Assembly (NCBI GenBank): GCA_038064195.1
Contig: JBBTTO010000002.1
Coordinates: 402,387 to 466,386, forward strand
DNA from: Patescibacteria group bacterium
Lineage (GTDB): Bacteria > Patescibacteriota > Microgenomatia > Levybacterales > UBA12049
Length of the DNA: 64,000 nt
Direction: 5' to 3'
Part shown: positions 1 to 64,000 of the stretch, one piece after another
Numbering within the stretch: position 1 is the stretch's first letter
Layout of the letters: each line of letters opens with the position of its first letter
The notes under the pieces: model-generated
The model's database searches: none
Told to the model about the DNA's origin: nothing
What the model saw: the letters and a program-made list of their open reading frames with translations, nothing else
Translations under genes and position numbers: made by a program

Positions 1-1347
1 AAAAACTCACGATTGTTTTTGGAGAGATCTTCATCAACTTCGAGAAAAAGTTTTTGCAACAGCTCGCCGATTTGACGACCGGGTTTGATTTTGAGTTCCT
101 GCATAATATCATTTCCGTCAATTGCTAAATCATTGATGGAGAAAGGAGCAGGAGCGAGTTGCTCCTCAACTCTTTTCTTAAAAAGTTTTAGTCTCCAGCT
201 CTCAGCAGTTTGTGTCCCTCCACCCAGTCTGTCACCGATGCGTAAATCCATCATGTCCTGAACATTCTCAACGCCGATGCGTCTGATGAACCGTCGTACC
301 GCACTATCGGTGATATGCTCATCCACCGTAAACATATGCCATCTGATCAGTTTGACAATTTTCTCTTTATCTCTTTTGGAAAAGCGCAAACGGTCTGCAA
401 TCTCGGCTGCCATTTTGGCACCGACGATCTCATGGTTGTGAAAGATGACAAATCCCTCCGTATCTTTGGCGGCCACTCGGGGTTTGGCAATATCGTGAAT
501 GAGTGTCGCAAAGCGGACAATCGGGTTGGTCGAGGGGCAGAATTTGAGAGAAAAAATATTGTGTTCAAAAACATCTGTCGTATGATGTCTCCCCGGACGC
601 TTTTGTGAAACACCGACTCCTTCTAGCAATTCAGGTATGATGTAGGTCAGAAGCTCGGTGTTTTTTAAGAGCATAACACCCTCAAATGGATAATCACTCC
701 CAAGGATTTTGAGAAATTCATCATGAATGCGTTCAGAGGCAATGTGTTTGAGGAGGGAGGCATCCCTCGTGATAGATGCCAGCGTATCCTGTTCAATACT
801 GAATGAAAGTTGCGTAGCAAAACGAATCGCCCGCATCAGTCGAAGCGCATCTTCTTTGAAGCGTTCATTGGGATCTCCGACTGCCCGGATTAGCTTGTCT
901 TCCAGATCTTGTCGACCATTGAAAGGGTCGATGATGTTGGCAGTTGGCAGTTGGTAGTTAGTAGTAAGGGCGATAGCCATGGCATTCACGGTGAAGTCAC
1001 GGCGGGCGAGATCTTCTTCAATTGTTTTGCCCCAGCTAACGCTATCAGGATGACGGCGATCCGAATATCCCTGCTCGGTACGAAACGTCGTCACTTCAAT
1101 AACTGTCTGGTCGGGGGTATCTTTGTTGACCGGGATACCCACCGTTCCGAAAGCATTGTCATAAAAGGCATCAGGGAAAAGCTTGAGGATCTCCGAAGGC
1201 TGGGCATTCGTCGTAAAATCCCAGTCTTTAACAGGTTTTTTAAGTAATAAATTCCTGACAGGGCCGCCGACTAAGAAAACCTGAAAACCTGCATTTTTAA
1301 GAACTTGGATTACCTCTTTAATTGATGGCGGAACAGTCAGTGTCATT
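1..1347 (-). CDS. cca: CCA tRNA nucleotidyltransferase / poly(A) polymerase family with C-terminal HD domain; partial, C-terminus runs off the window start
   Basis: Reverse-strand translation from ATG (complement of 1345-1347) reads MTLTVPPSIKEVIQVLKNAGFQVFLVGGPVRNLLL...DWDF (nucleotidyltransferase head) and later HHTTDVFEHN...IHDIAKP (HD motif). Not in the ORF track because no stop lies inside the window; the short + ORFs at 315-1247 are antisense artefacts. Confidence 0.8.
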
Positions 1348-1413
1348 AGGTGAAAGGGTCTGGTATAGTATACCAGATTGGCGTATAGCAAATGGCTAAT
1401 AGCTAATAGTTCT

Positions 1414-3090
1414 ATGGTAAAGAAGTGGGAAATTTTGACAACTGAAAAAACTCCTAAAGAACCGGGTGAGATAGTTAATTTGCTCTTGAAGCAACGCGGG
1501 ATTATAACCGAGAAAGACAAAGACGCTTTTTTATATCCTGATTTATCAAGTATTACGTCAGAGAAAGTAGGGTTGTCACAGGTGGCGATTAAAAAAACGC
1601 TCAATCGCCTGCAGAAAGCTAAGGACCATAAAGAGCTCGTCATAGTCTATGGAGACTATGATGTCGACGGTATAACAGGGACTGCTATCCTTTGGGAGAG
1701 CATGATCGCACTCGGATTTGAGGTCATGCCTTATATCCCTCATCGGGTAGACGAAGGATACGGTTTGTCAAAAATCGGAATTATTAATGTCAAAGAACAG
1801 TATCCTCAAGTAAAAGTAATAATAACCGTTGATAACGGAATAGTCGCAAACGAGGCAGTAGATTTTGCGACAAAAGAAAAAATAGACGTCATCATCACCG
1901 ATCATCATTTAGCAGATAGTAAAGACAAGCCACAAGCACTCGCTACCATCCATACCACCCTTCTTTGTGGTGCGGGAATAGCCTGGCTTTTGGCAAAAGA
2001 AATTCAGAGAAAGTTCGGTACTATCGGGAAAGATGATGAGGACTTACATCTGGAATTGGCGGCTTTGGCAACTGTAGCGGATTTGGTACCGCTAACCGGT
2101 GCTAATAGAGCAATTGTCCGACACGGCATCAATAAACTACGTAAAACAGAACGCTTCGGATTGGTGGCGCTTTTCCTGCAAGCGGCATTGGATGCAGGTA
2201 AGATCGGTACCTATGAAATAGGATACGTCATCGGTCCGCGGCTTAATGCTTCGGGGAGACTGGAGAGCGCCATGGATAGTCTCAGACTTCTTTGTACGAG
2301 GGATCAAAAAAGGGCGCGGGCGTTGGCCGAGCAACTGGAACTAACCAATCAAACCAGGCAACAGATTATGCGTCAGGCAATCCTCCATGCAAGTAATGAG
2401 ATCAGAGGACGAGAACAGGATCAGAAAATGCTGATAATTGCGAGTGAGGCTTATGAGGAGGGGATCATCGGTCTCGTCGCCGGAAGACTGGTCGAGGAAT
2501 TTTACAAACCTGCGATAGTCATCGCTAAAGGCGCGGAGACGAGCAAGGGATCGGTACGGTCAGTGAGCGGTTTTAATGTTATTGAATTTCTCAGGAGTAA
2601 GCCTGAGCTTTTTATCGGAGTTGGGGGACATCCCATGGCAGCAGGTTTTAGTATTAAGACAGATACTTTAACAACTTTCAGGCAAGCTCTTGAAAAGCAT
2701 GCAGCGACTGTAATAAATGAGGAGATGTTACAACGAAAGCTAAAAATAGATTTGGAGATTGATTTGAATACTATTTCTGAAGAGCTTTATCAGAAAATTC
2801 AATCCCTTGCGCCATTTGGCATGGGAAATCCCGAACCTACATTTCTCTCCAAACACGTTCTCGTCCGTCAAAAAAAACTCATGGGTAAGGAAGGAAAACA
2901 TCTGCGTTTGATAGTTCAGGGCGGAGAAATGGGGCAAGTCATAGAGGTAGTCGCATTCGGGATGGGAGCGCGAGCCCTTGAGATACAGGAGGAAAGGCAC
3001 ATCGACATCGTCTATACGCTAGATGAGAATGAATGGAATGGAACAAAACGCCTGCAATTGAAAGTGAAGGATTTCAGGTTCACTGAGTAA
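1414..3090 (+). CDS. recJ: single-stranded-DNA-specific exonuclease RecJ (DHH/DHHA1)
   Basis: VIVYGDYDVDGITGTAIL, ITDHH, GGHPMAAG motifs. Track ORF starts at 1378 but ATG 1414 (MVKKWEIL...) fits the RecJ N-terminus better. Confidence 0.85.
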   Translation: MVKKWEILTTEKTPKEPGEIVNLLLKQRGIITEKDKDAFLYPDLSSITSEKVGLSQVAIKKTLNRLQKAKDHKELVIVYGDYDVDGITGTAILWESMIALGFEVMPYIPHRVDEGYGLSKIGIINVKEQYPQVKVIITVDNGIVANEAVDFATKEKIDVIITDHHLADSKDKPQALATIHTTLLCGAGIAWLLAKEIQRKFGTIGKDDEDLHLELAALATVADLVPLTGANRAIVRHGINKLRKTERFGLVALFLQAALDAGKIGTYEIGYVIGPRLNASGRLESAMDSLRLLCTRDQKRARALAEQLELTNQTRQQIMRQAILHASNEIRGREQDQKMLIIASEAYEEGIIGLVAGRLVEEFYKPAIVIAKGAETSKGSVRSVSGFNVIEFLRSKPELFIGVGGHPMAAGFSIKTDTLTTFRQALEKHAATVINEEMLQRKLKIDLEIDLNTISEELYQKIQSLAPFGMGNPEPTFLSKHVLVRQKKLMGKEGKHLRLIVQGGEMGQVIEVVAFGMGARALEIQEERHIDIVYTLDENEWNGTKRLQLKVKDFRFTE

Positions 3091-3370
3091 CTACCCCTTT
3101 TTTCCCAGGTGGCAAACAGATTACGGTTATGGTTGCGCAGGTATTGCAATACCTGTTGGTCCGTATAAAGAAAAGTCGGGGAGGAATTTACCTCATAGAA
3201 TTCTCTTCTCGCCATAAAACAAAAAAAATCTCCCGGAAATATTTCGAGGAGATTGAAACTGGGTATTTATTACACGCTAATCTCCACTACTCCATGTAGT
3301 GGCGATTAAATTGCATAATAAAAAATCCCGAATTCATATACTCCATTATTATACGTATTAGCTTTGAATC

Positions 3371-3399
3371 TTGTCAACGTCAGCAATTCCATGTATCAT
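3371..3399 (+). promoter_or_regulatory. sigma70-like promoter candidate for aspS (TTGTCA - 17 nt - TATCAT)
   Basis: Hexamers with a 17-nt spacer about 35 nt upstream of the aspS ATG; read directly from the sequence, no expression evidence. Confidence 0.3.
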
Positions 3400-3406
3400 A
3401 TGCGAG

Positions 3407-3427
3407 AGCAAAGAGCAAAGAGCAAAG
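3407..3427 (+). repeat. (AGCAAAG)3 heptanucleotide tandem repeat in the aspS 5' leader
   Basis: gagAGCAAAGAGCAAAGAGCAAAGatt, three perfect units ending 8 nt before the aspS start codon. Confidence 0.7.
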
Positions 3428-3434
3428 ATTTTCT

Positions 3435-4841
3435 ATGGATAAGTTGACAAGAACATTGGTTGAACAAACGGTTGAGAAGGTTGGTGAGAAAGTGGTGCTT
3501 GAAGGGTGGGTAGATACCAAGCGCGATCACGGCAAACTGACTTTTATTGATCTCCGTGATCGAACAGGCAAAGTACAGTGTGTCGGTTTTCAAAAAATGG
3601 GAGAGCTGAGTGTCGAGTCTGTCGTCCGTGTGATCGGCATGGTCAAACTCAGACCTGAGAAAATGATCAATCCCGATCTGCCGACCGGAACAGTAGAGGT
3701 GGATGTAGAAAGTTATGAGATACTCAATAAAGCAATCGAGCTTCCCATCCAGCTTGATACCGACGGGCTCGAAATAGGAGAAGAGGTCAGACTGCGTTAT
3801 CGCTATATCGATCTGAGACGGGCACGTATGCAGCGCAATATCAGACTGCGCAGTGAGTTCATGCAGGCTCTGCGTCAGGTACTTTTGGCGAAAGATTTTG
3901 TCGAAATCGAAACGCCACTGCTTTCCAAAGCGACTATGGAGGGAGCACGGGATTTTATCGTCCCTTCCAGATTTCAGCCGGGCAAATTTTACGCACTTCC
4001 TCAGAGCCCTCAGCAGTACAAGCAGCTTTTGATGACTTCCGGATTTGAGAGATATTTCCAGTTCCCGCATTGTCTCAGAGATGAAGACCTCCGGGCCGAC
4101 AGGGGATTTGAATTTACCCAACTGGATTTGGAAATGAGTTTTGTAACCCGTGAGGACGTCATGCAGACAGTTGAGGATATGGTTAAAAAAGCTGTCAAGT
4201 CAGTCGGTGGAAAGTTACAAAAAGAGGAGTTCCCCGTGATCACCTATCAGGAGGCACTTGATAAATACGGAGCCGATAAATTCGACCTCAGAACCGAGGA
4301 GGAGAAGAAAGACGGGACGCTCGCTTTTGCCTGGGTCATAAATTTTCCGTTCTTTAAGAAAGTGGATAGTAAGGATGCAGCTGAGGTACGGGACGGCAAG
4401 AGCGGCTGGACATTTACCCATAATCCGTTCAGTATGCCGCTTCCGGAGCATGAAGAGTGGCTCTTGAAAGGGGAGAATATCGGGCAAATCATGACCACCC
4501 AATATGATCTCGTTTGTAACGGACTGGAGGCAGGTGGGGGTAGTATCAGAGCGCATCGGTCAGATCTGCTCAAGGCGACATATAAGATCATGGGCTATTC
4601 TGAAGAGCAGACACAGGAGAGTGTCGGTCATATGCTGGAGGCCTTTGAACTCGGTACGCCTCCGCATGGGGGGATCGCTTTGGGGCTGGATCGATATATC
4701 GCTCTTTTGACTGGGGAAAGTTCAATTAAAGAGGTCATAGCCTTCCCGATGACCTCGACCGGTCGAACAGCGATTATGGACGCTCCGTCTCCCGTTACCA
4801 AAGAGCAACTTGATGAACTCAGTCTTAAAGTGACCGAATAG
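3435..4841 (+). CDS. aspS: aspartate--tRNA ligase, short bacterial-type form lacking the GAD insertion
   Basis: N-terminal OB anticodon-binding fold; class II motifs FYALPQSPQQYKQLLM, RYFQFPHCLRDEDLRADRGFEFTQLDLEMSF (bacterial AspRS motif-2 signature), GGGSIRAHR. 468 aa. Confidence 0.85.
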   Translation: MDKLTRTLVEQTVEKVGEKVVLEGWVDTKRDHGKLTFIDLRDRTGKVQCVGFQKMGELSVESVVRVIGMVKLRPEKMINPDLPTGTVEVDVESYEILNKAIELPIQLDTDGLEIGEEVRLRYRYIDLRRARMQRNIRLRSEFMQALRQVLLAKDFVEIETPLLSKATMEGARDFIVPSRFQPGKFYALPQSPQQYKQLLMTSGFERYFQFPHCLRDEDLRADRGFEFTQLDLEMSFVTREDVMQTVEDMVKKAVKSVGGKLQKEEFPVITYQEALDKYGADKFDLRTEEEKKDGTLAFAWVINFPFFKKVDSKDAAEVRDGKSGWTFTHNPFSMPLPEHEEWLLKGENIGQIMTTQYDLVCNGLEAGGGSIRAHRSDLLKATYKIMGYSEEQTQESVGHMLEAFELGTPPHGGIALGLDRYIALLTGESSIKEVIAFPMTSTGRTAIMDAPSPVTKEQLDELSLKVTE

Positions 4842-4857
4842 TCTCCTATTTTTCTTC

Positions 4858-5865
4858 TTGACTGTTAACTATAATAAAAGCGTGGCTACTAAAAAGAAGA
4901 TTATCAAAAAGAAAGTGCCTCGGAGGGTAAAATTCGGAGTTTTTTTCAGGAGACACGAAGCGGATTTCAGACTGGCTCTTATCCCGTTGATCTTAGGTGT
5001 AGTGTGGGTGATCTTATCAATCATTACCACCCGTGTACAACTGCAAGCTAAGCAGGAACAAATAAATCTTCAGTCAATCGCCCAGACGGCAACCCCCTAT
5101 ACCTATTTCAGCCAACCGATAATTCCGCCAATTACCGCTGAAGCTGCAACGATCATCGATCGTGACAGCAAAAGTATCCTTTATGAGAAGAACGCGAGCG
5201 TACGTTTTGCTATGGCATCAACGACAAAGCTTATGACTGCGGTGGTGGCAATGGATTATTTCAAACCGGAAAGCATACTGACTGCTTTTACTGCAAATGT
5301 CGAGGGAGTCAATGTAGGCCTGACAGTTGGTGATCACTTACGATTTAAGGATAGCCTGTATGCCATGTTGCTGCCGTCCGGGAATGACGTGGCGCTGATG
5401 ATTGCCCAGAATTACCCGGGGGGTGAGGAAAGTTTTGTAAAAGCAATGAACGCGAAAGCACAGCAACTCCATTTGGCTAACACCCATTATGCCGATCCGG
5501 CCGGGCTTGATGATGACGGGAATTATACAACTGCCCATGAATTGGCAGAACTGGCCGCAGTAGTGAGTGTAGATCCGATACTGGCAGATGTTACCGCTAC
5601 AAAGAGTAAAATTGTGACGACAATGGATGGCAAAAAGACATTTACGCTCAATAACCTTAATCGATTACTTGGTATATCAGGGGTGACAGGTCTTAAGACA
5701 GGGCATACCGAAGGAGCAGGTGATGTACTGATCACATCCAGTATCAGTGAGGGGCATAACTATATTATCGTTGTCATGCGAAGTCAGGATCGCTTCACAG
5801 ATACCGAAGTCCTGCTTTCGAATGTAACCCGGGATGTGAGAGTTTTTACCCCGAATATTCGCTAG
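4858..5865 (+). CDS. serine-type D-Ala-D-Ala carboxypeptidase (PBP5/6-like, peptidase S11) with N-terminal membrane anchor
   Basis: SxxK (ASTTKLMTA), SxN (SGND), KTG (LKTGHTEGAG) motifs; TM helix LALIPLILGVVWVIL. The track start is TTG, so the true start is uncertain (possibly GTG further in). Confidence 0.75.
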   Translation: MTVNYNKSVATKKKIIKKKVPRRVKFGVFFRRHEADFRLALIPLILGVVWVILSIITTRVQLQAKQEQINLQSIAQTATPYTYFSQPIIPPITAEAATIIDRDSKSILYEKNASVRFAMASTTKLMTAVVAMDYFKPESILTAFTANVEGVNVGLTVGDHLRFKDSLYAMLLPSGNDVALMIAQNYPGGEESFVKAMNAKAQQLHLANTHYADPAGLDDDGNYTTAHELAELAAVVSVDPILADVTATKSKIVTTMDGKKTFTLNNLNRLLGISGVTGLKTGHTEGAGDVLITSSISEGHNYIIVVMRSQDRFTDTEVLLSNVTRDVRVFTPNIR

Positions 5866-6945
5866 TTATTTAAGCATCCAAGTGTCACTCACCGCCGGAA
5901 CATAGGCCGTAAAACCGTCTTTACCTGAGAAGACATAGACAGGCATGAGGTATTGTTGTTTTTCTTCTCCGAGGTAATATGCTAAGTAAATGTCCTTAAT
6001 GCGTATCTCAGTCTGAGTACCGAAATAACCCGCAATGTAGGCTTTGTTCTTTTTAAGAAGATCAAAAGCCTGAGACACATTTTTGATAGGATAGGTAGTG
6101 TTTTCCTGGCTTACGACCTGGTGTGAAAAAATGGCATCGACAATCTCGCTGGTTCTGCTCCCACCCAATAAGAAATGCATTGTTGAGTAAGGCGGGTGCG
6201 GGTAGACGACAGGAAGCTTATTAACATCTTTCTGGAAGAAATCAACCCTGACCAATTGCGCAGTTGACGGGCTGGTCGCGGCAAAGATATTAGACCCCTG
6301 CATGGACAGCAGCTGGGAAGAAGTTCCTTCCTCATCAAGGTCAAGCGGATGGAGGTTGAGGTTGGTTAGAAAATTGACCGCTGTCTCAATAGCGTCTGAT
6401 TGATTGACGGGGGGTACTGTCAGCAGGTCGGCATAGGAGAAGTAGTTAGAAGTAATTGAAAAGTCACCGGAGACGATATTGTACGTAATTTTCTTGTCGG
6501 GCCTGAAAGTGTCTCCCCAGGAATAGACGGTGTCGGTGAGAGGTGTCTCATCCAGTCTAAAGCTGGTAGTCTGCAGGAGGTTACGTGTTGTTTGGAGGTT
6601 GAGAAGGTTGGGTATGGGTGGTGCGATTTTATTAATAATTACTCTATCGGCAAATGAGCCCAGGTTACCGCTGACTGTGTCGATCCGATAAGTAAATTGT
6701 TGGTTACTGGTATTCTGAGGGAAAAGAACAGGAGGTAATTTACCAAACGCTACTTTGGGAGCCGCAGGTGTTTTTGGGAAAAAGACACTCATTAGGTATC
6801 GACCTCCTCGATAGGCTCCGATGAGAAGAAGTATCCCAACGACAAGTGCCCCGCCCCATTTGGCAATTGCTATAATTATATTTTTTGATTCGTCCAAACT
6901 GATCATATCTTGAGTATAGGAGAGGCGAGCTGTATAATGCAACAA
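5866..6945 (-). CDS. hypothetical membrane-anchored extracytoplasmic protein
   Basis: 359-aa ORF with one N-terminal TM helix (IIIAIAKWGGALVVGILLLIGAY) and no recognisable catalytic motifs. Confidence 0.5.
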   Translation of the reverse strand: MLHYTARLSYTQDMISLDESKNIIIAIAKWGGALVVGILLLIGAYRGGRYLMSVFFPKTPAAPKVAFGKLPPVLFPQNTSNQQFTYRIDTVSGNLGSFADRVIINKIAPPIPNLLNLQTTRNLLQTTSFRLDETPLTDTVYSWGDTFRPDKKITYNIVSGDFSITSNYFSYADLLTVPPVNQSDAIETAVNFLTNLNLHPLDLDEEGTSSQLLSMQGSNIFAATSPSTAQLVRVDFFQKDVNKLPVVYPHPPYSTMHFLLGGSRTSEIVDAIFSHQVVSQENTTYPIKNVSQAFDLLKKNKAYIAGYFGTQTEIRIKDIYLAYYLGEEKQQYLMPVYVFSGKDGFTAYVPAVSDTWMLK

Positions 6946-6971
6946 GACCGAATCTACACGAATACTTTTGT

Positions 6972-8357
6972 ATGTTAGTTAGAACACGCATCGCACCATC
7001 GCCCACAGGCTTTCCGCATATCGGGACCATCTATCAGGTGCTTTTTGATTTTGCCTATGCTCACAAGTATAACGGGAAATTTATTTTACGGATTGAGGAC
7101 ACGGATAGAGCACGTTTTGTCGAAGGGGCGGAGGAAATAATTTTCAGATCGCTTGACTGGTTTGGACTCACGCCTGATGAAGGACCTGTGCAGGGGGGGG
7201 ATTTCGGGCCGTATCGTCAGTCTGAACGGCTTGACATATACAAGAAATATGCACATCAGTTACTCGATAAAGGACATGCGTATTATTGTTTTTGTAGTCG
7301 TGAAAGACTTGAGGAAATGCGTAAAGAACAGGAGCGCAAAAAGCAGTCGCCTATGTATGACAGGACCTGTCGTACTCTCACGGAGGGGGAGATAAAAGCA
7401 AAATTAGCAGACAATATCCCCCATGTGCTAAGAATGAAGGTCCCTGACGACCGGAAAATTGTCGTGCATGACGTGATCATGGGCGATATTGAATTTGAAA
7501 GTAATACCGTTGATGATCAGGTCGTCCTTAAGTCAGATGGCTTTCCGACGTATCATCTCGGGGTAGTAGTTGATGACCATCTCATGGAAATCTCACACGT
7601 CTTTCGCGGTCGTGAATGGGTCTCCAGTACACCAAAGCATGTTCTGCTTTATGAATTTTTCGGGTGGGAGATGCCGGTGCATGCTCATCTGCCTTTGATT
7701 CTTAACAGCGACGGGAAAGGAAAATTATCAAAGCGTCATGGGCATGCGTCTGTGGATTATTATCGTGAGGGGGGATATTTGCCTGAGGCAGTACTCAATT
7801 ATCTGTCAAATATCGTCTGGAATCATCCTGAGGGGAAAGAGATTTATAGTCTTACGGAGTTCATGCAGCTTTTTGATATAACTCAAATTACCTCACAGGG
7901 GGCACGGTTTGATCTGCAGAAATTGAACTGGATGAATCAGCAATATATCCAGAAGATGAGTGATGAAGAACTGCTGACTAAGATTAAGGATTTTTATAAA
8001 GACAGACAATTGGATGATATTTTGGTCCGAAAGTTATTGCCTTTACTTAAAACCAGGATGGAGACACTTGCTGATTTTGAGAAATTGACAGGATATTTTT
8101 TTGCTGCACCGAGCGTTGCGCCCCGTAGCCAAAAAGAAAAAGAAATAATCGTTGACCTTCAGTCTATTCTTTCAGATGTGACTGATTGGACGGAACAGGG
8201 AATTTTTGTGGCATTAAAAGCAGTCCTTGAAAAGCATAGTTGCCGTATGCCGGTATTGTATTATCTGTTCACCGGTGAGGAGCACGGCTTGCCCCTCCCA
8301 CAATCACTTGAGATACTCGGCAAAGAGACGACACTTATGCGTCTGAAACAGCTGTAA
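6972..8357 (+). CDS. gltX: glutamate--tRNA ligase
   Basis: HIGH motif (PSPTGFPHIGT) and KMSKS-type motif (KLSKR); class I GluRS architecture. Confidence 0.9.
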   Translation: MLVRTRIAPSPTGFPHIGTIYQVLFDFAYAHKYNGKFILRIEDTDRARFVEGAEEIIFRSLDWFGLTPDEGPVQGGDFGPYRQSERLDIYKKYAHQLLDKGHAYYCFCSRERLEEMRKEQERKKQSPMYDRTCRTLTEGEIKAKLADNIPHVLRMKVPDDRKIVVHDVIMGDIEFESNTVDDQVVLKSDGFPTYHLGVVVDDHLMEISHVFRGREWVSSTPKHVLLYEFFGWEMPVHAHLPLILNSDGKGKLSKRHGHASVDYYREGGYLPEAVLNYLSNIVWNHPEGKEIYSLTEFMQLFDITQITSQGARFDLQKLNWMNQQYIQKMSDEELLTKIKDFYKDRQLDDILVRKLLPLLKTRMETLADFEKLTGYFFAAPSVAPRSQKEKEIIVDLQSILSDVTDWTEQGIFVALKAVLEKHSCRMPVLYYLFTGEEHGLPLPQSLEILGKETTLMRLKQL

Positions 8358-8361
8358 TATT

Positions 8362-8958
8362 ATGGTCATTTATTTTGCCCGTTTGGTGTCTTTTCTCTTT
8401 AATCCGTATTTTTTGATCATCCCTGTACCTTATTTGCTCGTCTTACGTGAAACAGGAGACGGAGTAATCGCCATGCAGTGGACGCTGTTCTCACTTTTTT
8501 TCCTCGCAATTGTCGGAATAGCTGTCTTTGTATTATTTAAACGCGGTTATTTCAGTGATCTGGATATCTCCAAAAAAGAACAACGTCCGCTCTTTTTCCT
8601 CCTGGTCTGTGTATTTGCCATTTGTTATTTTTTAGGTCTTTTTTATCTCCGGGGACCGCTCGTACTCTTCATCTCACTCAGCGGACTTTTTTTCAGTCTC
8701 TTAGTCTTCAGTTTTCTCGTCACAAAAGTCAAAGCAAGTATCCATGTCGCAACCATCACAGCCATGATATTTTCATTCAGTGTCCTTTATGGAGGGCAGT
8801 TCTTTCTCCTCCTGTTCCTGATTCCGCTCATCGGCTGGTCAAGAATTAAGATACACCGTCATACCTGGATTGAGGTCATGGTCGGAGCAGTTCTGGGAAT
8901 TGTAATACCGGTTGTAATGTTTGTGGTTTTTAAAGTACTATTACATGTATCGCTATGA
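8362..8958 (+). CDS. polytopic membrane protein, PAP2-like phosphatase (possible undecaprenyl-diphosphatase, BcrC/PgpB-like)
   Basis: Five or six TM helices; KASIHV and SRIKIHRH resemble PAP2 motifs PSGH and SRxxxxxH. It lies directly upstream of dgkA and overlaps it by 4 nt. The PAP2 assignment is tentative. Confidence 0.4.
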   Translation: MVIYFARLVSFLFNPYFLIIPVPYLLVLRETGDGVIAMQWTLFSLFFLAIVGIAVFVLFKRGYFSDLDISKKEQRPLFFLLVCVFAICYFLGLFYLRGPLVLFISLSGLFFSLLVFSFLVTKVKASIHVATITAMIFSFSVLYGGQFFLLLFLIPLIGWSRIKIHRHTWIEVMVGAVLGIVIPVVMFVVFKVLLHVSL

Positions 8959-9332
8959 TTAGACACAGAACGCTTATAGAATCATTCGGCTTTGCCTGGG
9001 AGGGGATTAAATACGCTCTCACCCATGACCAGAATTTCAAAATTCACTTAGCAGCTGCCATACTTGTTATTGTTCTTACTATTTATTTTGATGTCAGCCC
9101 TTTTGAAATGGGGATACTCGGGGTTATGATTATCTTAGTTATCACAACCGAGATGATCAATACGGCTATAGAAAATATGGTGGACTTAATAACCAAAGAG
9201 CATAGAGAAGAGGCAAGAATTGCAAAAGATGTATCAGCCGGAATGGTCTTGATCGCCTCAGTTGGAGCGCTCATCGTCGGCTTTTTGATATTTGCTCCGC
9301 ATCTCCTCACTGCATTAGGGATCCAGCATTAG
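8955..9332 (+). CDS. dgkA: diacylglycerol kinase / undecaprenol kinase (DgkA family)
   Basis: 125 aa with three TM helices; NFKIHLAAAILV and EMINTAIENMVD match DgkA signature regions. Confidence 0.8.
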   Translation: MIRHRTLIESFGFAWEGIKYALTHDQNFKIHLAAAILVIVLTIYFDVSPFEMGILGVMIILVITTEMINTAIENMVDLITKEHREEARIAKDVSAGMVLIASVGALIVGFLIFAPHLLTALGIQH

Positions 9333-9406
9333 CTCTCTTACACAATTCATACGCAATTTGAGGAAATAAACATGTATCCTTCCTCAAGGATTTAATCTTT
9401 TCTCAT

Positions 9407-9856
9407 ATGAAAGTTGCAGATATTATCAAAAAGGATGTCGACTCGATAAGTGTTACCTCATCGGTTTTGGATGCCGCTAAACTCATATTTAAACACGGTC
9501 ATACAGGAATCCCGGTCGTCACCGGTAAAAGTAAAAAGCTTGTCGGGTTTATCACCGATCAGGACATCCTCTCACAATGCTTTCCCTCGATGCAGGAATA
9601 TATCGAAGACGTAGTCCATGCCCGGGACTACAACGGGATGGAGGCAAAGCTTAAAGAAATTATGAAGATGAAAGTAAAAGATGTTATGAGTAATGAACTG
9701 ATCTCGATAAAAGAAGATTCTCCTCTCATGAGGGCTGAGTCACTTATGAAGGTCAAACGTATCGCCAGGCTCTCAGTGGTCGATGACAAAGGCAATCTGG
9801 TCGGTATTCTTACAAAAAGAGATATCTTCCGCAGTCTAGTCGGCAAAGTCCTCTAA
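9407..9856 (+). CDS. CBS domain pair protein
   Basis: Two CBS-like segments (VADIIKKDVDSISV..., VKDVMSNELISIKEDSPL...VDDKGNLVGILTKRDI). Confidence 0.7.
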   Translation: MKVADIIKKDVDSISVTSSVLDAAKLIFKHGHTGIPVVTGKSKKLVGFITDQDILSQCFPSMQEYIEDVVHARDYNGMEAKLKEIMKMKVKDVMSNELISIKEDSPLMRAESLMKVKRIARLSVVDDKGNLVGILTKRDIFRSLVGKVL

Positions 9857-9867
9857 ACTTCTTCAAA

Positions 9868-9900
9868 CTAGTAATTTACTCTCATTTTCGTGCTACATTG
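9868..9900 (+). promoter_or_regulatory. copy 1 of a 33-40-nt direct repeat (TAATTTACYCTCATTTTCG...GCTACATTG), promoter-like
   Basis: Starts right after the stop of the CBS gene and about 80 nt upstream of yjbQ; the second copy is at 10528-10570. Confidence 0.35.
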
Positions 9901-9983
9901 ACGGCATGCTTCATAGTCCCGGCGAATGATTTCGTGATTTTTTACGACTATATATATTAGAGAGCTGCATTTCAGTTTTTTCT

Positions 9984-10511
9984 ATGTATTTAAAAGAATT
10001 AACATTTGATTCCACAATTCATACCTATATTAAAAATATAACAGATCAGGTAAAGAGTGCGTTAAAAAAATCAAAAGCGAAGCAAGGCTTGATCGTGGTC
10101 TCAAGCAAACACACTACACTCGGAATAATCGTGCATGAAATAGCCGAGCCCAAACTGCTGCAAGATATCATCAATCATTCACTTTCTTACGTGCCTGAGG
10201 ATAAGCGATCTACGAGAATCAGTAAAGACTACAAGCATCCGACAGTCGATTACACGCATAGATGTCAAGATAATCCATATTGTAATGAAATCGATGAGGA
10301 TTATAACGCCGGAGCGCATATCAGGACTCTAACATTTTCACATTCAAGCGTGACTCTCCCTTTTAGGAACGGAAAGATAGAGCTGGGGAAGTATCAAGAA
10401 ATAGCAATTTTTGAATTTGACGGTAGAGACGGAAGCGGTAAAAATCCGATCAGGAAAAGGACGGTGCAAATTTGGATAAATCCTGTGGAAGATATATCTG
10501 TCATTACGTGA
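9984..10511 (+). CDS. YjbQ/UPF0047 family protein (secondary thiamine-phosphate synthase-like) with an internal insertion
   Basis: VVSSKHTTLGIIVHE...GKIELGKYQEIAIFEFDGR...RKRTVQIWINP matches the YjbQ family pattern. Confidence 0.6.
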   Translation: MYLKELTFDSTIHTYIKNITDQVKSALKKSKAKQGLIVVSSKHTTLGIIVHEIAEPKLLQDIINHSLSYVPEDKRSTRISKDYKHPTVDYTHRCQDNPYCNEIDEDYNAGAHIRTLTFSHSSVTLPFRNGKIELGKYQEIAIFEFDGRDGSGKNPIRKRTVQIWINPVEDISVIT

Positions 10512-10527
10512 CACGAATCCTCTACAA

Positions 10528-10570
10528 CTGGTAATTTACCCTCATTTTCGCTACAATTGGAGCTACATTG
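10528..10570 (+). promoter_or_regulatory. copy 2 of the promoter-like direct repeat; contains TACAAT and abuts the tRNA-Gln 5' end
   Basis: ctggtaatttaccctcattttcgcTACAATtggagctacattg, immediately followed by the tRNA-Gln acceptor stem; a plausible tRNA promoter. Confidence 0.4.
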
Positions 10571-10639
10571 CCGGATCATCTAATGGTAGGATAGCGGACT
10601 CTGAATCCGCTCATTTTGGTTCGAATCCAAGTCCGGCAG
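10569..10639 (+). tRNA. tRNA-Gln (anticodon CUG), 71 nt, CCA not encoded
   Basis: Manual cloverleaf: acceptor TGCCGGA/TCCGGCA, D-arm ATCT-AATGGTA-GGAT, anticodon stem GCGGA/TCCGC with loop CT-CTG-AA, T-arm TTTGG-TTCGAAT-CCAAG, discriminator G. Confidence 0.8.
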
Positions 10640-10754
10640 CAATTTTACAAGCCTCAGAAAACTGTATCAAAGTGAACAACCGCTTCCTGGATTCGAACTG
10701 ATAGCCTCCAATTGATTGACTCTTCTGTTTTATAGGAATATAATCCCAACCAAT

Positions 10755-11540
10755 ATGCGACAAGAACAAGGATTTGATTTTGAGGCATTTCAAAACAGAA
10801 GAGCTTGGAAAAAAGTTGGACTAGATATTGGAAGAATGAATGAAAGGGCAACTGAGGTTGCTGATGATTACAGAGCCCTAGTGACTGCTGATCCACTTAC
10901 GGGGATTGATAAGCTTGGCCTCTTTCTTGAAGAAATGAGAGATATAAATCCGAACCGCAGTTTTGTTGAGGCAGTTGCTGCTGGTCCTAACCCTGAGTGG
11001 ACAGGACAATTACTTGCTCTATTAGGTACTCGATACTCTTATCTAGATAGAGATACAAGAAGTGTTGTTCTAACTAAAGGCTTAGGTTTTCTTGATAGAC
11101 AAAGATATGATATATCCCAAGGAAATGTTTCTTATATTGATAATCCACATTTAGCTGCCGATATTGCCGTAAGTCGCCCTCTCTATTGGCCTGGATTTGA
11201 AGAATATACTGGAATACTTACAAGATTAAGAACATGGGATGAGATAGAGCCACAGGTTGAAAGAGCAAAAAGTACCTTTTGGTTAAGTCTTGCAATTACA
11301 AGACCAGATATGGCAAGTGACGATGTACGAAATGGTTTAGAAAGAATATACCCTACTCTTCTTGATAAAACACTTGATGCAATTGCAGCTATAACTGCTG
11401 AAAGAGCAGTAGATAAACATAGAAGTGATGGAACTCCCGTAGAGGAATATACAGATGAACGAATTGCAAAGTATGATTCACGGTATTCAGATGCCATAAG
11501 AACTAAAATAGTAGAGCATAACTGGATTAGGCTTGAATAG
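10755..11540 (+). CDS. hypothetical soluble protein (261 aa)
   Basis: The track ORF starts at a TTG (10716); the first ATG is 10755 (MRQEQGFDFE...). No recognised domain. First gene downstream of tRNA-Gln. Confidence 0.5.
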   Translation: MRQEQGFDFEAFQNRRAWKKVGLDIGRMNERATEVADDYRALVTADPLTGIDKLGLFLEEMRDINPNRSFVEAVAAGPNPEWTGQLLALLGTRYSYLDRDTRSVVLTKGLGFLDRQRYDISQGNVSYIDNPHLAADIAVSRPLYWPGFEEYTGILTRLRTWDEIEPQVERAKSTFWLSLAITRPDMASDDVRNGLERIYPTLLDKTLDAIAAITAERAVDKHRSDGTPVEEYTDERIAKYDSRYSDAIRTKIVEHNWIRLE

Positions 11541-11676
11541 TCTGTAAATAATATACTGACTTATCAAAAACTAACTCTGGATAATTGATGCTCTCAATCC
11601 ATTTTTTTGTTCGGAAGTCCTCAACCAGTGCCAGCAAAAATTAGACCTCGGATTCGAACCTGTTACAATCATTACA

Positions 11677-12000
11677 ATGAGCATAATTAAAACAAAAGCA
11701 ATTCTTACCTGTCCTATTTGTAATGCTAAACAGGATGTAGAGATGCCTATTAACGCTTGCCAACATTTCTATAAATGCACGAACTGTAATAAAATGTTGA
11801 AACCGAAAAAAGGAGACTGTTGTGTATTTTGCTCATATGCTGATAGTAAGTGTCCTCCCCAAACAGCAAGAGGCTCAAATGTAATTTGGAATATAAATTT
11901 CATCTGTATTTTGAAGCCAAAAAGTTCGAATAGCGTCTATGTCCGGCAGCACATTCGGCAAGCTCAGTGCAGGCAACATTATAAAAACAAAACGTACTAG
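11677..12000 (+). CDS. small Cys-rich zinc-ribbon-like protein with CPICN...CTNC...GDCCVFCSY motif
   Basis: CxxC-x17-CxxC followed by GDCCVFCSYADSKC, suggesting a metal-binding module; I cannot name the family with certainty. The C-terminal 40 aa look low-complexity, so the true stop could be earlier if there is a sequencing error. Confidence 0.4.
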   Translation: MSIIKTKAILTCPICNAKQDVEMPINACQHFYKCTNCNKMLKPKKGDCCVFCSYADSKCPPQTARGSNVIWNINFICILKPKSSNSVYVRQHIRQAQCRQHYKNKTY

Positions 12001-12240
12001 TTTGATTCCGCCAAACAAAACATTGCTCTGGTTGCATTTGCGGTAGGACTTCTCCTTATTTGGGTCGAGCTTGCAGTTGATAGTGTATCGCAAGCATTAA
12101 AATTGTTCTTCTGAATTAGCTAGTTGAAGGATCGGGTTCGGGGAGCTCATCGCCTGTGTATTGCATTACTCTATCACCTGCATGAATAGCTACGTCGCCT
12201 GAGAGAATCTCTGCATCTGATTTCTCATGCATAATGGCAT

Positions 12241-12948
12241 TTAATTTCTCCCAGTCCAAGACATATTCCTGATAAACTCTTTTTTGTTATAAAAGCTAAT
12301 CGGTCCATGATCTACAAATCCGGCTGCTTCAACCATACGTCTGGAATCGATATTGTCAGATTTGATAGAAGCGGTAATAACAAGCTGTGGAGAGACGAAG
12401 TCGGGATCGGGTTTTTTATGTGGCTTGAATGCTTCCGGATCATGAGTGTTGCGGACCGCATCCATTTGGGCAATTCGCAGGCATGCTTGCCGTAAGGCGC
12501 TGGTCATTTGGCCCGGAGCAGCTTTGGGACGCTTAGCATACATAATCTCTAAGACATGCGTATTGGGATCAGGTTGCGGGATCATGCCTCTCTTTACTAA
12601 AATGTCGGTGTCTTCATTGGCATCAAAGCTAATCCAGCCTTGCAGTTCTCCTACTTCTTTGTCCTCGACTCCGTTAAGTCCGGCAACACCGAAAACATAT
12701 TGGGCATCATTTTTGGGAGAATCAGGTCGGCCGTCTCGGGTCTGTTGGATCAGTTCTTTATCAGATTCTGCAGCACCGCCGAATTCTTCGGGAAGATGCT
12801 CCTCGATAGTCCGCATTCGCTTCATATCGCGATAGTCCTTGTAATCGATAAGCCGTATGCCTGAACGCTCACCGACAAAATTAATTATTTCTCGAGGCTT
12901 AGTCTCATAATCTTTCAGAGGCAATTTATCAATGGCACCTTCATTCAT
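12241..12948 (-). CDS. GNAT-like N-acetyltransferase (tentative)
   Basis: The C-terminal half (HVLEIMYAKRP...GQMTSALRQACLRIAQ...VITASIKSDNIDSRRMVEAAGFVDHG) fits the GNAT fold pattern; GC is somewhat elevated. Confidence 0.4.
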   Translation of the reverse strand: MNEGAIDKLPLKDYETKPREIINFVGERSGIRLIDYKDYRDMKRMRTIEEHLPEEFGGAAESDKELIQQTRDGRPDSPKNDAQYVFGVAGLNGVEDKEVGELQGWISFDANEDTDILVKRGMIPQPDPNTHVLEIMYAKRPKAAPGQMTSALRQACLRIAQMDAVRNTHDPEAFKPHKKPDPDFVSPQLVITASIKSDNIDSRRMVEAAGFVDHGPISFYNKKEFIRNMSWTGRN

Positions 12949-13012
12949 ATGAGGATTATGACAACAAATTTTTAGGGAGTCAATGAGGCGATGTCTTTGC
13001 TATACTTAGCAC

Positions 13013-13723
13013 ATGTATTCAGTCGTCATACCCGCCTACAACGAAGAAAAATTTATCGGCAGCTGCCTGGAAGCACTTACCAAGCAGGATACGCACGAAA
13101 AATTCGAGGTTATCCTCGTTGATAATAATTCATCAGACCAAACAGTAGAGATAGCGAGAAAATTTAAAGACAGACTGGATCTGAAGATCATAAAACAGGA
13201 AATAAAAGGAAGGGGTCCAGCACGGGCCAAAGGCTTCGAGCACGCTTCAGGCGAAATTATTTTCTCACTGGATGCTGACACTATCGCCCCCCCTCAGTGG
13301 ATTAGCCATCTATCGAGCAAATTAAAACAGAGTAACGGGGTAGCTGTCGCGGGTACCTGCCGGATCAAAGATTGTCCGCGACATATCAATCTGCTTTTTA
13401 ATTTCTCTCAACCTCTGATGATGAGGGCTTATCGACTCTTCGTGGGTCATTATTGGCTAAATGGCTTTAATTCCGCAATTTATAAGGAGGCGTACAAAAA
13501 ATCAGGTGGCTTTGATGTCGACTTAAATGCACAGGAGGATGTGGAGCTATCTTTTCGGGTGAGTAAAATCGGGAAGATAATTTTTCTTCCTCAAATCGCG
13601 GTCATATTTTCGGGCAGACGTTTTCGTAACGGGTTTTTCCGCGGCCTTGTGCCATACCTCATGACCTATGCAGGATATTTTTTCTTCAAAAATAAAAAGA
13701 TAATTCTTAGCGACGAGCGCTAG
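13013..13723 (+). CDS. glycosyltransferase family 2
   Basis: VVIPAYNEEKFIGSCLEAL...VILVDNNSSDQT...SLDADT, a GT-A DxD-type signature. Confidence 0.8.
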   Translation: MYSVVIPAYNEEKFIGSCLEALTKQDTHEKFEVILVDNNSSDQTVEIARKFKDRLDLKIIKQEIKGRGPARAKGFEHASGEIIFSLDADTIAPPQWISHLSSKLKQSNGVAVAGTCRIKDCPRHINLLFNFSQPLMMRAYRLFVGHYWLNGFNSAIYKEAYKKSGGFDVDLNAQEDVELSFRVSKIGKIIFLPQIAVIFSGRRFRNGFFRGLVPYLMTYAGYFFFKNKKIILSDER

Positions 13724-13771
13724 ATTCTTTTTATCAGTTGTTTTTTGTCCTTCGATGCGTATACTTGATGT

Positions 13772-14761
13772 GTGGAAAAAATCTACTATAGCAAGCAAAT
13801 CCGCAGACGACGCCGACATGATGGACTAAGAACTATCCTGGCATTTGTCATCCTTTTTGGCTTAGTGATTGGCTTACTATTTGCTGCGTATAAAGTAGTG
13901 ACTTTTTCAACCGGGATACTCGGGGCAACAGCTCCCATCCCTCAGTTAGAGGCTGATCATCCTTTTGACGAAACTCCTACTCCGACTCCTGAAATTCAAT
14001 CCAGACTCGGGCAAGTTGTTGAGAAAGCACTCAGCGGCAGTCACGGTAGCTACGGGATAAGCATCAAAAATCTCAAGACAGGTGAGTCATACACAAAAGG
14101 AGACACGATCAGTTTTGAGTCGGCAAGTCTCTATAAGCTATGGGTAATGGCTGTCGTTTATCAGCAAATCAAAGACGGCAGATTAAGCGAGGAGGATACG
14201 CTGAGTCAGGATATAGCCACACTGAATAAAAAATTTAATATCGCGACTGACGCGGCAGAGCTCGCAGACGGCAAAGTCAGTATGACTGTCGATGAGGCAC
14301 TCACACAGATGATAACGATTTCGGATAACTATGCGGCCCTCCTCCTGACAGAGAGGGTCAAAGTCTCCGGACTTACTGCTTTTCTTAAGGCCAATGATTT
14401 TAATGAATCGGCGGTTGGGACAGGAGGCAAACTCCCTACCACCACAGCCCATGATATCATGCTTTTTTTGGATAAACTCTATATGAGACAGCTGACTGAT
14501 GAGGAGTATACCGTTAAGATGCTGGAATTATTAAAGGATCAAAGACTGAATAACAAGCTACCTCTTTATCTACCGCTAGCTGTACAGGTAGCACATAAAA
14601 CGGGAGAAATCGACGAGTATAGTCATGATGCAGGGATAGTTAATGCCCTAAATGGTGATTATATTATTGTCATTATGACCAAAAGCGATGATCCGGAATC
14701 TGCCAATGAACGCATCGCTTTAGTCTCAAAAGCAGTGTACAATTATTTTGAGGGAGAATAA
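13772..14761 (+). CDS. class A beta-lactamase-like serine hydrolase with N-terminal TM anchor
   Basis: SxxK (SASLYKLW), SDN (ISDNYAA) and KTG (HKTGE) motifs in class-A order and spacing. Confidence 0.65.
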   Translation: MEKIYYSKQIRRRRRHDGLRTILAFVILFGLVIGLLFAAYKVVTFSTGILGATAPIPQLEADHPFDETPTPTPEIQSRLGQVVEKALSGSHGSYGISIKNLKTGESYTKGDTISFESASLYKLWVMAVVYQQIKDGRLSEEDTLSQDIATLNKKFNIATDAAELADGKVSMTVDEALTQMITISDNYAALLLTERVKVSGLTAFLKANDFNESAVGTGGKLPTTTAHDIMLFLDKLYMRQLTDEEYTVKMLELLKDQRLNNKLPLYLPLAVQVAHKTGEIDEYSHDAGIVNALNGDYIIVIMTKSDDPESANERIALVSKAVYNYFEGE

Positions 14762-14765
14762 TTTT

Positions 14766-15266
14766 ATGAAAGTATTAGTGACAGGCGCATCCGGAGCAGG
14801 AAAAACATATGTTTCATCTCAGTTAAGAGAGCTGGGTTATCCGGCTGTCGACAGTGATGATATAGGAGGGTTGTCAGGATGGTTTGACGGGCAGGGCAAT
14901 AGGGTGGACTATCCGGCAGCGGCCGGGGCTGAATTTTTGGAGAACCATAGATTTTTGTGGAACAGAAAATTTCTTGAGGAATATTTAGCGTTACACCCTG
15001 ATATCTATATCTTCGGGATGGCGGGTAATGCTTTTGAGATGCTGGATCTTTTTGATAAGGTATATTTTCTTAAAGTTCCGCCGAAAATTCAGATGGAGAG
15101 ACTGCTCCATCCGTTGCGCGCAAATCCCATGGGGCAGACAGAGTATCAAAGAAAGAATGCTGTCTGGTGGGCTCAGATGCTGGAGAGGGATGCCAAAAAA
15201 TTAGCAATTCCGATGATTGACGCGACCAAGAGTCCCAAGGAGATTTGGGAGATAATTAGTCAGTAA
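14766..15266 (+). CDS. P-loop NTPase, nucleoside/nucleotide kinase-like
   Basis: Walker A GASGAGKT at the N-terminus. The track start at 14748 overlaps the upstream stop; ATG 14766 (MKVLVTGASGAGKT) is the likely start. Confidence 0.6.
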   Translation: MKVLVTGASGAGKTYVSSQLRELGYPAVDSDDIGGLSGWFDGQGNRVDYPAAAGAEFLENHRFLWNRKFLEEYLALHPDIYIFGMAGNAFEMLDLFDKVYFLKVPPKIQMERLLHPLRANPMGQTEYQRKNAVWWAQMLERDAKKLAIPMIDATKSPKEIWEIISQ

Positions 15267-15267
15267 G

Positions 15268-15480
15268 TTTTTGTTCATACTTTTGAACCGCCAAAAGTAT
15301 GCAAAAGCTCGTGAGCTAGTGAGCGGTCACTAAATTTTCTCCTTCGTTAGTCGGGGGAATTCGGCCCCCTCATCCACACGCTGCGCTCGGTCTGGAATCC
15401 CCCTGACAACTCAGTCGAAAATTTTTAACGTGCTGCGCTCAGCGCTCACAATAAAGCACGCAAAGTGGCGAAATTAGGAA
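15268..15480 (+). ncRNA. intergenic structured element, copy R3 of a 4-member family (putative novel ncRNA)
   Basis: P1 hairpin CATACTTTT-gaaccgcc-AAAAGTATG, then CAAAAGC. P2 helix GTGAGC (15304-15309) pairs with GCTCAC (15443-15448). Long-range helix gTCGGGGGAATT (15343-15354) pairs with AATCCCCCTGAc. The 3' end GGCGAAATTAGGAAC resembles R1. Confidence 0.45.
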
Positions 15481-15503
15481 CTATTTAAAGATTCAGTGTT
15501 ATA

Positions 15504-15791
15504 ATGATCAATATGAAGAGTCGGGGGAACGAGGAGCTTATTAAAGAGATAGATGAGAAGTTAAGTATCAAAGTTTCACCTGATGCCAAGTCCACAATCC
15601 TGACCATCCGTAATCTTATCGAATCAAATTCTCGAGTGGAGGAGTCAATTGACGAGTTGCATCAAAGTATAACTGTTGCCAATAAAGAGAATGGAAAGCT
15701 CCAGACGAGAGTATATTACCTCACAATCGTTACAGTTACCCTGACTATAGTTCAAGTCATCGGCGTCATCGTCCAACTCCTTAATAAATAG
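15504..15791 (+). CDS. hypothetical small protein with C-terminal TM helix
   Basis: 95 aa with a coiled-coil-like N-terminus and hydrophobic tail YYLTIVTVTLTIVQVIGVIVQLL. Confidence 0.4.
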   Translation: MINMKSRGNEELIKEIDEKLSIKVSPDAKSTILTIRNLIESNSRVEESIDELHQSITVANKENGKLQTRVYYLTIVTVTLTIVQVIGVIVQLLNK

Positions 15792-15795
15792 CCAA

Positions 15796-16242
15796 ATGAA
15801 AAAAGGAATTGATTATATCGGCGTCTCTGCAGGGGCGATGATCATCAATGATCGTGGTGAACTGTTCCTCTCGAAAAGAAGTCAAAGTGTCAAAAATGAA
15901 CGGGGTTGTTGGGAGACACCTGGAGGCAGTGTGGAATTTGGTGAGAAATTAGCAGATGCTGTACAACGGGAGATGAAAGAAGAGTATGGAGTAGAGATTG
16001 AGATCCTCGAACAATTTCCGGCCGAGGATCATCTCATCCCCAACGAAAATCAGCACTGGGTCGCAACGACTTTTTTGGCAAAACTTAAAAAGGGACAAAA
16101 GCCTCGGATTATGGAAGCGGAGAAATGTGATGAGATCGGATGGTTCCCCCTCGATAATTTACCAGCTCCGCTTTCAATTATTACGAAATTAGATGTTAAG
16201 CATCATGAAAATAAAATCCAGAACAAAGTGAATAGTTTGTAA
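15796..16242 (+). CDS. NUDIX hydrolase
   Basis: Nudix box GGSVEFGEKLADAVQREMKEEYGV. Confidence 0.8.
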   Translation: MKKGIDYIGVSAGAMIINDRGELFLSKRSQSVKNERGCWETPGGSVEFGEKLADAVQREMKEEYGVEIEILEQFPAEDHLIPNENQHWVATTFLAKLKKGQKPRIMEAEKCDEIGWFPLDNLPAPLSIITKLDVKHHENKIQNKVNSL

Positions 16243-16336
16243 ATGTTATTGATATTCTAAGTGGTTTTTTTATGCATGAGCCACGAAATCGGACTATTTT
16301 CCTTCAGTCGCTAATCGGTGGTAGAATAGTGAGTGT

Positions 16337-17506
16337 ATGAGTAGATCATTCCTCATCAGTACCCTGGGACTAATCATCGGTCTTGGCATAGGGTATCTCC
16401 TCGTCCTTCATCCGACATTTTCTTTTTTTAGTCCGTCAGGAAATTTTGAAATTACATCTCCTTTAAGTCAGCCAAAACATCAGGTAATCGGCTTTCTCCC
16501 GTACTGGCTCCTCAAAAATTCAGCCCTCGATTACTCACAGTACGTTACTAAGGTGGCATATTTCGCCCTCACCCCGGGGAGTGACGGGAGGATAAAAAAA
16601 CTCGATAATCCGATTGAGGAAGAACCGGGCTGGTACAGTCTGACAAGCGGCAAGGCTGACAAGGCTTTAAAAACTGCACGGGAGAAGCATATCGCACTAT
16701 CCCTGGTCATCTTCAGCGGTGACAACGAGGCTATAGCTGAGATGCTTGCGGATCCGGTGACTAATGCAAGACATCTCATGAGTGATGTCCTGCCTCTGAT
16801 GCGAAAATACGGCTTCAGTGATCTCAATTTGGATATCGAACAGATAGCGGACGCGACAGATCAGGATCGGAGTAATTTCATACTTTTTGCTTCAGAAATA
16901 AAACATATACTTAATACTCAGAAAGCGGGGACATTGACTGTCGATATCACAGGCGATGACCTCATCCGTAATAACCTCATTGAGCCTGAAAAGATAGGGA
17001 AAATAGCGGATTATGTCATGTTGATGATGTATGACTTTCACTACACCGGTTCCATGGTTACCGGTCCGGTAGCTCCTTTGTCTGGCGCGGGGAAAGTGGC
17101 TGAATACGATATCGAGTCGGCCGTACAAAAGGCCCTTGCTTCAATCCCTGCTGAGAAGATCATTGTCGGAGCGCCGCTTTATGGCTATGAATGGGAGACT
17201 TTGGGAGATGATCCGCGTTCGGCTATACTGCCCGGCAGCGGTATCCTGGCGAGCAATAAACGGATAGAGGATTTGCTTGCGCACTGTGCGAGCTGCAGTG
17301 CAAAAATAGATGAGATAGCTCAAGAATCGTATTTGATCTACAAAGATCAAGGCACCGGCACGTATCATCAGATCTTCTTCCCGACAGATAAGGCCATGCA
17401 GGTGAAGATAGATTTTGTAACTAAACAGGGCTTGGCGGGGATAGGACTCTGGGCATTGGGGTATGAGGGGAAAACAATTTTGGAACCATTAAGGGGATAT
17501 AAGTAG
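16337..17506 (+). CDS. glycoside hydrolase family 18-like protein (chitinase/spore-cortex-lytic type) with N-terminal TM
   Basis: SDLNLDIEQ (DxxDxDxE-like catalytic region), LMMYDFHYTG and APLYGYEWE, typical GH18 blocks. Confidence 0.6.
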   Translation: MSRSFLISTLGLIIGLGIGYLLVLHPTFSFFSPSGNFEITSPLSQPKHQVIGFLPYWLLKNSALDYSQYVTKVAYFALTPGSDGRIKKLDNPIEEEPGWYSLTSGKADKALKTAREKHIALSLVIFSGDNEAIAEMLADPVTNARHLMSDVLPLMRKYGFSDLNLDIEQIADATDQDRSNFILFASEIKHILNTQKAGTLTVDITGDDLIRNNLIEPEKIGKIADYVMLMMYDFHYTGSMVTGPVAPLSGAGKVAEYDIESAVQKALASIPAEKIIVGAPLYGYEWETLGDDPRSAILPGSGILASNKRIEDLLAHCASCSAKIDEIAQESYLIYKDQGTGTYHQIFFPTDKAMQVKIDFVTKQGLAGIGLWALGYEGKTILEPLRGYK

Positions 17507-17584
17507 TGGGTAGAGGTTAGTGAGTAGTGTATAGGGGAATAACGAAAGAGCCATAGCTACCCACTTTACATTAATTTCTACACA

Positions 17585-18226
17585 CTATTCAATATCGGTT
17601 GTGCGGGTGGAGTCATCATACGTTAAAGTCTCACCAGTATTAATTGTCAGGACGGTACTCACGTTATCTGTATTGTTGAAGGCAACTTGGGCGGACCCGT
17701 CGGTTATCGCTATTATAATAGTACCGTCATCCATTACGCTAAATTGCAACGTTCCTTCAATTTGGCTAAGAAGTAAATGCAGGCTGCGAATGGAAATAGG
17801 CTCTGAACATTTTTTTTCACTCGTTATTTTGCCGAGAGGAATTTCCAAGACAATATTTGCGGGCAGGGTTTGGATCAAGTTCAGTTCAGTATCGGGGGAG
17901 AGTGTGATTGAACAAGTATCAGCCAAAGTAAGGCTGGCTGTGCCGCTTTGGCCGGTGGTCAGGATTTCACCCTGTTGAAGTATCCGGGGCGCAGTGAGGG
18001 GGGAAGCCGAAGAAGCAGTGCGTGACTCCCAGGTAACCTCGCCTGAAAGACGGGTGATGGTAGCCCGTAAAGAATCAGCCGGAGCCTCACTTAGTGAAAA
18101 GCGGGTGTGAAGAGGTGGGGTGGTGCGGGATGGAGTCAGCTCATATGTCCTGGTCTGATTAACAACGAGCAAAGGGATAGCAATTCCTAAGGCCAACGCA
18201 GGGAGGAAAAAAAGGAGTGCCTTCAT
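17585..18226 (-). CDS. secreted FecR-domain-like protein
   Basis: Signal peptide MKALLFFLPALALGIAIPLLV; LTTGQSGTASLTLADTCSITLSPDTELNL resembles the FecR beta-sandwich signature. Confidence 0.4.
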   Translation of the reverse strand: MKALLFFLPALALGIAIPLLVVNQTRTYELTPSRTTPPLHTRFSLSEAPADSLRATITRLSGEVTWESRTASSASPLTAPRILQQGEILTTGQSGTASLTLADTCSITLSPDTELNLIQTLPANIVLEIPLGKITSEKKCSEPISIRSLHLLLSQIEGTLQFSVMDDGTIIIAITDGSAQVAFNNTDNVSTVLTINTGETLTYDDSTRTTDIE

Positions 18227-18235
18227 AGATACTTA

Positions 18236-18490
18236 TTATACACAGAGAGCCTTTTTTTGCTCGTGGGTAAGTGTTTTTAATCTGGCTTCTTCAGAACAGG
18301 CTTCTGAATGGGTTGAGAATTCTTTTTGATACACAAGTTTTACGGGGCGGCGAACTCTCGTGTATTTGGCCCCGCCTTTGATCTCACCATTGTGCTGTCT
18401 GAGTCTATTGACTAAATTACTTGTTTTGCCTGAGTAAAGCGATCCATCGGCACAGAGAAGAAGATACGTGTAGAAGTGTCTATTTGGCAT
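18236..18490 (-). CDS. GIY-YIG nuclease superfamily small protein (UPF0213-like)
   Basis: FYTYLLLCADGSLYSGKTSNLVNRLRQHN is a canonical GIY-YIG block. Confidence 0.7.
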   Translation of the reverse strand: MPNRHFYTYLLLCADGSLYSGKTSNLVNRLRQHNGEIKGGAKYTRVRRPVKLVYQKEFSTHSEACSEEARLKTLTHEQKKALCV

Positions 18491-18499
18491 TTGTATAAT

Positions 18500-18574
18500 G
18501 TATTATGTAGCCTGTATAGGTATAAATAAAAGGTATTAATCATACATTATACATACTACTTGATACATGCTACA
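18500..18574 (+). repeat. direct repeat DR1 (GTATTATGTAG...TTATACATACTACTTGATACAWGCTACA); second copy at 21804-21869
   Basis: An 11-mer plus a 28-mer (27/28 identical) shared with the rarA upstream region; both copies sit about 45 nt upstream of a gene start. Confidence 0.6.
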
Positions 18575-18618
18575 TTTTACTCGCTTTACTTATTTAGTGG
18601 AAATACTACAATAACAGT

Positions 18619-19608
18619 GTGCAGCGGATAATTCCCCCCAAACTTAAAACAGGTGATACGATTCGAATAATCGCCCCGTCTGATGCCCATACTGCTGATA
18701 ACAAACCAGAGGATATAAAGTTAGCTCAGAAAAATTTGGAGTCATTAGGTTTGAAAGTAACGTATGGCGAACACATTACGGAGATCGATGAATTTAAATC
18801 ATCAAGTATTGAGTCCCGCATTACTGATCTTCATGCAGCCTTTGAGGATCCTGATGTCAAAATGGTTTTGGCAAGTGATGGCGGGTGGATTGCCAACCAA
18901 TTACTTCGCTATATTGACTGGGAATTGATTAGAAAAAATCCTAAAATACTCTGTGGTTACTCAGATATCACAGCACTCAATAATAGTATTTTTGCTAAGA
19001 CAGGAGTTGTAACTTACTCAGGTCCTCTTTTTTGTATATTTCCCATGCAGGAAGGTTCAGAGTATATGATTGACCATGTTAAAAAGTGTTTATTTAGCGA
19101 TGACCCCTACGAAATAAAACCAAGTGACAATTGGAGCAATGATGAATGGTGGAAGCATGTAAAGAAGCGAAAGTTTTATCCCAATGAGGGTTGGCTAGTA
19201 ATCAATGAAGGGGAAGCTGAAGGAATATCACTGGGGGGCAACCAATGTACGCTTAATCTTTTACAGGGCACAGAATATATGCCGGATCTGAAGGATTCAA
19301 TTCTCTTTCTGGAGGATGACTATGAAGTATTACCAAAGACATTTGATCGCGATCTGCAGTCTCTGATCCATCTCCCGAGTTTCACAGGCGTAAAGGGAAT
19401 AATAATCGGCAGATTTGAAAAAGTCTCAAAGATGTCTGATCATCTGATCACTGAAATTATAAAGAGGAAAAAAGAACTTGATCATATCCCGGTCATAGCC
19501 AATGTCGACTTCGGACATACTGATCCCAAGATCACTTTTCCAGTCGGTGGGAGAGTGAGCATGAAGGCGAATAAAAAGGATTCTGTGATAACAGTCCTCG
19601 AACACTAG
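18619..19608 (+). CDS. ldcA: LD-carboxypeptidase (peptidase S66, muramoyltetrapeptide carboxypeptidase)
   Basis: CGYSDITAL with the nucleophile Ser, and the conserved C-terminal His/Glu region (DFGHTDP). Confidence 0.75.
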   Translation: MQRIIPPKLKTGDTIRIIAPSDAHTADNKPEDIKLAQKNLESLGLKVTYGEHITEIDEFKSSSIESRITDLHAAFEDPDVKMVLASDGGWIANQLLRYIDWELIRKNPKILCGYSDITALNNSIFAKTGVVTYSGPLFCIFPMQEGSEYMIDHVKKCLFSDDPYEIKPSDNWSNDEWWKHVKKRKFYPNEGWLVINEGEAEGISLGGNQCTLNLLQGTEYMPDLKDSILFLEDDYEVLPKTFDRDLQSLIHLPSFTGVKGIIIGRFEKVSKMSDHLITEIIKRKKELDHIPVIANVDFGHTDPKITFPVGGRVSMKANKKDSVITVLEH

Positions 19609-19891
19609 ATACCTCTTCAGGGGATTCACCTTTGAATATCCCTCACCTCGGTCCTCTCCCAATAGGGCGAGGAAGATTAAGGTTAAGTCATTGAGATGGG
19701 GGACAAAGCATATAAGTATTTGGAAAAGACAAAGAGTCTTCCAGAGATAAAGAGCGAACTCTTCAGTCTGAAATAGTCAGTGTCTTGGCAAACGCCAACG
19801 TGGCAAGAAACCCCGAAGGGTTGGAAAGGGACCGGTTTGAGCCGGTTACATCGCGGAGCGATGCTTGAATACCCTTTCCGTGAATCTCCGG

Positions 19892-20608
19892 TTAGCTCAT
19901 CTGGTAGAGAACCTCAGGCATATGCCGTGCGAGCCAGATTGTGAATGCGTCGTTGGGCGTCGCTGCTCGGTAGCTTACACCATCATGTACATCTGTGCCG
20001 ATACGCGCCAGCACCAGAAGCGCTGGAATGTATTCGGCTCTGAAGATGAGCTCTGTGGCGTCTAGCTGATCGGAAATCATCTTTGGGTCGACCTCGACGT
20101 CCCAGACCTCAGACCATGTAGCGCAGAAAGTCGGGTTGGGGTTGTGATACCCCAGAAACGTGATGTTCTTGATGCCGCGCGCACCGGCTTCTTGGAGCGC
20201 TTCACGACGCACAGCGTCGTCATCGCTCTCGAAAGCGGCCGCGAGATTTGTACCGAGAATCTTCTCCTTGAAGCCCATAACACAGGGCTGGGCGAAGATG
20301 ATCGGTGGATCGGCCGGTGTGCCATCCGGTTTGTCCGCGAGCGGACGAGCTTGGATGACGACAGCGATGTAGATGATTCCGCCTTTTCGATACCAGCAGA
20401 CAGCGTTGATATTCGGCGCTTCGCCGACCACTACCCGATCGAAATCAGGTGTGCCATCGGCCTTTGTCTGCACGCGCACTTCGGCGAAACCGAAGCGCGA
20501 GAAGAATCTTTTATTGCTGCGGTCTAGGTGCCACGAATTGACTCCTCGATCCTTGAAAAAATTGAAGGTTCGTCTGGATGCTTCTTGGGGGGTAACCCAA
20601 CCAATCAT
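19892..20608 (-). CDS. NUDIX hydrolase (ADP-ribose pyrophosphatase-like), high-GC gene
   Basis: Nudix-box-like AAAFESDDDAVRREALQEAGA. Start placed at the ATG complementary to 20606-20608 (MIGWVTPQEA). The track's longer N-terminal extension would run through a 12-bp inverted repeat and is probably not translated. GC is about 55 % against about 43 % locally. Confidence 0.6.
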   Translation of the reverse strand: MIGWVTPQEASRRTFNFFKDRGVNSWHLDRSNKRFFSRFGFAEVRVQTKADGTPDFDRVVVGEAPNINAVCWYRKGGIIYIAVVIQARPLADKPDGTPADPPIIFAQPCVMGFKEKILGTNLAAAFESDDDAVRREALQEAGARGIKNITFLGYHNPNPTFCATWSEVWDVEVDPKMISDQLDATELIFRAEYIPALLVLARIGTDVHDGVSYRAATPNDAFTIWLARHMPEVLYQMS

Positions 20609-20661
20609 GATCGTTCCTTTCGAAAAACAAATGAGCGAGAAAGGGAACGCCCCTATCTCTT

Positions 20662-20705
20662 TTTGCCCGACAGAAGAATAAATAATTACTCGCCTGTCGG
20701 GCAAA
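20662..20705. promoter_or_regulatory. perfect 12-bp inverted repeat (TTTGCCCGACAG ...20 nt... CTGTCGGGCAAA) in a divergent intergenic region
   Basis: Lies between the NUDIX gene (minus) and the CAP-domain gene (plus); a candidate operator or cruciform. Confidence 0.4.
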
Positions 20706-20918
20706 AGAGTGGGGTTTCTTTTCTTATATGCTTTGTCAACGTGCGTTGAGTCCAAAATAGACTCAACTATGCCAGAACTATAACAGATTACTATAGGTTT
20801 TTCAAGTTCGAACCATTAGATCGAATACGAAAATTGTTCGATCCAGGCACGAAGCAGAACAATAATTTCCTATATATTTGCATTTTTTGCGTATTTTTGC
20901 TACAGTCAAAACTTCGTA

Positions 20919-21800
20919 ATGCTGACCAGCGCACATACTTTACGCTTGGCCGCGTCCTCACTGCTCGGGGCGATGTTAGTCCCTCTCGTGGCTTCGATAT
21001 CCACTGTTTCAGCTTCAGATCCTCTTTTACTCACCTCTCCCGTTACTACCGCAAATTCTGAACAAAATCTCTGTCTGGCAACTCTGCCTGACAGCCTGAT
21101 GGAGCTTAATTATGCTTTGACACCGGCTCGCTTTGAGCGTGTCGACGCAAGTAATGTCAATTCAGTCGTCATTACGCAAGCAAAAGACGGTATGCTCCAC
21201 TCATTCGGTAGTGAGAAAACAGTCCTGAGTAAAGCAACCATTGAGGAGTTAGTAGATGCTAATACCACACCTACGCCGATCCAACCGGTTCAGGAACCAG
21301 TCGTCACGATCATTCCGACCGCTGAAGTCTTAGCTGCTGAGGATCAGGTATCGAGCTCTCAGCTAAGTGCGGATGTCTTATTTAATCTGGTAAATGCGAC
21401 ACGTGCGAACTATGGACTCGCGCCTTTTCAAAAAGACGATCGAATCTGTAATGTGGCTGTCTCACGTGCGCCTGAGCTGGATAGTGAAATTTGGGTTACT
21501 CGTACCATGCACGCGGGCTTTTACGCGCGTAATCTTCCGTACTGGGCAACTGAAAACGTCATCAGTACGCGGACTGAACAGCAGGCACTCAACTGGTGGA
21601 TGCATTCGCCTGTCCATAGATCAGCACTGCTTGGTAACTGGAAATATGCCTGTGTAGCATGTAGTGGCAAGTCATGTAGTATGATTTTTACCAACTTTGA
21701 TATGAAGCAGACAGCTCCAGTAATTCAAGTAGCAACACCCACACCTGCGACTGCAGGAGTAACTCCTCAAGCATCTGTCGGACAGACTCCTGTTTTGTAG
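20919..21800 (+). CDS. secreted CAP/SCP/PR-1 domain protein (YkwD-like)
   Basis: Signal peptide; Ser/Thr/Pro-rich linker; C-terminal CAP block YGLAPFQKDDRICNVAVSRA...HSPVHRSALLGNWKYACVACSG. GC is about 50 %. Confidence 0.65.
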   Translation: MLTSAHTLRLAASSLLGAMLVPLVASISTVSASDPLLLTSPVTTANSEQNLCLATLPDSLMELNYALTPARFERVDASNVNSVVITQAKDGMLHSFGSEKTVLSKATIEELVDANTTPTPIQPVQEPVVTIIPTAEVLAAEDQVSSSQLSADVLFNLVNATRANYGLAPFQKDDRICNVAVSRAPELDSEIWVTRTMHAGFYARNLPYWATENVISTRTEQQALNWWMHSPVHRSALLGNWKYACVACSGKSCSMIFTNFDMKQTAPVIQVATPTPATAGVTPQASVGQTPVL

Positions 21801-21803
21801 TAA

Positions 21804-21869
21804 GTATTATGTAGTAGGTATCACGTATGAAAGGTATCTTCTTATACATACTACTTGATACAAGCTACA
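21804..21869 (+). repeat. direct repeat DR2, copy of 18500-18574
   Basis: gtattatgtag...ggtat...ttatacatactacttgatacaagctaca. Confidence 0.6.
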
Positions 21870-21896
21870 ACTCACTCTCTATGTTAGAATGGGGCT

Positions 21897-23099
21897 ATGA
21901 ATTTAGCTATTAGGATGCGGCCGCAAACACTTAAGGACTTCGTCGGGCAGGAAGAGCTCGTCGGACAAGGGAAATTGATCAGACGAATGATCGAATCGGA
22001 TAGTTTAAGTTCGATAATTCTCTGGGGGCCTCCGGGGAGTGGCAAGACGACACTTGCCAGTATCATTGCTCATGAGACAGATAGTGACTTCCATATGCTC
22101 AGTGCCGTCTCAACCGGCAAAGAAGATCTCCAAAAAATCATCAAAGAAGCTAAAGACCAGACGCTTTTTAAAAAGAAAACCATTTTGTTTTTAGACGAAA
22201 TTCACAGGTGGAATAAAGCCCAGCAGGATGTATTACTTCCTTACGTTGAAACTGGTTTGATCACCCTCATCGGCGCCACAACTGAGAACCCCTCATTTGA
22301 AGTCAACAGTGCGCTCCTCTCAAGAAGTAAAGTTTTTGTACTCAAATCCTTGACTCCTGAAAATCTGCATACAATTATTACTCGTAGTCTTAAAGACACT
22401 GAAAAGGGTTTGGGCACGGCGAAAAAAACTATCAGTAAAGTTGCTGAGGAATTATTGATACGGCTCTCCGGCGGAGATGCGCGGGTAGTCCTCAATGCTA
22501 TTGAGATGGCGGTCACGAATTTTTCAGATAAGAAGATTGATGAGAAAATCGTTCAGGATATTTTTCAAACCAAAACAGCCGGCCTCTATGACAAGAAAGC
22601 TGATGAGCACTACAATATCATCTCGGCATTTATCAAATCCATGCGGGGATCAGATCCCGATGCGGCTTTATATTATTTAATGCGGATGCTTGAGAATGGT
22701 GAAGATCCCAAATTCGTTGCACGCAGAATGGTAATTTTCGCCTCAGAGGACATCGGGCTAGCGGACAGGGGAGCGCTTATCCAGGCCAATGCGGGATTTG
22801 ATGCAGTCCATAAAATAGGTATGCCTGAGTCTCAGCTCATCCTGGCGCACATTTGTTTGTATTTATCTACCACCAAAAAGTCCCGAAGCGTCCCGAATGC
22901 CATGGGGAGGGCAAAAGATGCTGTATATCAGTACCCCAACGAACCAGTACCTCTGCATTTGCGCAATGCTCCGACTAAACTGATGAAAGAGCTTGGCTAT
23001 GCCAAAGACTATCAGTGGAGTGAGGAAAAAGTCGGGCCGAAAGGCGACCTCGGTTTCTTACCCGAAAAGTTAAAGGGGAAGAAGTTTTATGAAGAATAA
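21897..23099 (+). CDS. rarA: replication-associated recombination protein A (AAA+ ATPase RarA/MgsA)
   Basis: Walker A LWGPPGSGKTTLA, Walker B LFLDEIHRWNK, and the MgsA C-terminal domain. Confidence 0.9.
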   Translation: MNLAIRMRPQTLKDFVGQEELVGQGKLIRRMIESDSLSSIILWGPPGSGKTTLASIIAHETDSDFHMLSAVSTGKEDLQKIIKEAKDQTLFKKKTILFLDEIHRWNKAQQDVLLPYVETGLITLIGATTENPSFEVNSALLSRSKVFVLKSLTPENLHTIITRSLKDTEKGLGTAKKTISKVAEELLIRLSGGDARVVLNAIEMAVTNFSDKKIDEKIVQDIFQTKTAGLYDKKADEHYNIISAFIKSMRGSDPDAALYYLMRMLENGEDPKFVARRMVIFASEDIGLADRGALIQANAGFDAVHKIGMPESQLILAHICLYLSTTKKSRSVPNAMGRAKDAVYQYPNEPVPLHLRNAPTKLMKELGYAKDYQWSEEKVGPKGDLGFLPEKLKGKKFYEE

Positions 23100-23280
23100 G
23101 TTTTTTCTGTACTTTTTCCCGCAAAAAGTACCAAAAGCTCTCGCCCTGTCTTCCTCAATGCAGAAAAATATGATTCGCTCATTAAAAGTTAGTGCTATTG
23201 ACTTGCAACTTTTACCCTTCAGGTCATTCTCTCATCATATTTTTCTAGGCTTTCGACGCGAACGGGCGATCATAGGAACC
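23100..23280 (+). ncRNA. intergenic structured element, copy R1 (putative novel ncRNA family)
   Basis: Starts 1 nt after the rarA stop. P1 GTACTTTTT-cccgc-AAAAAGTAC, then CAAAAGCTCTCG. P2 CGCCC (23143-23147) pairs with GGGCG (23264-23268). P3 TAAAAGT-variable loop-ACTTTTA. About 85 % identical to R2 in the conserved blocks, with compensatory changes. Confidence 0.5.
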
Positions 23281-23311
23281 TTATAAAAAAACGATTCTTT
23301 ATTAAGAGGAG

Positions 23312-23956
23312 TTATTCTCCGAGGTGGGAGTAGTCGTTCCAGGTGAGAAGTCTCCATTTTTCTTTGTCATACTCCATCATCGTGATACCGGTATTGGTCG
23401 TATGGGCAAATTTTATAAAGGGATTAAAGATGCTATCCGTTAGGTCATCTCCATAAACCATAAGTAACGCGATCAGTATCATGATATAGCCATGTGTCAC
23501 GACTAATACATTCTCATATGGCATAGCTTCTAACTCTTCGATGAATTTCAACCCCCTTGCTTTGAAATCAAAGAAGTTCTCCTCATCTGAGTAATGCCAG
23601 TCAGGGTCATTATTGTGCTCTTTGATCAATGTTTTAATCTCTATGGCTTCAGGGTGGTTCCTGTCTTTGCCATGCAAAATTGTGGGTGTTCGTTTCTCGA
23701 TCAATAAGTCAGCGACAACTAATTTTTTTTGCAAAACGTTATTAATAGTCTCTGCGGTTTGGAGGGCTCTTGTTTGACTACTGGTATAGATGATATCAAC
23801 TGGGATGGACTTGAATCGCTCCGCCACTTTTTCTGCCTGCGCAAAGCCTTCTTCAGCTAGTGGGGTGGTCGGGAATTGGTGTGTCTTGTTATGAAATGGG
23901 TCAGCATTAAAAGTGGATTGGCCGTGTCTGACAAAATATACTTTCATATTAACCAA
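23312..23956 (-). CDS. histidine phosphatase family protein (phosphoglycerate-mutase-like)
   Basis: RHG motif (VYFVRHGQSTFN) and a downstream catalytic His (VTHG). Confidence 0.75.
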   Translation of the reverse strand: MVNMKVYFVRHGQSTFNADPFHNKTHQFPTTPLAEEGFAQAEKVAERFKSIPVDIIYTSSQTRALQTAETINNVLQKKLVVADLLIEKRTPTILHGKDRNHPEAIEIKTLIKEHNNDPDWHYSDEENFFDFKARGLKFIEELEAMPYENVLVVTHGYIMILIALLMVYGDDLTDSIFNPFIKFAHTTNTGITMMEYDKEKWRLLTWNDYSHLGE

Positions 23957-25475
23957 TTAAGCTCTTTCCTGTCATGACGGGGGGGATCGGGAGATTGAAA
24001 AGCGATAAAATTGTTGGGGCAATGTCCGCAAAAGTCCCTGGGTGTAATGTAGTCCCTGTTACAGTGAGGATCGCCGGGACGGGATTTAAGGTATGCGCGG
24101 TATGGGGCTGATTGTGGACTTCATCAAACATTACCTCAGCATTACCGTGATCGGCGGTGATAAAAGCTATGCCGCCTTTAGCCTCGATTGCCTCAACTAC
24201 CCGTCTAATCTGTCCATCCAGGAATTTGATTGCGGCAATCGTGGGCTCCCATTTGCCTGTGTGTCCTACCATATCGGCATTGGCGAAGTTGAGAGCCACA
24301 AAGTTAGTTCCGTTGTTAATCGCTTCAATCGTCTTGTCAGCAATTTCTTTGGCTCGCATCTCGGGAGCTAAGTCGTGTGTCGCGATGTCTTTGCGACTGG
24401 GGATCATCACAAAATGTTCGCCTTGGTGTTCTTTATCGTCGCCACCGTTGAGAAAATAGGTGACATGAGCATACTTTTCAGTCTCGGCGATGTGGGTTTG
24501 TGTTAGTCCCGCTTTGCTGATCTCGGCAGAAAGTGATGTCTCTATCTTTTCAGGCGGAAAGGTGACATGAGAGTTGATGCTCGTGTCGAAGCGTGTCATC
24601 GTGACAAAGTCGAGGCTCAGGCGTGGTTGCATCTCCATAATTTTTTGACTCAGTTCACGAGCACGATCAGGGCGGAAATTAAGGAAGAAAATGCCATCGT
24701 TTTGCTTGATGACACTTGGCTTTCCCGATGGATCTTTCAATACAATCGGCATGATGAATTCATCGCCTGTGTTGGCAGCGTATTCAGCTTTGATAATCTC
24801 GATCGGATCAGTGGCTGTGGAGACCATACCGGTGCCCTGGAAGATCACATCGGACATCTTTTGTATTCGATCAAAATTACTGTCCCTATCCATAGCATAG
24901 TACCTTCCGGAGATAGTCGCGATCCTTCCCAGCCCGGTCTCAGTCATCACTTTTTGCAGTTCGGCTACATATATCACTGCACTTTGCGGTGGCGTATCGC
25001 GGCCATCTGTAATGACGTGGATCGCCACATCCATCACACCCGCTGAGCGGGCGAGGCGAAGGACGGCGAAAAGATGCTCCTGATGACTATGGACTCCTCC
25101 TGGACTGACAAGTTCTATGAGATGAAGTGTTGAGTTATTTTTCTTGACATGAGCAAAGAGTTCCTGGATGACGGGATTGGTAGCCAAGCTGCCATCGTGG
25201 ATAGCTTTATTAATCCGGAGCAAGTCAGTAAAGATAGTTCGCCCTGCACCGATACTCATATGACCTATCTCACTCGTCCCGATCGTGCCCTCAGGGAGCC
25301 CTACAGCCTCGCCGCTGGCAGGCAGGAGAGTGTGGGCATAGGTACGCCACATCTGCTGGAAGAACTCAGGGTGGGCACTAGCGATGGCATTATATTTTGT
25401 CGCCTCTAAGTACCCCCAGCCATCAAGGATCATCAGGACGATTTGGCGGTAGGGAGGGTGGAATTGTTGGTTCAT
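23949..25475 (-). CDS. gpmI: 2,3-bisphosphoglycerate-independent phosphoglycerate mutase
   Basis: LMILDGWGY, SEIGHMSIGAGR and ITADHGNAE iPGM signatures. Confidence 0.9.
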   Translation of the reverse strand: MNQQFHPPYRQIVLMILDGWGYLEATKYNAIASAHPEFFQQMWRTYAHTLLPASGEAVGLPEGTIGTSEIGHMSIGAGRTIFTDLLRINKAIHDGSLATNPVIQELFAHVKKNNSTLHLIELVSPGGVHSHQEHLFAVLRLARSAGVMDVAIHVITDGRDTPPQSAVIYVAELQKVMTETGLGRIATISGRYYAMDRDSNFDRIQKMSDVIFQGTGMVSTATDPIEIIKAEYAANTGDEFIMPIVLKDPSGKPSVIKQNDGIFFLNFRPDRARELSQKIMEMQPRLSLDFVTMTRFDTSINSHVTFPPEKIETSLSAEISKAGLTQTHIAETEKYAHVTYFLNGGDDKEHQGEHFVMIPSRKDIATHDLAPEMRAKEIADKTIEAINNGTNFVALNFANADMVGHTGKWEPTIAAIKFLDGQIRRVVEAIEAKGGIAFITADHGNAEVMFDEVHNQPHTAHTLNPVPAILTVTGTTLHPGTFADIAPTILSLFNLPIPPVMTGKSLIG

Positions 25476-25499
25476 GGTTTTTCTGCTTTTTCAGGGGAG

Positions 25500-26786
25500 T
25501 CACCTTACGAGGGCATTTTTGCCGGCAAAGACAGCCGTGTCTCCTAACATCTCCTCGATACGCAGCAGCTCGTTGTATTTAGCGACTCTATCTGAACGTG
25601 AGAGTGAGCCAACTTTTATTTGCCCTGTATTAAGTCCTACAGATAGGTGAGCGATAGTTGTGTCTTCTGTTTCACCACTCCTATGAGAGATGATGGTCTT
25701 CCAGCCGGCTTTCTGGGCCATTTGCACTGCCTGAATAGTCTCAGTCAGTGTGCCAATTTGATTGACTTTCACCAAAATAGCATTGGCTGCTTTTTGGCTA
25801 ATGCCTTTTTCAAGGAATTTGATATTGGTGACGAGTAAATCATCGCCGACAATCTGAATTGAATCACCCAAGCTTTGTGTCAATTTCGTCCAGCCTTCCC
25901 ACGCTTCCTGCTCGAGGCAGTCTTCAAGTGACACAATCGGGTATTTCTCCGTCAATTCCTTGAGCCAGGTAATAAGTTCATCAGTGTTTAAATCCTTACC
26001 TTCTGATTCCATTTTGTAAACACCATCATGGTAGAACTCTGAGGCTGCACCGTCAATGCCAAAAACGATATCCTCGTCTGTACGATAACCTGCTTTGATA
26101 ACTGCTTCGGAGATGAGTTCGAATGCCTCAGCGTTGCCGTGCTTTAATTTAGGGGCAAAACCGCCTTCATCACCGACTGCGATGCTATAGCCTTTTTCAT
26201 CGAGTGTCTTGGCTAAATTATGGAAAACTTCGGTTCCCATTCTCAGCGCCTCTGAAAAAGTCGGAGCACTGATCGGGAAAATAATGAACTCCTGAAGATC
26301 CGCAGCCCAGTTGCCGTGTTTGCCGCCGTTGATGACATTCATCATGGGAAGTGGGAGGGTGAAGGTGGAGTTGCCGGAGAGGTTGCCTAAGTAATGATAA
26401 AGTGGAAGCTTCTGACTGAGGGCTGCGGCTTTAGCTGCTGCAAGTGAAACAGCCAGGATGGCGTTAGCTCCGAGATGGGACTTGTTCTCAGTACCGTCAA
26501 GATCGATCATGAGCTGGTCAATACCTGCCTGATCGAATATATCGTGACCTGTGAGGCTGTTGGCGATAGGGCCGTTGACGTTAGCTATGGCTTTAAGCAC
26601 GCCTTTGCCTAAATATTGGCTTTGATCCCCATCCCGTAGTTCAAGGGCCTCATGGGTACCTGTAGAGGCTCCAGAGGGCACTGCTGCACGACCTAGAATG
26701 CCGTCTGTTAGAGTGACATCAGCTTCAACGGTGGGGTGGCCGCGGGAATCAAGGATCTGGCGAGCGTGGATGGATGCAATCTTCAT
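25500..26786 (-). CDS. eno: enolase
   Basis: [24 protein letters not shown] and SHRSGETED; full-length 428 aa. Confidence 0.95.
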
Positions 26787-26849
26787 CTCAGATTATTATA
26801 CTGAGAAGAGAAGAAATAACAAGGGTATTTATCGAGTTTCAGGGGTTTC

Positions 26850-27022
26850 ACCCCTAATAGCAGTTTGTTTGTAGGGGAGAAACCCCATGGGGTTGTGTTG
26901 GGGGAGAAAAACGGGTATAATGGGTAAATAATATAGGACTCTGCTGAGTTCAGCAGAGTTGGCAAGATCTTTCAAGGGAGTCACCCCGCAAAGGATTGTA
27001 TGGCGGGGAGACACCCTTTTTT
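26850..27022 (+). promoter_or_regulatory. structured typA leader / divergent eno-typA control region: nested GC hairpins, TATAAT, and a terminator-like hairpin plus T6 ending 3 nt before the typA ATG
   Basis: GGGGTTTCaCCCCTa...tAGGGGaGAAACCCC (14-bp composite stem), cgggTATAATggg, CTCTGCTGagttCAGCAGAG, CACCCCGC-aaaggattgtatg-GCGGGGAGACACCC-TTTTTT-aat-ATG. Confidence 0.35.
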
Positions 27023-27025
27023 AAT

Positions 27026-28840
27026 ATGAATATACGAAATGTTGCAATTATCGCTCACGTAGATCACGGCAAAACCACCCTTGTCGATGCTTTGCTGCGT
27101 CAATCGAAGACCAAGCTGGATAAAGAAGTAGATTCAGCCGATCTCATCATGGATAGTAATGAGCTTGAGCGCGAGCGTGGCATTACTATTTTTAGTAAGA
27201 ACGCGAGCGTGGTTTGGAACGAAACAAAAATTAATATCATCGATACCCCCGGGCATGCTGATTTCGGTGGGGAAGTAGAACGTGTGCTGACTATGGCTGA
27301 CGGATGTTTGCTCTTAGTCGACGCAAAGGAGGGTCCGATGCCTCAAACTCGCTTCGTACTCCGTCAGGCACTGGCTAAAAAACTCAGAATTATCGTCGTC
27401 GTGAATAAGATTGACAGGCCGGACGCACGTATCCACTATGTTTTGGACAAAACACTGGATCTCTTTCTCGAACTCGGTGCAAGTGATGAAATCGCTGATT
27501 TCCCAATCGTCTATGCGAGTGGTAAAGAAGGTAAGGCTGGCCTTGAGCCTGATCTTTCAACTATGACTGATATCGCACCGGTGTTTGACGCTATTTTAGA
27601 ACATATACCCGCTCCCAGTGGGGATGCTGCCAAACCTCTACAAATGCTCATGACAACACTCAGCAGTGACTCTTTCAAAGGCCGTATTGCCATCGGTCGA
27701 ATCTACAACGGTACGATCAAAGCCGGGCAGGACGTCATGCACATCAATCGTGACGGGGAAATGAAAAGGCATCGCCTGGTATCGCTGATGACTTTTGAAG
27801 GACTTGGCCGTGTCGATATCAAAGAAGCTCAGGCAGGCGATATAGTAGCCATTTCGGGAATCCCTGATATCACGATCGGTGAGACAATTGCCAGTGTTGA
27901 GAATCCGATTGCTTTGCCACTCTTAGCAATTGAGGAACCGACCGTCATGATGACTTTCGGGGTCAATACTTCACCCTTTGCCGGACAAGAAGGAGAGTAC
28001 AAAACTTCACGTCAGATTCGTGAAAGATTGTACAAAGAGCTTGAGACAGATGTGGCACTCAGAGTTGAAGATTTGCCGACAGGGGAGTGGAATGTCTCTG
28101 GTCGTGGAGAGCTGCATTTAGCTATCGTTATTGAACGCCTTCGCCGTGAAGGATATGAGTTCCAAGTCTCACGTCCTCAGGTTATCGAAAAAGTCGTCGA
28201 TGGAGTCAAAATGACCCCATATGAACAACTTTTTCTGGAAGTACCACAAGACTACAGTGGTGCTGTGATGCAAAAGCTCGGTGAGAGGCGGGGAGAGCTT
28301 AAGGATATGCGCTCTGATGAAAACGGGATAACGTCTTTTGAGTTCATCATCGCGACTAAAGACCTATTCGGCTACCGATCTGAGTTCATCACCGATACAA
28401 AGGGTCTAGGTATCATGAATATGTCTTTTTATGAATATGCTAAGGATTCGGGGAGTACGCTGCGACGTGATCGCGGTTCACTCATCGCTTTTGAGACAGG
28501 CGTCACGACACTCTATGGCCTGACCGGTGTCCAGGATCGCGGCGATCTCTTTATCGGCCCTCAATATCAGGTATATAAAGGACAGGTCATCGGTCAGCAC
28601 AGTCGACCGGAAGATTTGCGAATTAACGTTTGCAAGACCAAGCAACTCAGTAACATGCGTTCAAAAGGCGACGGGTCAATGGAGCATTTCAATGTCCCGC
28701 ACGTCATGGGGCTTGAGGACGCTCTCGAATATATCGGGGATGATGAACTGGTCGAGGTAACGCCCAAAAATATCCGTATGCGTAAGAAAATTCTCGACGA
28801 GCTAGAGGAGCGCCGCAAAAAAGCCCAGGGAATTGCTTAA
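27026..28840 (+). CDS. typA: translational GTPase TypA/BipA
   Basis: [23 protein letters not shown] and NKIDR G-motifs; 604 aa from ATG 27026. The track's upstream start at 26996 would read through the leader hairpin. Confidence 0.9.
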
Positions 28841-28875
28841 TTTGCCATTTATCTCTGAGACGCTATAATAACTTC

Positions 28876-29355
28876 GTGATCTCATGTACTTTTGAAAACG
28901 GCAATAAAGCCTTCCTCCGTCACGTCGTCGTGGATACCCTCGTTCTTAAAGATGACAAAATTCTTCTTGTCAAACGAGCAGAACGACTCCTGGAAGGCGG
29001 AAAGTGGGCACTCGTCGGAGGGTACGTCGATCAAGGTGAAACGCTTCCACAGGCAGTCCAGCGTGAAGTATTTGAAGAGACAGGATATAGAATTCACACT
29101 ATCCAAATGCTGGCAGTTAATGCCGATCCTCACCGTCCTAACGAAGATCGACAAAATATTTCTTTCATCTTTGTGGCTGAAGCCGGAGAAAAAGAAGGAG
29201 AGTCAGATGACGAGGTATCTGAACAAAAATGGTATGGGTTTGATGATCTCCCTCCTGAGGCCACAATAGCCTTTGACCATTATCAAGCCATTGAATTATA
29301 TTTGGAATATAAGAAAAACCCGCAGCCTCTCCCAATCATCGTGTACGAAAGATAA
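28876..29355 (+). CDS. NUDIX hydrolase
   Basis: Nudix box GGYVDQGETLPQAVQREVFEETGY. Confidence 0.75.
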   Translation: MISCTFENGNKAFLRHVVVDTLVLKDDKILLVKRAERLLEGGKWALVGGYVDQGETLPQAVQREVFEETGYRIHTIQMLAVNADPHRPNEDRQNISFIFVAEAGEKEGESDDEVSEQKWYGFDDLPPEATIAFDHYQAIELYLEYKKNPQPLPIIVYER

Positions 29356-29452
29356 TTTCGTTCTTCAGAGGTTTTAACTTTTATTGATCTCAGAGGAGAC
29401 ACCCATTCTTCCACTTGCTTTCTCAAAACTTTTTTGTGTATAGTAGGTACTT

Positions 29453-29965
29453 ATGGACGAAGACAAAGTACAGGACGCTGAAGTCATTGACGAGAAGCCC
29501 CTCAGTCAGGATTTCCCCGGCATAGAAGATGTCCCCACAAGTAGTATCGTCAAAGATAGCGGTGCGACAGGGGATGCGGCTATCCTCCTTAATCTTGAGG
29601 AAATGATCAAAAACTATATCCAGAGTCTGGATAAGCTGCGTGAGGAAAAGAAGAAAATCGGGGAGATGCTGGAGGACAGCTTCGTCAATAATCCTGTCTA
29701 TCGCGAAAATGCTGAGAAGGCCAAAGAGGCACTCAAGGTCAAGGCCACGACCCGTCAGCAGATTGCCAGTCAGCCATCAGTTATCGCTCTCTCCCTGAAA
29801 GTGAAAGGGCTCAATTCTGATATCAAAGAACGACAAGTTGCATTGTCTGATTACTTACTCGAATATCAACGCCTCAGTGGAGCCAACGAGATCGAAGATG
29901 CCGAAGGTCAGATCAGAGAAATTATCAATTCTGCCAGGCTTATCAAGCGAACTGCCAAAAAATAG
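29453..29965 (+). CDS. hypothetical acidic coiled-coil protein
   Basis: 170-aa ORF with no recognised domain. Confidence 0.45.
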   Translation: MDEDKVQDAEVIDEKPLSQDFPGIEDVPTSSIVKDSGATGDAAILLNLEEMIKNYIQSLDKLREEKKKIGEMLEDSFVNNPVYRENAEKAKEALKVKATTRQQIASQPSVIALSLKVKGLNSDIKERQVALSDYLLEYQRLSGANEIEDAEGQIREIINSARLIKRTAKK

Positions 29966-29992
29966 ATCTTCTCGAATTTATTTAATTTAAGG

Positions 29993-30180
29993 TTTTTTCT
30001 GTACTTTTTTCCGCAAAAAGTACCAAAAGCTCTCGTCCAGTTTTGCTCAATGCAGAAAATGGCGACTCGTTCATTAAAAGTTACGGCCTCCACTGAGTTT
30101 CGCCTTTCAACTTTTACCCTTCGGGTCATTCATTCGCCACCATTTTCTAGGCTTTCGCGGCAAGTGGACGATCAGAGGAG
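29993..30180 (+). ncRNA. intergenic structured element, copy R2 (closest paralog of R1)
   Basis: Same P1 hairpin (loop tccgc) and CAAAAGCTCTCG. P2 CGTCCA (30036-30041) pairs with TGGACG (30164-30169), compensatory relative to R1. The P3 stem is conserved with a different, longer loop. The indel pattern breaks any common reading frame. Confidence 0.5.
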
Positions 30181-30469
30181 TTTATTATATGAAAAATGAT
30201 TTATTCAGCTGGTTTTCAAAAAACTCTTATATGTTTCTTACGGGATTTTAAGCAGGCTCTTATACATGAGTAATATGATCTAGGTCATAGAACTTGGTGG
30301 AATTTGGAGGTAAAGTAATATAACAGGTTAAGGAGTTTGTCCACCATGACTTACTTTTCGCCTTAGATCATTTGATCTGCGGCTCAAAGAGCGTTCAATT
30401 GGCGGACTTAAGACTCTCTAATTCTGATTTCTAGCAAAATCAGAAAGAGACTCTAAAGGAGGTGAGAAT

Positions 30470-30646
30470 ATGGCAGGTAAATCAAAACGAGGCTTTGCCT
30501 CAATGTCTAGTAGTAAGCAGCGAAGTATCGCCAGTAAAGGCGGTAAAGCAGCGCATGCCAAAGGGACAGCGCATGAATTTACGAGTGATGAGGCTCGTAA
30601 AGCAGGGCGTAAAGGTGGAATCGCACGACAACGAAAAGATCGCTAG
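30470..30646 (+). CDS. KGG-repeat general stress protein (YciG/con-10-like), 58 aa, below the track's 60-aa cutoff
   Basis: MAGKSKRGFASMSSSKQRSIASKGGKAAHAKGTAHEFTSDEARKAGRKGGIARQRKDR; strong RBS aaaGGAGGtgagaatATG. The overlapping track ORF 30462-30698 is in another frame and looks spurious. Confidence 0.55.
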   Translation: MAGKSKRGFASMSSSKQRSIASKGGKAAHAKGTAHEFTSDEARKAGRKGGIARQRKDR

Positions 30647-30790
30647 CACGAGAAGGGATTACTGCCTATCAATACCCAAATGCAAAGGGTATTTTTAGGT
30701 AGGAATTTATTGGTAACTGACATTTTATTGTAAGAAATTGTTAAGAGTCAGGCTAAAAACCTTGCAAATATATCTTTTTTTGGTAAGATC

Positions 30791-31960
30791 GTGGGTATAG
30801 TGCGACAAACAATCCTCCAGCAAATCAGTATTTCGGCTTTAAAGTTCCTTGTACCCTTAACGACTGAGGAGACTTATAAGATCATCGTCTCTGAGGCCGA
30901 GAAAATAATCGGAGCGGACTTTGGAACTATTTTTTTGCAGGAGCAGGGTGAGCTCCGCCGTGTTTACGCGGACGCGGCATTTTTTAGCAGGTTAAAGCCC
31001 CGTCCACGCGGCTTTACCTATGATACTTTTACGAAAAATCAGCCAAAGCTGATTGACGTCCGAAAAGAGAAGAATTTTCACCCGGCGATTAAAAAAAGGG
31101 GCATAAAATCTATCGTCTATGTCCCTCTTTCCTACAAAGATAAGACAATCGGTGTCTTGATTGTTCATTCAAAGAAACACAAGACAGTCTCCAAAAATGA
31201 TTTTTATTTTTATACGCTCTTTGGCGCTCTGGCCAGCATGGCGATTCGTAAAATGCAACTTTATGACGAGACGAGGGAGGCTCTTGCGACACGCGATCTT
31301 TTTATCTCGCTTGCCTCACACGAGCTGCGCACTCCTCTGACATCAATTAATGGCTATATACACCTCCTGTCATCAAAATTAAAAGACAATAAAGGATCTG
31401 AAGGGAAGTGGATCAACGAGCTTACAGCTGAAAGTAAGAGACTCACGAGTCTTATCACAGAACTTCTCGAAATCAATCGTATCAAGCAGGGTCAGCTCCA
31501 GTATGAGTTCAGAGAATGCGGTCTTAAAGAATTTTTGGATATCGCCATCGATCGTTACCGATTTGTTAATCCTGAGCGTGAGATTGAGTATGTTCAGGAT
31601 CCGAGAGTAGATAAGGCAAAAATCATAGGTGACTCCAACAAGCTCCTCCAGATGACTACAGCTCTTCTGAGTAATGCCGATAAATTCTCACGTCGGGATT
31701 TGCCGATTACACTTAAAGTCAAACTGACTGCCAAACACGTAGTGATTCTCGTTATTGATCATGGAGCAGGCATACCTGATGCACATTTAGCGCACATTTT
31801 TGAAGGCTTTTATAAGGGTGAGAATGGAGAGTCACAAGGACTAGGGGTCGGTTTACTGCTTGCCAAGCATATTATTTCCTCCCATCATGGTATAATAACT
31901 GTTAAATCTAAAAAAAAGAAAGGAACAACTGTCCAAGTAAAGCTCCCCCGCATTACATGA
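30791..31960 (+). CDS. sensor histidine kinase, cytoplasmic GAF + HisKA + HATPase_c
   Basis: H-box SHELRTPLTSINGY; N/G-box region LLSNADKFS...IDHGAGIP...GLGVGL; no TM segments. Confidence 0.8.
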   Translation: MGIVRQTILQQISISALKFLVPLTTEETYKIIVSEAEKIIGADFGTIFLQEQGELRRVYADAAFFSRLKPRPRGFTYDTFTKNQPKLIDVRKEKNFHPAIKKRGIKSIVYVPLSYKDKTIGVLIVHSKKHKTVSKNDFYFYTLFGALASMAIRKMQLYDETREALATRDLFISLASHELRTPLTSINGYIHLLSSKLKDNKGSEGKWINELTAESKRLTSLITELLEINRIKQGQLQYEFRECGLKEFLDIAIDRYRFVNPEREIEYVQDPRVDKAKIIGDSNKLLQMTTALLSNADKFSRRDLPITLKVKLTAKHVVILVIDHGAGIPDAHLAHIFEGFYKGENGESQGLGVGLLLAKHIISSHHGIITVKSKKKKGTTVQVKLPRIT

Positions 31961-31985
31961 CCAAACAAGATATACGCAAAGCCTC

Positions 31986-32456
31986 TTAGTTAAGGTTTAT
32001 AAAGCATTGACGGTGGAAGTGGAGTTCGGCTACTTCTCTGCTTCGTGTCTCATACCAGATATGATAGCCTTTGCGTCTACCGTCCTCAGGGTCAATCTCA
32101 AGTTTTTCTTCACACAGATCACAGGTAAATGCTTTTAATGCCGGTGGTGCCAGAGTATTCCACTCTTCAAGGATTTCTTCAAATGTCCCCGTGGCTTTTA
32201 GTGAATAGGGATTGGTCAAATTTATAGTTTTTTCTAGTGGTGGAGAGGCAAATGTCAATGTTTCTGACTGAAAAGCCTGCTCACACGTCTCATCACAGAG
32301 GTGTATTGGGACGAGAAAGCCGCTGGAGCGCAGCCAGTGATGCCAAGCTTTATTGCGATACTCCTGGCAGACAGCGCAGCGAAAACCACGATACTCAGGA
32401 TCGGATTTGATATTCCAGGACTGAACGATCTGGAGTAGCAGCTGCTGTTCGTCCAT
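31986..32456 (-). CDS. hypothetical Cys/His-rich protein (two zinc-ribbon-like CxxC/HxxC pairs)
   Basis: CAVCQEY...HLCDETC...CDLCEE...HFHRQC. Start set at ATG (MDEQQ...) rather than the track's GTG at 32471. Confidence 0.45.
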   Translation of the reverse strand: MDEQQLLLQIVQSWNIKSDPEYRGFRCAVCQEYRNKAWHHWLRSSGFLVPIHLCDETCEQAFQSETLTFASPPLEKTINLTNPYSLKATGTFEEILEEWNTLAPPALKAFTCDLCEEKLEIDPEDGRRKGYHIWYETRSREVAELHFHRQCFINLN

Positions 32457-32476
32457 ATAAAAAATATACACTTTTT

Positions 32477-32516
32477 GGGGGAAAGGGGAAAGGGGAAAGG
32501 GGAAAGGGGAAAGGGG
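32477..32516 (+). repeat. G-quadruplex-type microsatellite GGGGG(AAAGGGG)5, i.e. (GGGGAAA)n with six G-tracts
   Basis: Read directly from the sequence. It begins 21 nt upstream of the ATG of the minus-strand gene 31986-32456, and on that strand it is followed by TGTATATT (an extended -10-like element). Confidence 0.9.
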
Positions 32517-32667
32517 TCTTTATAGGTTCTGTACGTAGGATGTGGGAATTAGTTTTGAGGCTAAAATGAGTAAGGTATGCAGGAGAGAGAAGGGAGCTAC
32601 CCATCGAGGCAGCGCGGAGGCGCATATGCCTTCGGTGTCTCCCGGATACCTTACCCAAGTTATCTAG

Positions 32668-32976
32668 TTACCGGCCGCTGTCAACATGACTATTCTTGAA
32701 GATGTATTGGACTACTGCGTAACCGGTCGGAATTTGTGTACTAAAACCGAAAGGTCCTACCTCTCGGAGAACGACTACTTGATAGAGGTTGTATCCCTTC
32801 AAGCTCATTTCGTTGAGCTTTGCGGTTACCTCCTTGTCATTTTGTGGCAAGTAACAAGTCCAGGTTTGGTATTGTGGCGTTGTGGCCATTTTGAAACCTC
32901 CATAGCCGTGTGGTCTCGAACCGATTTCCGAGAACCCCGGTGTAGTTGCTTTTTTTTCAAGGGTTTCACCTTGCAT
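32668..32976 (-). CDS. hypothetical small protein, possibly DUF4177-like; low confidence
   Basis: ...QYQTWTCYLPQNDKEVTAKLNEMSLKGYNLYQVVVLREVGPFGF... loosely resembles the W-EYK...LNELG.EGWELV pattern. It overlaps an antisense plus ORF (32686-33057), so neither reading frame can be preferred. Confidence 0.25.
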   Translation of the reverse strand: MQGETLEKKATTPGFSEIGSRPHGYGGFKMATTPQYQTWTCYLPQNDKEVTAKLNEMSLKGYNLYQVVVLREVGPFGFSTQIPTGYAVVQYIFKNSHVDSGR

Positions 32977-33229
32977 CAGTTTGTTTGGCGAGGAGAAACC
33001 TCTTTAAGTAACCACATCGGGATTCTCGGAATTTTCAGCGTAGTTCTGCGGATATAAAATGTCCGCCTTTTTCGCGCTTGTACTAGATTTCCTGCATACC
33101 TTGTTAAAGTACAAAAACTAGCGAATGGCATATGGCGTATAGCAAATAGTAGAACTATCTACAACGACACAAGCTATTACTAATAGGTGATTATACCTCA
33201 AAGAATTGTTGAAAGTAAAACTATGGGGC

Positions 33230-33793
33230 TTAATGGCGTGTCGTTTGTGAGGGAATAGTAAGTGAAGACGCGAGATCCGATTCTCCCAGAATGATATTCA
33301 TCAAGGTCATCGTCCGAGTCAAAGCCTGTCGAAAAACCGGAATTTCCTCCTCAGTGGTATGGATCGTGATATGGAACGTGCCGCGGGGGTCCCTCACCCA
33401 GTTCCAGTTCGTCCTGCCCTCATACGTAGCTGTATCCAGACCACGTTCCAGCTGAACGATACACAGATACTCCAGGAGTATATGCTCGAAAAGATGTCCG
33501 AGCTCTGTACGCGTGACTTCCTGTGGGAAGGGCAGCTTGTCATCATTGTAGCAGCTTGATCGAAAAATACTCGGGAGGTAAAGAAGTAGCAGTTGGCTGG
33601 TCAGCGGAAAGTAGCGGGTGCTTACCTGTGGGATGAGAAGTTGCATCCTGATGCGGGTCCGGGTCTTATGGTGTCTTACTAAAAGAGTGTAGAGGTTAGC
33701 AGCCAGAGTCTTCTCGGCTTGCTGTAAGGTAGGGATTTTTGACATAAAAAATAAATTCTTTTTTATGATATGGGGAGGTGAGGCGGGTGTCAA
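33230..33793 (-). CDS. hypothetical protein (contains an HxxEH motif)
   Basis: GHLFEHILLEY; too short to be an M16 peptidase and the N-terminus is unclear. Confidence 0.3.
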   Translation of the reverse strand: MTPASPPHIIKKNLFFMSKIPTLQQAEKTLAANLYTLLVRHHKTRTRIRMQLLIPQVSTRYFPLTSQLLLLYLPSIFRSSCYNDDKLPFPQEVTRTELGHLFEHILLEYLCIVQLERGLDTATYEGRTNWNWVRDPRGTFHITIHTTEEEIPVFRQALTRTMTLMNIILGESDLASSLTIPSQTTRH

Positions 33794-33837
33794 GCTAAGC
33801 CATTACGCATAGCGCTAAGCGCCGAGCGCAAAGCGGA

Positions 33838-34512
33838 TTATTCTTTTATCACATACCCGAAGCCGCGGACTGAATGGAGTAATTTTTTATCCGCATCCGC
33901 ATCTATTTTTTTTCTGAGATAGCCCATATAAACATCTACCACCCGGGTCTCTATGTCACTTGAGTAAAGCCAGATACGATTGAGGATCATCTCGCGCGTC
34001 AGAATGCGGCCTTTGTTATTCATCAGATATTGCAGCAGCTTGAATTCCTGAGGGGTGAGTTGGATTTGCTTATCGCCTCTTTTAACAGCCAGAGTCTTAC
34101 TGTCCAGTGTGAGATCCGCCACCGTCAGGACCGATTCACTGCCGCCGTCTTTGCGGCGGAGGCGGGCTTTAATGCGGGCGAGAAATTCATCAGCTACGAA
34201 TGGCTTAGTCATGTAGTCATCAGCACCCAAATTAAGTCCCTGGACGATCTCACCTACGCTGTCTTTAGCAGTCAGGATAATGACCGGTAATTCGGGATAT
34301 TTCTTTCTGATCTCACTGCAAACTGCCTCACCAGACATATTAGGGAGTCCGAGGTCTAGGATAACGACGTCAGGTTCTGCCTTACTGATCATATCGAGTG
34401 CGATGATCCCATCTCCTGCGATCTTTACTGAATAACCGTTATCCAAAAGTAATTCTTTGAGGTATTTCTGAAGGCCTTTGTCGTCTTCGACAACTAAGAT
34501 AGTGTGTGCCAT
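33838..34512 (-). CDS. OmpR-family response regulator (receiver + winged-helix)
   Basis: VEDDKGL...DVVILDLGLP receiver; LTPQEFKLLQYLMNNKGRILTREMILNRIW wHTH. Confidence 0.85.
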   Translation of the reverse strand: MAHTILVVEDDKGLQKYLKELLLDNGYSVKIAGDGIIALDMISKAEPDVVILDLGLPNMSGEAVCSEIRKKYPELPVIILTAKDSVGEIVQGLNLGADDYMTKPFVADEFLARIKARLRRKDGGSESVLTVADLTLDSKTLAVKRGDKQIQLTPQEFKLLQYLMNNKGRILTREMILNRIWLYSSDIETRVVDVYMGYLRKKIDADADKKLLHSVRGFGYVIKE

Positions 34513-34641
34513 AGAGTAGTTGGTAGTATAGCAACGTTCTTACAAAACCTCAATGCATCTCTACTATTTTCTTTCCTATCTCTTACAAAAATAGTTGTCG
34601 GGAATGGTCTTTAGTTTGCAGGGCCGTGCTAGAATACGTCT

Positions 34642-35025
34642 ATGAGGATACTTGTGGCAGAGGATGACGGTGCGATCATTGAGGTCATGCACATTATTTT
34701 AGAAGGTGAGGGGCATGAAGTCCTGCATGCAATGACCGAGAAAGATATCATGGCCCTGACCTCTGAAAAAAAGCCCCAGTTACTTTTTTTGGATATCTCC
34801 TTAGGTGCAGATGACGGGGGGAAAATTACCAGTCGGATTAAAAAAAGTTTTACGGATTACTACCTCCCCATCATTATCATCTCAGCCAATACTCAGACGG
34901 CAAAAATTGCCAAGAAAAGCGGAGCGGACGGATTTTTGCTCAAGCCTTTTGATATTGAAGAGCTTTTAAATCTCGTTGAGAAATACGATCATACTACTCA
35001 AAAAAAAATCGGGGTTGACATCTAG
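34642..35025 (+). CDS. stand-alone CheY-like receiver domain protein
   Basis: MRILVAEDDGAIIEV...LFLDISLG...LLKPFDIEEL. Confidence 0.75.
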   Translation: MRILVAEDDGAIIEVMHIILEGEGHEVLHAMTEKDIMALTSEKKPQLLFLDISLGADDGGKITSRIKKSFTDYYLPIIIISANTQTAKIAKKSGADGFLLKPFDIEELLNLVEKYDHTTQKKIGVDI

Positions 35026-35085
35026 CAGTGCATGTGATAGAGTGCTAATAATCAGGCAATTTCCACCAAGTTTTTGCCCCAACCT

Positions 35086-37473
35086 ATGGAAAAAGTAGTC
35101 CCAGTTATACCAATCAGAGACGGCATTATTTTCCCCAATACCGACTCAGTTCTTACATTTGGCAGACCCAAAAGTCTAGCGGCCCTTGAATCTTCATTTG
35201 AACACGAACGCATTGTTTGTTTTGTCCTGCAAAAAAGTTCCCGCGTGAACGATCCCGAGCCGGAAGACCTCTTTGAAGTCGGTACCCTTTCCCGCATCGA
35301 GCGCATGATCAGGGCAGATGGTGAGATCAATGCTCAGGTCCGTGGCTTGAACCGTGTCCGTATCCTCTCCTATGAGAAGCAGGATAACTTTTTTGTCGCG
35401 CGTGTTGTCGAGATTGAGGAAGAGTTGGATAACAATCCCGAGGTAACCGCTCTCTGCAACCACCTTACCAACGAATTCCGCCGCGCCATGAACTTCGGCA
35501 AGTCAGCCGATTTTTTAGTCTTTATGAACATCATGTCTGAGAACTCACCCTCTGAGCTATCAGATCTTGTTGCATCAGCCCTTGACCTTAAGCCTACCGA
35601 GCGCCAGGAGTTACTCGAAATGACCAATGTCAAAGAGCGCCTGCAAAAATTAGTTGATTTGCTTGCCAAAGAAATCCGTGTTTTAGAGCTTGAACGTCGT
35701 ATCGCCAGTAAGACCCAGGAGCGCTTTGAGAAAGGTGCTAGAGAGGCTATCCTCAGGGAACGCTTAAAGACGATTGAGAAAGAACTCGGTGAAGAAGAAG
35801 GCGGTAGCGAGATCAAAGAACTCATGCAAAAAGTCAAAGAAGCCAAGATGCCTGAGGATGTTGAGGATAAAGCCAAAAAAGAAGTCAAAAAGCTGGCTCA
35901 AATGAACCAGTTCAATCCTGAGGCCGGATATATCCGTAACTATATAGACTGGCTCATCTCACTCCCCTGGAGTGTTGAAAGTAAGACAGATCTTAATATC
36001 AAAGCCGCTGAAAAAATCCTCAACGAAGACCACTACGGTCTGCCGAAAGTTAAAGAGCGTATTCTCGAGTACTTAGCTGTGCAGAAATTAGCCGGCAAGA
36101 TGAAGTCTCCGATTCTTTGTTTTGTCGGACCACCCGGAGTGGGTAAGACATCCCTTGGTAAATCCATCGCCAGGTCTTTAGGCCGTAAGTTCATCCGTGT
36201 CTCCTTAGGCGGGATCAGAGATGAGGCAGAAATCCGCGGTCATCGCAGGACCTATGTCGGCGCACTCCCCGGACGCATTATTCAGGGGATTAAAGACTCC
36301 GGTACGCGCAATCCCGTCTTTATGTTAGACGAGATCGACAAAGTCGGTGCAGATTTCCGCGGTGATCCGTCCAGTGCCTTACTTGAAGCTTTAGATCCAG
36401 AACAGAATACTGATTTTTCAGATCATTATTTGGAAGTTCCTTTCGATCTGTCTAACGTCATGTTCATCACCACCGCCAATGTTTTGGATACCATTCCGCC
36501 GGCTCTGCGTGACCGTCTGGAGATCATTCAATTTGCAGGCTATACCCATGATGAGAAATTCCACATCGTTGAGCAGTTTTTGCTCAAAAAGCAGATGGAA
36601 ATGCACGGTCTTAAAGCTAAGCAGGTTACTCTAACACCTGAGGCGATCAACTTTATTATCAATCATTACACCCGTGAAGCAGGCGTCCGTAACTTAGAGC
36701 GACGTATCGCAACTATCTTTAGGAAAGTCGCCCGTAAGGTAGCTGAAGGGAAGCGGGTCAAGATCACGATTACTGAGAAGGACATTACCAAATACTTAGG
36801 GCCTGTGAAGCACAGTTCCACTCAGGTTGAGAAGCAGGATCAGATCGGACAGTCGACAGGTTTGGCCTGGACTGAGGCAGGAGGCGAGATACTCTTTATC
36901 GAAGTCGCGCTTATGCCGGGCAAAGGTCAGCTGACTCTGACCGGGCAGTTAGGCGATGTGATGAAAGAGTCCTGTCAGGCCGCACTCTCCTACATCAGAG
37001 CCCGTGCGGATTATTTCGGCATCGCGGATAAAGTTTTTCAAAAGACAGATATCCATGTCCACGTCCCTGAGGGTGCAGTTCCCAAAGACGGCCCTTCAGC
37101 AGGTCTGGCCATAACGACGGCTATCGTCTCAGCTCTTACTCACATTCCGGTGAAAAGGACTGTCGGTATGACAGGTGAGGTTACCCTTCGCGGACGCGCA
37201 CTCGAGATCGGCGGAGTCAAAGAAAAAGTTATCGCCGCTCATCGCGCCGGACTTAAAACAATTTTACTTCCTAAAGATAACAAAAAGGATCTTGAAGAAG
37301 TACCTGAGGAAGTTCTTAAAGATGTCGAGTTCAAATTCGTTTCACATATGGATGACGTCCTGGAGCTGGCACTCACTAAGCCTTTGAAAGTAAAGCACAC
37401 CAAAGAAGATATCGAGATGGGCTATATCCCGACACGTCAGGTCGTATCCCATCGCCCCTACAAAGCAGACTGA
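35086..37473 (+). CDS. lon: ATP-dependent protease Lon
   Basis: Lon N-domain, AAA+ Walker [10 protein letters not shown], Ser-Lys dyad region [15 protein letters not shown]...K. The track start is TTG at 35074; the first ATG is 35086. Confidence 0.9.
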
Positions 37474-37658
37474 GGGGGTGTCTCCTCAGAATGATATCCA
37501 CAGGTGCACCGCAACGCAGTTGTGGTGCACCTTAAAGACTCTGCTAAACACCACAAATAGCTTGATTTGACGCCCAAATCATCATATCACCATAATGTAT
37601 GGTTTTAGCCTCAGACCATACTTGACCATATATTGTATGGAGTGCATACTAGTGATAC

Positions 37659-38330
37659 ATGGATGAGTCAGCTGCCCGACCAGAAGAACAAATTGACGGC
37701 CGTACTGTTTCAGGCCCCAAACATCCCCATGACTCCCACGGTCATTTCATCCACAAATTCCCAACCCCGCCTAAGCCGGGATCACAGCCCAGCCTCACCG
37801 AAAAACTTTTCCCAACCCATGTCTCGGTAGACCATAAAGTTACCCAGGACGCTTTGTTAGACGTTCACATCGGCAATCCACTCCGTCGGATCACTCAGCT
37901 TCTGGAGGAGATAAAGCGCCAAAAAGCCTTTTCTTTCACCCTGAAAGGCTCCCTCGGTATCATGGGAGTGGCTTTGGCGTTATCGGTCTTTGGTTTTTTT
38001 GGTAGTTCCAAAGTCCTCTGTGACAAAGGCACGCAGACGTTATCCGGCACGATCAAATCTCTCTCAGTCATGGATCGCCCCGCTCAGATTCCCGTTCTTT
38101 CTACAGTTATTAACTCTGCCAATTATTTACTGTTTCACAAAGGCTGGCCGACAGGGACCAAGCGCTATGTTCTCGTTGATCTGAAAGACGCCTCGACGAT
38201 CGGATTGCAGGCCAGCGAATCAGACCTGAATTCATTCCTCAATCAAGTCGTCTATATCACAGGTGGCTATGATAGTTGCTCACGAGTATTGAAAGTCACC
38301 CAGCCCCACGCCATTGAAGAACTCCACTAA
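37659..38330 (+). CDS. hypothetical protein; possible small secreted protein starting at an internal Met
   Basis: The N-terminal 100 aa are low-complexity; a signal-like segment MGVALALSVFGFFGSS begins near 37962. Confidence 0.35.
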   Translation: MDESAARPEEQIDGRTVSGPKHPHDSHGHFIHKFPTPPKPGSQPSLTEKLFPTHVSVDHKVTQDALLDVHIGNPLRRITQLLEEIKRQKAFSFTLKGSLGIMGVALALSVFGFFGSSKVLCDKGTQTLSGTIKSLSVMDRPAQIPVLSTVINSANYLLFHKGWPTGTKRYVLVDLKDASTIGLQASESDLNSFLNQVVYITGGYDSCSRVLKVTQPHAIEELH

Positions 38331-38459
38331 GTCTCATAGTTTTTGATTTTAATTCCAGCTTTGCTATACTACTCTTACTGTTTTTGATCCGTGGGGTAGA
38401 TTCTCACGGGGAGAACTCAGTGATCTTATTTGCAGTAGAGCCAGCATTGGAGGAAGGCC

Positions 38460-38810
38460 ATGAAGATGATTGCCGACAGAGCGCTTTTTGAGGAGGTTCT
38501 CAGACGTGCTAGCTCGTTTCGACTCAGACCGGACTTAGCGATGATTCGGATGACGCGTCACCCGCTCACTCCGAGACACTTGTCTGGTTACGGCTACGAG
38601 ATCATCGCCGCTGCCAATGAAGCGACCTTGCGCGGCCTTTTGGTCGGGCAGCCGCTTAGTCTCACGGGGGAGACTCTTGAATTCTTCCCTGTCGATACGG
38701 TTCTGATAATCGAATGTGACCTGCGGTTCCCCTGGATGGGGAGGACACTGCAGACGTATGCGACGAAAGTGAACGGCTTTTTGCCGTACCACATCGTTAT
38801 GTCAGATTGA
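38460..38810 (+). CDS. hypothetical protein (high-GC island B)
   Basis: 116 aa, no recognised motif, GC above 50 %. Confidence 0.3.
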   Translation: MKMIADRALFEEVLRRASSFRLRPDLAMIRMTRHPLTPRHLSGYGYEIIAAANEATLRGLLVGQPLSLTGETLEFFPVDTVLIIECDLRFPWMGRTLQTYATKVNGFLPYHIVMSD

Positions 38811-40159
38811 CTCTATTTGCGAGTGCGCCCCGATGGACATCGGGGCGCTTTCAGTTTTCATCTCATCATTCAGGAGGTTTCATTCCCCATACTAATATCA
38901 AGTCACCTTATAATTTATTATCCGCTATCTTTGTGTATAATGCGCATATGTCAGCTGAGGTAGACCGTCGTATCGCACTTAAGCTTATGGCCATGAGCCC
39001 TATAGCACTTACTCATCCTGAAGCCGTATCTGCATTAGCTTCCCCGTCAGCACCTGTAGTCGAGGCTTCCGCTACTGGTCTTATGCCCGTTGATTCCGAA
39101 GGTTTTTTATCCGAGGTTGATAGGAGAGCTGAAGGAGAACCTGATGCTTTAGAAATGCTCAATAGGATCAATCGGTTGCACGGAGAGATGGGAACACAAA
39201 TGGTAGAAAAAGACGGTGTTACGAGCTACGCTGAAGTACTTCCGTTAGGAGATCATAATGCAGAAGTAGTGAGTGAGACATCAATGAGGGCAGATGGATC
39301 CACTTATCAAGTAGGGCGGATATCATATATACCTGATGAAGAGGGTGATTTATCTTATACGGAGTTCAATTTTGATAGCTCAGGGAGGATTTGGGTGGGG
39401 ACTCCGGCGCTGCGTCTGGGTGACATAGATCTCCAGAGTGAGGAGGGCGTTCAATATATGATTGAGGTTATGGATTGGCATGAAAAAGCTCGTCAATTCA
39501 GTCCTTCGACTGTCTGGAAAGGTGTAGACGAAGCAGTGACACTTCTTGTTGATCCGGCTGCTCAGAATACTTTTATTGAGGATCACATCGAACCTATGGT
39601 CGGCTGGGATAAAATTGATGCGATTAACACGCGCTTTTTCCCCGAGGATTATGAATTTGAGATTACAGAGCAAGGTTCTGAGCTGCTAGCATACTCTGAC
39701 CCAGAAGATGAGCGGGAACTTGATGAGGCAATGGCTTCCTATCAGCGGGGAGAGTTTACCCATCCTACAGCTTCAGATATCAGAAATCGACTTACAACTA
39801 TTGAGGAAGAAAACAACAGGGCAGCTGAGGCCATGGAAAAATTTTGGCGAGGAGAGGGTTCCGTCTACAGTGCTTCAGATTTAGAGGAGCTAATCGCCCT
39901 GAAAAAAGCAAAAGAATCCCGCCTCTGGAATGGTGGTTTTTCCCGCGTCCAGTTGTTCCATGCCTTTGCTGCATTAGGTGGGGAGGTCAAGCGGATTTTT
40001 CAAGGCGGTACCTATAAGGCTTTGCCTGATGAGCTCAAGCAGCTTTTTGCTGTTGCTGCTCTTCCGCCTCAAAGAGAAGAGGAAGCTATTGCTTCTGAAA
40101 GGGATGAGCTTATCCCTATTTCCTCCGGTTTTTCTTTCTATACCCCCGAGGGTGAATAG
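38807..40159 (+). CDS. hypothetical acidic protein (about 400 aa from the internal Met at 38948)
   Basis: The N-terminus from the internal Met, DRRIALKLMAMSPIALTHPEAVSALA, could be a Tat-like signal; no known domain recognised. Confidence 0.4.
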   Translation: MTLFASAPRWTSGRFQFSSHHSGGFIPHTNIKSPYNLLSAIFVYNAHMSAEVDRRIALKLMAMSPIALTHPEAVSALASPSAPVVEASATGLMPVDSEGFLSEVDRRAEGEPDALEMLNRINRLHGEMGTQMVEKDGVTSYAEVLPLGDHNAEVVSETSMRADGSTYQVGRISYIPDEEGDLSYTEFNFDSSGRIWVGTPALRLGDIDLQSEEGVQYMIEVMDWHEKARQFSPSTVWKGVDEAVTLLVDPAAQNTFIEDHIEPMVGWDKIDAINTRFFPEDYEFEITEQGSELLAYSDPEDERELDEAMASYQRGEFTHPTASDIRNRLTTIEEENNRAAEAMEKFWRGEGSVYSASDLEELIALKKAKESRLWNGGFSRVQLFHAFAALGGEVKRIFQGGTYKALPDELKQLFAVAALPPQREEEAIASERDELIPISSGFSFYTPEGE

Positions 40160-40288
40160 GTTATTTCCCCCACGAAAAAGGGCACGCCAGTACTGACGAG
40201 GGTACTGGAGTGCAAAGACGCGCATGTGCGTCAGTGTCTCCAAAGAGACCCTTTTTCGTCAGGCTACTTTCGTGCCCGAATTACCTTT

Positions 40289-40813
40289 CTAGCTGAAGAA
40301 GCCGCTTTCCGGCGTCCGATCTGCGTTGATCTGAGCGTCCGCATGGATGGGAGCGATCGCGATCCACCCTAGACCTTCGTCATTTTCCCCTTCAACTCCA
40401 CTGAATCCGCCGGCGAGACCGTCGAGCCAGACTCCTCCGGAGTAGGCGACGTCGCCTGGTTGGATGGTGAGGGAGTACTGGTCGATGATCATGCTTGTTT
40501 CCATTTGCTCCCGCCCGGACAGGATGGTCTTGGCGCGAGCGATGTACTGGTAGTCAGGCTTCCATAGTCCGTCCCCGTTGTATTTACGATCCACGAGGAT
40601 GAGGCCGTCGAAATGCTCGTTGAACAGATCGTCGTCCTTGGCGATCTGTTCAATCGTCACGCCTTCCGGCAGGGGTCGAAACCCCCGCGTAAAGTCCATG
40701 ATGACCAAATGGCCTGCGTTTTTATTCGCAAAGCCGGTCCTGGATAGGCGACGCAGTGCATCGCCGACGATGTCTCCTGCAACGACGAGTAGGTTAGGAT
40801 CACTGATGATCAT
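40289..40813 (-). CDS. hypothetical protein (high GC, about 57 %)
   Basis: 174 aa, no recognised motif; the codon usage contrasts with the core genes. Confidence 0.4.
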   Translation of the reverse strand: MIISDPNLLVVAGDIVGDALRRLSRTGFANKNAGHLVIMDFTRGFRPLPEGVTIEQIAKDDDLFNEHFDGLILVDRKYNGDGLWKPDYQYIARAKTILSGREQMETSMIIDQYSLTIQPGDVAYSGGVWLDGLAGGFSGVEGENDEGLGWIAIAPIHADAQINADRTPESGFFS

Positions 40814-41019
40814 GAAATCCTCCGTTCAACTTTAGCTTCCTCACAATTGAGTGAAGCCGCGAGAGAAAGATTGTGATCTTTCGCTCACTGGTTCACTCAA
40901 TATGTTTTTAGATAGAAAAGTGCTTTTAAAAGAGAACCTAAGCACGTAGCTTATATTCTCATCTAAAACACGCTCATTATAGCTAAAGAGGGGAGTGAAA
41001 TCAAACTATGGGCCAATCC

Positions 41020-41061
41020 TAATTCTTAATTCTTAATTCTTAATTCTGTATACTGTATACT
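41020..41061 (+). repeat. (TAATTCT)4 immediately followed by (GTATACT)2, heptanucleotide tandem repeats
   Basis: ccTAATTCTTAATTCTTAATTCTTAATTCTGTATACTGTATACTctcctt-ATG, ending 6 nt before the start of the 41068 gene. Confidence 0.85.
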
Positions 41062-41067
41062 CTCCTT

Positions 41068-41661
41068 ATGCTTCCTGAGTATTTTATATTTATCGGTACA
41101 GGTATTAATGCTATTGGCGCTATCAGTTACCTCATCGATACAGTTCGCGGTCGCGTCCAACCTAACCGTGTTACTTGGTTTCTCTGGGCCTTAGCCCCTC
41201 TTGTGACTGTGGCGGCGCAGCTTGATCAGGGAGTTGGGTTGCCTGCTCTTTTGACATTCAGTGTAGGTTTTTTGCCTGCACTTATTGTTATTGCTTCATT
41301 TTTTAATAAAAAAGCAGTCTGGAAGATTACTCGTTTTGATATCTTTTGCGGGGTGCTTTCCCTAGTAGGCCTTATCCTCTGGCAGATCACAAAAGTAGGA
41401 AATATTGCTATTTTACTAAGCATAGTCGCTGATCTTTTTGCCGGTATTCCGACATTTCGTAAAGCATATTCGCATCCGGATTCTGAGAGTTTTAGGGCTT
41501 TTTTCCTGGGGGCTATTGGGGCTGTCCTTGTCATACTTACTATTACCACGTGGACATTTGCTGTGGCTGCTTTTTCAGTTTATTTCTTCCTGAGCAATTC
41601 ATTGATCGCCTTCCTCGTTAAGTCCCGCATCGGCGCTCGATCCAGACATCAAATACAATAG
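41068..41661 (+). CDS. polytopic inner-membrane protein (5-6 TM), unknown function
   Basis: Hydrophobic helices throughout; no motif recognised. Confidence 0.5.
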   Translation: MLPEYFIFIGTGINAIGAISYLIDTVRGRVQPNRVTWFLWALAPLVTVAAQLDQGVGLPALLTFSVGFLPALIVIASFFNKKAVWKITRFDIFCGVLSLVGLILWQITKVGNIAILLSIVADLFAGIPTFRKAYSHPDSESFRAFFLGAIGAVLVILTITTWTFAVAAFSVYFFLSNSLIAFLVKSRIGARSRHQIQ

Positions 41662-41812
41662 TTCTAGATTGTCCTCCTTGCCCCATTTATATCAAAATAA
41701 AAACCTTAGATCGCAAACTGAGCGCAACGGGTTAAACTTTATCAAATGAAGGTCTTTTTCCAAAGAGTTAGGGGCGGCCTGGCCTTTCGGCGGGCCGCCC
41801 CTTGGTACACAT

Positions 41813-43117
41813 TTAGACGATGACAGCGCCTAACTGGATGCAGTCCTTGGCGCCATGGACAGCTTTGTCCCGACGCGCAGTGACGATGATATCAGCCAGC
41901 TGACGTTGTACATACTGGACGGTCACGCGCATGTACCAATCCTCGGTTGTCTGCAGAATAGGAGCGCTGTTGCTCCCATCTTCAAACCAGGAAAATGTTT
42001 GAGGTTGGTTAATGATCTCTTCCTGGAGGATCCAGTTCATTTGTGATTTGCAGGCATCAGAGAGATCTGACTCAAACGACGGATCGCTTGAGAAGATCGT
42101 CCCTTTCATCCCGCTGGAGATCGACTCCTTGAGGACGTATTGCTTCATGTCGAGACGCTGGACATTCCGCACCATGTTGTAGCGCGGCATGGTAGCTTCT
42201 CGTGGAAGGTTTTCCCACGTGACAGCTTGCGTTCCGACGAGGTACGTCTCTGGGATGTACTGCCTGACGCGTTGGAGTGAGTGGGCACGGATGAACGACT
42301 GCAGTAACCCCTCAAGGATGGGATCCTTACTGTCGTTTCGAAGTATCGCCAGCACTCCTTTGGCCCCGAGAAAGGGTTTGGGAGGGATGACGAAGACGAC
42401 CTTGCCTTTTTTGTACGAGTCGATGATCGTCTCGTACAATGCAGTCCGGTGGTAGAGGAACGGCAGATCGAGGAACAGTCCTTCCTTCAGAAGTGCTGTT
42501 TCCGCTTCCATCTCTGAAAAGACCTGACAGTGGAGTCCGAGTTTGGCGAACTCTGCCTGCGCGATTTCAAATTCTGGCAGGTAGAACCGTTCCTGGTCCG
42601 CGTAGAAGATCTTGACCGTGTCAAAGCCCAGCTTGCGTACGTAGTCGGTGATCAGTTTGACAGCACCGGGTAGTGCCTTTGCCTCAGGGTAGAGACTTTG
42701 GCGGAACAGCCGGCCGAGGGTTGCGTACCCTAGGCCATGTTTGTTGTGGCCGTCGATCTCAGCGATGCGGAATTCTCCCCACTCATTGACCATCAGGTCG
42801 ACTTTGAGAAGTTGGGGGAGCTGTGTCCGGTTCTGTCCTTGTAGATCGTGGTAGGCTTTGGGGACACCTGATGAAAAAATCTGCCGCAATTCTGTCCATA
42901 CGCCTCGGTAATTGAGCTCACGGTCAAAAGCGATAGTCGCTAGATGCGAGAGTCCTTGCAGGCAATCGGTGATGGCGTATCCCAGCTGAGTGAGTTCTTG
43001 CTGTTGCGCGGTCGTGATCCGATAGACGCTGGGGGACAGATGAAAAGCGTGCGTTGCACGTCTCTGTCCTTCCCAGATACGGGTATCTTCTGTGACTTTG
43101 AGTAGCGTGTCATACAT
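41813..43117 (-). CDS. glutathionylspermidine-synthase-like ATP-grasp amidoligase (YgiC/YjfC family)
   Basis: [32 protein letters not shown] parallels the YgiC region [47 protein letters not shown] parallels [20 protein letters not shown] (ATP-grasp strand-loop). Recalled from memory, not searched. Confidence 0.5.
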   Translation of the reverse strand: [434 protein letters not shown]

Positions 43118-43271
43118 GACCTCTTCTCCTTGTTTGTAAATGTGCCAGTAGTCCCGACATTTTCGGGGCTACTTTCAATAGTTCTTACGCATGACCGTAA
43201 GGACCATAGAGAGTACCCCCAACGTGAGTTGTGGTACCAGAAAGTAACGAAATATTGGTGAGCTAGAAATT

Positions 43272-43688
43272 TCATAAGTTTTTTATAATTGGGAGCAGTT
43301 CAGTCATAGTGGTGATCGTAAAATCTGCTTTGATATTGATAGAATCATCAGCAAATTTGCCCTGTTTTAGGTGGATCGTGATACAGCCAAGCTGATTGCC
43401 GATAGCTATTTCATCGACCAATCGATCGCCGACGACTATATTTTTGTCATTTTTATCGATGAGTGAGGCAAAAGCTTCGATTGTTTTTTTATCAGTAAGT
43501 AAAATTTGTTCAAAGAATTCCTCCAGTCCCATATCTTGGATAAGACTTTCACGTTTTCCCTCTTTACGTGTGATCAGGATCAGGCGGTTTTGTTTCTTTA
43601 GCTTTTTCAACAAAGGAATGACACCCGGGAACAATTTTTTGTTATCAGGATCAAAAAGTGTACGATTAAAATCAAATATAATAGTCAT
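43272..43688 (-). CDS. HAD-superfamily hydrolase-like small protein
   Basis: Motif I IIFDFNRTL (second Asp replaced by Asn); motif IV VGDRLVDEIAIGNQLG. Confidence 0.55.
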   Translation of the reverse strand: MTIIFDFNRTLFDPDNKKLFPGVIPLLKKLKKQNRLILITRKEGKRESLIQDMGLEEFFEQILLTDKKTIEAFASLIDKNDKNIVVGDRLVDEIAIGNQLGCITIHLKQGKFADDSINIKADFTITTMTELLPIIKNL

Positions 43689-43928
43689 AAATACAAAAAA
43701 CCGGCTTCCTTTCAGAACCGGTTAGTGAAAAAAAGTTTATTATTTTTTAAATCACGCTAAAGACACCGGCTCTATCCCCGCGAACCAGTGATAAAAAGAA
43801 TTTATTTTTAAATGAGACTTCATCCCTTGATGTTAGCATACCTGAGTTCGTGAGTCAATTTTTAGAAGATGGTGTGCTTTTTAGTCTTGCGACCAAGGCA
43901 GCATGAATGCTGGCACACCCACCCCGGT

Positions 43929-44348
43929 TCATTTGAGTTCGATCTTTCGATAAAAAATCCCCCCATCTCGTTCTGGGACGAGATAGAGCCCGATAAATCC
44001 CCCTCGCTCAGGATATGCCGCCATAAAGGCTTTTGTGTCCTTCATGGAGATCATGTACTCACCGACGATGACGATCTGAGATTCGGTTGCCGATGCCAAG
44101 TGGCCGATAACCGACCACAGGCTTGGTTTCCAGATATCGTCAGGGTAGTCACGGATGAGCTGGATGATCCTGAAAGCTGCTCCAGGATACCAGAGTCCGA
44201 GTTCTCCCAAGAGTTCCATGACGTCCGTTTCTTCAAGCAGCTCAAAGCCGACGTTGAGGATTCGCATGAATCCAAGTCGGATCCGTGCTGCTTCCGCTTG
44301 GCTTGGATTCTCCAAACCTTTTTCTGGACCGTCCACACAGACCTCCAC
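43929..44348 (-). CDS. hypothetical protein (high GC)
   Basis: 139 aa. The overlapping plus ORF 43869-44414 reads as Cys/Trp/His/Arg-rich noise, so the minus frame is preferred. Confidence 0.35.
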   Translation of the reverse strand: MEVCVDGPEKGLENPSQAEAARIRLGFMRILNVGFELLEETDVMELLGELGLWYPGAAFRIIQLIRDYPDDIWKPSLWSVIGHLASATESQIVIVGEYMISMKDTKAFMAAYPERGGFIGLYLVPERDGGIFYRKIELK

Positions 44349-44469
44349 TCACGACGTTACTCAAATGACGTGGGTGTAGTATACTCCAAATTCCCTTCGA
44401 ATCAACTCTCCTAATCCATGAGCACATTTTATTTCAAGTAAGGTTCTAAAGATCGCGGATTGAACGCAT

Positions 44470-44660
44470 ATATATTCTTCTAAAAACGTGCTTTTTAGAA
44501 CAAAGCGCGTAAATAAATTGTGAGTGAGTTGTCAGGGGGAATCCGGTCCTTTAGTGGCCGAAGGGGGAGGACAATCCTCCCGACAACGAACGAACAATTT
44601 TAGTGCGACTTCGCAAAGCACGCAGTTTTGTACACTTTTGCTGCCACGCCCTATGAAATA
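44470..44660 (+). ncRNA. intergenic structured element, copy R4 (R3-like)
   Basis: P1 TTCTAAAAA-cgtgc-TTTTTAGAA (44478-44500), then CAAAGCGCG; GTGAGTGAG; GAGTTGTCAGGGGGAATCCGG (reverse complement of the R3 motif GGAATCCCCCTGACAACTC); AAAGCACGCA shared with R3. Boundaries approximate. Confidence 0.35.
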
Positions 44661-44747
44661 GTAGTCCCTTGAGGAAAAGTGCAAAGAAAATCTTTTCCAA
44701 CAAAAAAGCTCACACTTTGTGAGCTTTTAAGCAGAAAAACCTAGTGC

Positions 44748-45005
44748 TTATGCAGCCATAGGTGCTTCATTTGTGTCGTCAGTGTTACCTGCGTCACTTG
44801 TGCCGGCAGAAGCGCGGGCTACATTTTTTGCAAAAGGGCCTTTATCGCCACTTCCCATTTCAAATGTAACTTTGTCGCCTACTTGAATATCATCCCAAGT
44901 CCATCCTTGCAGATCATTGGAATGGAAAAATAGATCTTTTTCTTCGCCATCACGACTAATGAATCCGAATCCTTTTTCTGTCTTTACTTTAATTATACCT
45001 TGCAT
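44748..45005 (-). CDS. cold-shock protein (CspA family) with an acidic C-terminal tail
   Basis: MQGIIKVKTEKGFGFISRDGEEKDLFFH, the RNP1-type motif. Confidence 0.8.
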   Translation of the reverse strand: MQGIIKVKTEKGFGFISRDGEEKDLFFHSNDLQGWTWDDIQVGDKVTFEMGSGDKGPFAKNVARASAGTSDAGNTDDTNEAPMAA

Positions 45006-45248
45006 TGACTTTTACTCTCCTTTCTTCTCATACATTATACCAGACAATGCAATAGCAATTTGTGATCAAAAATTTTCTAGGGGGGCAAAAGAGATTGCCT
45101 TGCTTAATTGTGCCTTTCCTGTTAAAGTGGGGACACATGACACTCCATCACGGCGGTACAAAGAAGAAGACTCCTCGCCTTTTGCGCAAAAAGATTCACG
45201 GTTCGCAACGGAATTTAAATAAAAGGCGCAAATCCCCCAAGAAATAAT

Positions 45249-45857
45249 TTATTTACCAGCTTCGTCGAGTCTTTTTGCCACGTCGTCCCAGTTGACGATA
45301 TTCCACCAGGCAGCGATATAGTCAGGCCGTTTATTATAGTACTGGAGATAGTACGCATGTTCCCAGACATCCAGCCCCAGAAGGGGGATTTTCCCTTGAG
45401 TTAGCGGGCTATCCTGATTGGGCGTACTCATCAGTGAGACCTCTCCGTTATTATAGACGAGCCACTGCCAGCCGCTGCCAAAAACTTTGGTCGCTTTTTC
45501 CGTAAACTCATTTTGGAAAGTTTTGATTTCCCCAAAGCTGTGTTGGATTTTATCTTTGAGTGTTCCTGTGGGCACTTGATCCTTTTTAGGTGCCATCATT
45601 TCCCAGAACAGGGAGTGATTGTAGTGCCCGCCGCCGTGATTGCGGACTGTCATACGGATATCCTCAGGTATTTTGTCAAGGGAAGTGACGAGTTCTTCAA
45701 TCGGTTTGCCCTGCCACTCTGGATATTTCTCCAAAGCTTTATTGAGGGTATCGACATAGGTGCGATGGTGTTTGTCATGGTGGAGATGCTGGATGTCAGT
45801 ACTGATAAAAGGCGCGAGGGCGTCGTATTCATAGGGGAGGTCAGGGAGAGTGTACAT
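45249..45857 (-). CDS. sodA: Fe/Mn superoxide dismutase
   Basis: YTLPDLPYEYDALAPFIS, HHDKHH and DVWEHAYYL signatures. Confidence 0.9.
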   Translation of the reverse strand: MYTLPDLPYEYDALAPFISTDIQHLHHDKHHRTYVDTLNKALEKYPEWQGKPIEELVTSLDKIPEDIRMTVRNHGGGHYNHSLFWEMMAPKKDQVPTGTLKDKIQHSFGEIKTFQNEFTEKATKVFGSGWQWLVYNNGEVSLMSTPNQDSPLTQGKIPLLGLDVWEHAYYLQYYNKRPDYIAAWWNIVNWDDVAKRLDEAGK

Positions 45858-45930
45858 GAGATCAGTATAACACTTTTTCCCGAATTTTCTGTATGAAGAA
45901 TGTAAAAATTAGATGGTATAATTCATAGGT

Positions 45931-46383
45931 ATGAATAGTGCCCCCAAACATGAAAATATCGGTGCAGTTGTGATAGTTATTCATCCCGACGGAAATAAGA
46001 TTTTACTGGGAAAGCGAAAAAATAGTTATAAAGCAGGCTGGTTTGGTCTTCCGGGCGGCAGAGTCGACTATGACGAGTTACTTCCAACTGGAGCAGCCCG
46101 TGAGCTCCTAGAAGAGGCGGGATTAGTCCCTCAAGATTTGACGTATCTGGGCGTCGTTCGTGAACAGCAAGAGGTCTCACAATTTATTCATTTCGGGTTT
46201 GTGACTCATGTTTTTCAAGGAGAGCCGACCAATGTTGAACCGGACAAATGTGAAGGATGGGAGTGGTATGAGCTGGATAATTTACCTGATCCAATTCTCC
46301 CCGGACACAAGGGGATCATTGATATTTTTCTCTCTCCGGAGCAAGAAAATGTGAGAGACGTTTTATTACAAGAGAAATTATGA
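45931..46383 (+). CDS. NUDIX hydrolase
   Basis: Nudix box GGRVDYDELLPTGAARELLEEAGL. Confidence 0.75.
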   Translation: MNSAPKHENIGAVVIVIHPDGNKILLGKRKNSYKAGWFGLPGGRVDYDELLPTGAARELLEEAGLVPQDLTYLGVVREQQEVSQFIHFGFVTHVFQGEPTNVEPDKCEGWEWYELDNLPDPILPGHKGIIDIFLSPEQENVRDVLLQEKL

Positions 46384-46784
46384 AGAAAATACTTTTTATT
46401 TGTGCAGGGAATGTAGCCAGAAGTCAGATGGCTGAAGCTTTTTACAATTATTTTACTGACTCACTTGATGCCATAAGTGCGGGGGTATTGGATTTTACTC
46501 CTGCCAAATATGGCCATCCTATTCCTGAGGTTGTTGAGGTCATGCAGGAGGAGGGGATAGATGTTTCTCAAAAAAAAGTAAAAACTGTCACTGCCGGTAT
46601 GGTCAAAACTGTTGATGACATCTATGTTTTATGTCCCGAAGAAAAAGTTCCCGAATTCGTAACTGACAGAGGGAGTGTAATTTACTGGGAGATAAAAGAT
46701 CCCTTTGACAGTAGTACTGAAAACTTCCGTATGATCCGCGATGTGATCAAAGAGAAAGTCAAGAAAATAATTATTTTTCAGTGA
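46380..46784 (+). CDS. low-molecular-weight phosphotyrosine phosphatase / ArsC-like (LMWP family)
   Basis: CX5R P-loop ILFICAGNVARSQMAE at the N-terminus. Confidence 0.75.
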   Translation: MKKILFICAGNVARSQMAEAFYNYFTDSLDAISAGVLDFTPAKYGHPIPEVVEVMQEEGIDVSQKKVKTVTAGMVKTVDDIYVLCPEEKVPEFVTDRGSVIYWEIKDPFDSSTENFRMIRDVIKEKVKKIIIFQ

Positions 46785-46855
46785 CGCTAGCGGGAGTCGA
46801 ACCCGCGATCTTCAGAATGAGAATCTGACGTCCTAGACCACTAGACGATAGCGCC
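46782..46855 (-). tRNA. tRNA-Glu (anticodon CUC), 74 nt, CCA not encoded
   Basis: Reverse complement GGCGCTA-TC-GTCT-AGTGGTCTA-GGAC-G-TCAGA-TTCTCAT-TCTGA-AGATC-GCGGG-TTCGACT-CCCGC-TAGCGTC-A. The D-arm matches typical tRNA-Glu (TCGTCTAGTGGTCTAGGAC). Confidence 0.8.
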
Positions 46856-46906
46856 ATTACTAACGCATATTTTACCTTAATTTGAAGCTGTAAGCAAACA
46901 GTATAG

Positions 46907-47698
46907 ATGTTATGCGTAATGTTGTATAATCTTTTAGTGAGTCAAATTACACTCTCAGTTATTATCCCTTCTTACAACGAGATGGCCAATCTCCGTAAAG
47001 GCGTTTTGGAGAAAGTCGATAGCTATCTCACCAAGAAAAAATATGCTTTCGAGGTGATAGTCGTTGATGACGGTTCGACAGACGGAGGAACTGAGTTCAT
47101 TCGTGAATTTGTTAAAGACCACAAAGAATTCCGCTTGCTTGAGAACGAGCATTTGGGGAAAGGCGGAGCAGTCACCGCCGGGATGTTGGCGGCACGGGGC
47201 AAATACCGGCTCTTTACTGACATGGATCAGGCTACTCCGATTGAGGAAGTCTCTAAATTGCTACCACTTTTTGAGGATAAAGCAGATGTCGTTATTGGTT
47301 CACGCTCCACACGCCGTCAGGGATCGCCCCTGATTCGCCGTTTTATCTCCCGTGCGCAAATTATTTTGCGTAAAATGATTATCGGATTGCCGGGTATTTC
47401 AGATACACAGTGCGGCTTTAAGATGTTTAGAGGAGAGGTGGCAGAGCAGCTATTTACAGCCGTCAAAAAAATTCACAAAGGGTTTAAGACCATTCATGGC
47501 TCCAATGTGACATCGGGGTTTGATATTGAACTGTTGTATTTAGCTTCGAAGATGGGTTATAGCATCAAAGAAGTCCCCGTTGAGTGGCTCTATGTCGAGA
47601 CCAGACGTGTCAATCCTGTGACTGACTCAATTCAGGGAGTTATGGATCTAGTGACGATCAAAAAAAATGCTATTGATGGCGTATACAGCAAAGTATGA
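46907..47698 (+). CDS. GT2 polyprenyl-phosphate sugar synthase (Dpm1/GtrB-like)
   Basis: SVIIPSYNEMANL...VIVVDDGSTDGG...TDMDQATP. Confidence 0.75.
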   Translation: MLCVMLYNLLVSQITLSVIIPSYNEMANLRKGVLEKVDSYLTKKKYAFEVIVVDDGSTDGGTEFIREFVKDHKEFRLLENEHLGKGGAVTAGMLAARGKYRLFTDMDQATPIEEVSKLLPLFEDKADVVIGSRSTRRQGSPLIRRFISRAQIILRKMIIGLPGISDTQCGFKMFRGEVAEQLFTAVKKIHKGFKTIHGSNVTSGFDIELLYLASKMGYSIKEVPVEWLYVETRRVNPVTDSIQGVMDLVTIKKNAIDGVYSKV

Positions 47699-48900
47699 CG
47701 ACTCAAGTCCGATCTCGTTTTCTTACCTCCAAAATATGGGTTTTTCTTACTTCACTGTCTGTCCTCTGTCTCTTTTTCTATTCTTTTGTTCAGGTTGATT
47801 TAGGTCTGACTCTGACTCGTACCTCCGTCATTACCACAATTCAACGTTCCTTTCAGTACATCGGCTATTTTGATCGTCCGCTTTCGACTTATTTATATGT
47901 GGGTATTCTTATTTTACTCTTTCTCAGCTATGGCTTAGCATTGTGGTTGGCAGCTAAGGGGAAGTTAGAACGTAAATTGGTCTGGAAGGTCATCATTATT
48001 ATGACCATTATTTTAGCTTTGAGTTACAACGCCTTTTCCTATGATCTCTTTAACTATATCTTTGACGCCAGGATTCTGACTCACTATCATCTCAATCCGT
48101 ATGAGTACAAAGCGCTAGATTTCCCCGCAGACAAGATGCTCGGGTTTATGCACTGGACACATCGTACCTATCCATATGGTCCTGCCTGGCTTATCCTGAC
48201 TGTTCCGTTGTCATTTGTCGGTATGGGTCTTTTTATTCCAACGCTTATTTTATTCAAATTACTGATGGGTGGATTTTTTCTCGTCGCACTTTTCTATCTT
48301 GAAAAAATCCTCAATAAAGTCTCGCCCAAAGATGCTACTCTGGGCCTCGTCTTTTTTGCTTTTAATCCTTTAGTCATTATTGAGTCACTTGTTTCGGCTC
48401 ACAATGATATTGTCATGTTCTCAATTGTTTTAATGAGTATTTATTTTTTAGTCAGCAAGCGGTATCTTTTTGCTTTTTGTTTATTGCTTCTTTCAGTTGG
48501 TATCAAATTTGCGACCGGATTGCTCCTGCCGCTTTTTATTATTATTGTGTTGTTTGAGCGCAAAAAAGTTCCGGTGAAGTGGGGCCAGATTTTTCCTATT
48601 TTTACTTTGACTATGGTTATCGGTCTGGTGGCAGCGACAATGCGTACTAATTTTCAGCCATGGTATTTGCTCTATCTTTTGCCTTTTGCCGCCTTGACAC
48701 CGAGAAAATATTATTTGGTTATTCCGGGTATTATTTTATCGTTTGCCGCTCTTTTAAATTATGTTCCTTTTCTTTTCACAGGCAATTGGGATCCGCCCAT
48801 CCCCTCAATTTTATTTCAGATAAATATAGTGGGTATTGTCATTTCAATACTTCTTTTAGGTTTACTATTTTTCAAAACACATCTTTCTAAAAAAGGTTAA
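47695..48900 (+). CDS. polytopic membrane protein, GT-C-fold glycosyltransferase-like (DUF2029/PMT_2-like)
   Basis: More than 10 TM helices; acidic loop motif YDLFNYIFDARI after the first TM pair. Confidence 0.4.
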   Translation: MTTQVRSRFLTSKIWVFLTSLSVLCLFFYSFVQVDLGLTLTRTSVITTIQRSFQYIGYFDRPLSTYLYVGILILLFLSYGLALWLAAKGKLERKLVWKVIIIMTIILALSYNAFSYDLFNYIFDARILTHYHLNPYEYKALDFPADKMLGFMHWTHRTYPYGPAWLILTVPLSFVGMGLFIPTLILFKLLMGGFFLVALFYLEKILNKVSPKDATLGLVFFAFNPLVIIESLVSAHNDIVMFSIVLMSIYFLVSKRYLFAFCLLLLSVGIKFATGLLLPLFIIIVLFERKKVPVKWGQIFPIFTLTMVIGLVAATMRTNFQPWYLLYLLPFAALTPRKYYLVIPGIILSFAALLNYVPFLFTGNWDPPIPSILFQINIVGIVISILLLGLLFFKTHLSKKG

Positions 48901-48944
48901 TCAATTTGGTCAGTAGTTAGCAGTCAGAAGTTAGGTGTTAAAAT

Positions 48945-50033
48945 ATGCGTAAATTTATTTGGATAACTCTTCTAAGTATTGTTTTTCTTCATTTAGGCTT
49001 TAGGATTATTCAGTATTGGCCGCGTTACATACAGGATTTAGATGGTGAGTACTGGAAAGACCGCTACTTTCAGTCCCAGTGGGTCGTGACTGATTCCAAA
49101 AATCCGATCGGGGACGATGGCCTCTATGCTTATCATGGCTATGAGCTTGTCCTTGGCGGGGATCCGACAGTGATCAATCCCGAGGTTCCGCCACTTGGCA
49201 AATATCTCATCGGTCTATGTGTCCTTGTTTTTCGTAACAATAATATCTTCGGTCTTTTTACCGGACTGTTTTGTCTTTTGACGTTTTATTTTTTTAACAG
49301 GCAGCTTTTCAAAGACAGATTGCTTGCCTTTTTCCCGGTTGCTCTTTTTTCACTCGATCCGTTGTTTTATTCACAGCTGCAGGCATCATTTCTGGACACA
49401 TTATATCTCTCTTTCCTTTTTCTGACGTTTTTGTTTTTCCTGCGAAAGAAATTTTTTATCGCGATGATATTTTTGGGCTGTTTTGCCTCAGTCAAATTCT
49501 CAGCTTTAGCAATTTTTGTCATCGCTACCTGTTTGGTTTATTTATTACTTCAGAAGAGGCGAGCGGATATTATCCGTTTTATCCCAAACTTAATTATGGT
49601 TCCTGTTGTTATTCTTCTGAGTTACTCTCGTTATTTTTTACTCGGGCATTCACTTAGTGACTTTCTAAAAGTTGAGAAATATATCGTGGTTTTTTATGCG
49701 ACTGGTGCTAAAGCTCGTGTTTTTGCTATGGCCATACCGATGCTCCTTATTAATAAGTGGTATACCTGGTGGGACGGAGTTCTGCGCATTCCTGAATGGA
49801 CTGTACTGTGGCCGGTCAGTCTTATTTCCGCTTGCTTTACAGCATTTATACTCAGACCTAAGTCTCCGTTTTATCTTTGTCTGATCTGGTCGTTTGCTTA
49901 TCTTGTCTTTCTCTCACTCACACCTGTTTATCCCCGCTATTTGCTTCTGCTTCTGCCTTTCCTTTATAATTTGCTCATATGGGCTTTGTCACAAAATACA
50001 AAAGTGAAATCCTCTTTTCGCTTGGTATCGTAG
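48945..50033 (+). CDS. GT-C membrane glycosyltransferase-like (PMT_2/GT39-like)
   Basis: First extracytoplasmic loop DDGLYAYHGYELVLGGDP...NPEVPPLGKYLIGL resembles the PMT/ArnT D-E...HPPLxK signature. Confidence 0.5.
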   Translation: MRKFIWITLLSIVFLHLGFRIIQYWPRYIQDLDGEYWKDRYFQSQWVVTDSKNPIGDDGLYAYHGYELVLGGDPTVINPEVPPLGKYLIGLCVLVFRNNNIFGLFTGLFCLLTFYFFNRQLFKDRLLAFFPVALFSLDPLFYSQLQASFLDTLYLSFLFLTFLFFLRKKFFIAMIFLGCFASVKFSALAIFVIATCLVYLLLQKRRADIIRFIPNLIMVPVVILLSYSRYFLLGHSLSDFLKVEKYIVVFYATGAKARVFAMAIPMLLINKWYTWWDGVLRIPEWTVLWPVSLISACFTAFILRPKSPFYLCLIWSFAYLVFLSLTPVYPRYLLLLLPFLYNLLIWALSQNTKVKSSFRLVS

Positions 50034-51493
50034 CCCTTTTTCTCCTCCTCAGGCTGCCGACTCTGACTCAGCTTCCGATCTTTACCGATGAGGCAATTTA
50101 TCTCAGGTGGGCACAAATTGCTCTTCAGGATGCCGGTTGGCGTTTTATCTCACTCACCGATGGGAAGCAGCCGCTTTTTATCTGGGCAGTTATTGTCTCT
50201 ATGAAATTTTTAAAAGATCCGCTTGTGGCCGGGAGAATTGTCTCAAGTGGTGCCGGACTGTTGACGATGCTCGGCCTTTTTTTCTTAGGTCGTGAGGTTT
50301 TCAAAAATAGATGGGTAGGTATAGTGAGTGCCGCTCTTTACTGTATTTTCCCATTTGCTTTGGTTTATGACAGGATGGCGCTCTATGATAGCCTGGTCGG
50401 TACTTTTGCTGTCTGGGGATTATATATGACCTTTTTGTTATTTCGTCGGCCCACGCTTGATAAAGCGCTCCTGATGGGATTTGTGACAGGTGCTGCAGCT
50501 CTTAACAAAACCAATGGATTTTTTACGATTTATCTGCTGCCTTTTGCTGCTATTCTTTTTGACTTCAAAGACAAACTTTGGCAAAAGAAATTCATTCGTC
50601 TTGTTGGCCTATCTTTGCTCGTTGTTGTAATGACGTATGGCTTTTACTCAATCCTTCGTCTATCACCATTTTTTTATATCATCAAACAAAAAAACGCTAT
50701 CTTTTTCTATCCCCTTGGGGAGTGGATTCATCATCCCTTTATGAGTGTTCTCTCCAATTTTTCAGCCTTTGCTGATTGGTTTATGCGTTATGTCGGACTT
50801 CCACTGAGCTTGACAGCCCTGGCCGGATTGATAATTGACAAAAAATTTTGGCGTGAGAAAGTCCTTCTTTTGCTCTGGTTTCTGCTTCCCTTTATCGGTT
50901 TTGCCTTTATCGGAAAGACTGTTTATCCCCGCTATATTTTCCCGATGACCCTCACGCTTCTACCCTTGACCGCGTATACCATTGTGAAATTACAGGAGAA
51001 AATTTCACGCAGCAAATGGATCCTGGTTGTCATCCTTGTCCTGGGCTATTCGGTTCTGACAGACTTTCTTATTATTTATAATTTCGCGGGTTCCCCAGTC
51101 CCGAATGCCGATAAAGGGCAGTACTTGACCGCATGGCCTGCCGGGGTTGGGGTAAAAGAAGCTACTGATTATTTCCGGATGCAGGCAGCATCCCGTCCGG
51201 TTTATATAGCAACCGAGGGTACCTTCGGTCTGTTGCCTTATGCTTTTGAGCTTTATTTGGTCAACAATCCTAACGTCACCATTAAAGGGTTTTGGCCGAT
51301 TAAGAGTCAACCCCCTCAAGAACTCTTGGATGCAGCCAAAAAGCAGGATACCTATATTGTTTTCTATCAGGATTGTCCTGTCTGTAGTGGGGTAGGGGTG
51401 GCGCCGAGTACCTGGCCGCTTCAGAAAATCATGCAGCTGAAGCGTATTGAAGCAGGCTCGTATTTTACTCTCTATAAAGTTATAGCACCATGA
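49979..51493 (+). CDS. GT39/GT83 (ArnT/PMT)-like lipid-carrier-dependent glycosyltransferase
   Basis: LPIFTDEAIYLRWAQIAL matches the FxxDEARYA motif; polytopic. The 5' end overlaps the upstream gene by 55 nt, so the start is uncertain. Confidence 0.6.
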   Translation: MGFVTKYKSEILFSLGIVALFLLLRLPTLTQLPIFTDEAIYLRWAQIALQDAGWRFISLTDGKQPLFIWAVIVSMKFLKDPLVAGRIVSSGAGLLTMLGLFFLGREVFKNRWVGIVSAALYCIFPFALVYDRMALYDSLVGTFAVWGLYMTFLLFRRPTLDKALLMGFVTGAAALNKTNGFFTIYLLPFAAILFDFKDKLWQKKFIRLVGLSLLVVVMTYGFYSILRLSPFFYIIKQKNAIFFYPLGEWIHHPFMSVLSNFSAFADWFMRYVGLPLSLTALAGLIIDKKFWREKVLLLLWFLLPFIGFAFIGKTVYPRYIFPMTLTLLPLTAYTIVKLQEKISRSKWILVVILVLGYSVLTDFLIIYNFAGSPVPNADKGQYLTAWPAGVGVKEATDYFRMQAASRPVYIATEGTFGLLPYAFELYLVNNPNVTIKGFWPIKSQPPQELLDAAKKQDTYIVFYQDCPVCSGVGVAPSTWPLQKIMQLKRIEAGSYFTLYKVIAP

Positions 51494-53889
51494 AAAGGTT
51501 TTCCCTCCTACCTGTTAGCCTTCTTTTACTTATTATCCTTGTCTTTTTCTACCCGATTTTTAAAGGCTGGATCCCTTTCCCGGGAGATTTAGTAGTTAGC
51601 ACCCCACCATACAGTACGCAATCCTTCCTGGGGTATGCACCGGGTGGCGTTCCTAATAAAGCCCAAGGACCTGATGTTATCAGGGAGTCAATGCCTTGGA
51701 AATTCTTTGCTATAACGAGTTTTAAAAAAGGCGAGATTCCTTTTTGGACGCCCTACAATTTTTCGGGCAATCCCCTCATGGCCAATTTTCAGAGCGCTGT
51801 CTTTTATCCGCTTAATGCTATTTTCTTTAGTTTTCCCTTTTTGAGTGCCTGGACGATTTTTATTACCCTTTCACCTTTGTTGTCTGGGTTATTTACCTAC
51901 TTCTTTTTGCGTTCACGTAATCTGTCTACTGTAGCAAGTCTTTTTGGTGGTGTTGTATTTGCTTTTTCCTCATATATGGTTGTCTGGCTTGAGTGGGGGA
52001 ATATCACCCATACCCTGTTGTGGTTGCCTTTAGCCCTTTTCTTTACCGAAAAGTATCGTACCAAAGCCAAGTGGCAGTATCTGTTGGCGCTGGTCGGTTC
52101 GCTGTGGCTGTCTTTTTTGGCAGGCTATATTCAGGAGTTTTTTTATCTCATCATTGTTGTGGCTCTCTATTATTTCGCCTTTGAATTTGGTCTCCTCAAA
52201 AAGTCTCTGCCTAAAGCAGGTATTTTTCTGATCTCTCTTATTTTTCCGGTATTGTTATCGTTATTCCAGCTTTTACCGACATTATCTCTGCTTGCTATCT
52301 CATCTCGTAACAGTTATTCGCTCACACAAATAACGGCCCTCCTTAATCCCTGGTGGTATGCCATAACGATTTTTATTCCTGATTTTTTTGGCAATCCTGC
52401 CGCTCGCAATTTTTGGTTTGTCGGTACGTATATTGAGAGAGTCTCATATTTCGGGGTGATACCGTTCTTACTGGCCGCAACTGCTCTCTTTAGCAAAAGA
52501 AAAGATGTGATGATTTTCTCCTCCATTTTTGCAGTTTGCCTTCTACTCTCACTTGACGTATTCGGAGTCAAATATCTTTACCTTCTGCCTCTGCCGATGC
52601 TCTCGACCACCGTCCCTACCCGAATATTGGGCATTCTTTGTTTTAGTGGCGCGGTGCTGAGTGCTTATGGGCTGGACGCATTGAGGGAAGGGATTTCAAG
52701 GAAGCGTTTTTTTCTGTCAATCCTGCTTGGCGGATTTTTACTCAGTATTGCCTGGGTGTTTGTTTTTTTCGGTTCTCATTTTTTTACGAAAATTTCACCT
52801 GAAAGCTTTGCGGTTACCAGACACAACCTCATCATTCCCACTTTCTTGAGTTTTATTTTTGTGGTTGCAGTTGTGATTCGCTTCAGTACGCTGTTTCGCA
52901 AAATTCCCAGGGCTGCAACCCTTCTTGTTATCTGTCTTTTTGTTATTACACTCGGAGATCTTTTTTATTTTTTCCATAAAATTACTCCCTTCGCACCGCG
53001 TGAATTTGTCTATCCGAGGACACCGGTTATTTCGTACTTACGAGAACACGCAGGTATTAACAGATTCTGGGGATATGGTTCAGCCTACATCAGCAGTAAC
53101 TTCCAGACCTATGACAAGACATTCTCACCCGAGGGGGATGATCCTCTTCATACTAAAATTTATAGCGAATTCATTGCCGCCTCAAATGACGGCAAGTTGC
53201 CGGTAGTAGCATCCCGTCTGGATGCCAATATTAAAGGGGGCTATGGCCCCACAGACCTGAGGAGTAATTTCTATCGTGAGCGGGTCATGGCGATCCTGGG
53301 TGTCAAATATATCCTGAACAAGAATGATTCACTGGGGAGTGAGCAGGATCCTGATACGGGAACTTTCCCCCATGAGAAATATCGCCTTGTCTGGCAGCAG
53401 GCACCCTGGCAAGTCTATGAAAATCTATCAGTTATTCCCAGAGCTTTTCTTACAAACGACTACCGCGTGATCTCAGATCCACAGTCAGCACTTAGCACGT
53501 TATTCAAGCCTGATTTTGATCTTGAGAAGACAATTGTTCTTGATCAGGATCCGCATCTGTCGAAAGGATCCTTGACGAGAAAATCCGTCAAGGTTGTCAG
53601 TTATCAGCCAAATCAGGTTGTGATAGAGACGGTATCAAATGCTGATGCCCTGCTTTTTTTATCGGATACCTATACACCTGACTGGACAGTTACAATTGAT
53701 AGCAGAAATGCTACAGTATATAGAGCTGATTATGCCTTTCGGGCGGTACCAATAACAAAGGGGCAGCATACAGTAATTTTTTCTTATTACCCGGCATCAT
53801 TTGACATGGGACTCAGGGTAAGTATCGGCTCATTTATCGTTATGGTTATAGGACTGGTCATCGCAAAAAAGAGAAAAATACTTGTCTGA
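51490..53889 (+). CDS. YfhO-like large membrane protein (lipid-linked glycan transferase candidate)
   Basis: 799 aa with about 14 TM helices and a C-terminal soluble beta-rich domain ending in a final TM; the layout resembles the YfhO family. Confidence 0.45.
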   Translation: MKRFSLLPVSLLLLIILVFFYPIFKGWIPFPGDLVVSTPPYSTQSFLGYAPGGVPNKAQGPDVIRESMPWKFFAITSFKKGEIPFWTPYNFSGNPLMANFQSAVFYPLNAIFFSFPFLSAWTIFITLSPLLSGLFTYFFLRSRNLSTVASLFGGVVFAFSSYMVVWLEWGNITHTLLWLPLALFFTEKYRTKAKWQYLLALVGSLWLSFLAGYIQEFFYLIIVVALYYFAFEFGLLKKSLPKAGIFLISLIFPVLLSLFQLLPTLSLLAISSRNSYSLTQITALLNPWWYAITIFIPDFFGNPAARNFWFVGTYIERVSYFGVIPFLLAATALFSKRKDVMIFSSIFAVCLLLSLDVFGVKYLYLLPLPMLSTTVPTRILGILCFSGAVLSAYGLDALREGISRKRFFLSILLGGFLLSIAWVFVFFGSHFFTKISPESFAVTRHNLIIPTFLSFIFVVAVVIRFSTLFRKIPRAATLLVICLFVITLGDLFYFFHKITPFAPREFVYPRTPVISYLREHAGINRFWGYGSAYISSNFQTYDKTFSPEGDDPLHTKIYSEFIAASNDGKLPVVASRLDANIKGGYGPTDLRSNFYRERVMAILGVKYILNKNDSLGSEQDPDTGTFPHEKYRLVWQQAPWQVYENLSVIPRAFLTNDYRVISDPQSALSTLFKPDFDLEKTIVLDQDPHLSKGSLTRKSVKVVSYQPNQVVIETVSNADALLFLSDTYTPDWTVTIDSRNATVYRADYAFRAVPITKGQHTVIFSYYPASFDMGLRVSIGSFIVMVIGLVIAKKRKILV

Positions 53890-55540
53890 TATGAAGAGAT
53901 TTTTTTGGGTTTTATTAGGGCTTATTTTTTTAGTTGCTCTTTTTCTGAGATTCTCGCAACTTGCCAAAATCCCTGTCGGATTTCATACCGATGAGGCATC
54001 GCTTGGCTACAACGCCTATTCACTCCTTATGACCGGTAAAGATGAGGCAGGACGTGCTTTCCCGCTTTATATTGATACGTTCGGTGATAATAGGCCGACG
54101 GGCTATAACTATCTTGCTATGCTGCCGATTAAATTTTTCGGCTTGAGTATTTTTGCGACCCGCTTACCATCCGCACTCTTTGGTAGCATGTCTGTTTTTG
54201 CCATTGCCTTTCTTTCTTTTGTTCTTTTCAAGAACAAAAAGATTGCTCTTTTAACAGGCATGCTTTTGGCCATCGCTCCCTGGAGTGTTGTTTTATCCCG
54301 TGCCAGCGATGAGGCAGTTGTAGCACTTTTTTTCATCCTTATCGGCTTTGCCTTTCTTTTTTTGAGTTTACGATCCAAGAGACAGTTGTACATTATTTTA
54401 GGAGGCTTATTTCTCCTCATAAGCTTCTTTTTTTACCACACCCCCCGTGTTTTTGTCCCTATGCTTTTTCTCGTCTTCCTGGGATATTTTTTCTGGCAGT
54501 TTCGTACCCGTCTCTCCCGGACTCACCATACGCTGATGATCTCTGTTTTTTGTTTACTGTCTGTCATAGCAGTCTATCTGGTTTTTCTTGTTAGCGGCGG
54601 GACGGGACGTTTTTCACAAGTCAATATTTTTACTTTTCCTGAGACCAAACTTGTTATGCAGGAGCAAATTCGTGAAGACGGAAGTATGCATGCACCGCTC
54701 ATTACGACACGTGTATTCCACAATAAATTAGTTAATTATCCGCTCACTTTTGTCTCAAATTACCTGACTTATTTTACCGGGGACTTCCTTTTTATCAAAG
54801 GCGGACTGCCGATCTGGTATCAAGTCCCCTCTATGGGTTTGCTGTACCTTATCGAACTGCCATTCTTACTTTACGGTCTTTTCCTCTTATGTAAAAGTGA
54901 TGATCCGTTGAGTAAGTTACCGCTTTTGTGGTTACTTATTGCACCGGTTGTCTCCTCAATTACCGTGGACGATGTTCCCAACGTTAACCGCGTTATCGTC
55001 CTTTTCCCGATTATGGAGGTGATTGTCGGATATGGCCTCTATACCTTTGTGACTAAGTTTAAAAAAAATACAAAGTTATTCATTTCAGTTGGTGTAACTT
55101 TGTTGTTTATAGCTAATTTGCTCTATTTTCAGCATCAGTACATCGTCCATGCATCAACGCACCGAACATGGTATCGCAATAATGGCTTTGATCAGATGGT
55201 TGCTACACTTCAGGAGTCCTATGCCGGGTCTGACCGGATTATTGTCACCAAATCCATGGGTAGTATGTATCCGCTCATCCTTTTTTATATGAAATATGAC
55301 CCTGCTCTCTACCAAAGAGAAGGCTCAAGCAAAGACCGCGAATATACAGGCTTTGGCAAATTCCTTTTTGTTCCTCAAGACTGTCCGTCTATCACCAAAG
55401 ACAGCCGTTTCCCGATAGGGCATAACCTTATCTATATTAATAACGGTAACTGTCCGGATGATAAAGGTAAGTTAGTTAAAAAGCAGGTTATCATCAATCG
55501 TGAAGACGGGACCAAGGCCTTCAAAATAGTCTATGACTGA
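53882..55540 (+). CDS. GT39/PMT_2-like membrane glycosyltransferase
   Basis: FHTDEASLGYNAYSLLMTGKDEAGRAFPLYIDTFGDNRPTGYNY, the DE-motif loop; polytopic. Confidence 0.6.
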   Translation: MSDMKRFFWVLLGLIFLVALFLRFSQLAKIPVGFHTDEASLGYNAYSLLMTGKDEAGRAFPLYIDTFGDNRPTGYNYLAMLPIKFFGLSIFATRLPSALFGSMSVFAIAFLSFVLFKNKKIALLTGMLLAIAPWSVVLSRASDEAVVALFFILIGFAFLFLSLRSKRQLYIILGGLFLLISFFFYHTPRVFVPMLFLVFLGYFFWQFRTRLSRTHHTLMISVFCLLSVIAVYLVFLVSGGTGRFSQVNIFTFPETKLVMQEQIREDGSMHAPLITTRVFHNKLVNYPLTFVSNYLTYFTGDFLFIKGGLPIWYQVPSMGLLYLIELPFLLYGLFLLCKSDDPLSKLPLLWLLIAPVVSSITVDDVPNVNRVIVLFPIMEVIVGYGLYTFVTKFKKNTKLFISVGVTLLFIANLLYFQHQYIVHASTHRTWYRNNGFDQMVATLQESYAGSDRIIVTKSMGSMYPLILFYMKYDPALYQREGSSKDREYTGFGKFLFVPQDCPSITKDSRFPIGHNLIYINNGNCPDDKGKLVKKQVIINREDGTKAFKIVYD

Positions 55541-57203
55541 CTTCATTACGCTGCATAAAAGATTGGTTTTTGCATGTGTTGTTTTTTTGGCAATTTTTCT
55601 TCGTTTTTATCAACTAGGAGTCAACCCTCCATCGCTTGACTGGGATGAGACTAGTATTGGCTACAATGCATACTCGATTTTACATACAGGCAAGGACGAG
55701 TATGGGAATAGACTTCCTTTAAGTTTTCGCTCATTTGATGATTACAAGCCGCCTATTCTTATCTATTTGACAGTACCGAGTGTGGCGATTTTTGGCTTGA
55801 CAGAGCTTGCAGTCCGTCTGCCGGCTGCAGTTTTTGGCGTCATTGGCGTGATTGCAGTTTATTTCCTGGTTAAAGAATTGTTACAAAGCAAATCCGGAAA
55901 AAAAACTATTACTCCGGAAGTGCAGCAATCCATAGCCTTTTTAGCTATGATTTTTCTGGCAATATCGCCCTGGCACCTTCAGTTCTCTCGGGCGGCTTTT
56001 GAAGGCAACATCGGACTCACATTTTTGCTTCTTGCACTTATTTTCTTTTTTAAAGCGTGGCAGAAGGCATATTACTATTTTCTTTTTTCTCTTTTCTTCA
56101 TTTTGAGTATGTATTCATATCATAGTTTTCGCTTGCTTGACCCTCTGGTATTACTTATATTGATTGTTTTTTTCACAAAGCAGCTTTTACAACAAAAAAA
56201 GATCTTTATATTTTCTTTTATTTTGATAGTTCTATCCACAATTCCGATTTATACTAGCGTTTTTGCGTCTCAGGGTACGGGGGCGAGGCTTTCAATGGTG
56301 ACGGTTTTTTCTGATCCGCGTCTCCAGCAAATTTCAGCCGAGCAGGTCTTACTGGCCAAAAAGCAGCACAACATCCTTAATCAACTGCTTTATGATCGAC
56401 GGATTATCTTTATTCCAAGTATTGTTAAAGGCTATTTCGATCATTTTAATTTCGATTTTCTCTTTGTTCATGGTGATGGGGGAGTCCAACACCATGCATA
56501 TCAAATGGGCATGCTTTATCTCTGGGATTCCCCCTTTGTTATTGCAGGTATTATTTTTTTACTGCGACATAGAACAAAACGTATTCTTTTATTGTTCCTT
56601 ATTTTTATTCTGGCGCCTCTTCCATCTGCAATTACGACAGGTACCCCGCATCCAGTGCGGGCAATCGCAATGATGCCGGCCTTTCAGATTTTTGCAGCAA
56701 CTGGTATCGTTTGGCTAGCAGTATTTTTACAAAAAAAGAAGAAGTTCAACCTCATTGCGATCTCTGTGGTTGTTCTGCTATTTGCCATAAATTTTGTTTA
56801 TTATTTGAATAGCTATTTTGTTTTGACACCGATTCACTACGGTTATTTCTGGCAGTTTGGCAATAAAGAGGCAGTGCTTTATGCCAAAGCCCACGAGAGT
56901 GAGTATGAGCAAATTATTATGACGTATACCTATGATCAACCCTATATTTATTATCTTTTTTATCATAAAATCGATCCTGTTTGGTATCAAAAGAACTGGA
57001 ATTATAGTGAGAACGGGGAAGTCCAACGTTTTTATCGTAAGATCGGGAAGTATGAATTCATGAATATCACACCTAAGGACTTTTCGCGCAAGAAGACATT
57101 ATTGATCGGTACGCCTTCAGAGATACCAGACAATGTGGGTGAGATCAAAGAGGTGATTCACTTTCCGGACGGGAGAGTTGCCTACAAAATTGTAGCTTTA
57201 TGA
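55533..57203 (+). CDS. GT39/PMT_2-like membrane glycosyltransferase (paralog of 53882-55540)
   Basis: LDWDETSIGYNAYSILHTGKDEYGNRLPLSFRSFDDYKPP, the same loop motif. Confidence 0.6.
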   Translation: MTDFITLHKRLVFACVVFLAIFLRFYQLGVNPPSLDWDETSIGYNAYSILHTGKDEYGNRLPLSFRSFDDYKPPILIYLTVPSVAIFGLTELAVRLPAAVFGVIGVIAVYFLVKELLQSKSGKKTITPEVQQSIAFLAMIFLAISPWHLQFSRAAFEGNIGLTFLLLALIFFFKAWQKAYYYFLFSLFFILSMYSYHSFRLLDPLVLLILIVFFTKQLLQQKKIFIFSFILIVLSTIPIYTSVFASQGTGARLSMVTVFSDPRLQQISAEQVLLAKKQHNILNQLLYDRRIIFIPSIVKGYFDHFNFDFLFVHGDGGVQHHAYQMGMLYLWDSPFVIAGIIFLLRHRTKRILLLFLIFILAPLPSAITTGTPHPVRAIAMMPAFQIFAATGIVWLAVFLQKKKKFNLIAISVVVLLFAINFVYYLNSYFVLTPIHYGYFWQFGNKEAVLYAKAHESEYEQIIMTYTYDQPYIYYLFYHKIDPVWYQKNWNYSENGEVQRFYRKIGKYEFMNITPKDFSRKKTLLIGTPSEIPDNVGEIKEVIHFPDGRVAYKIVAL

Positions 57204-58864
57204 TAAAAAAAATCTATCCCGGTTTATTGCTTATTGTTTATTGTTTACTGACCTCCTTGCCTGTCATCCTGCCTTATTTTCACCCGGGCTATTTCCCCAC
57301 ACATGACGGTGAATGGGCTGTAATACGATTAGGTGATATGTTCAGGAGTTTACGTGATCACCAATTTCCTGTGCGTTTCAGTGGCAACCTTAACTTTGGC
57401 TATGGCTATCCGCTATTTAACTTCACCTATCCTGCCCCTTATTACATCGGAGTTCTTTTTCATTTCCTCAAATTCGGCTTTGTCGATACGATTAAAATAC
57501 TCTTTGCCCTGAGCGTTGTCCTCTCCGCGATCGGGATGTTTTTGTTATCAGCCAGGCTTTGGGGTCATAAGATGGCAGGCTTCATTAGCGCATTTTTATA
57601 TGTTTATTTTCCCTACCGCATAGTGGATCTGTATGCACGGGGGTCAATTGGTGAATCACTTTCTTTTGCTCTCTTTCCGTTTGTTCTTTTTTTTCTTGAT
57701 AGGATTCTTTCGGGGAATAAGACATATTTATATGTAGCGCTCGGTTCACTGAGTTATGCGTTGCTTATTTTGACGCACAATATTATGGCAGTCCTTTTTA
57801 CCCCTGTTCTTATAGTTTTTATTTTTGGGAGGATGTATTTTGAAAAGTCCAAAAATTTTTTACCTCCTCTTGTTTTTATTACCCTCAGCTTTATCCTGTC
57901 CGCATTTTTTTGGTTACCGGCACTTGTTGAAAAAAACAGTATTCTTCTTTCCCGTATTCCCATAGCTGATAGGAGTATTTACTTTGTCAATCTGTCTCAG
58001 TTGATCATTCCTCGGTGGGGATATGGTCTGCCTGATCATCCGGACGGTTTTTCTTATCAAATCGGCTTGCCGCATATTATTATAGTTCTTACCGTCTTAG
58101 GTCTTTTACTTTATTTTTGGCAAGCCAGGAAAAAAGTTCTGACGAAATATCATTTTCAGTTGTCCGTTCTTTTACTTATTATAGTTGTGGCTTTTGTGTC
58201 TATGATGTTTTCTGTGAGTTCTCTGCTTTGGCAGGCTCCTCTGCTTAAAGAAATTAATTATCCTTGGACACTTCTTGGGCCTCTATGTTTTGTGATCAGT
58301 CTTCTGGCGGGGTTTCTTTGTTTGCAGCATAAGTTCATCAAATACCTCTCAGTTGTTCTCTGTGTTGTAGCTGGTATACTTATTCTGCCCAATGCCAGGC
58401 CGTCTTCGTATTTTGACAAGGGGGATAGTTATTATTTGACCAATGACGCGACGACGACCTCGTCGAGGGAGTTAATGCCTTTATGGGTCAAGACCCAGCC
58501 TTCTCTCCGCGTGGAGCAAAAGGTAGAAGTTATAAAAGGGGAGGGAAGTATCTCAAATAGTTTTGCTGATTCGCGTTTAATTACTTTTGTCGTTGATGCC
58601 AAAGACAAGATAACGCTGCGGATCAATACCATTTATTATCCGGGGTGGACTATACAAGCTAACGGAGTTGCTGTCCCGATTGATTATACGAACAGGCTTG
58701 GAGTTATGGATATCACTGTTCCCGTCGGGCGGCATGAGATTATCGCGAAGTTTGGGGAGACGCCATTGAGACTTACTGCCGATATCCTGTCGCTGGTTGG
58801 AATTATCATTGTCTTGTATCTGATTATAATGGATCGCTTCAAGATCAAATTTTTAAAATCATGA
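57200..58864 (+). CDS. polytopic membrane protein, GT-C/YfhO-related (PTPS-related membrane family-like)
   Basis: FHPGYFPTHDGEWAVIRLGDMFRSLRDHQFPVRFSGNLNFGYGYPLFNFTYPAPYYIG; C-terminal YYPGWTIQANGVAVPIDYTNRLGVMDITVPVGRHEI beta-domain followed by a final TM. Confidence 0.45.
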   Translation: MIKKIYPGLLLIVYCLLTSLPVILPYFHPGYFPTHDGEWAVIRLGDMFRSLRDHQFPVRFSGNLNFGYGYPLFNFTYPAPYYIGVLFHFLKFGFVDTIKILFALSVVLSAIGMFLLSARLWGHKMAGFISAFLYVYFPYRIVDLYARGSIGESLSFALFPFVLFFLDRILSGNKTYLYVALGSLSYALLILTHNIMAVLFTPVLIVFIFGRMYFEKSKNFLPPLVFITLSFILSAFFWLPALVEKNSILLSRIPIADRSIYFVNLSQLIIPRWGYGLPDHPDGFSYQIGLPHIIIVLTVLGLLLYFWQARKKVLTKYHFQLSVLLLIIVVAFVSMMFSVSSLLWQAPLLKEINYPWTLLGPLCFVISLLAGFLCLQHKFIKYLSVVLCVVAGILILPNARPSSYFDKGDSYYLTNDATTTSSRELMPLWVKTQPSLRVEQKVEVIKGEGSISNSFADSRLITFVVDAKDKITLRINTIYYPGWTIQANGVAVPIDYTNRLGVMDITVPVGRHEIIAKFGETPLRLTADILSLVGIIIVLYLIIMDRFKIKFLKS

Positions 58865-60534
58865 ATATAGCTAAAAAGATACTTCCTGTTGTTTCAATCC
58901 TTACTCTTTCCTTATTGGCTATCCAGCCTTTTTTTCATAAGGAGTTTTTCCCGATTCATGATGCCACGCAAGTAGCGCGTGTTTTTGAGATGCACCAGTC
59001 ACTCCAGGGCTTGATGTTTCCTGTTCGCTGGGTGCAGGATTTGGGCTATGGCTATGGCTATCCGATTTTTTCTTTTTATGCCCCTCTTGCGTATTATCTC
59101 GGAGCATTTTTTATGTTTCTCGGTTTTTCCGCTCTCCTTGCAACTAAAATAATGATTGCCCTTGGGGTGGTACTTGCCGGTGTGACTATGTATTTTTTTT
59201 CCAAGGAGCTTTTTGGCGAAAAAGCAGGTGTTCTTTCAGGAGTCCTTTATGTTTTTGCTCCTTATCATGCACTTAATATTTATGTCCGCGGCGCAATAGG
59301 CGAGGTATGGGCGTACGCTTTTATTCCCTTAGCATTCCTCGGCTTTTTGCAAATTGCCAAAAAGCCGACATGGATCTCTATTTCCTTGGCGGTAGGGGGA
59401 CTTGTCGGCATCATTATTTCTCATAACTTAACCGCTTTGATCGTGGCTCCTTTCCTCCTGGTCGAAATTGCTGTTTTATTTTTCCGTTTTCCCGGTAAGG
59501 CTTCCCGTAAGGGTCTATTGCTTGGGTTGATATTGTCTTTTTTAATCAGCAGCTGGTATACATTACCGGCAGTTTTTGAAATGGGGTATACCAATGTTGT
59601 CTCCCAAACCGGCGGAGGTTCTGATTATAAAGATCACTTTGTTTGCCCTTCGCAGTTATGGTCGAGTCAATGGGGATTTGGGGGTTCGACAAGCGGTTGT
59701 CTGGACGGTCTTTCATTTCAGATAGGGAAAATTCATATCTTACTGGCAGCTATCGGATTAAGTAGCGTATTATTTCTTAAACGCAAAAAAGAACGCAGAA
59801 TCGGATTACTCCTCGCGTTGGGAATACTCGTAGCAACTCTTATGGTGTTACCGGTGACCAAACCTCTCTGGGATACTCTCTCTTTTATGAAATATCTGCA
59901 ATTCCCTTGGCGTTTTCTGCAGATTGACCTTTTTTTCATCTCTCTTCTTGGTGGTTTTTCCGTCTTTCTTTTTGCTTTTATTGAGGAGCGTCTAAAAACA
60001 AAATACAGCGGAGTTGTTATCCTGAGTTTGACTATTACTATTCTCGGTATAGCTTTCTTCTACACCAAATTATTTCAGGCCCAGTTTTTCTATGATCCAT
60101 ATCCTGACCAAACAAAAAAATCGACATTGAATTGGGATATTTCCAGGATTTCTGACGAATATCTTCCTGCTACTTTTTCCAGGCCTCATTCCAGGGATGA
60201 AGTTCCGTCGCTGCCTTACCGGCCAACTGAGACTGCCAGTGTTGAGATTCTTGTAGATACACCTGGCCAGCTTATTTTATCTGTTAATGCTGTAGCTGAT
60301 AGTCATCTGATTTTGAATCGGGCATATTTTCCGGTGTGGCATATCACTCTCGATGGCCACCGTGCCTCCTACGCTATCGGGAACGGCTTGTATGATGTCG
60401 TTATTCCTGAGGGCAGTCACAACTTGACTGTAGTTTTTGAGCAAACCCCGCTTGAGCGGGTGAGTAATATTCTGTCACTGGTTGGCATTGTCCTGCTGGT
60501 TCTTGGTATACTATTGAGGAGATTTACTCTATAA
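58861..60534 (+). CDS. paralog of 57200-58864 (same membrane family)
   Basis: FFPIHDATQVARVFEMHQSLQGLMFPVRWVQDLGYGYGYPIFSFYAPLAYYLG; C-terminal AYFPVWHITLDGHRASYAIGNGLYDVVIPEGSHNL followed by a final TM. Confidence 0.45.
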   Translation: MNIAKKILPVVSILTLSLLAIQPFFHKEFFPIHDATQVARVFEMHQSLQGLMFPVRWVQDLGYGYGYPIFSFYAPLAYYLGAFFMFLGFSALLATKIMIALGVVLAGVTMYFFSKELFGEKAGVLSGVLYVFAPYHALNIYVRGAIGEVWAYAFIPLAFLGFLQIAKKPTWISISLAVGGLVGIIISHNLTALIVAPFLLVEIAVLFFRFPGKASRKGLLLGLILSFLISSWYTLPAVFEMGYTNVVSQTGGGSDYKDHFVCPSQLWSSQWGFGGSTSGCLDGLSFQIGKIHILLAAIGLSSVLFLKRKKERRIGLLLALGILVATLMVLPVTKPLWDTLSFMKYLQFPWRFLQIDLFFISLLGGFSVFLFAFIEERLKTKYSGVVILSLTITILGIAFFYTKLFQAQFFYDPYPDQTKKSTLNWDISRISDEYLPATFSRPHSRDEVPSLPYRPTETASVEILVDTPGQLILSVNAVADSHLILNRAYFPVWHITLDGHRASYAIGNGLYDVVIPEGSHNLTVVFEQTPLERVSNILSLVGIVLLVLGILLRRFTL

Positions 60535-60537
60535 CCC

Positions 60538-61257
60538 GTGACGAACGAACTTCCTGAATTATCAGTTTTTTTTCCATTCTGGAATGAAGAAAAAAACATC
60601 GACAAAGTCGTAACGATCGCACTTGCTATTTTGCCGGGTATCGCCAAAAAATACGAAGTGCTGCTTATCGATGACGGCTCACAGGATAATACCCGTGAGA
60701 AGGCTTGGGCTTTAGCTAGAGAGCACAAGTTCGTTAAAGTTATTTCCCACACTCCCAACCGCGGTTATGGTGCCGCACTTCGTTCAGGTTTTGATCACAG
60801 TCAGTATGAGTATGTTGTCTTTACCGATGGAGATCTGCAGTTTGATTTCGCACAAATCAGCAAATTTCTCGAGAAGATCATTGACGCAGATATCGTTATC
60901 GGCTTTCGTAAAAAAAGGCGGGACGAAAAAATATTTAAGCGATTACTCCTTATGAATTTATTGAAGATTTGGGATTTTATTCTTTTTGGATTTTATTTCC
61001 GGGATATCGATTGCGGATTTAAGATGTTTAAGAGATCAGCCCTTGAGCAAATTGCTCCTCTCAGGTCTGAGGGTGCTATGATCACGACTGAGATTCTGGC
61101 TAAAGCGACTAAGAAAAAGTTGAAAATTATTGAGGTAGGGGTTGATCATTTTCCACGACAATTTGGTAAGCAGACAGGAGCGAATCTCTTCGTTATTTTC
61201 CGGGCAGTCCTTGAAAGTCTGACACTTTTCTCAGATATTAAAAGTAAGAGGTTCTGA
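60538..61257 (+). CDS. GT2 polyprenyl-phosphate glycosyltransferase (Dpm1-like)
   Basis: SVFFPFWNEEKNI...LLIDDGSQDNT...FTDGDLQ. Confidence 0.75.
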   Translation: MTNELPELSVFFPFWNEEKNIDKVVTIALAILPGIAKKYEVLLIDDGSQDNTREKAWALAREHKFVKVISHTPNRGYGAALRSGFDHSQYEYVVFTDGDLQFDFAQISKFLEKIIDADIVIGFRKKRRDEKIFKRLLLMNLLKIWDFILFGFYFRDIDCGFKMFKRSALEQIAPLRSEGAMITTEILAKATKKKLKIIEVGVDHFPRQFGKQTGANLFVIFRAVLESLTLFSDIKSKRF

Positions 61258-61259
61258 TT

Positions 61260-62714
61260 ATGCAGGAAATCGATATTGCCACCATCAAACGCCGTTCAAT
61301 TAAAGGAGTCTTTTCTCTCGTCTCGCGTACTTTTTTGATTCAGCTGATCGGACAGATTGTCACTTTTTTACTGACAGTTTATCTCTCACCGGGTGATTAC
61401 GGACTTTTTTTCCTTGTTTCAACGGTTATTACTTTTCTGGCTTATTTTTCAGACATCGGTTTGGCGGCAGCTTTGATTCAAAAGAAAGAGGCACTCACAC
61501 AGGACGATCTGAGGACCACCTTTACTATCCAGCAGATTTTAGTTGTGATAGCAGTTATTCTGGGTCTTTTAGCCACACCGTTTGTAGCTAAGATATACGA
61601 TTTGAACGGTACAGGGGTAGTTTTATACCAGGCATTGGTTTTGGCTTTTTTTATCTCGTCTCTCAAGACTATTCCTTCAATTCTGCTTGAGCGCTCACTG
61701 CAATTTAATAAATTAGTTATTCCGGATATAGTCGAGACCCTGGGATTTAATATTATTGTCCTGGTTCTCGCTATTAAGGGGTTCGGGGTAGCAAGCTTTA
61801 CGTATGGAGTCGTTGCTCGGGGTCTGGCGGGACTGATTGCGGTTTATATAATCTCACCCTGGAGGCCCGCTCTTGGAATTAATAGATCGGTTGCCAAAAA
61901 ACTCCTTTCCTTCGGTGTCCCTTTCCAGATCAACTCGCTTTTAGCATTGGCTAAAGATAATCTATTTTTCCTTTATTTAGGCGCGGTTTTGCCCAAACCT
62001 GCTCTGGGATTTATTGGTGTAGCTCAGAAATGGGCATATATTCCATTAAGGGTTATTATGGATAATCTGATCCGGATTACGTTCCCCTCATTTTCAAGGC
62101 TTGCAGGTAACGCCGAGTATTTAGGCAAAGCTATTGAGAAGACGCTTTTCAGCACAGCTCTTTTTATCTTCCCTTCAATTGTCGGGATGATCATTCTCAT
62201 GCCTCATTTCATGACCATCTTTCCGAAGTATCAGAAGTGGGAACCGGCCGTCATGTCTCTCACCTTTTTTGGTATTAACGCCATTCTTTCCTCTATTTCA
62301 ACTCCGTTGACAAATGCTTTAAATGCTATCGGCAAGATCAAAACCACACTCTATCTGATGATTTTCTGGACGATTGCTACCTGGGTCCTGACTCCGATTG
62401 TGATTATGTCGTATGGCTTTAACGGTGTCGCTATCGCTTCAGCCATCATCTCACTGAGTGTGGTTCTCGTTATTTACCTTGTCAAAAAGCATATCAATTT
62501 TTCCATTATCACCGTTACTCTCTCACCGGCTATCGCGACAGCTATCATGGCTGTTGTTCTTTTAATTATCAGCCCCATTTTAGTCCATAATTTCCCGATG
62601 TTTTTTCTGACTATCTTTATCGGTGCGGTTGTTTATTTAGGTACCGTCTATCTCTTAGCACACGAGCTTATCCGATCTGATGTACAATTAATACTGGAGA
62701 ACCTGCGTAAATAA
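61260..62714 (+). CDS. Wzx-like oligosaccharide flippase (MOP/PST superfamily)
   Basis: 484 aa with about 14 TM helices and a polysaccharide-biosynthesis-protein N-terminal pattern. Confidence 0.7.
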   Translation: MQEIDIATIKRRSIKGVFSLVSRTFLIQLIGQIVTFLLTVYLSPGDYGLFFLVSTVITFLAYFSDIGLAAALIQKKEALTQDDLRTTFTIQQILVVIAVILGLLATPFVAKIYDLNGTGVVLYQALVLAFFISSLKTIPSILLERSLQFNKLVIPDIVETLGFNIIVLVLAIKGFGVASFTYGVVARGLAGLIAVYIISPWRPALGINRSVAKKLLSFGVPFQINSLLALAKDNLFFLYLGAVLPKPALGFIGVAQKWAYIPLRVIMDNLIRITFPSFSRLAGNAEYLGKAIEKTLFSTALFIFPSIVGMIILMPHFMTIFPKYQKWEPAVMSLTFFGINAILSSISTPLTNALNAIGKIKTTLYLMIFWTIATWVLTPIVIMSYGFNGVAIASAIISLSVVLVIYLVKKHINFSIITVTLSPAIATAIMAVVLLIISPILVHNFPMFFLTIFIGAVVYLGTVYLLAHELIRSDVQLILENLRK

Positions 62715-62716
62715 TC

Positions 62717-63637
62717 ATGAAACTCTCAGCTGTTATCTCAACCTACAATAGTGAAAAAGTCCTTAAAGATTGTCTTGAGTCACTCGATTTTGTCGACGAG
62801 ATAGTCGTGGTTGACCATACTTCACAGGATAATACTACTGCGCTGGCTAAAAAATATACCAAACATATTTTTGTTCAGCCAAATGATCCGACTCAAATCG
62901 ATCTCCAGAAGAATTTCGGTTTTGCCAAAGCTAAAGGTGACTGGATACTCTCAATTGATGCGGATGAAAGAGTCTCGCGGGAATTAGCTCAGGAAATTAA
63001 GAAAGCAATTGAAGATACCTCACCTGTTGCCTATAAAATTCCCCGTAAAAATATCATTTTTGGCAAATGGATAGAGCATTCTCTCTGGTGGCCTGACTAC
63101 CAGCTCAGACTTTTTCAAAAAGGAAAGGGTAAGTATGTCCATGTCAAAGTCCACCAGGACCTTCAGATTGACGGGCCGATAGGACAGCTTGAACAGCCTC
63201 TTATACATGAGAATTATCAGACCCTTTCTCAGTATTTGCAAAAAATGGATGTTTATACAGAGAATGAGGCTGAAAGTATGGTCCGCGAAAATGTTCATAT
63301 GTCCTGGATTGACGCGATCCGGCTACCTCTGTCTGACTTTCTTAAGACATTTTTCCTGCAGGCAGGCTATAAAGATGGGTTGCACGGACTTGTCTTAAGT
63401 ACTCTTCAGGCGTTCTATGCGTTTTTAGTCTTTACTAAAGTCTGGCAAAAGCAGGGCTTTCGTGAAGAGGCACAGGAACATATGATTAAGAAATTGCTTG
63501 AGGAATGGATGCGTGCGCAACACGAAATTTCTTACTGGTTTTTCTCATCTCTTATCAAAGACACCCGCAACCCGTTGACGAAGATAAAATATCATCTGCT
63601 TCGTAAGCGCGAAGCGTCTAAGCTTAAAAAAACATGA
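62717..63637 (+). CDS. glycosyltransferase family 2
   Basis: LSAVISTYNSEKVLKDCLESL...VVVDHTSQDNT...SIDADE. Confidence 0.75.
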   Translation: MKLSAVISTYNSEKVLKDCLESLDFVDEIVVVDHTSQDNTTALAKKYTKHIFVQPNDPTQIDLQKNFGFAKAKGDWILSIDADERVSRELAQEIKKAIEDTSPVAYKIPRKNIIFGKWIEHSLWWPDYQLRLFQKGKGKYVHVKVHQDLQIDGPIGQLEQPLIHENYQTLSQYLQKMDVYTENEAESMVRENVHMSWIDAIRLPLSDFLKTFFLQAGYKDGLHGLVLSTLQAFYAFLVFTKVWQKQGFREEAQEHMIKKLLEEWMRAQHEISYWFFSSLIKDTRNPLTKIKYHLLRKREASKLKKT

Positions 63638-64000
63638 AGCACGTCTTTATCTCAATTCTTGACTACAATCAAAAGGAGACTACTCTCACCTGCCTCGCAT
63701 CTATTGAGAAGCTCAATACAAGAGGTTTAAAAGTGAGTGTTATTGTTATTGACAACTATCCTAAGGGCAAATTAGAGATTGATACGTCCATTTACAAAAA
63801 TGTTTCAGTGACACTTAAAAAGACTCCTGACAATCTCGGTTTTTCGGGCGGACATAATGTCGGTATTGCCTACGCCTCGGAGCATAATGCCGATTTTGTT
63901 GTCGTTTTGAATAATGACGTAGTTGTGGATCCTGACTTAATTGTGAATTTAGTTAAGGCAGCAGGCGCATCAGATAAGATCGGAGCTGTTGTTCCCAAGA
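63634..64000 (+). CDS. glycosyltransferase family 2, 5' partial within window (continues past the end)
   Basis: MKHVFISILDYNQKETTLTCLASI...VIVIDNYPKG...VVVLNNDVVV; the ATG overlaps the upstream stop (ATGA). Confidence 0.7.
   Translation, partial: MKHVFISILDYNQKETTLTCLASIEKLNTRGLKVSVIVIDNYPKGKLEIDTSIYKNVSVTLKKTPDNLGFSGGHNVGIAYASEHNADFVVVLNNDVVVDPDLIVNLVKAAGASDKIGAVVPK

Follow-up and report, generated by a model that had tools for sequence, protein, structure and literature searches.

The window analysed here, a stretch of 64,000 nucleotides within a 1.07-Mb contig, originates from Hainich groundwater (0.1-µm filter; ENA assembly ERZ1292617). Its DNA has a G+C content of 44%, and homologues of the proteins encoded next to the feature under study, R3, carry the labels Patescibacteria, Levybacteria or Shapirobacteria in the protein database. 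R3 extends over positions 15267-15453 of the plus strand, plus a tail reaching 15481, and begins two bases past the stop codon of a kinase-like gene (Table 1). A small ORF follows on its 3' side, and past it lie a NUDIX hydrolase gene and then a GH18 gene. The original prediction had placed R3 between a kinase-like and a small membrane-protein gene, all on the plus strand, an arrangement confirmed by the AAA_18 match of the former and the hydrophobic C-terminus of the latter.

A scan of positions 15100-15700 for sigma-70-like promoters and terminators found neither, and canonical terminators are not enriched at 13-33 kb, around R1-R3 (21 versus 17.6 expected). The extended -10-like box TGTTATAAT ahead of the downstream ORF, which has no -35 box, was not flagged by the sigma-70 scan. 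It is kept as TGGTATAAT in the closest relative of the window genome, L250, and is probably the ORF's own promoter, giving a leaderless mRNA. In L250 the kinase protein is 86% identical and an element is present at the same site; in more distant relatives, reached through the protein database, other neighbours are found 21-80 nt past the kinase gene, while a metagenome search guided by the kinase-like protein returned no relatives. R3 is unchanged in six near-identical strain copies of the locus, which are therefore uninformative on its variation.

Table 1. Positions of R3, its parts, its neighbours and the related elements of the window.
Feature	Position	Strand	Description
P-loop kinase-like gene (AAA_18)	14766-15266	+	Pfam AAA_18, E 3e-06; 166-aa gene call; stop TAA 15264-15266
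5' module	15268-15310	+	leader, stem, loop, trailing GCTC; stem pairs covary in the family
P1, 5' strand GTGAGC	15311-15316	+	pairs with GCTCAC 15444-15449; closing helix of the rod
P2, 5' strand TGAGCG	15320-15325	+	pairs with CGCTCA 15436-15441 (pairing read from sequence)
P3, 5' strand CAC	15328-15330	+	pairs with GTG 15430-15432 (pairing read from sequence)
P4, 5' strand AAATTTTC	15332-15339	+	pairs with GAAAATTT 15417-15424; R3 row fully paired
Large internal loop, 5' side (TCCTTC), then P5, 5' strand GTT-A-GTC	15340-15352	+	P5 (15346-15352) pairs with GAC-AAC 15405-15410
H1, local hairpin GGGGG-AATTCGG-CCCCC	15353-15369	+	alternative to a G run/second C run pairing
H2, hairpin TCCA...TGGA	15373-15396	+	weak in R3; strong and covarying in relatives (CCTCA/TGAGG, CCGAC/GTCGG, others)
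Junction AATCCCCCT, second C run	15397-15404	+	invariant in the alignment; unpaired if H1 forms
Rod, 3' arm	15405-15453	+	P5' GACAAC, loop TCAGTC, P4' GAAAATTT, bulge TTAAC, P3' GTG, P2' CGCTCA, P1' GCTCAC
Orphan tail GCACGCAAAGTGGCGAAATTAGGAAC	15456-15481	+	like the 3' end of type-B and R1/R2 elements (alignment)
Extended -10-like box TGTTATAAT	15497-15505	+	read from sequence; 7 nt ahead of ATG 15513
Downstream 92/95-aa ORF	15513-15791	+	ATG 15513; hydrophobic C-terminus (read from sequence); no Pfam match
Decayed type-A 5'-arm fragment GAAATCGGACTATTTTCCTTCAGTCGCTAATCGG	16268-16326	+	between NUDIX and GH18 genes; nhmmer E 0.0011
R1	23099-23285	+	same module, different body; closing helix TCGCCC/GGGCGA; between convergent genes (MgsA, histidine phosphatase)
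R2	29991-30180	+	R1 paralogue, 78% identical; 6 compensatory pair changes versus R1
R4, second type-A copy	44484-44692	-	revealed by blastn of R3 against the window; 115.8 bits

Fold of the element

The 5' module opens with a T-rich leader, TTTTG (15269-15273), that is able to pair with CAAAA (15302-15306). Its stem joins CATACTTTTG (15276-15285) to CAAAAGTATG (15292-15301) across the loop AACCGC and is followed by GCTC. Hairpins of the form TACTTTT-N-AAAAGTA with CAAAAGCTC behind them occur three times in the window (R3 15278-15310, R1 23110 and R2 30002) compared to 0.01 expected, confirming that R3 has the same 5' module as R1. Within the family, the stem covaries, with GC, CG and AU at columns 11-61 and with UA/CG and AU/UA changes as well.

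The fold of the element is real and selected. We evaluated a structure written by hand on a structure-blind MAFFT alignment of 54 type-A sequences (see below), in which 88.7% of the paired cells can pair, versus 43-52% when the 3' partner is slid by 1-3 columns, and 29 of the 48 pairs are altered on both sides. The covariation score is 0.341, as opposed to 0.06-0.09 in the slid controls, and none of 500 shuffles reaches the observed values. Aligning 102 distinct sequences to a covariance model, a procedure that leans towards the model's own structure, yields 91% paired cells and a score of 0.369 versus ~0.06. On both strands, shuffled sequences fold less well than R3 itself (z of R3 -2.67 and -3.00). 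Coding potential was discarded, since variation in loop length breaks any reading frame.

Helix by helix, the R3 row is fully paired in M1, P1, P3, P4 and P5. All six pairs of P1 change on both sides in the family (R3 itself has GC, TA, GC, AT, GC and CG), as do all seven of P4, and P2 and P3 covary too. Two P2 pairs of R3 are marked non-standard by the covariance-model alignment; in the MAFFT alignment the helix is register-shifted, but it pairs as TGAGCG/CGCTCA. P5 is represented by AU (25) and GC (19) at columns 119-192. The internal loop between P4 and P5 is two-sided and pyrimidine-rich, with the motif YTCGYTCA on both arms in the family alignment, and covariance-model alignment and pair counts place the bulge TTAAC of the 3' arm at 15425-15429. 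These assignments replace one predicted structure altogether: the bases read as GCGC-tca-GCGC inside CGTGCT...AGCACG are, by family covariation, the 3' strands of P3, P2 and P1, which pair with 15311-15330.

At the tip of the rod, the prediction of a long-range helix GTCGGGGGAATT/AATCCCCCTGAC (GTCGGGGG/CCCCCTGAC) holds for its GTT-A-GTC/GAC-AAC part, which is P5 and covaries, whereas its G-run part competes with H1. The two pairings are mutually exclusive because both need the G run at 15353-15357, so the predicted hairpin GGGGG-aattcgg-CCCCC does not form alongside the complete long-range helix. As a structure in its own right, however, H1 is favoured by the family variants GGGTG/CACCC, GGGAGGA/TCCTCCC (R4) and GGGAGG/CCTCCC (L067). 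In the minimum-energy fold of R3 the G run pairs with the second C run and not within H1; for this pairing, the G-run columns are invariant, while GTC/GAC and the adjacent pairs covary. H2 has four of its five R3 pairs non-standard in the register of the covariance model. The invariance of the C runs, AATCCCCCT included, is partly imposed by the search pattern.

A dispersed family with two subfamilies in the window

R3 belongs to a large family of structured elements, ~180 nt long, that are dispersed over intergenic sites in Patescibacteria (CPR). Scanning metagenome contigs with the core pattern TCGGG..CCCCCT..GAATCCCCCTGA returned at least 120 loci; the matches listed comprise ~94 distinct true elements and a handful of chance matches in G+C-rich coding DNA. 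Two types of outer rod are built on the common core: type A, to which R3 and R4 belong, and type B, with the closing helix UCGCCA/UGGCGA, whose closing end is also that of R1 and R2. Genomes carry many paralogues, alike in the core and variable in the outer parts. With R3 and R4 left out of its alignment, a profile recovers R3 with E 1.7e-30 (profile positions 3-174) and R4 with E 6.6e-24 (nhmmer), and R3's nearest relative, L144, is 78% identical over 174 nt. R3, which is part of the covariance-model seed, is a divergent type-A member and scores 118.8 bits, compared to 150-190 for typical ones; given this low score and the weak H2, the copy may be decaying.

The original prediction had suspected two subfamilies, R1/R2 and R3/R4, and a single model indeed fails on the four copies. 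The type-A covariance model scores R3 and R4 at 118.8 and 115.8 bits, R1 and R2 at 36.9 and 32.1 bits, and finds nothing in the rest of the window, and the profile built without R3 and R4 matches R1 and R2 over the module only (positions 3-50). R1 and R2 have a rod separate from type A, with the six compensatory changes between these two copies, and contain the module without the C-rich core. Two subfamilies are therefore needed, and these scores, the leave-out profile and the pair counts support R3 and R4 as a distinct one with its own covarying helices. No match was found by blastn between the body of R3 and that of R1 or R2, and with a G+C content of 0.49 versus 0.40 in R1/R2, the R3 body is different and GC-rich, as predicted. 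Likeness confined to the A/U hairpin, which the prediction had named as evidence against a common RNA, is what we find between R3 and R1/R2, where only the module and an orphan tail are alike. R4, with an insert of ~30 nt in the loop of its 5' module, follows a cold-shock gene (44748-45005, minus strand), after which come a hairpin and a T run that look, as read from the sequence, like this gene's own terminator.

The tail at 15467-15481, GGCGAAATTAGGAAC, matches GGCGATCATAGGAAC of R1 at 12 of 15 positions. Taken alone, this is at chance level (four matches with at most three mismatches versus 2.0 expected), but the likeness is credible because it occurs at the same place in R1, R2, R4 and outside relatives. 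In R1, R2 and type-B elements, the 5' partner of GGCGA is TCGCC; since R3 lacks such a partner, its tail is an orphan. The predicted common 3' tail of R3 and R1 thus exists as a matching sequence in the same place, though in R3 it is the orphan end of another element type. A similar orphan trails R4, while the orthologous element in L250 has none. Remnants of 3' arms lie just 3' of complete elements, on the same strand, in 4 of 84 cases and upstream in none (nhmmer; regular-expression counts are similar), which hints weakly at an excess of such remnants downstream.

The module also occurs well outside this family. A scan with a 21-base pattern, using one genome per GTDB species, returned at least 120 loci, and the matches listed include Balneola/Balneolaceae, Levybacteria, Saccharibacteria, Gracilibacteria, Buchananbacteria, Oscillospiraceae, Chitinophaga and others; several of them have R3-like bodies. 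The listed matches have GT 5' of the stem, CCG in the loop and C 3' of the stem in common, although these bases lie outside the pattern. The Balneola/Balneolaceae loci, several of which stem from one chromosome, are closely alike in their alignment. The sequence 3' of the module is lineage-specific, yet each time forms a structured body closed by a helix, and the module is a separable unit that precedes bodies of unrelated sequence in several phyla. Among the ~120 matches listed, the 3 kb around the module show no recurring protein family, and 2.9 million viral contigs gave only three matches. A sigma-70 promoter or palindromic operator was rejected, as the stem covaries (GTAC/GTAC versus CTTC/GAAG) and the loop ranges from 3 to ~30 nt, and so was a terminator, as the hairpin is A/U-rich and, on either strand, T-rich sequence lies 5' and A-rich sequence 3' of the stem. 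The same composition, together with the absence of an intrinsic terminator at 15100-15700, excludes this identity for R3.

Four orthologous loci 3' of dnaJ all carry a type-A element. The elements are 75-81% identical. Identity at third codon positions of the adjacent gene is 57-71% (for three pairs the ungapped codon alignment is usable, and these give 62-69%), and in the downstream flank it is 45-54%; purifying selection or repeated homogenisation at this site is indicated by the sequence comparison. Elsewhere, near-identical copies lie in unrelated surroundings: of 19 element pairs with 90-96% identity, 17 adjoin non-homologous genes, and the element boundaries are sharp, with flanks unrelated right up to them. 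We detected neither a target-site duplication (longest common flank substring, mean 4.35 in matched and 4.41 in mismatched pairs, n=54) nor terminal inverted repeats, the ends reading TTTnTTTGTAC... and ...GCGCTCGCA. The element of L250 has an outer rod and H1 like those of R4, while the inside of its H2 is like that of R3, a mosaic that implies exchange between copies. Some copies contain small palindromes inserted in loops. The window-genome copies are old, and their divergence includes compensatory changes.

Comparison with known elements

The type-A family is absent from Rfam, and no known family fits. At gathering thresholds, Rfam 15 yielded only two tRNAs in the window, and in 18 outside loci only rRNA, tRNA, tmRNA and DUF805, none of them at the elements, where no family reached its threshold; the R3 and R4 regions gave no credible match at E up to 10, and five loci searched in E-value mode gave none. 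Full-text literature searches returned no relevant match for the motif sequence or for structured RNAs or repeats of CPR, the element goes unmentioned in a 2026 preprint on intergenic features, and blastn against a phage collection found nothing. 6S RNA was dismissed in view of four copies in 64 kb and of a window without Rfam families beyond the two tRNAs.

Several mobile elements were considered and rejected. A MITE derived from a DDE transposon should have the terminal inverted repeats and target-site duplications that are missing here. For an IS200/IS605 mini-element or a TnpB/IscB guide RNA, the hairpin is at the 5' end only and no gene recurs within 3 kb among the ~120 listed loci. Rfam includes the HEARO and IS605-orfB motifs, and no match of this type was obtained at the elements; a scan of 20 window proteins likewise revealed no transposase, integrase or reverse transcriptase. 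Integron attC sites resemble R3-type elements in conserving structure over sequence, in their imperfect hairpins with extrahelical bases and in lying directly 3' of a co-oriented gene's stop codon, and they function as single-stranded DNA. However, attC sites measure 57-141 nt versus ~180 nt, and the R''/R' core sites (RYYYAAC/GTTRRRY) are absent here, where the ends are GTTTTT... and ...GCTCAC; there are no cassette arrays, the neighbours being housekeeping genes in mixed orientations, and no integrase domain was present in the 20 window proteins scanned.

Closer parallels exist among dispersed repeats. Like R3-type elements, the ERIC/IRU and Correia (NEMIS) sequences of enterobacteria and Neisseria are long imperfect hairpins of 100-200 nt. 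A genome likewise contains tens of them, located in intergenic or 3' regions that are transcribed; both orientations occur, and internal insertions are tolerated. Transcripts of ERIC and Correia sequences affect the stability or processing of neighbouring mRNAs, via RNase E or RNase III. There is, however, no sequence similarity, and the terminal inverted repeats and TA duplication of Correia elements are not seen in R3-type elements. R3-type elements further differ by their extra 5' hairpin module, conserved asymmetric bulges and non-palindromic two-hairpin tip, and by the divergence of copies in one genome, with compensatory changes. REP/BIME/REPIN sequences are likewise dispersed extragenic hairpins with mosaic modules, maintained pairing and no target duplication, often at gene 3' ends, where REPs stabilise the upstream mRNA. 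Yet REPs are 20-40 nt long and G+C-rich, hardly differ between the copies of one genome and are linked to a RAYT gene, whereas R3-type elements have ~180 nt, an A/U-rich module and a far more elaborate structure, and no RAYT was seen in the 20 window proteins scanned. RsaE/RoxS and LhrC share conserved unpaired C runs and, in some cases, multiple paralogues with the elements; they differ in having their own promoters and terminators, a length of ~100 nt and entries in Rfam.

Position, function and propagation

Each of the four window copies lies behind a gene of its own orientation. Family-wide, 38 upstream genes share the element's orientation and 17 do not (~30%, by crude gene calls), while downstream genes are oriented at random (27 on the element's strand, 28 on the other). 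In 17 of 81 cases a stop codon lies 7-12 nt ahead of the stem. On contig L149 two copies are arranged tail-to-tail, with a co-oriented upstream gene seen for one of them. The upstream genes are ordinary housekeeping genes, encoding DnaJ, RNase J, EF-G, S10 and MsrB outside the window and MgsA and CspA within.

This position, the orientation bias and the absence of transcription signals are best accommodated if the elements are read through from the upstream gene, as would be expected without a promoter or terminator of their own. Our preferred reading, which we put forward tentatively and at somewhat less than even confidence, is that R3-type elements are selected, dispersed structured elements, transcribed in this way and acting in cis on the upstream transcript. 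The A/U-rich 5' module sits at the upstream stop codon, followed by a long irregular rod, P1-P5, with conserved bulges and the two-sided YUCGYUCA loop, and by a tip consisting of two hairpins and an invariant C-rich strand. The whole would be a stable, probably protein-bound 3'-end or intercistronic structure that defines, protects or processes the mRNA end and also shields the transcript from the gene that follows, in front of which a separate promoter-like box lies in the case of R3. At some sites copies persist under selection; they also spread and swap segments like REP/BIME, ERIC and Correia sequences. The ~30% of copies not co-oriented with the nearest upstream ORF, again by crude gene calls, are a counterpoint to action in cis, and the good-looking terminator ahead of R4 implies that read-through there would be weak. 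Moreover, protection of a 3' end needs only a simple hairpin, whereas the elaborate conserved loops point to something more specific.

The same structures could instead operate as DNA, forming single-stranded hairpins or cruciforms that are recognised by a recombinase or HUH-type enzyme encoded elsewhere and that spread or are exchanged like REPINs/REP-RAYT, IS200/IS605-derived mini-elements or attC sites, with any RNA effects being secondary. G-U pairs are not in excess of A-C mismatches (62 versus 66, or ~60 versus 36 minus one doubtful pair), which is unusual for a selected RNA and fits pairing of single-stranded DNA equally well. Near-identical elements beside non-homologous genes, with sharp boundaries, favour a DNA element, the missing target-site duplication has its counterpart in IS200/IS605, and a sub-terminal hairpin with conserved flanking sequence is common to several phyla; the Balneola copies are closely alike, and several of them lie on one chromosome. 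Mosaic copies, orphan arms and palindromes inserted into loops point the same way, and replication strand, instead of the upstream gene, could be the source of the orientation bias. Yet no transposase, integrase or reverse transcriptase recurs near the ~120 listed module loci or turned up in the scan of 20 window proteins, only one end has the hairpin and terminal inverted repeats are absent, and the module is all but missing from viral contigs. The age and divergence of the window-genome copies and the conservation of an orthologous copy above synonymous sites also argue against it. While we judge this reading to be rather unlikely, a DNA mechanism remains a serious contender, given that G-U pairs are not in excess, that near-identical copies are dispersed and that copies are mosaic.

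Two further explanations draw on the G and C runs. The elements might give rise to trans-acting sRNAs cut from the upstream 3' UTR, in which the 5' hairpin would be a processing site or cap and AAUCCCCCU a seed for G-rich, RBS-like targets, as in RsaE/RoxS. C runs that are invariant, at least one being unpaired in either fold, and paralogues that vary around a constant core would suit such a role, as would a possible pairing of the R3 C run with the start of the next ORF, where AGTCGGGGGAA at 15519-15529 (codons 3-6) is identical over 11 nt to 15349-15359 within R3. This complementarity is, however, lost in L250, and only 7 of 89 loci have a G run within 150 nt downstream, so that pairing of the C run to a downstream G run was dropped as a general mechanism. 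With invariance that partly reflects the search pattern, no promoter or terminator of their own, and a module that R1 and R2 carry without a C-rich core, we regard sRNAs as improbable. The 11-nt repeat and the two mutually exclusive G-run pairings could also be those of a cis-regulatory leader, a riboswitch or attenuator of the downstream small membrane-protein gene that switches between them. Half of the family faces a convergent downstream gene, though, and the genes flanking R1 converge; a promoter-like box belonging to the downstream ORF lies past the element and is kept in L250, where the repeat is not, and Rfam provides no riboswitch match. The orientation statistics largely refute this leader function, to which we assign very little probability.

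A broader and rather doubtful proposal is that the A/U hairpin and CAAAAGCUC define an undescribed cross-phylum superfamily, spanning Patescibacteria, Balneolaceae, Oscillospiraceae, Chitinophagaceae and others, in which the R3-type body would be a new, self-propagating class of functional non-coding RNA in CPR. If so, it would be a protein-binding or bistable three-way-junction RNA, making up ~1% of the genome if the density of the window, four copies per 64 kb, holds, and its segments might be spread and exchanged via an RNA or single-stranded intermediate, as the 3'-arm remnants hint.

CPR genomes comprise ~1 Mb, with very little non-coding DNA and few known regulators. An element of ~180 nt every few to ~16 kb, with more than 100 covarying relatives, amounts to a substantial uncharacterised part of these genomes. 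With the cross-phylum 5' module, related elements and their recognition factor can be looked for in a simple way. If the elements act as DNA, a lineage regarded as poor in mobile DNA would possess a non-autonomous element of a new kind; if they act as RNA, they would be candidates for ending, stabilising or processing transcripts in a genome region where canonical terminators were not enriched.

A promoter-like box before the ORF downstream of R3

The 92-aa ORF that follows R3, a type-A structured intergenic element, is preceded by an extended -10-like box, TGTTATAAT, located 7 nt upstream of its ATG and kept as TGGTATAAT at L250, the orthologous site of the closest relative. Judged from the sequence, the arrangement suggests that the mRNA of the 92-aa ORF is leaderless. 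The beginning of the ORF (codons 3-6) also carries an exact 11-nt repeat of a segment within R3, AGTCGGGGGAA; this repeat is not conserved at L250, which reads AGTAGGGAGAA.

Positions of the features described, in window coordinates unless a locus is named
Feature	Position	Strand
11-nt repeat, copy within R3	15349-15359	
Extended -10-like box through the ATG of the ORF	15497-15515	
11-nt repeat, copy in the downstream ORF	15519-15529	
Type-A 5' arm fragment	16268-16326	
39-nt repeat	18533-18585, 21842-21880	
37-nt repeat	25489-25525, 26970-27006, 32955-32991	
Shine-Dalgarno-like AGAGGAG and 20-codon ORF after R2	30183-30245	
Overlapping ORFs	43869-44414	plus, minus
Mini-insert in R4	about 44630-44665	minus
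Negative AT skew	about 45000-63000	
Four tandem ORFs	53882-60534	
-10-like box, L250	about 3270-3285	
Mini-insert, L250	3100-3135	
Elements, L149	1122-1304, 1340-1518	plus, minus

A tail-to-tail pair of elements

At L149, a locus outside the window, two elements face each other tail-to-tail with a spacing of 36 nt. Ahead of the minus-strand copy come a strong Shine-Dalgarno sequence and an ORF of 12 codons; the stop codon of this ORF lies inside the module hairpin loop of that copy.

Repeats and reading frames elsewhere in the window

Between the NUDIX and GH18 genes we observed the decayed remains of part of a type-A 5' arm; this fragment, GAAATCGGACTATTTTCCTTCAGTCGCTAATCGG, lacks module, core and 3' arm. 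Two copies of a 39-nt repeat, TTATACATACTACTTGATACAnGCTACA..., 87% identical, stand immediately 5' of the plus-strand genes for LD-carboxypeptidase and MgsA, and may represent a promoter or operator common to both. A 37-nt repeat, TTTCAAGGGAGTCACC..., occurs three times; the enolase and TypA genes are divergent, and the first two copies lie on either side of the intergenic region that separates them.

Immediately after R2, an element sharing the 5' module, inspection of the sequence shows a Shine-Dalgarno-like AGAGGAG followed by a putative 20-codon ORF, MKNDLFSWFSKNSYMFLTGF. Downstream of R4, the second type-A copy, ORFs of 181 aa (plus) and 139 aa (minus) overlap on opposite strands; as both are unconvincing and the minus-strand one has no Pfam match, this region may be largely non-coding. 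A region with strongly negative AT skew, between -0.18 and -0.25, includes four tandem ORFs of ~555 aa each, which may be paralogues.

Inserts and hairpins associated with the elements

The 5' hairpin loop of R4 contains a mini-insert of ~30 nt resembling ACCCnAAGGGTACTAGCTACAnnGTAGCnGCG, found also at L250 and L229, with the loop differing between elements; the insert has the look of a very small insertion element itself. Element loops of CPR and Balneola alike contain an inserted G+C-rich palindrome, which reads CCTGCCTGCCGGCAGGCAGG or CTGTCTGCCGATAGGCAGGCTG; it lies at the UUAAC bulge of the rod in L142, L160 and L213 and in the terminal loop in Balneola L045 and L078. Immediately 5' of the 5' module, the hairpin GTCATCCTGAAnnnnnTTCAGGATC recurs at many loci (for example L140, L145, L146 and L214) and at the Balneola loci L036, L094 and L121, often with a T-rich tract after it; it could represent either another repeat family or a terminator.

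What the first reader, a model, noticed from the sequence alone, without database searches (positions are those of the whole stretch)
19892..21800. High-GC island A: NUDIX hydrolase (minus) + secreted CAP-domain protein (plus), bracketed by a 70-nt direct repeat
GC rises from about 43 % to about 55 % across 19.9-20.6 kb and to about 50 % across 20.9-21.8 kb, producing the pile of overlapping spurious ORFs on both strands in the track. The two genes are divergently arranged around a perfect 12-bp inverted repeat (20662-20705). The block, together with ldcA, is flanked by DR1 (18500-18574) and DR2 (21804-21869), which share GTATTATGTAG and a 27/28-nt block TTATACATACTACTTGATACAWGCTACA. The compositional contrast suggests horizontal acquisition. 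The repeats could be duplicated promoter modules or the footprint of the insertion.
Basis: partly seen in the sequence, partly recalled or inferred. Interest (0 to 1): 0.55.

Follow-up and report, generated by a model that had tools for sequence, protein, structure and literature searches.

The report
GC-rich Nudix gene with clamped mRNA
Only the Nudix gene is a compositional island: it is a rare, self-contained gene cassette, GC-rich in nearly every genome that carries it, whose messenger RNA appears to be clamped end to end by conserved base-pairing, while the neighbouring CAP gene and the flanking repeats are ordinary local features.

Summary
The window comes from a Levybacteria-type Patescibacteria genome of 44% GC.

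- **CAP-like gene:** it sits directly upstream of rarA in at least nine relatives, and its silent-site GC is host-like. It is a resident gene, not part of an island.
- **ldcA:** it is a typical Microgenomates gene.
- **The two 90-nt repeats:** each copy is an imperfect hairpin. Neither is found in the relatives I fetched, and they do not bracket an acquired block.
- **The Nudix gene (19892-20608, minus strand):** this is the only true anomaly. It has a NudF/NudK-like fold and belongs to a rare family. In 15 of the 17 distinct loci examined the gene has 53-64% GC against flanks of 35-47%, always as a single gene and in at least seven unrelated genomic contexts. One copy lies in a 57% GC contig that looks like Chloroflexota.

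The gene travels with conserved non-coding parts:
- its own promoter;
- a structured 5' UTR;
- a three-way-junction RNA directly after the stop codon, which matches no Rfam family;
- two 5'-3' UTR helices (A:A' and B:B') that co-vary between lineages.

The coding region also folds more stably than versions with permuted synonymous codons, unlike its neighbours in the window.

My best reading is a horizontally exchanged Nudix cassette whose GC-richness is tied to a highly structured, end-clamped mRNA.

The parts
18490..18585 (.). DR1: copy 1 of a roughly 90-nt imperfect-hairpin repeat. It lies between the GIY-YIG start and the ldcA promoter.
   Evidence: about 78% identity to DR2. (hairpin, z -2.9 on one strand and -3.1 on the other). 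Absent from the fetched relatives' loci.
18619..19608 (+). ldcA (LD-carboxypeptidase, peptidase S66). It is a lineage-typical gene, but it occupies the variable slot between GIY-YIG and CAP.
   Evidence: Pfam scores of 120 and 102 bits. Homologues form a smooth gradient in Microgenomates. Not found next to rarA in relatives.
19702..19716 (-). A': the 3' arm (CUUAUAUGCUUUGUC on the mRNA strand) of the long-range helix A:A'. It is the last conserved element of the cassette.
19717..19800 (-). Variable hairpin domain of about 85 nt between B' and A'.
   Evidence: fold of the 3' region, z -4.4.
19805..19822 (-). B' (GGGGUUUCUU, 19805-19814), overlapping a UUCG-loop mini-hairpin plus a U-rich tract (19809-19822). 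It is a weak terminator-like element and the partner of B.
19820..19882 (-). Three-way-junction RNA directly after the Nudix stop codon. It consists of P1, a 7-nt junction strand (UAUUCAA) and two hairpins.
   Evidence: (covariance model R1, 90 bits). No Rfam match.
19892..20608 (-). CDS of a Nudix hydrolase of the NudF/NudK type (238 aa). GC is 55% and GC3 62%.
20612..20649 (-). 5' UTR hairpin that pairs the Shine-Dalgarno region (GAAAGGAA).
20651..20714 (-). Long 5' UTR hairpin of about 27 bp. Its basal CCCC overlaps B.
   Evidence: Shared with L095 only.
20711..20720 (-). B: the 5' UTR segment AAGAAACCCC, complementary to B'.
20723..20737 (-). A: the 5' UTR segment GACAAAGCAUAUAAG, perfectly complementary to A', which lies 1006 nt away.
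20745..20767 (-). Small hairpin near the 5' end of the transcript.
   Evidence: Read directly from the sequence. Equivalent hairpins are seen in L008, L010 and L087.
20777..20805 (-). Nudix promoter: TTGAAA, a 17-nt spacer and TG-extended TATAGT. It is the best sigma-70 match in the region.
   Evidence: Homologous promoters occur in L095, L098, L099 and L086-88.
20919..21800 (+). CAP/YkwD-like gene, probably secreted. It is a resident gene syntenic with rarA.
21794..21880 (.). DR2: copy 2 of the hairpin repeat. It is inserted between the CAP stop codon and the rarA -10 box.
21884..23099 (+). rarA with its own TGTTAGAAT extended -10 box 7 nt before the ATG, conserved in relatives.

Best explanation
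'Island A' is not one unit.

**The resident background.** The GIY-YIG|rarA interval is a variable slot in Levybacteria-type genomes. CAP-rarA is old and vertically inherited, and ldcA is a lineage-typical gene.

**The foreign element.** The only compositionally foreign part is a self-contained Nudix expression cassette of about 1.1 kb (window 19702-20805, minus strand). It entered this slot before the window genome and the L095 genome diverged.

**Parts of the cassette, in order:**
1. a sigma-70 promoter;
2. a 5' hairpin;
3. segments A and B;
4. structured 5' UTR hairpins, one of which pairs the ribosome-binding site;
5. a GC-rich CDS for a NudF/NudK-like nucleoside-diphosphate-X pyrophosphatase;
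6. a three-way-junction RNA;
7. a mini-hairpin with U-tract that overlaps B';
8. a variable hairpin;
9. A'.

**Inferred mechanism.** In the transcript, A pairs with A' (15 bp) and B pairs with B' (10 bp). This clamps the 5' UTR to the 3' UTR so that the whole ORF sits inside a closed stem.
- B:B' competes with two local structures, the base of the 5' hairpin and the mini-terminator.
- The clamp could therefore gate read-through to A', RNase III cleavage, protection of the RNA ends, or translation.

**Distribution and GC.** The cassette, or at least the gene with its UTR elements, has been exchanged among Patescibacteria lineages and at least one high-GC, Chloroflexota-like genome. Its GC-richness is a family trait. 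It is partly a donor signature that is slowly being lost, and partly maintained because the mRNA is selected to be strongly structured.

**The direct repeats.** DR1 and DR2 are two diverged copies of a small palindromic intergenic repeat and are unrelated to the acquisition.

**Shown:** composition, synteny, fold, complementarity and covariation, and the excess folding.
**Inferred:** that the pairing happens in RNA, its regulatory consequence, the enzyme's substrate, and the direction of transfer.
For: **Lineage and synteny**
- P0001 is 100% identical to the window protein and is labelled a Patescibacteria MAG.
- The rarA relatives are Levybacteria/Microgenomates, and their gene order is given.

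**GC spike**
- The gene has 53-64% GC and GC3 0.55-0.80, against flanks of 35-47%. This holds in 15 of the 17 distinct loci examined, including the window.
- In L098 the gene has GC 0.60 and the flanks 0.57. Its neighbouring CysQ is 70% identical to one from a Thermomicrobiales MAG.

**Movement**
- The contexts differ: dnaJ/K, yebC/ruvC, recR, the ribosomal L11-L1/L10-L12 cluster, argS/M16, and ndk.
- L098 and L099 share 75% aa and 79.5% nt identity although their hosts differ by about 16 GC points.
- L086, L087 and L088 share one locus. Their neighbouring genes are 56-95% identical, but their Nudix proteins only 48-52%.

**Age of the insertion**
- Between the window and L095, Nudix is 76% and CAP 77% identical at the protein level, and four-fold sites differ by 0.53 and 0.49. 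GC3 is 0.62/0.60 for Nudix against 0.46/0.48 for CAP.

**Protein**
- The predicted structure has pLDDT 90.
- Its best Foldseek matches are ADP-ribose pyrophosphatases and YffH, at E about 1e-9 and TM 0.59/0.68.
- The Nudix box E-x7-RE-A-x-EE-x-G is conserved across the family.
- The family is rare: 169 representatives among 1.84 billion.

**RNA elements**
- The 15-nt perfect inverted repeat is unique in the window, with 0.13 expected by chance.
- The same motif occurs only as inward-facing pairs in 1.35 Mb of fetched sequence. A variant pair, AAACACACAGG/CCUGUGUGUUU, sits at the same positions in L086-88.
- Helix A has 15 pairs and 94% of cells paired, and four pairs changed on both sides. Controls with the partner slid by a few columns give 33-72% paired.
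- Cofolding predicts both A:A' and B:B' in all 7 loci tested. The B sequences differ between loci, and G-U pairs fall on the sense strand.
- The three-way junction folds the same way in 10 sequences, with z from -2.3 to -5.5.
- 14 of its 15 junction-proximal pair positions show changes on both sides.
- In five of the ten sequences the sense strand folds 6-13 kcal/mol better than the antisense strand.
- Sequence homology extends 5' of A into the promoter and stops right after A'.

**Excess structure in the CDS**
- Against synonymous-codon permutations, z is -3.4 (window), -4.6, -4.7, -5.6, -3.1 and -2.1 in six of eight homologues.
- Seven control genes in the window give +0.35 to +1.9, and CAP gives -1.6.
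Against: - There are no transcript data, so it is not shown that A' is transcribed. The mini-hairpin with its U-tract could terminate the mRNA before A'.
- The four compensatory changes in helix A separate just two sequence groups, so they may reflect a single evolutionary event.
- The positional alignment of the three-way-junction helices was derived from each sequence's own minimum-free-energy fold, so pairing there is partly by construction.
- About seven of the 17 loci lack a recognisable A:A' pair (L002, L004, L089-L091/L096, L097). Four of these lack the three-way junction too.
- RNAalifold finds no family-wide conserved fold inside the CDS: -16 kcal/mol with a covariation term of -0.44. 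The excess folding is therefore lineage-specific or generic.
- Ongoing loss of GC from a very GC-rich donor could by itself explain GC3 values of 0.55-0.80.
- The taxonomic call for L098 rests on one neighbouring gene.
- In the window and L095 the first E of the Nudix 'EE' pair is Q, so catalytic competence is uncertain.
Confidence: 0.55

Rival explanations
1. A 3.3-kb island (ldcA + Nudix + CAP) integrated between GIY-YIG and rarA, and DR1 and DR2 are the duplicated attachment site or the insertion footprint.
For: - DR1 and DR2 are the only two copies in 64 kb and flank exactly these three genes.
- More distant relatives (L011, L061) have GIY-YIG directly next to rarA.
Against: - CAP-rarA adjacency is conserved in at least nine relatives that lack the repeat. 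L015 and L016 have GIY-YIG|CAP-rarA.
- CAP's GC3 is host-like, and ldcA is lineage-typical.
- There is no integrase, transposase or tRNA nearby.
- The repeats are only about 78% identical, and each is a self-contained hairpin.
Confidence: 0.05
2. This is a plain horizontally acquired gene still losing its donor's composition. The Nudix gene came from a high-GC donor such as Chloroflexota, its GC excess is purely a decaying donor signature, and the UTR complementarities and hairpins are ordinary terminators and leaders with no long-range function.
For: - GC3 ranges from 0.80 to 0.55 among recipients, as decay would predict.
- A copy exists in a 57% GC host.
- There is no conserved fold across the family's CDS.
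Against: - The same 15-nt pair is kept perfectly complementary in cassettes whose proteins are only 57-62% identical, and a co-varied version sits at the same positions in another clade.
- B:B' co-varies in 7 of 7 loci tested.
- The three-way junction is conserved with compensatory changes.
- The CDS folds 2-5.6 sd better than synonymous permutations in six of eight homologues. Seven of eight control genes fold slightly worse than their permutations, and CAP reaches only -1.6.
Confidence: 0.2
3. A and A' act at the DNA level. They would be terminal inverted repeats of a small mobile cassette, or the sites of an invertible segment that flips the gene relative to the fixed upstream promoter (phase variation), or pdif-like recombination sites.
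For: - Identical inward-facing 15-nt repeats flank two unrelated cargos: the Nudix gene, and a small-protein operon in L008 and L010.
- The promoter lies outside A, which is the geometry of a gene-inversion switch.
- Covariation of the arms is also expected for recombination sites.
Against: - There are no target-site duplications.
- Homology extends beyond A on the 5' side.
- The second helix B:B' and its G-U pairs have no role in a DNA-site model.
- Orientation is the same in every pair of loci that shares a context: window/L095, L001/L099, L086-88 and L008/L010.
- No recombinase lies nearby in the window.
Confidence: 0.15
4. The GC spike reflects a second, overlapping gene on the opposite strand, that is, dual coding.
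For: Long antisense ORFs exist, for example 20144-20527 on the plus strand at 127 aa. Some homologues are stop-free across the whole antisense frame.
Against: - The stop-free antisense run varies from 74 to 238 codons among homologues and shifts position.
- Antisense frame-0 stops correspond to the sense codons TTA, CTA and TCA, which are simply rare at high GC3.
Confidence: 0.02

Closest known systems
5'-3' UTR base-pairing in bacterial mRNAs: icaR of Staphylococcus aureus (PMC3868564) and hbs of Bacillus subtilis (PMC5737220)
   Same: A segment of the 3' UTR is complementary to a segment of the 5' UTR of the same mRNA. In icaR the pairing controls translation and creates an RNase III substrate. 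In hbs it controls ribonuclease access.
   Different: - Here there are two helices, 15 and 10 bp, separated by a roughly 90-nt inserted hairpin.
- The pairing does not cover the Shine-Dalgarno sequence directly.
- The elements are conserved, with covariation, across very distant genomes.
- Nothing has been shown experimentally.
ADP-ribose pyrophosphatase NudF (PDB 1g0s, 9b22) and GDP-mannose hydrolase YffH/NudK (PDB 3o61)
   Same: A two-domain fold, with an N-terminal beta domain followed by the Nudix domain. Foldseek gives E about 1e-9 and TM 0.59/0.68. The E-x7-RE-x2-EE-x-G box is present in the family.
   Different: - Identity is only 13-18%.
- NCBIfam TIGR00052 scores 16.8 against a cut-off of 79.6, and Pfam NUDIX falls below its gathering score.
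- G-to-E spacing in the box is longer than canonical.
- The window copy has Q in place of the first E of the EE pair.
- The substrate is unknown.
Horizontally acquired genes recognised by atypical GC (the classical amelioration model; from general knowledge)
   Same: A sharp single-gene GC discontinuity, different contexts in different genomes, and a related copy in a host of matching GC.
   Different: - The GC excess is shared by essentially the whole family. It persists across an orthologous pair whose four-fold sites differ by about 50%.
- It comes with excess mRNA folding relative to synonymous permutations.
Small palindromic intergenic repeats (REP/BIME, Correia, RUP and similar MITE-like elements; from general knowledge), for DR1 and DR2
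   Same: A unit of about 90 nt, each copy an imperfect hairpin. Both are intergenic, the copies have diverged, and they are absent from related genomes.
   Different: Only two copies are visible in 64 kb. There are no terminal repeats or target duplications that I could define, and genome-wide copy number could not be tested.
pdif modules and invertons (gene or promoter segments flanked by inverted recombination sites; from general knowledge)
   Same: The cargo is flanked by inward-facing identical short repeats, and the same repeat flanks different cargos.
   Different: - There is no XerC/D-type palindromic site architecture and no recombinase nearby.
- No alternative orientation was observed.
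- A second co-varying helix points to RNA rather than DNA.

Membership tests
Nudix hydrolase superfamily (PF00293) | Sequence profile match above the curated threshold. | tested here: not met
   The window protein scores 16.9 bits against a 21.1 cut-off. Some homologues carry a precomputed PF00293 hit.
Nudix hydrolase superfamily (PF00293) | Nudix box GX5EX7REUXEEXGU. | tested here: inconclusive
   E128-x7-R136-E137-A-x-E140-E141-A-G143 is conserved in the family. The window and P0002 have Q140, and the upstream G is 7 rather than 5 residues from the E.
Nudix hydrolase superfamily (PF00293) | Alpha/beta/alpha Nudix fold. | tested here: met
   The AF2 model has pLDDT 90.4. 207 PDB matches have E <= 1e-3, and the top 50 listed are all Nudix enzymes.
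NudF/ADPRase-YffH subfamily (TIGR00052) | Subfamily profile above its cut-off, plus a two-domain architecture. | tested here: inconclusive
   The architecture and fold match, with TM 0.59/0.68. TIGR00052 scores 16.8 against 79.55 for P0006 and gives no hit for the window protein. A PDB profile search gives E 0.06.
CAP/SCP/YkwD (PF00188) | Profile match above the threshold. | tested here: inconclusive
   The window protein scores 19.3, below 21.1. The L006 orthologue scores 26.7 and passes, and L009 scores 20.8. TIGR02909 scores 30.6 against a cut-off of 171.
Integrated genomic island with att direct repeats | The repeats bracket exactly the acquired DNA, and relatives have an empty site with one repeat copy. 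| tested here: not met
   CAP, which lies inside the bracket, is syntenic with rarA in at least nine relatives. The repeat is absent from all fetched relatives.
Integrated genomic island with att direct repeats | An integrase or recombinase, or a tRNA target, at the border. | tested here: not met
   The nearest tRNAs are at 10.6 and 46.8 kb. Pfam scans of the ORFs between 10 and 30 kb show no recombinase.
TIR-bounded transposon or MITE (for A/A') | Target-site duplication, and homology that ends at the terminal repeats. | tested here: not met
   There is no TSD in the window, L001, L098, L008 or L010. Homology continues 5' of A into the promoter.
5'-3' UTR interacting mRNA (icaR/hbs type) | Complementary 5' and 3' UTR segments conserved with covariation. 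| tested here: met
5'-3' UTR interacting mRNA (icaR/hbs type) | Both segments are present on one transcript, and the pairing affects expression. | not testable with these tools
   No transcriptome or probing data are available. A promoter upstream of A is predicted.
Any Rfam family (for the three-way junction and the UTRs) | Covariance-model match. | tested here: not met
   At the gathering score only two tRNAs match. In E-value mode over 18200-22000 there is only microRNA noise on the 5' hairpin.
Inverton or invertible gene segment | Both orientations are observed, with an invertase nearby. | tested here: not met
   Orientation is the same in all four groups of loci that share a context. No recombinase is present. 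Read-level heterogeneity could not be tested.

The most novel reading that the evidence does not exclude
The roughly 1.1-kb Nudix transcript is a large, purpose-built structured RNA. Its 5' and 3' ends are clamped by two co-varying helices, it carries a previously undescribed three-way-junction motif, and its coding region is selected at silent sites for stability. The A/A' clamp would be a portable post-transcriptional module, reused on unrelated cargo (the L008/L010 small-protein operon) and carried between phyla. GC-richness in AT-rich Patescibacteria genomes would then be a signature of RNA-level selection rather than of foreign origin.
Probability: 0.3. Interest if true: 0.75.

Novelty: new variant of a known kind. 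Interest (0 to 1): 0.55.

Why it matters
**A caution for island calling.** A GC spike is usually read as recent foreign DNA. Here essentially a whole gene family is GC-rich wherever it sits. The excess comes with conserved UTR structures, end-to-end mRNA complementarity and excess folding of the coding region. If the RNA explanation holds, GC spikes in small AT-rich genomes can mark structured mRNAs, so island-calling by composition would misclassify them.

**Concrete candidates for experiment.**
- A new three-way-junction RNA motif.
- A conserved 5'-3' UTR clamp, of which very few bacterial examples are known (icaR, hbs).

**Gene flow.** A cassette shared between ultra-small Patescibacteria and a Chloroflexota-like genome in the same sample series hints at gene exchange between putative episymbionts and other community members.

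**For annotation.**
- CAP, ldcA and rarA should be treated as resident genes.
- The two repeats should be treated as a small palindromic repeat family.

Tried and rejected
- **Rfam:** gathering-score and E-value scans found nothing for the UTR elements.
- **Defence and phage libraries:** PADLOC and PHROGs gave no hit for the Nudix protein, its occasional partner proteins or CAP. A scan of viral contigs found no relative.
- **Metagenome scan:** The smaller alignment yielded only 5 loci.
- **MAFFT alignment of all three-way-junction sequences:** it was structurally incoherent.
- **Covariance model R1:** built from three sequences, it found L095 and L097 but not the L086 group, even with filters off. 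Cross-group covariation therefore had to be counted from individual folds.
- **RNAduplex over 300-nt flanks:** it gave uninformative, over-extended duplexes (after a timeout). I replaced it with cofolding of trimmed UTRs.
- **RNAalifold on the CDS:** it found no family-wide fold.
- **Partner proteins:** the roughly 250-aa protein (L001, L087, L098) and the roughly 175-aa protein (L086-88) matched nothing in Pfam, NCBIfam or PDB.
- **A as a promoter:** rejected. TATAAG lacks a -35 box at the right spacing, and a canonical promoter lies 55-75 nt upstream.
- **Antisense overlapping gene:** rejected.
- **tRNA fragment:** a D-arm-like string at the Nudix 3' end was considered as a tRNA remnant. ARAGORN and Rfam call nothing there.


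Full report
**1. Checking the observation**

The window averages 44.3% GC.
- In 300-nt windows GC reaches 0.54-0.58 across 19850-20599 and 0.48-0.49 across 20900-21799.
- By codon position the two genes differ. The Nudix CDS has GC3 0.62. Only one of the 38 ORFs of at least 200 aa is higher, and the median is 0.45.
- The CAP CDS has GC3 0.435, and its excess lies in codon positions 1 and 2.
- The 28-nt block (27/28) and GTATTATGTAG occur only at the two stated places. The repeat really spans 18490-18585 and 21794-21880, at about 78% identity.
- The 12-bp perfect inverted repeat is the core of arms 20661-20681 and 20686-20706.
- The overlapping ORFs on both strands are present.

The only nuance is that the Nudix gene alone is anomalous at silent sites.

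**2. What the genes are**

- Pfam gives strong hits for GIY-YIG (18236-18490, minus), LdcA (18619-19608, plus), RarA/MgsA (21897-23099, plus), GH18 and a histidine phosphatase. The NUDIX hit (16.9 bits) and the CAP hit (19.3 bits) are both below the 21.1 threshold.
- The Nudix-like protein starts at the ATG at 20608. It is 238 aa and identical to P0001, from a Patescibacteria MAG contig of 1.08 Mb.
- An AlphaFold model built on a 33-sequence alignment has pLDDT 90.4. Its best PDB matches are ADP-ribose pyrophosphatases (9b22, 1g0s) and the GDP-mannose hydrolase YffH, at E about 1e-9 and TM 0.59/0.68.
- The family keeps E-x7-RE-A-x-EE-A-G. The window and its closest relative have Q in place of the first E of the EE pair.
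- The CAP assignment is supported because the L006 orthologue passes Pfam's cut-off at 26.7 bits, and by a weak YkwD match.

**3. Synteny: CAP and ldcA are resident genes**

RarA was used to fetch 80 related loci. They are Levybacteria and other Microgenomates, although many records carry other labels.
- A CAP homologue of 46-62% identity lies upstream of rarA in L006-L010, L015, L016, L020 and L041.
- L015 and L016 show GIY-YIG(-)|CAP(+)-rarA(+)-hisphos(-) with about 155 bp between GIY-YIG and CAP. L011 and L061 have GIY-YIG directly next to rarA. L006 and L009 carry mutS/mutL and other genes upstream of CAP.
- The interval between GIY-YIG and rarA is therefore a variable slot. CAP-rarA is old, and ldcA plus Nudix are what this lineage added between GIY-YIG and CAP.
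- LdcA has thousands of Microgenomates homologues with a smooth identity gradient (88, 78, 77, 73, 68% and so on), so it is lineage-typical.
- No integrase, transposase or tRNA lies within about 9 kb.

**4. The direct repeats**

- Each copy folds into an imperfect hairpin of about 75 nt (z -2.2 to -3.1, depending on copy and strand).
- Neither copy has a counterpart in the CAP-rarA or GIY-YIG-proximal spacers of relatives. There, only the rarA extended -10 box (TGTTAGAAT, 7 nt before the ATG) is conserved.
- ldcA has its own TACAAT box 6-7 nt before its GTG start.
- The repeats are therefore not the core promoters, and they do not delimit acquired DNA.
- The most economical reading is two diverged copies of a small palindromic intergenic repeat. 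Copy number in the rest of the genome could not be tested.

**5. The Nudix gene is GC-rich nearly everywhere it occurs**

- A word-indexed search found 51 homologues, and all the named ones are Patescibacteria: WWE3, Levybacteria and unclassified.
- An exhaustive profile search found only 169 cluster representatives among 1.84 billion. More distant named members are Nealsonbacteria.
- No relative was found in viral contigs, PHROGs or PADLOC.
- I fetched the DNA around 16 distinct homologues (duplicate contigs excluded).
- The gene sits in unrelated contexts:
  - beside dnaJ-dnaK-grpE-hrcA (L001, L099);
  - beside yebC-ruvC (L002);
  - beside recR (L004);
  - inside the ribosomal L11-L1/L10-L12 cluster among toxin-antitoxin genes (L086-L088);
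  - beside argS/M16 (L096);
  - beside ndk (L097).
- In 15 of the 17 loci, counting the window, the gene is a sharply bounded single-gene spike. GC is 0.53-0.64 and GC3 0.55-0.80, against flanks of 0.35-0.47. GC1 (about 0.61) and GC2 (about 0.44) are nearly constant in the CPR loci where they were computed.
- The two exceptions are L089 and L098. L089 is a distant homologue (34% identity) in a 49% GC host. In L098 the flanks are 57% GC, and the neighbouring CysQ is 70% identical to one from a Thermomicrobiales MAG.
- L098 and L099 come from the same sample series. They share 75% aa and 79.5% nt identity over the CDS and 3' element, although their hosts differ by about 16 GC points. In a neighbour-joining tree they group with L001.
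- L086, L087 and L088 share one locus. Their neighbours are 56-95% identical (L7/L12 is 95% between L086 and L088), but their Nudix proteins are only 48-52% identical. That points to either fast evolution or allele replacement.

**6. The insertion in this lineage is not recent**

L095 (P0002) has the same divergent Nudix|CAP arrangement, including the intergenic sequence. Between the window and L095:
- Nudix is 76% and CAP 77% identical at the protein level;
- four-fold degenerate sites differ at 0.53 and 0.49;
- GC3 is 0.62/0.60 for Nudix and 0.46/0.48 for CAP.

The GC contrast has therefore survived substantial synonymous divergence. That is compatible with slow loss of GC from a very GC-rich ancestor, but it also fits active maintenance.

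**7. Conserved non-coding architecture**

A perfect 15-nt inverted repeat (GACAAAGCATATAAG) brackets the gene, at 19702-19716 and 20723-20737. It is unique in the window, with 0.13 matches expected by chance at up to two mismatches.

*Helix A:A'*
- In 1.35 Mb of window plus fetched loci, the motif (at most one mismatch) occurs only as inward-facing pairs. The pairs lie around the Nudix homologue in L001, and around a different small operon downstream of rarA in L008 and L010. Pairs were later found in L098 and L099 too.
- L086-L088 carry a variant pair (AAACACACAGG/CCUGUGUGUUU) at the same relative positions.
- On an alignment of seven loci, helix A has 15 pairs and 94% of cells paired, against 33-72% when the partner is slid. 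Four pairs changed on both sides.

*Helix B:B'*
- Cofolding the trimmed 5' and 3' UTRs predicts A:A' (11-16 bp) in all seven loci. It also predicts a second helix, B:B' (7-12 bp), in all seven.
- B lies 2-3 nt 3' of A, and B' lies at +77 to +100 after the stop codon.
- The B sequences differ between loci, and G-U pairs fall on the sense strand.

*Boundaries of the conserved unit*
- Sequence homology among cassettes extends upstream of A into a canonical promoter. In the window this is TTGAAA, a 17-nt spacer and TG-extended TATAGT at 20805-20777, the best match in the region. Homology ends immediately after A'.
- There are no target-site duplications.
- A is therefore transcribed, and A' marks the 3' edge of the conserved unit.

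*The three-way junction*
- Directly after the stop codon lies a three-way junction (window 19820-19882, minus strand). It has an 8-bp P1, a 7-nt junction strand of consensus U-R-U-U-S-A-N, and two hairpins.
- Ten sequences fold the same way, with z from -2.3 to -5.5.
- 14 of the 15 junction-proximal pair positions show changes on both sides.
- In five of the ten sequences the sense strand folds 6-13 kcal/mol better than the antisense strand, because of G-U pairs.
- A covariance model built from three sequences hits only the Nudix 3' ends in 258 kb.
- Rfam has no match.

*The window's UTRs*
- The 3' region folds with z -4.4.
- The CCCC of B can pair either locally, at the base of the 5' hairpin, or with B'. 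B' in turn overlaps the 3' strand and U-tract of a UUCG mini-hairpin. The two long-range helices therefore compete with local structures.

**8. Excess structure in the coding region**

- I permuted synonymous codons within each amino-acid class, which preserves the protein, the codon usage and GC3. Against these permutations the native Nudix CDS folds better by z = -3.4 (window), -4.6 (L095), -4.7 (L001), -5.6 (L090), -3.1 (L087), -2.1 (L002), -1.2 (L098) and -0.7 (L004).
- Seven control genes of similar length in the window give +0.35 to +1.9, and CAP gives -1.6.
- RNAalifold on 14 CDSs finds no strong family-wide fold: -16 kcal/mol with a covariation term of -0.44.
- The signal is therefore lineage-specific or a generic structuredness. 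It rests on 24-30 permutations per gene and on minimum free energies only.

**9. Explanation**

The best-supported picture is a self-contained Nudix cassette made of promoter, structured 5' UTR, GC-rich CDS, three-way junction and a 5'-3' clamp.
- It has been exchanged among Patescibacteria lineages and at least one high-GC genome.
- It entered the GIY-YIG|CAP slot before the window and L095 lineages split.

The mechanistic steps below are inferences:
- The clamp encloses the ORF in a closed stem.
- The clamp could gate read-through past the mini-terminator, create an RNase III site, protect both RNA ends, or modulate translation. This is by analogy with icaR and hbs (PMC3868564, PMC5737220).
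- GC-richness then has two non-exclusive sources: donor composition and selection for stable RNA.

The enzyme is probably a nucleoside-diphosphate-X pyrophosphatase of the ADP-ribose/NDP-sugar type. The substrate is unknown, and the window copy's E-to-Q change leaves its activity uncertain.

**10. Rivals**

- Pure loss of donor GC without any RNA function does not account for the co-varying helices or the permutation result.
- DNA-level roles for A and A' (terminal repeats, an inverton, pdif-like sites) remain possible. They lack target duplications, a recombinase, alternative orientations, and any role for B:B'.
- An antisense gene is rejected.

**11. Novelty and limits**

A horizontally acquired Nudix gene is ordinary. 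What is unusual:
- a family-wide, persistent single-gene GC spike;
- an undescribed three-way-junction motif;
- a conserved two-helix 5'-3' UTR clamp reused on another cargo;
- excess CDS folding.

I rate this a new variant of known kinds.

The limits are these:
- there are no transcript data;
- only 17 loci were examined, and about seven of them lack the clamp;
- the covariation in helix A may be a single evolutionary event;
- the taxonomic call for L098 rests on one gene;
- the rest of this genome could not be searched.

Noticed in passing
L008:3449-4304 and L010:11303-11920: In two close relatives, a small minus-strand operon sits between rarA and the histidine phosphatase gene. It encodes a 95-99-aa protein and a 109-136-aa membrane protein, and in L008 also an ACP-like 88-98-aa protein. 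The operon is flanked by the same inward-facing RACAAAGCATATAAG pair as the Nudix cassette. The proximal copy lies just upstream of the RBS, and the distal copy just beyond a terminator hairpin. The window has no such insert.
   Followed up: partly
window 41813-43117 (minus strand): A second GC-rich ORF of 434 aa, with GC 0.53 and GC3 0.64 (the highest in the window) and no Pfam hit. The local GC plateau of 0.50-0.56 spans about 41.7-43.0 kb. It has no A-type motif.
   Followed up: partly
window 21880-21899 and the equivalent positions in L006-L016: rarA is preceded by a conserved extended -10 box (TGnTAGAAT) only 6-7 nt before the ATG in most close relatives, which suggests a leaderless mRNA. 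ldcA has a similar layout, TACAAT followed by 7 nt and then GTG.
   Followed up: partly
window 15796-16242 (+) and 28876-29355 (+): Two canonical small Nudix genes (Pfam NUDIX 71 and 82 bits) lie within 9 kb on either side of the atypical one.
   Followed up: no
window 33193-33207/34451-34465; 37671-37686/38637-38652; 14926-14947/16505-16526: Other long-range inverted repeats: 15 nt perfect, 16 nt at 94%, and 22 nt at 86%. At least the first two have one arm that appears to lie inside a coding region. I could not tell whether they are chance matches or further 5'-3' pairings.
   Followed up: no
L001:4814-5497(-), L087:6955-7716(+), L098:3914-4732(-): An uncharacterised protein of about 230-270 aa (45-50% identical between loci, with no Pfam, NCBIfam or PDB match) recurs next to the Nudix gene in three otherwise unrelated contexts. 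A protein of about 175 aa recurs upstream of the gene in L086-L088. Both have host-like GC.
   Followed up: partly
L086-L088, ribosomal protein L11-L1 / L10-L12 cluster: The interval between rplA and rplJ in these Patescibacteria is a hotspot. It holds toxin-antitoxin genes (HicA, PemK, AbiEii), 23S-rRNA-IVP/bAvd-like proteins and the Nudix cassette.
   Followed up: no
Genome contigs record titles for L007-L009, L012 and others: Many contigs that clearly belong to Levybacteria-type genomes (RarA 79-87% identical, same synteny) are labelled 'uncultured Gammaproteobacteria bacterium' in their public records. Others are labelled Eisenbacteria, Ktedonobacteraceae and so on. These look like mislabelled MAG taxonomy.
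   Followed up: no

Follow-up and report, generated by a model that had tools for sequence, protein, structure and literature searches.

The intergenic repeats of the ERIC/IRU, Correia, RUP, BOX and REP/REPIN families are short (100-200 nt), multicopy, non-coding imperfect rods, often transcribed within neighbouring mRNAs, and their presence varies between related genomes. The elements described here are like them in size, copy number, intergenic position, shape and variable presence. However, the families from ERIC to REPIN are lineage-restricted and have terminal inverted repeats or a RAYT-tied REP palindrome as their defining feature, whereas the present elements have a 31-nt module at one end that recurs across phyla, more than 40 bodies, and strand-specific G-U pairs. 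Solo copies of TnpB omega-RNA and IscB HEARO (IS200/IS605) are also structured multicopy RNAs (150-300 nt) distributed over many phyla, frequently with no adjacent ORF, and like our elements they have a conserved hairpin where the element ends. In contrast to them, our elements have a hairpin end on one side only, do not adjoin tnpB, iscB or tnpA among the loci listed, and are missed by the Rfam HEARO and IS605-orfB models. PATE of IS200/IS605 and REPIN combine hairpins at both ends or paired REPs with Y1 or RAYT, unlike the single hairpin here. Retron ncRNAs and TnpB or IscB guide RNAs have their cognate gene adjoining; no such gene was found within 2.5 kb of the loci listed.

Among small RNAs, 6S RNA is similar in shape: a ~180-nt rod that has internal loops, closes by pairing of its 5' and 3' ends and carries an apical stem. 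It occurs in one or two copies and is conserved in relatives, whereas our elements number three to four in the 64 kb of the window, are absent from sampled close relatives except for a variant in L120, have an extra 3' hairpin and give no Rfam 6S match. The sibling sRNAs Qrr and LhrC likewise form several paralogous, separately located copies per genome with a common structure, but they are genus-level, end in canonical terminators, and have neither a cross-phyla module nor variable insertion sites. TwoAYGGAY (RF01731) belongs to Rfam clan CL00106 with CsrC and PrrB/RsmZ; unlike such CsrA-binding RNAs, the window copies have no AYGGAY or ANGGA loops and no Rfam match, and L021 alone among the loci scanned matches. 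Integron attC sites have RYYYAAC...GTTRRRY cores and lie in cassette arrays with IntI nearby. Our elements end in GTTTTTT...AAAAAAC, and the copies are spaced at 7-15 kb among housekeeping genes; no integrase was observed. Finally, an intrinsic terminator is a G+C-rich stem followed directly by a U run, which differs from the A/U hairpin (P1) and the rod-GAGC-UUUU order found here.

We analysed three intact elements (R1-R3) and a fourth, decayed locus (R4). In our judgement the chances are about even that R1-R3 are multicopy cassettes of a small structured RNA, inserted at their sites, carrying a constant 3' handle and lying outside Rfam, with R4 as a decayed copy.

Elements in the window

We scanned the window, the whole 64-kb stretch of DNA analysed, with a covariance model of P1 and the linker next to it. 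Exactly R1, R2 and R3 were matched (51-56 bits), and the next-best matches (15.6 bits or less) were the same hairpins on the other strand. About 16 kb examined beyond the window held no more copies. The preliminary description had proposed a structured paralogous family, a candidate for an undescribed ncRNA, of four plus-strand loci with one architecture and an A/T-rich 5' hairpin. The family and the shared architecture and hairpin of R1-R3 stand, and Rfam has no match for it; R4 as an equivalent fourth copy does not stand, and the plus-strand sense is most likely wrong.

R1 (23100..23300; likely RNA sense, minus) is intact and takes up the whole gap between the convergent genes for MgsA (+) and a histidine phosphatase (-). 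Its P1 hairpin (23109..23131), palindromic and readable on either strand, has the form GTACTTTTT / CCCGC / AAAAAGTAC and matches the model with 55 bits. The invariant linker follows at 23132..23140; the plus strand reads CAAAAGCTC and the likely RNA sense GAGCUUUUG. The rod (23141..23269, minus) was delineated by structure prediction and comparison with R2. It is closed by a helix of TCGCCC (23141-23146) with GGGCGA (23264-23269), continues in a 13-bp helix (23162-23174 with 23234-23246) and ends in an apical stem (23183-23190 with 23207-23214) around a 16-nt loop.

R2 (29992..30200, minus; P1 30001-30023, linker 30024-30032; 56 bits) is also intact. It is 88% identical to R1 over 92 nt and 72% over 105 nt; judged by these identities, the two are clear paralogues. 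Eight contigs recovered for R2 were at least 99.8% identical to each other. R3 (15268..15490, minus; P1 15276-15301, linker 15302-15310; 51.5 bits) is an intact element with a distinct body, the R3 type, whose core is GTCGGGGGA...AATCCCCCTGAC. The same body type was found at L006, L018, L028, L042, L050, L051, L097, L107, L118 and L120. The three elements start 1, 27 and 2 nt past plus-strand stop codons, in agreement with the range of 1-28 nt given earlier. The linker CAAAAGCTC had been called invariant directly after the hairpin in all four copies; it is so in R1-R3, at the positions given above, and is not so in R4.

A long-range helix had been described as three different sequences complementary at the same positions. 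All three are present (CGCCC/GGGCG in R1, CGTCCA/TGGACG in R2, GTGAGC/GCTCAC in R3), but the R3 helix, in another body type, is equivalent only in architecture and lies off the aligned positions. The internal stem TAAAAGT...ACTTTTA of R1 and R2 was recovered as TAAAAGTT/AACTTTTA, enclosing a loop of 16 nt in R1 and 26 nt in R2. At paired positions, R1 and R2 differ in 17 columns. Fourteen of these form seven compensatory pairs, three are wobble-compatible changes and none breaks a pair, which bears out the helix covariation claimed previously. When the pairing registers were shifted by 1-3 columns as a control, 0-2 compensatory pairs were obtained. Local hairpins of the R3 type also covary across genomes (GGGUGA/UCACCC vs GGGAGG/CCUCCC; CCUCA/UGAGG vs CCGAC/GUCGG).

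As previously noted, indels break the reading frame and conservation is at the level of structure rather than protein. A small ORF was rejected on the same ground; the ORFs of 72-85 aa in Balneola copies are spurious and a 20-aa ORF occurs only after R2. Three further readings, as a group II intron domain V, as an anti-Shine-Dalgarno mimic or as a single-strand origin CS-6 motif, did not hold up consistently across body types. A hammerhead or box C/D k-turn in R1 (UGAUGA...CUGA), seen by eye, was rejected, as it is not conserved in R2 and has no Rfam support.

R4 (44478..44655, plus) is a degenerate R3-type copy, inverted relative to R1-R3. R3 and R3-type copies at other loci (L120, L097), once reverse-complemented, align colinearly with its plus strand, so that the placement of all four loci on the plus strand is wrong. 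R4 retains a linker remnant, GCAGTTTTG (44622-44630), and a single P1 arm, TACACTTTTG (44631-44640). The opposite (3') arm is replaced by ACGCCCTATG, and the P1 hairpin therefore cannot form. The module model did not match R4. The hairpin TTCTAAAAA/TTTTTAGAA with CAAAGCGCG, previously taken as its 5' hairpin and linker, is not homologous to P1 and CAAAAGCTC.

One module on many bodies

In the likely RNA sense, P1 is a 9-10-bp A/U hairpin of the form GUACUUUUG-(N)CGG(N)-CAAAAGUAC. Together with the linker it makes up a module of 31 nt that is nearly base-for-base identical across phyla. Among 97 distinct copies, pair 13-22 was GC in 60, CG in 24, UA in 8, AU in one, GU in one and unpaired in one; pair 5-31 was GC in 50, UA in 11, AU in 5 and CG in 4. 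The P1 covariation score for these copies was reached by none of 500 shuffles. P1 is a real, covarying hairpin, and compensatory change preserves both hairpin and rod. The preliminary description would have given way to an absence of covariation; both P1 and the R1/R2 pairs covary. Two features of P1 argue for a folded strand and not a double-stranded DNA operator: the loop ranges from 4 to 10 nt, and Oscillospiraceae copies have a longer stem (CCC-GCGA-GGG). An operator or recombinase core was rejected on this loop variation, the lineage-extended stems and the pairing of an otherwise free position in 96 of 97 copies.

A pattern scan of species-representative genomes found the exact module of P1 and CAAAAGCTC at no fewer than 119 loci, against a chance expectation, by our own estimate, of about one match (22 fixed bases, 12 gap combinations, 1.2e12 positions). 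Among the loci listed, 37 are from Balneolales, 43 are labelled Patescibacteria, 17 are in MAGs labelled, doubtfully, 'Gammaproteobacteria', about 10 are from Oscillospiraceae, and a few are from Bacteroidia and Gastranaerophilales. Judged by these matches, the family is not confined to CPR bacteria and is present in several phyla. Elements are ~130-220 nt long, of which the rod, closed by pairing of its 5' and 3' ends, makes up ~100-190 nt. The loci listed have more than 40 unrelated body types and one constant module. In the Gracilibacteria type, conservation sets in sharply at AAAUGGGGAG and ends at the final P1 base, with a semi-conserved TGATGnAA box 8-20 nt upstream. Between orthologous Balneola copies, identity is 91-96%, compared to 86-90% for their flanks, which suggests that these copies are under purifying selection.

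At gathering thresholds, Rfam 15 identified two tRNAs in the whole window and nothing on the elements. Searches of the R1 and R3 regions on both strands at E<=10 returned only noise, in line with the earlier view that this is not a known RNA class. In 28 source scans of other loci (~25 distinct), no element was matched except at L021 from Thalassomonas. Here the body adjoining the module is TwoAYGGAY (49.5 bits; gathering score 43), matched on the strand that reads rod before hairpin and with its 3' end abutting the linker. Note that L021 could be one of the few chance matches to the pattern. The TwoAYGGAY consensus gave no match in E. coli genomes, and no detail on its flanking sequence was found in the literature on it. 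Literature searches with the motif strings as DNA and RNA gave no match, and those on ncRNA and repeats of Patescibacteria, Balneola and CPR found nothing relevant.

Insertion and gene context

At the R1 site, 212 nt (23100-23311) are extra relative to L121, L134 and L129, in which the two stop codons abut. At the R2 site, the orthologous intergenic region of L122 and L128 measures only 110-140 nt and has no element. The flanking proteins at these element-free sites are 70-89% identical to those of the window. The closest relative, L120, has a different body type at the R1 site. The full module model had no match in 852 kb of related contigs, where only the variant L120 copy was detected, by the hairpin alone. 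On this comparison of orthologous sites, the elements are shown to be insertions relative to close relatives and not inherited at their sites. Since they are absent from orthologous sites and, apart from the L120 variant, from the 852 kb of contigs, they behave as an inserted multicopy element. A conserved housekeeping ncRNA was rejected because orthologous sites are empty in relatives. On the absence from related genomes, which the preliminary description had named as a possible refutation, the answer is divided: it holds for close relatives and fails for bacteria at large.

This patchy, insertion-like occurrence fits selfish DNA equally well as functional RNA. We consider it rather unlikely that the elements are non-autonomous mobile DNA (MITE-, PATE- or REPIN-like) with an incidental RNA fold, in which a gene at another genomic location would supply a transposase, such as a Y1/HUH enzyme working on single-stranded DNA, that recognises the hairpin as a subterminal end and moves the unit. 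Orthologous sites that are filled in one genome and empty in another, dispersed multiple copies with no fixed neighbour, presence/absence polymorphism, the decay of R4, different body types at the same site in sister genomes (the window and L120) and the stop of conservation exactly at the hairpin would all be expected of such DNA. So would the inverted paired units at 11 Balneola loci, in which hairpin ends face each other 45-85 nt apart, although each pair is made of two full units rather than of the ends of a single one. However, terminal inverted repeats are lacking: just one end has a hairpin, and the other, AAAUGGGGAG for the Gracilibacteria type and GUUCCUA for R1 and R3, is unrelated to it. 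The one alignable filled/empty comparison (R1 vs L134 and L121) gave no clear target-site duplication; a possible 11-nt duplication at R1 (ATGAAGAATAA vs ATTAAGAGGAG), seen by eye, is weak, agreeing at 7 of 11 positions. Of the MITE hallmarks named earlier as a possible refutation, terminal inverted repeats were not found and no clear target-site duplication was seen.

Protein neighbours also speak against mobile DNA. No transposase, reverse transcriptase or integrase was found near any locus listed or in the 30 window ORFs scanned, which had no transposase-like Pfam domain, and clustering of the proteins encoded up to 2.5 kb on either side of the at least 119 loci showed no over-represented family. 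The module is nearly absent from mobile DNA sets: plasmid and phage matches were chance matches within coding sequences, and IMG/VR contained one weak locus. Furthermore, R1 and R2 are old copies (72-88% identity) whose structure was kept by compensatory change, and many G-U pairs are kept in helices of one strand. DNA hairpins tolerate G-T pairs poorly, and the one-strand G-U pairs therefore point to selection at the RNA level.

A cis-acting role, as a REP/ERIC-like stabiliser of mRNA 3' ends, an insulator of convergent genes or a terminator, appears improbable. R1 and R4 sit between convergent genes, and in 57 of 88 copies the gene on the hairpin side is convergent, with its 3' end towards the hairpin and its stop codon often only 8-16 nt away. 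The facing Balneola hairpin ends resemble the terminators of convergent units, and in RNA sense the rod is followed by four U, so that the long stem with GAGC-UUUU could be read as an unusual terminator. However, the terminator scan was empty at R1-R3. GAGC lies between the stem and the U run, which pairs with the 5' end; after the A/U-rich P1 comes A-rich sequence. In addition, the module is conserved base for base across phyla, unlike terminators and REP-like elements, and the same gene junctions work without the element in close relatives. The elements take up nearly random orientations relative to the genes on either side; this, and the position of R1 between convergent genes, led us to reject a cis-regulatory 5' UTR.

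Boxes are found just upstream of the RNA-sense 5' end (TATAAG in R1, TATAAT in R2, TAAATA in R3). A consensus scan found no sigma-70 -35/-10 pair at R1-R3, and a -10-like box was not enriched at any fixed distance across types.

RNA sense and the cassette proposal

We compared the rod-first sense, 5'-rod-GAGCUUUUG-P1-3' (window minus strand at R1-R3), with the P1-first sense of the preliminary description. The body folded better on the rod-first strand in 97 of 107 copies (mean -52.3 vs -45.8 kcal/mol), an advantage that the C/T-rich P1-first strand could inflate. This was the case for all 39 copies of four CPR subfamilies (R1, R3, Gracilibacteria and Saccharibacteria types), for 23 of 25 Balneola copies and for 4 of 6 Oscillospiraceae copies. 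The R1/R2 consensus fold reached -46.6 kcal/mol on the minus strand and -33.7 kcal/mol on the plus strand, and G-U-rich helices are formed by R1-R3 on the minus strand only. Alignment folding gave a better consensus on the rod-first strand in seven of seven groups. In the Gracilibacteria type, the rod-first strand had 25 pairs with 65 G-U cells, compared to 14 pairs on the P1-first strand; cluster 8 had 34 G-U cells rod-first and 3 P1-first. In Balneola, G-U cells were more frequent P1-first (33 vs 12), yet the consensus energy still favoured rod-first.

By these predictions the structural signal is shown to be strand-specific. Since most bodies fold better rod-first, with many G-U pairs, we take 5'-rod-GAGCUUUUG-P1-3' as the likely RNA. 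Structural selection at R1-R3 is most likely on the minus strand, which would make the conserved hairpin a 3' module and not the 5' hairpin described previously. That a plus-strand ncRNA is produced instead, as a 3' UTR or separate small RNA with P1 as its 5' element after the upstream gene, we regard as very doubtful: the positions of R1-R3 1-27 nt past co-directional stop codons, the co-directional hairpin-side gene in 57 of 88 copies, the Oscillospiraceae GCGA (GNRA-like) P1 loop, which reads properly only P1-first, and unpaired C-rich stretches (CCCCCU, CCUCC) that would suit an anti-Shine-Dalgarno regulator are set against energies and G-U counts that, for almost every copy and subfamily, favour the opposite strand, A-C mismatches that interrupt helices continuous on the minus strand, and the one Rfam-recognised body, L021 TwoAYGGAY, being modelled on the other strand.

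The family is real and consists of folded intergenic elements, which probably function as RNA; at R1-R3 this RNA would come from the minus strand. In the cassette reading that we favour, each unit would be a rod-like body followed by the invariant linker GAGCUUUUG and the A/U hairpin, the body being specific to a lineage or type and the 3' module constant. The units would be transcribed as stable small RNAs, for which about half of the copies would need a promoter of their own, because the gene on the 5' side is divergent. The constant module may serve as a handle for one common trans-acting partner, acting in 3'-end formation or protection, protein binding or mobilisation of the unit, while the variable rods would hold the lineage-specific activity. 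Whole cassettes would spread by being copied into new intergenic sites, and recombination between shared ends could swap body types. More tentatively, and with less confidence than the proposal for R1-R3, we suggest a class of sRNA cassettes spanning phyla, in which dozens of unrelated structured bodies share, as a near-invariant 3' handle, GAGCUUUUG with the GUACUUUUG...CAAAAGUAC hairpin.

If the elements are an RNA family, they would be among the more widely distributed structured RNAs of bacteria that are missing from Rfam. The family is frequent in Patescibacteria, about whose non-coding RNA, to our knowledge, almost nothing is known, and its presence in a cultured isolate, Balneola sp. 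EhC07, with at least 6 copies, makes it experimentally testable. The module also provides a simple annotation marker for hundreds of unannotated intergenic elements. If the elements are selfish DNA, they would represent an atypical mobile element, one-ended, without an ORF, cross-phyla and under structural constraint at the RNA level. A constant handle on many bodies is unusual and points to a shared trans-acting partner. If the cassette class is true, there would be an undiscovered common partner for binding, processing or mobilising these RNAs, such as an RNA-binding protein or an RNA-templated copying mechanism, and structured RNAs would spread between genomes in modular form.

The P1-linker module in the window

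In three of the loci flagged in the preliminary description, R1 (23100-23300), R2 (29992-30200) and R3 (15268-15490), the order of parts that it gave was seen again: on the plus strand, an A/U-rich hairpin (P1) is directly followed by the linker CAAAAGCTC and then by the closing helix of a long imperfect rod (the body). P1 lies at 23109-23131 in R1 (GTACTTTTT-CCCGC-AAAAAGTAC), at 30001-30023 in R2 and at 15276-15301 in R3 (CATACTTTTG-AACCGC-CAAAAGTATG). Unlike CAAAAGCTC alone, which is unremarkable (22 matches in the window versus 22 expected, one mismatch allowed), the composite of P1 and linker (the module) stands out. The covariance model built from it found exactly three sites in the 64 kb, R1, R2 and R3, at 51-56 bits, all other matches in the window scoring at most 15.6 bits. 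Relative to dinucleotide shuffles, the fold of each flagged locus is better by ~2.7-3 standard deviations.

R1 and R2 are evident paralogues by sequence (88% identity in the first 92 nt, 72% across the next 105 nt); R3 has only the first ~45 nt in common with them. In the two-copy consensus of R1 and R2 (RNAalifold; 47-52 pairs), 17 paired columns differ. Fourteen of these make up seven compensatory pairs: the long central helix holds five, and the closing helix has two (C-G to U-A); the other three are wobble changes, and no pair is broken. When, as a control, the 3' partners were shifted by 1-3 columns, there were 0-2 compensatory pairs and ~50% pairing. The helix covariation at the core of the preliminary description stands, as suggestive rather than statistical evidence because there are two sequences and the structure is derived from the same two.

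R4, described as a fourth copy in the same orientation, proved to be different. It had no match to the module covariance model, even at E<=10, and its inner core (GAGTTGTCAGGGGGAATCC...CCTCCCGACAACGAACG...TTTTAGTG) is colinear with R3, and with R3-type copies from other genomes, when these are reverse-complemented. In the R3-aligned orientation its 3' end reads GCAGTTTTG-TACACTTTTG-CTGCC-ACGCCCTATG, that is, a linker remnant, a single P1 arm and the loop, with the second arm replaced. This arrangement indicates that R4 is a copy of R3 type, inverted and decayed. The hairpin equated with P1 in the preliminary description, TTCTAAAAA/TTTTTAGAA, is located at the opposite end of the element. A hairpin at 44700-44728 (AAAAAGCTCACA-CTT-TGTGAGCTTTT), located between R4 and a convergent gene with a cold-shock domain (44748-45005), resembles a bidirectional terminator.

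The genes flanking the window copies are unrelated housekeeping genes. Directly after R2, the plus strand carries a 20-aa ORF (MKNDLFSWFSKNSYMFLTGF; 30190-30252) with an AGGAG ribosome-binding site; no equivalent ORF follows R1 or R3. Farther downstream is the gene for a 58-aa KGG-repeat stress protein (about 30470-30646). Two direct-repeat families, TTTGTATAATGTATTATGTAG... and TTATACATACTACTTGATACA.GCTACA, 79-87% identical, occur at 18490-18585 and 21794-21880, just upstream of the plus-strand LD-carboxypeptidase (18619) and MgsA (21897) genes, and may represent a common promoter or operator region. The stretch 51490-60534, continuing in L209, holds a run of at least five paralogous genes for large membrane proteins (about 550-800 aa) with PMT_2, YfhO and PTPS_related domains. 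Glycosyltransferase genes are interspersed among them, making up a glycosylation cluster that is large for a 1-Mb genome.

Occurrence and insertion of the elements

Species-representative genomes were scanned for the exact pattern ACTTTT-N5-10-AAAAGTA-N1-2-CAAAAGCTC, with 22 fixed bases and, by our own estimate, about one chance match in 596 Gb. At least 119 loci were found. Grouped by record title, they comprise labelled Patescibacteria (Levy-, Sacchari-, Gracili-, Peri-, Buchananbacteria, Microgenomates; at least 43), Balneolales (at least 37), 'Uncultured Gammaproteobacteria' MAGs (at least 17), Bacteroidia (Chitinophaga, Pedobacter, Flavobacteriales and others; at least five), Gastranaerophilales (at least two), and Syntrophomonadaceae and Thalassomonas (at least one each); the matches listed also include about 10 from Oscillospiraceae and relatives and three probable chance matches inside ORFs. 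The gammaproteobacterial label is doubtful because the bodies cluster with Patescibacteria types. Levybacteria/Microgenomates body types occur in such MAGs at L003, L004, L029, L045, L049, L050, L061 and L076, and likewise at L082, L086, L094-L096, L107 and L118; the labels of these deposits are probably wrong.

In all real matches among those listed, the module is followed by a helix closing a long hairpin. This helix is perfect over at least 6 bp in 46 of 105 copies, versus 17 expected, and by sequence the bodies of the matches listed form more than 40 clusters. Invariant positions of the module are partly forced by the search pattern itself; at the free stem positions of P1, covariation is strong across 97 distinct module sequences, the observed score being reached by 0 of 500 shuffles. 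Pair 13-22 is GC in 60, CG in 24, UA in 8 and AU in 1, and pair 5-31 is GC in 50, UA in 11, AU in 5 and CG in 4. The P1 loop has variable length (4 to 10 nt) and can lengthen the stem, which points to a folded hairpin and rules out a double-stranded operator.

Within 2.5 kb of the module, the at least 119 loci listed have no recurrent protein family, and plasmids, phages and IMG/VR are practically free of the module. The units are oriented almost at random relative to neighbouring genes: the P1-first strand (P1, linker, rod; plus for R1-R3) runs in the same direction as the gene beside P1 in 57 of 88 cases and as the gene on the other side in 42 of 86. At 11 Balneola loci (L022, L027, L032, L038, L052, L075, L099 and others) there is a second, divergent unit, inverted, and 45-85 nt separate the two P1 hairpins. 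This partner unit has a variant module, CTACTTTTG-TCTTGATA-CAAAAGTAG-CAAAAGATC; its loop is complementary to CTTGAT a few nt upstream, making a pseudoknot possible. In a Pedobacter MAG (L079, 1682-2087), a DUF805b RNA motif (RF02914) flanks the element on either side, with a gene downstream of each motif; the element looks like an insertion into a duplicated, DUF805b-regulated gene array.

The window belongs to a 1.076-Mb Hainich groundwater contig. No canonical module was present in 80 metagenomic loci encoding MgsA (65-88% identity; 852 kb in total). At the R1 site of the relatives L121, L134 and L129, the stop codons of MgsA and of the convergent phosphatase gene lie immediately side by side, and the window is longer by 212 nt. 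The closest relative, L120 (MgsA 88% identical), has an R3-body-type element at the R1 junction (2150-2372), which would mean either independent insertion or body exchange between shared ends. Its module is the variant ATACTTTTGGCAGCAAAAGTAT-GTAAAACTGAGCTC, which R4 resembles. At the R2 site, the intergenic region of L122 and L128 measures 110-140 nt and lacks the element, versus 505 nt in the window. These junctions are insertion-like, the window elements appearing inserted, not inherited, at both sites. Orthologous Balneola copies are 91-96% identical versus 86-90% for their flanks, a difference in keeping with selection on the copies.

Patchy occurrence and a decayed copy would suit DNA-level mobile units of MITE/PATE type. 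We regard this as rather unlikely, given that the elements are one-ended, show G-U bias and compensatory evolution, and that no transposase, reverse transcriptase or integrase domain was found in the 30 window ORFs scanned. Location between convergent genes would fit REP/ERIC-like cis elements or unusual terminators, a reading made improbable by base-for-base conservation across phyla and by close relatives that do without the element.

Strand and ends of the predicted RNA

When the 170-nt body was folded on both strands, the strand opposite P1-first was more stable in 97 of 107 copies (mean -52.3 versus -45.8 kcal/mol), an asymmetry that the C/T-richness of the P1-first strand can inflate. 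This held for 39 of 39 copies in four CPR subfamilies, 23 of 25 in Balneola and 4 of 6 in Oscillospiraceae, and for the consensus in 7 of 7 groups tested. Group consensus folds have many conserved G-U pairs on the opposite strand only, except in Balneola, where G-U cells are more numerous on the P1-first strand. In the Gracilibacteria type, the opposite strand has 25 pairs and 65 G-U cells versus 14 pairs; in cluster 8 it has 34 G-U cells versus 3, and in the R1 type 25 pairs versus none. On the minus strand, the central helix of R1/R2 runs without a break for 13 bp, wobble pairs included; on the plus strand, A-C mismatches interrupt it (consensus energies -46.6 and -33.7 kcal/mol, respectively). 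The sole body recognised by Rfam, a TwoAYGGAY RNA in Thalassomonas (L021), is modelled opposite the P1-first strand, its 3' end abutting the linker. Taken together, these folds lead us to read the unit as 5'-rod-GAGCUUUUG-P1-3', with R1-R3 on the minus strand. The plus-strand RNA of the preliminary description, to which the Balneola G-U cells and a GNRA loop present in Oscillospiraceae P1 only on the P1-first strand would conform, is most improbable in view of the fold energies and consensus folds. The TwoAYGGAY match (RF01731, 49.5 bits) adjoins the module at 4310-4586 of L021 (Thalassomonas sp. M1454) and is followed by a further hairpin with an AUGGAC loop; in the Rfam hit tables its clan, CL00106, is common to CsrC and PrrB/RsmZ.

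In the RNA sense, the aligned Gracilibacteria type is conserved abruptly from AAAUGGGGAG to the last base of P1, with a semi-conserved TGATGnAA box 8-20 nt upstream. In the predicted fold, the GAGC and U run of the linker pair with the 5' end via G-U pairs, so that the rod would be closed by its own ends with P1 off the 3' side. Boxes just upstream of the 5' ends (R1 TATAAG, R2 TATAAT, R3 TAAATA) look like candidate -10 boxes; consensus scans of R1-R3 found neither a -35/-10 pair nor a terminator, and -10-like boxes showed no positional enrichment across body types. Beside the R3 end (15488-15506), a perfect TATAAT ~6 nt upstream of the ATG of a 95-aa ORF (15504), with no Shine-Dalgarno visible, suggests a leaderless mRNA starting there.

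Novelty and possible role

The elements form a structured, multicopy family with a constant hairpin module and variable bodies, occurring across phyla with insertion-like behaviour and strand-specific structural constraint. The family is absent from Rfam: apart from the L021 body, a search of Rfam 15 gave no match. No paper containing the motif was found in the literature searched, and defining features of the known families considered were lacking, MITE-like presence/absence, dispersed copies and a weak candidate target-site duplication at R1 aside. In kind, the family resembles structured intergenic repeats of bacteria, or else sibling small RNAs. It joins a phylum-spanning invariant module to many unrelated bodies, an unusual combination. 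That it is something more distinctive than such repeats or RNAs is a tentative suggestion, and one we doubt.

Our proposal is that the elements work as small RNAs, read in the rod-then-hairpin sense. Whole cassettes would be copied to new intergenic sites by a hypothetical mobility mechanism, and the constant module would provide a handle for a putative shared partner, which may serve in 3'-end formation or protection, protein binding or mobilisation.
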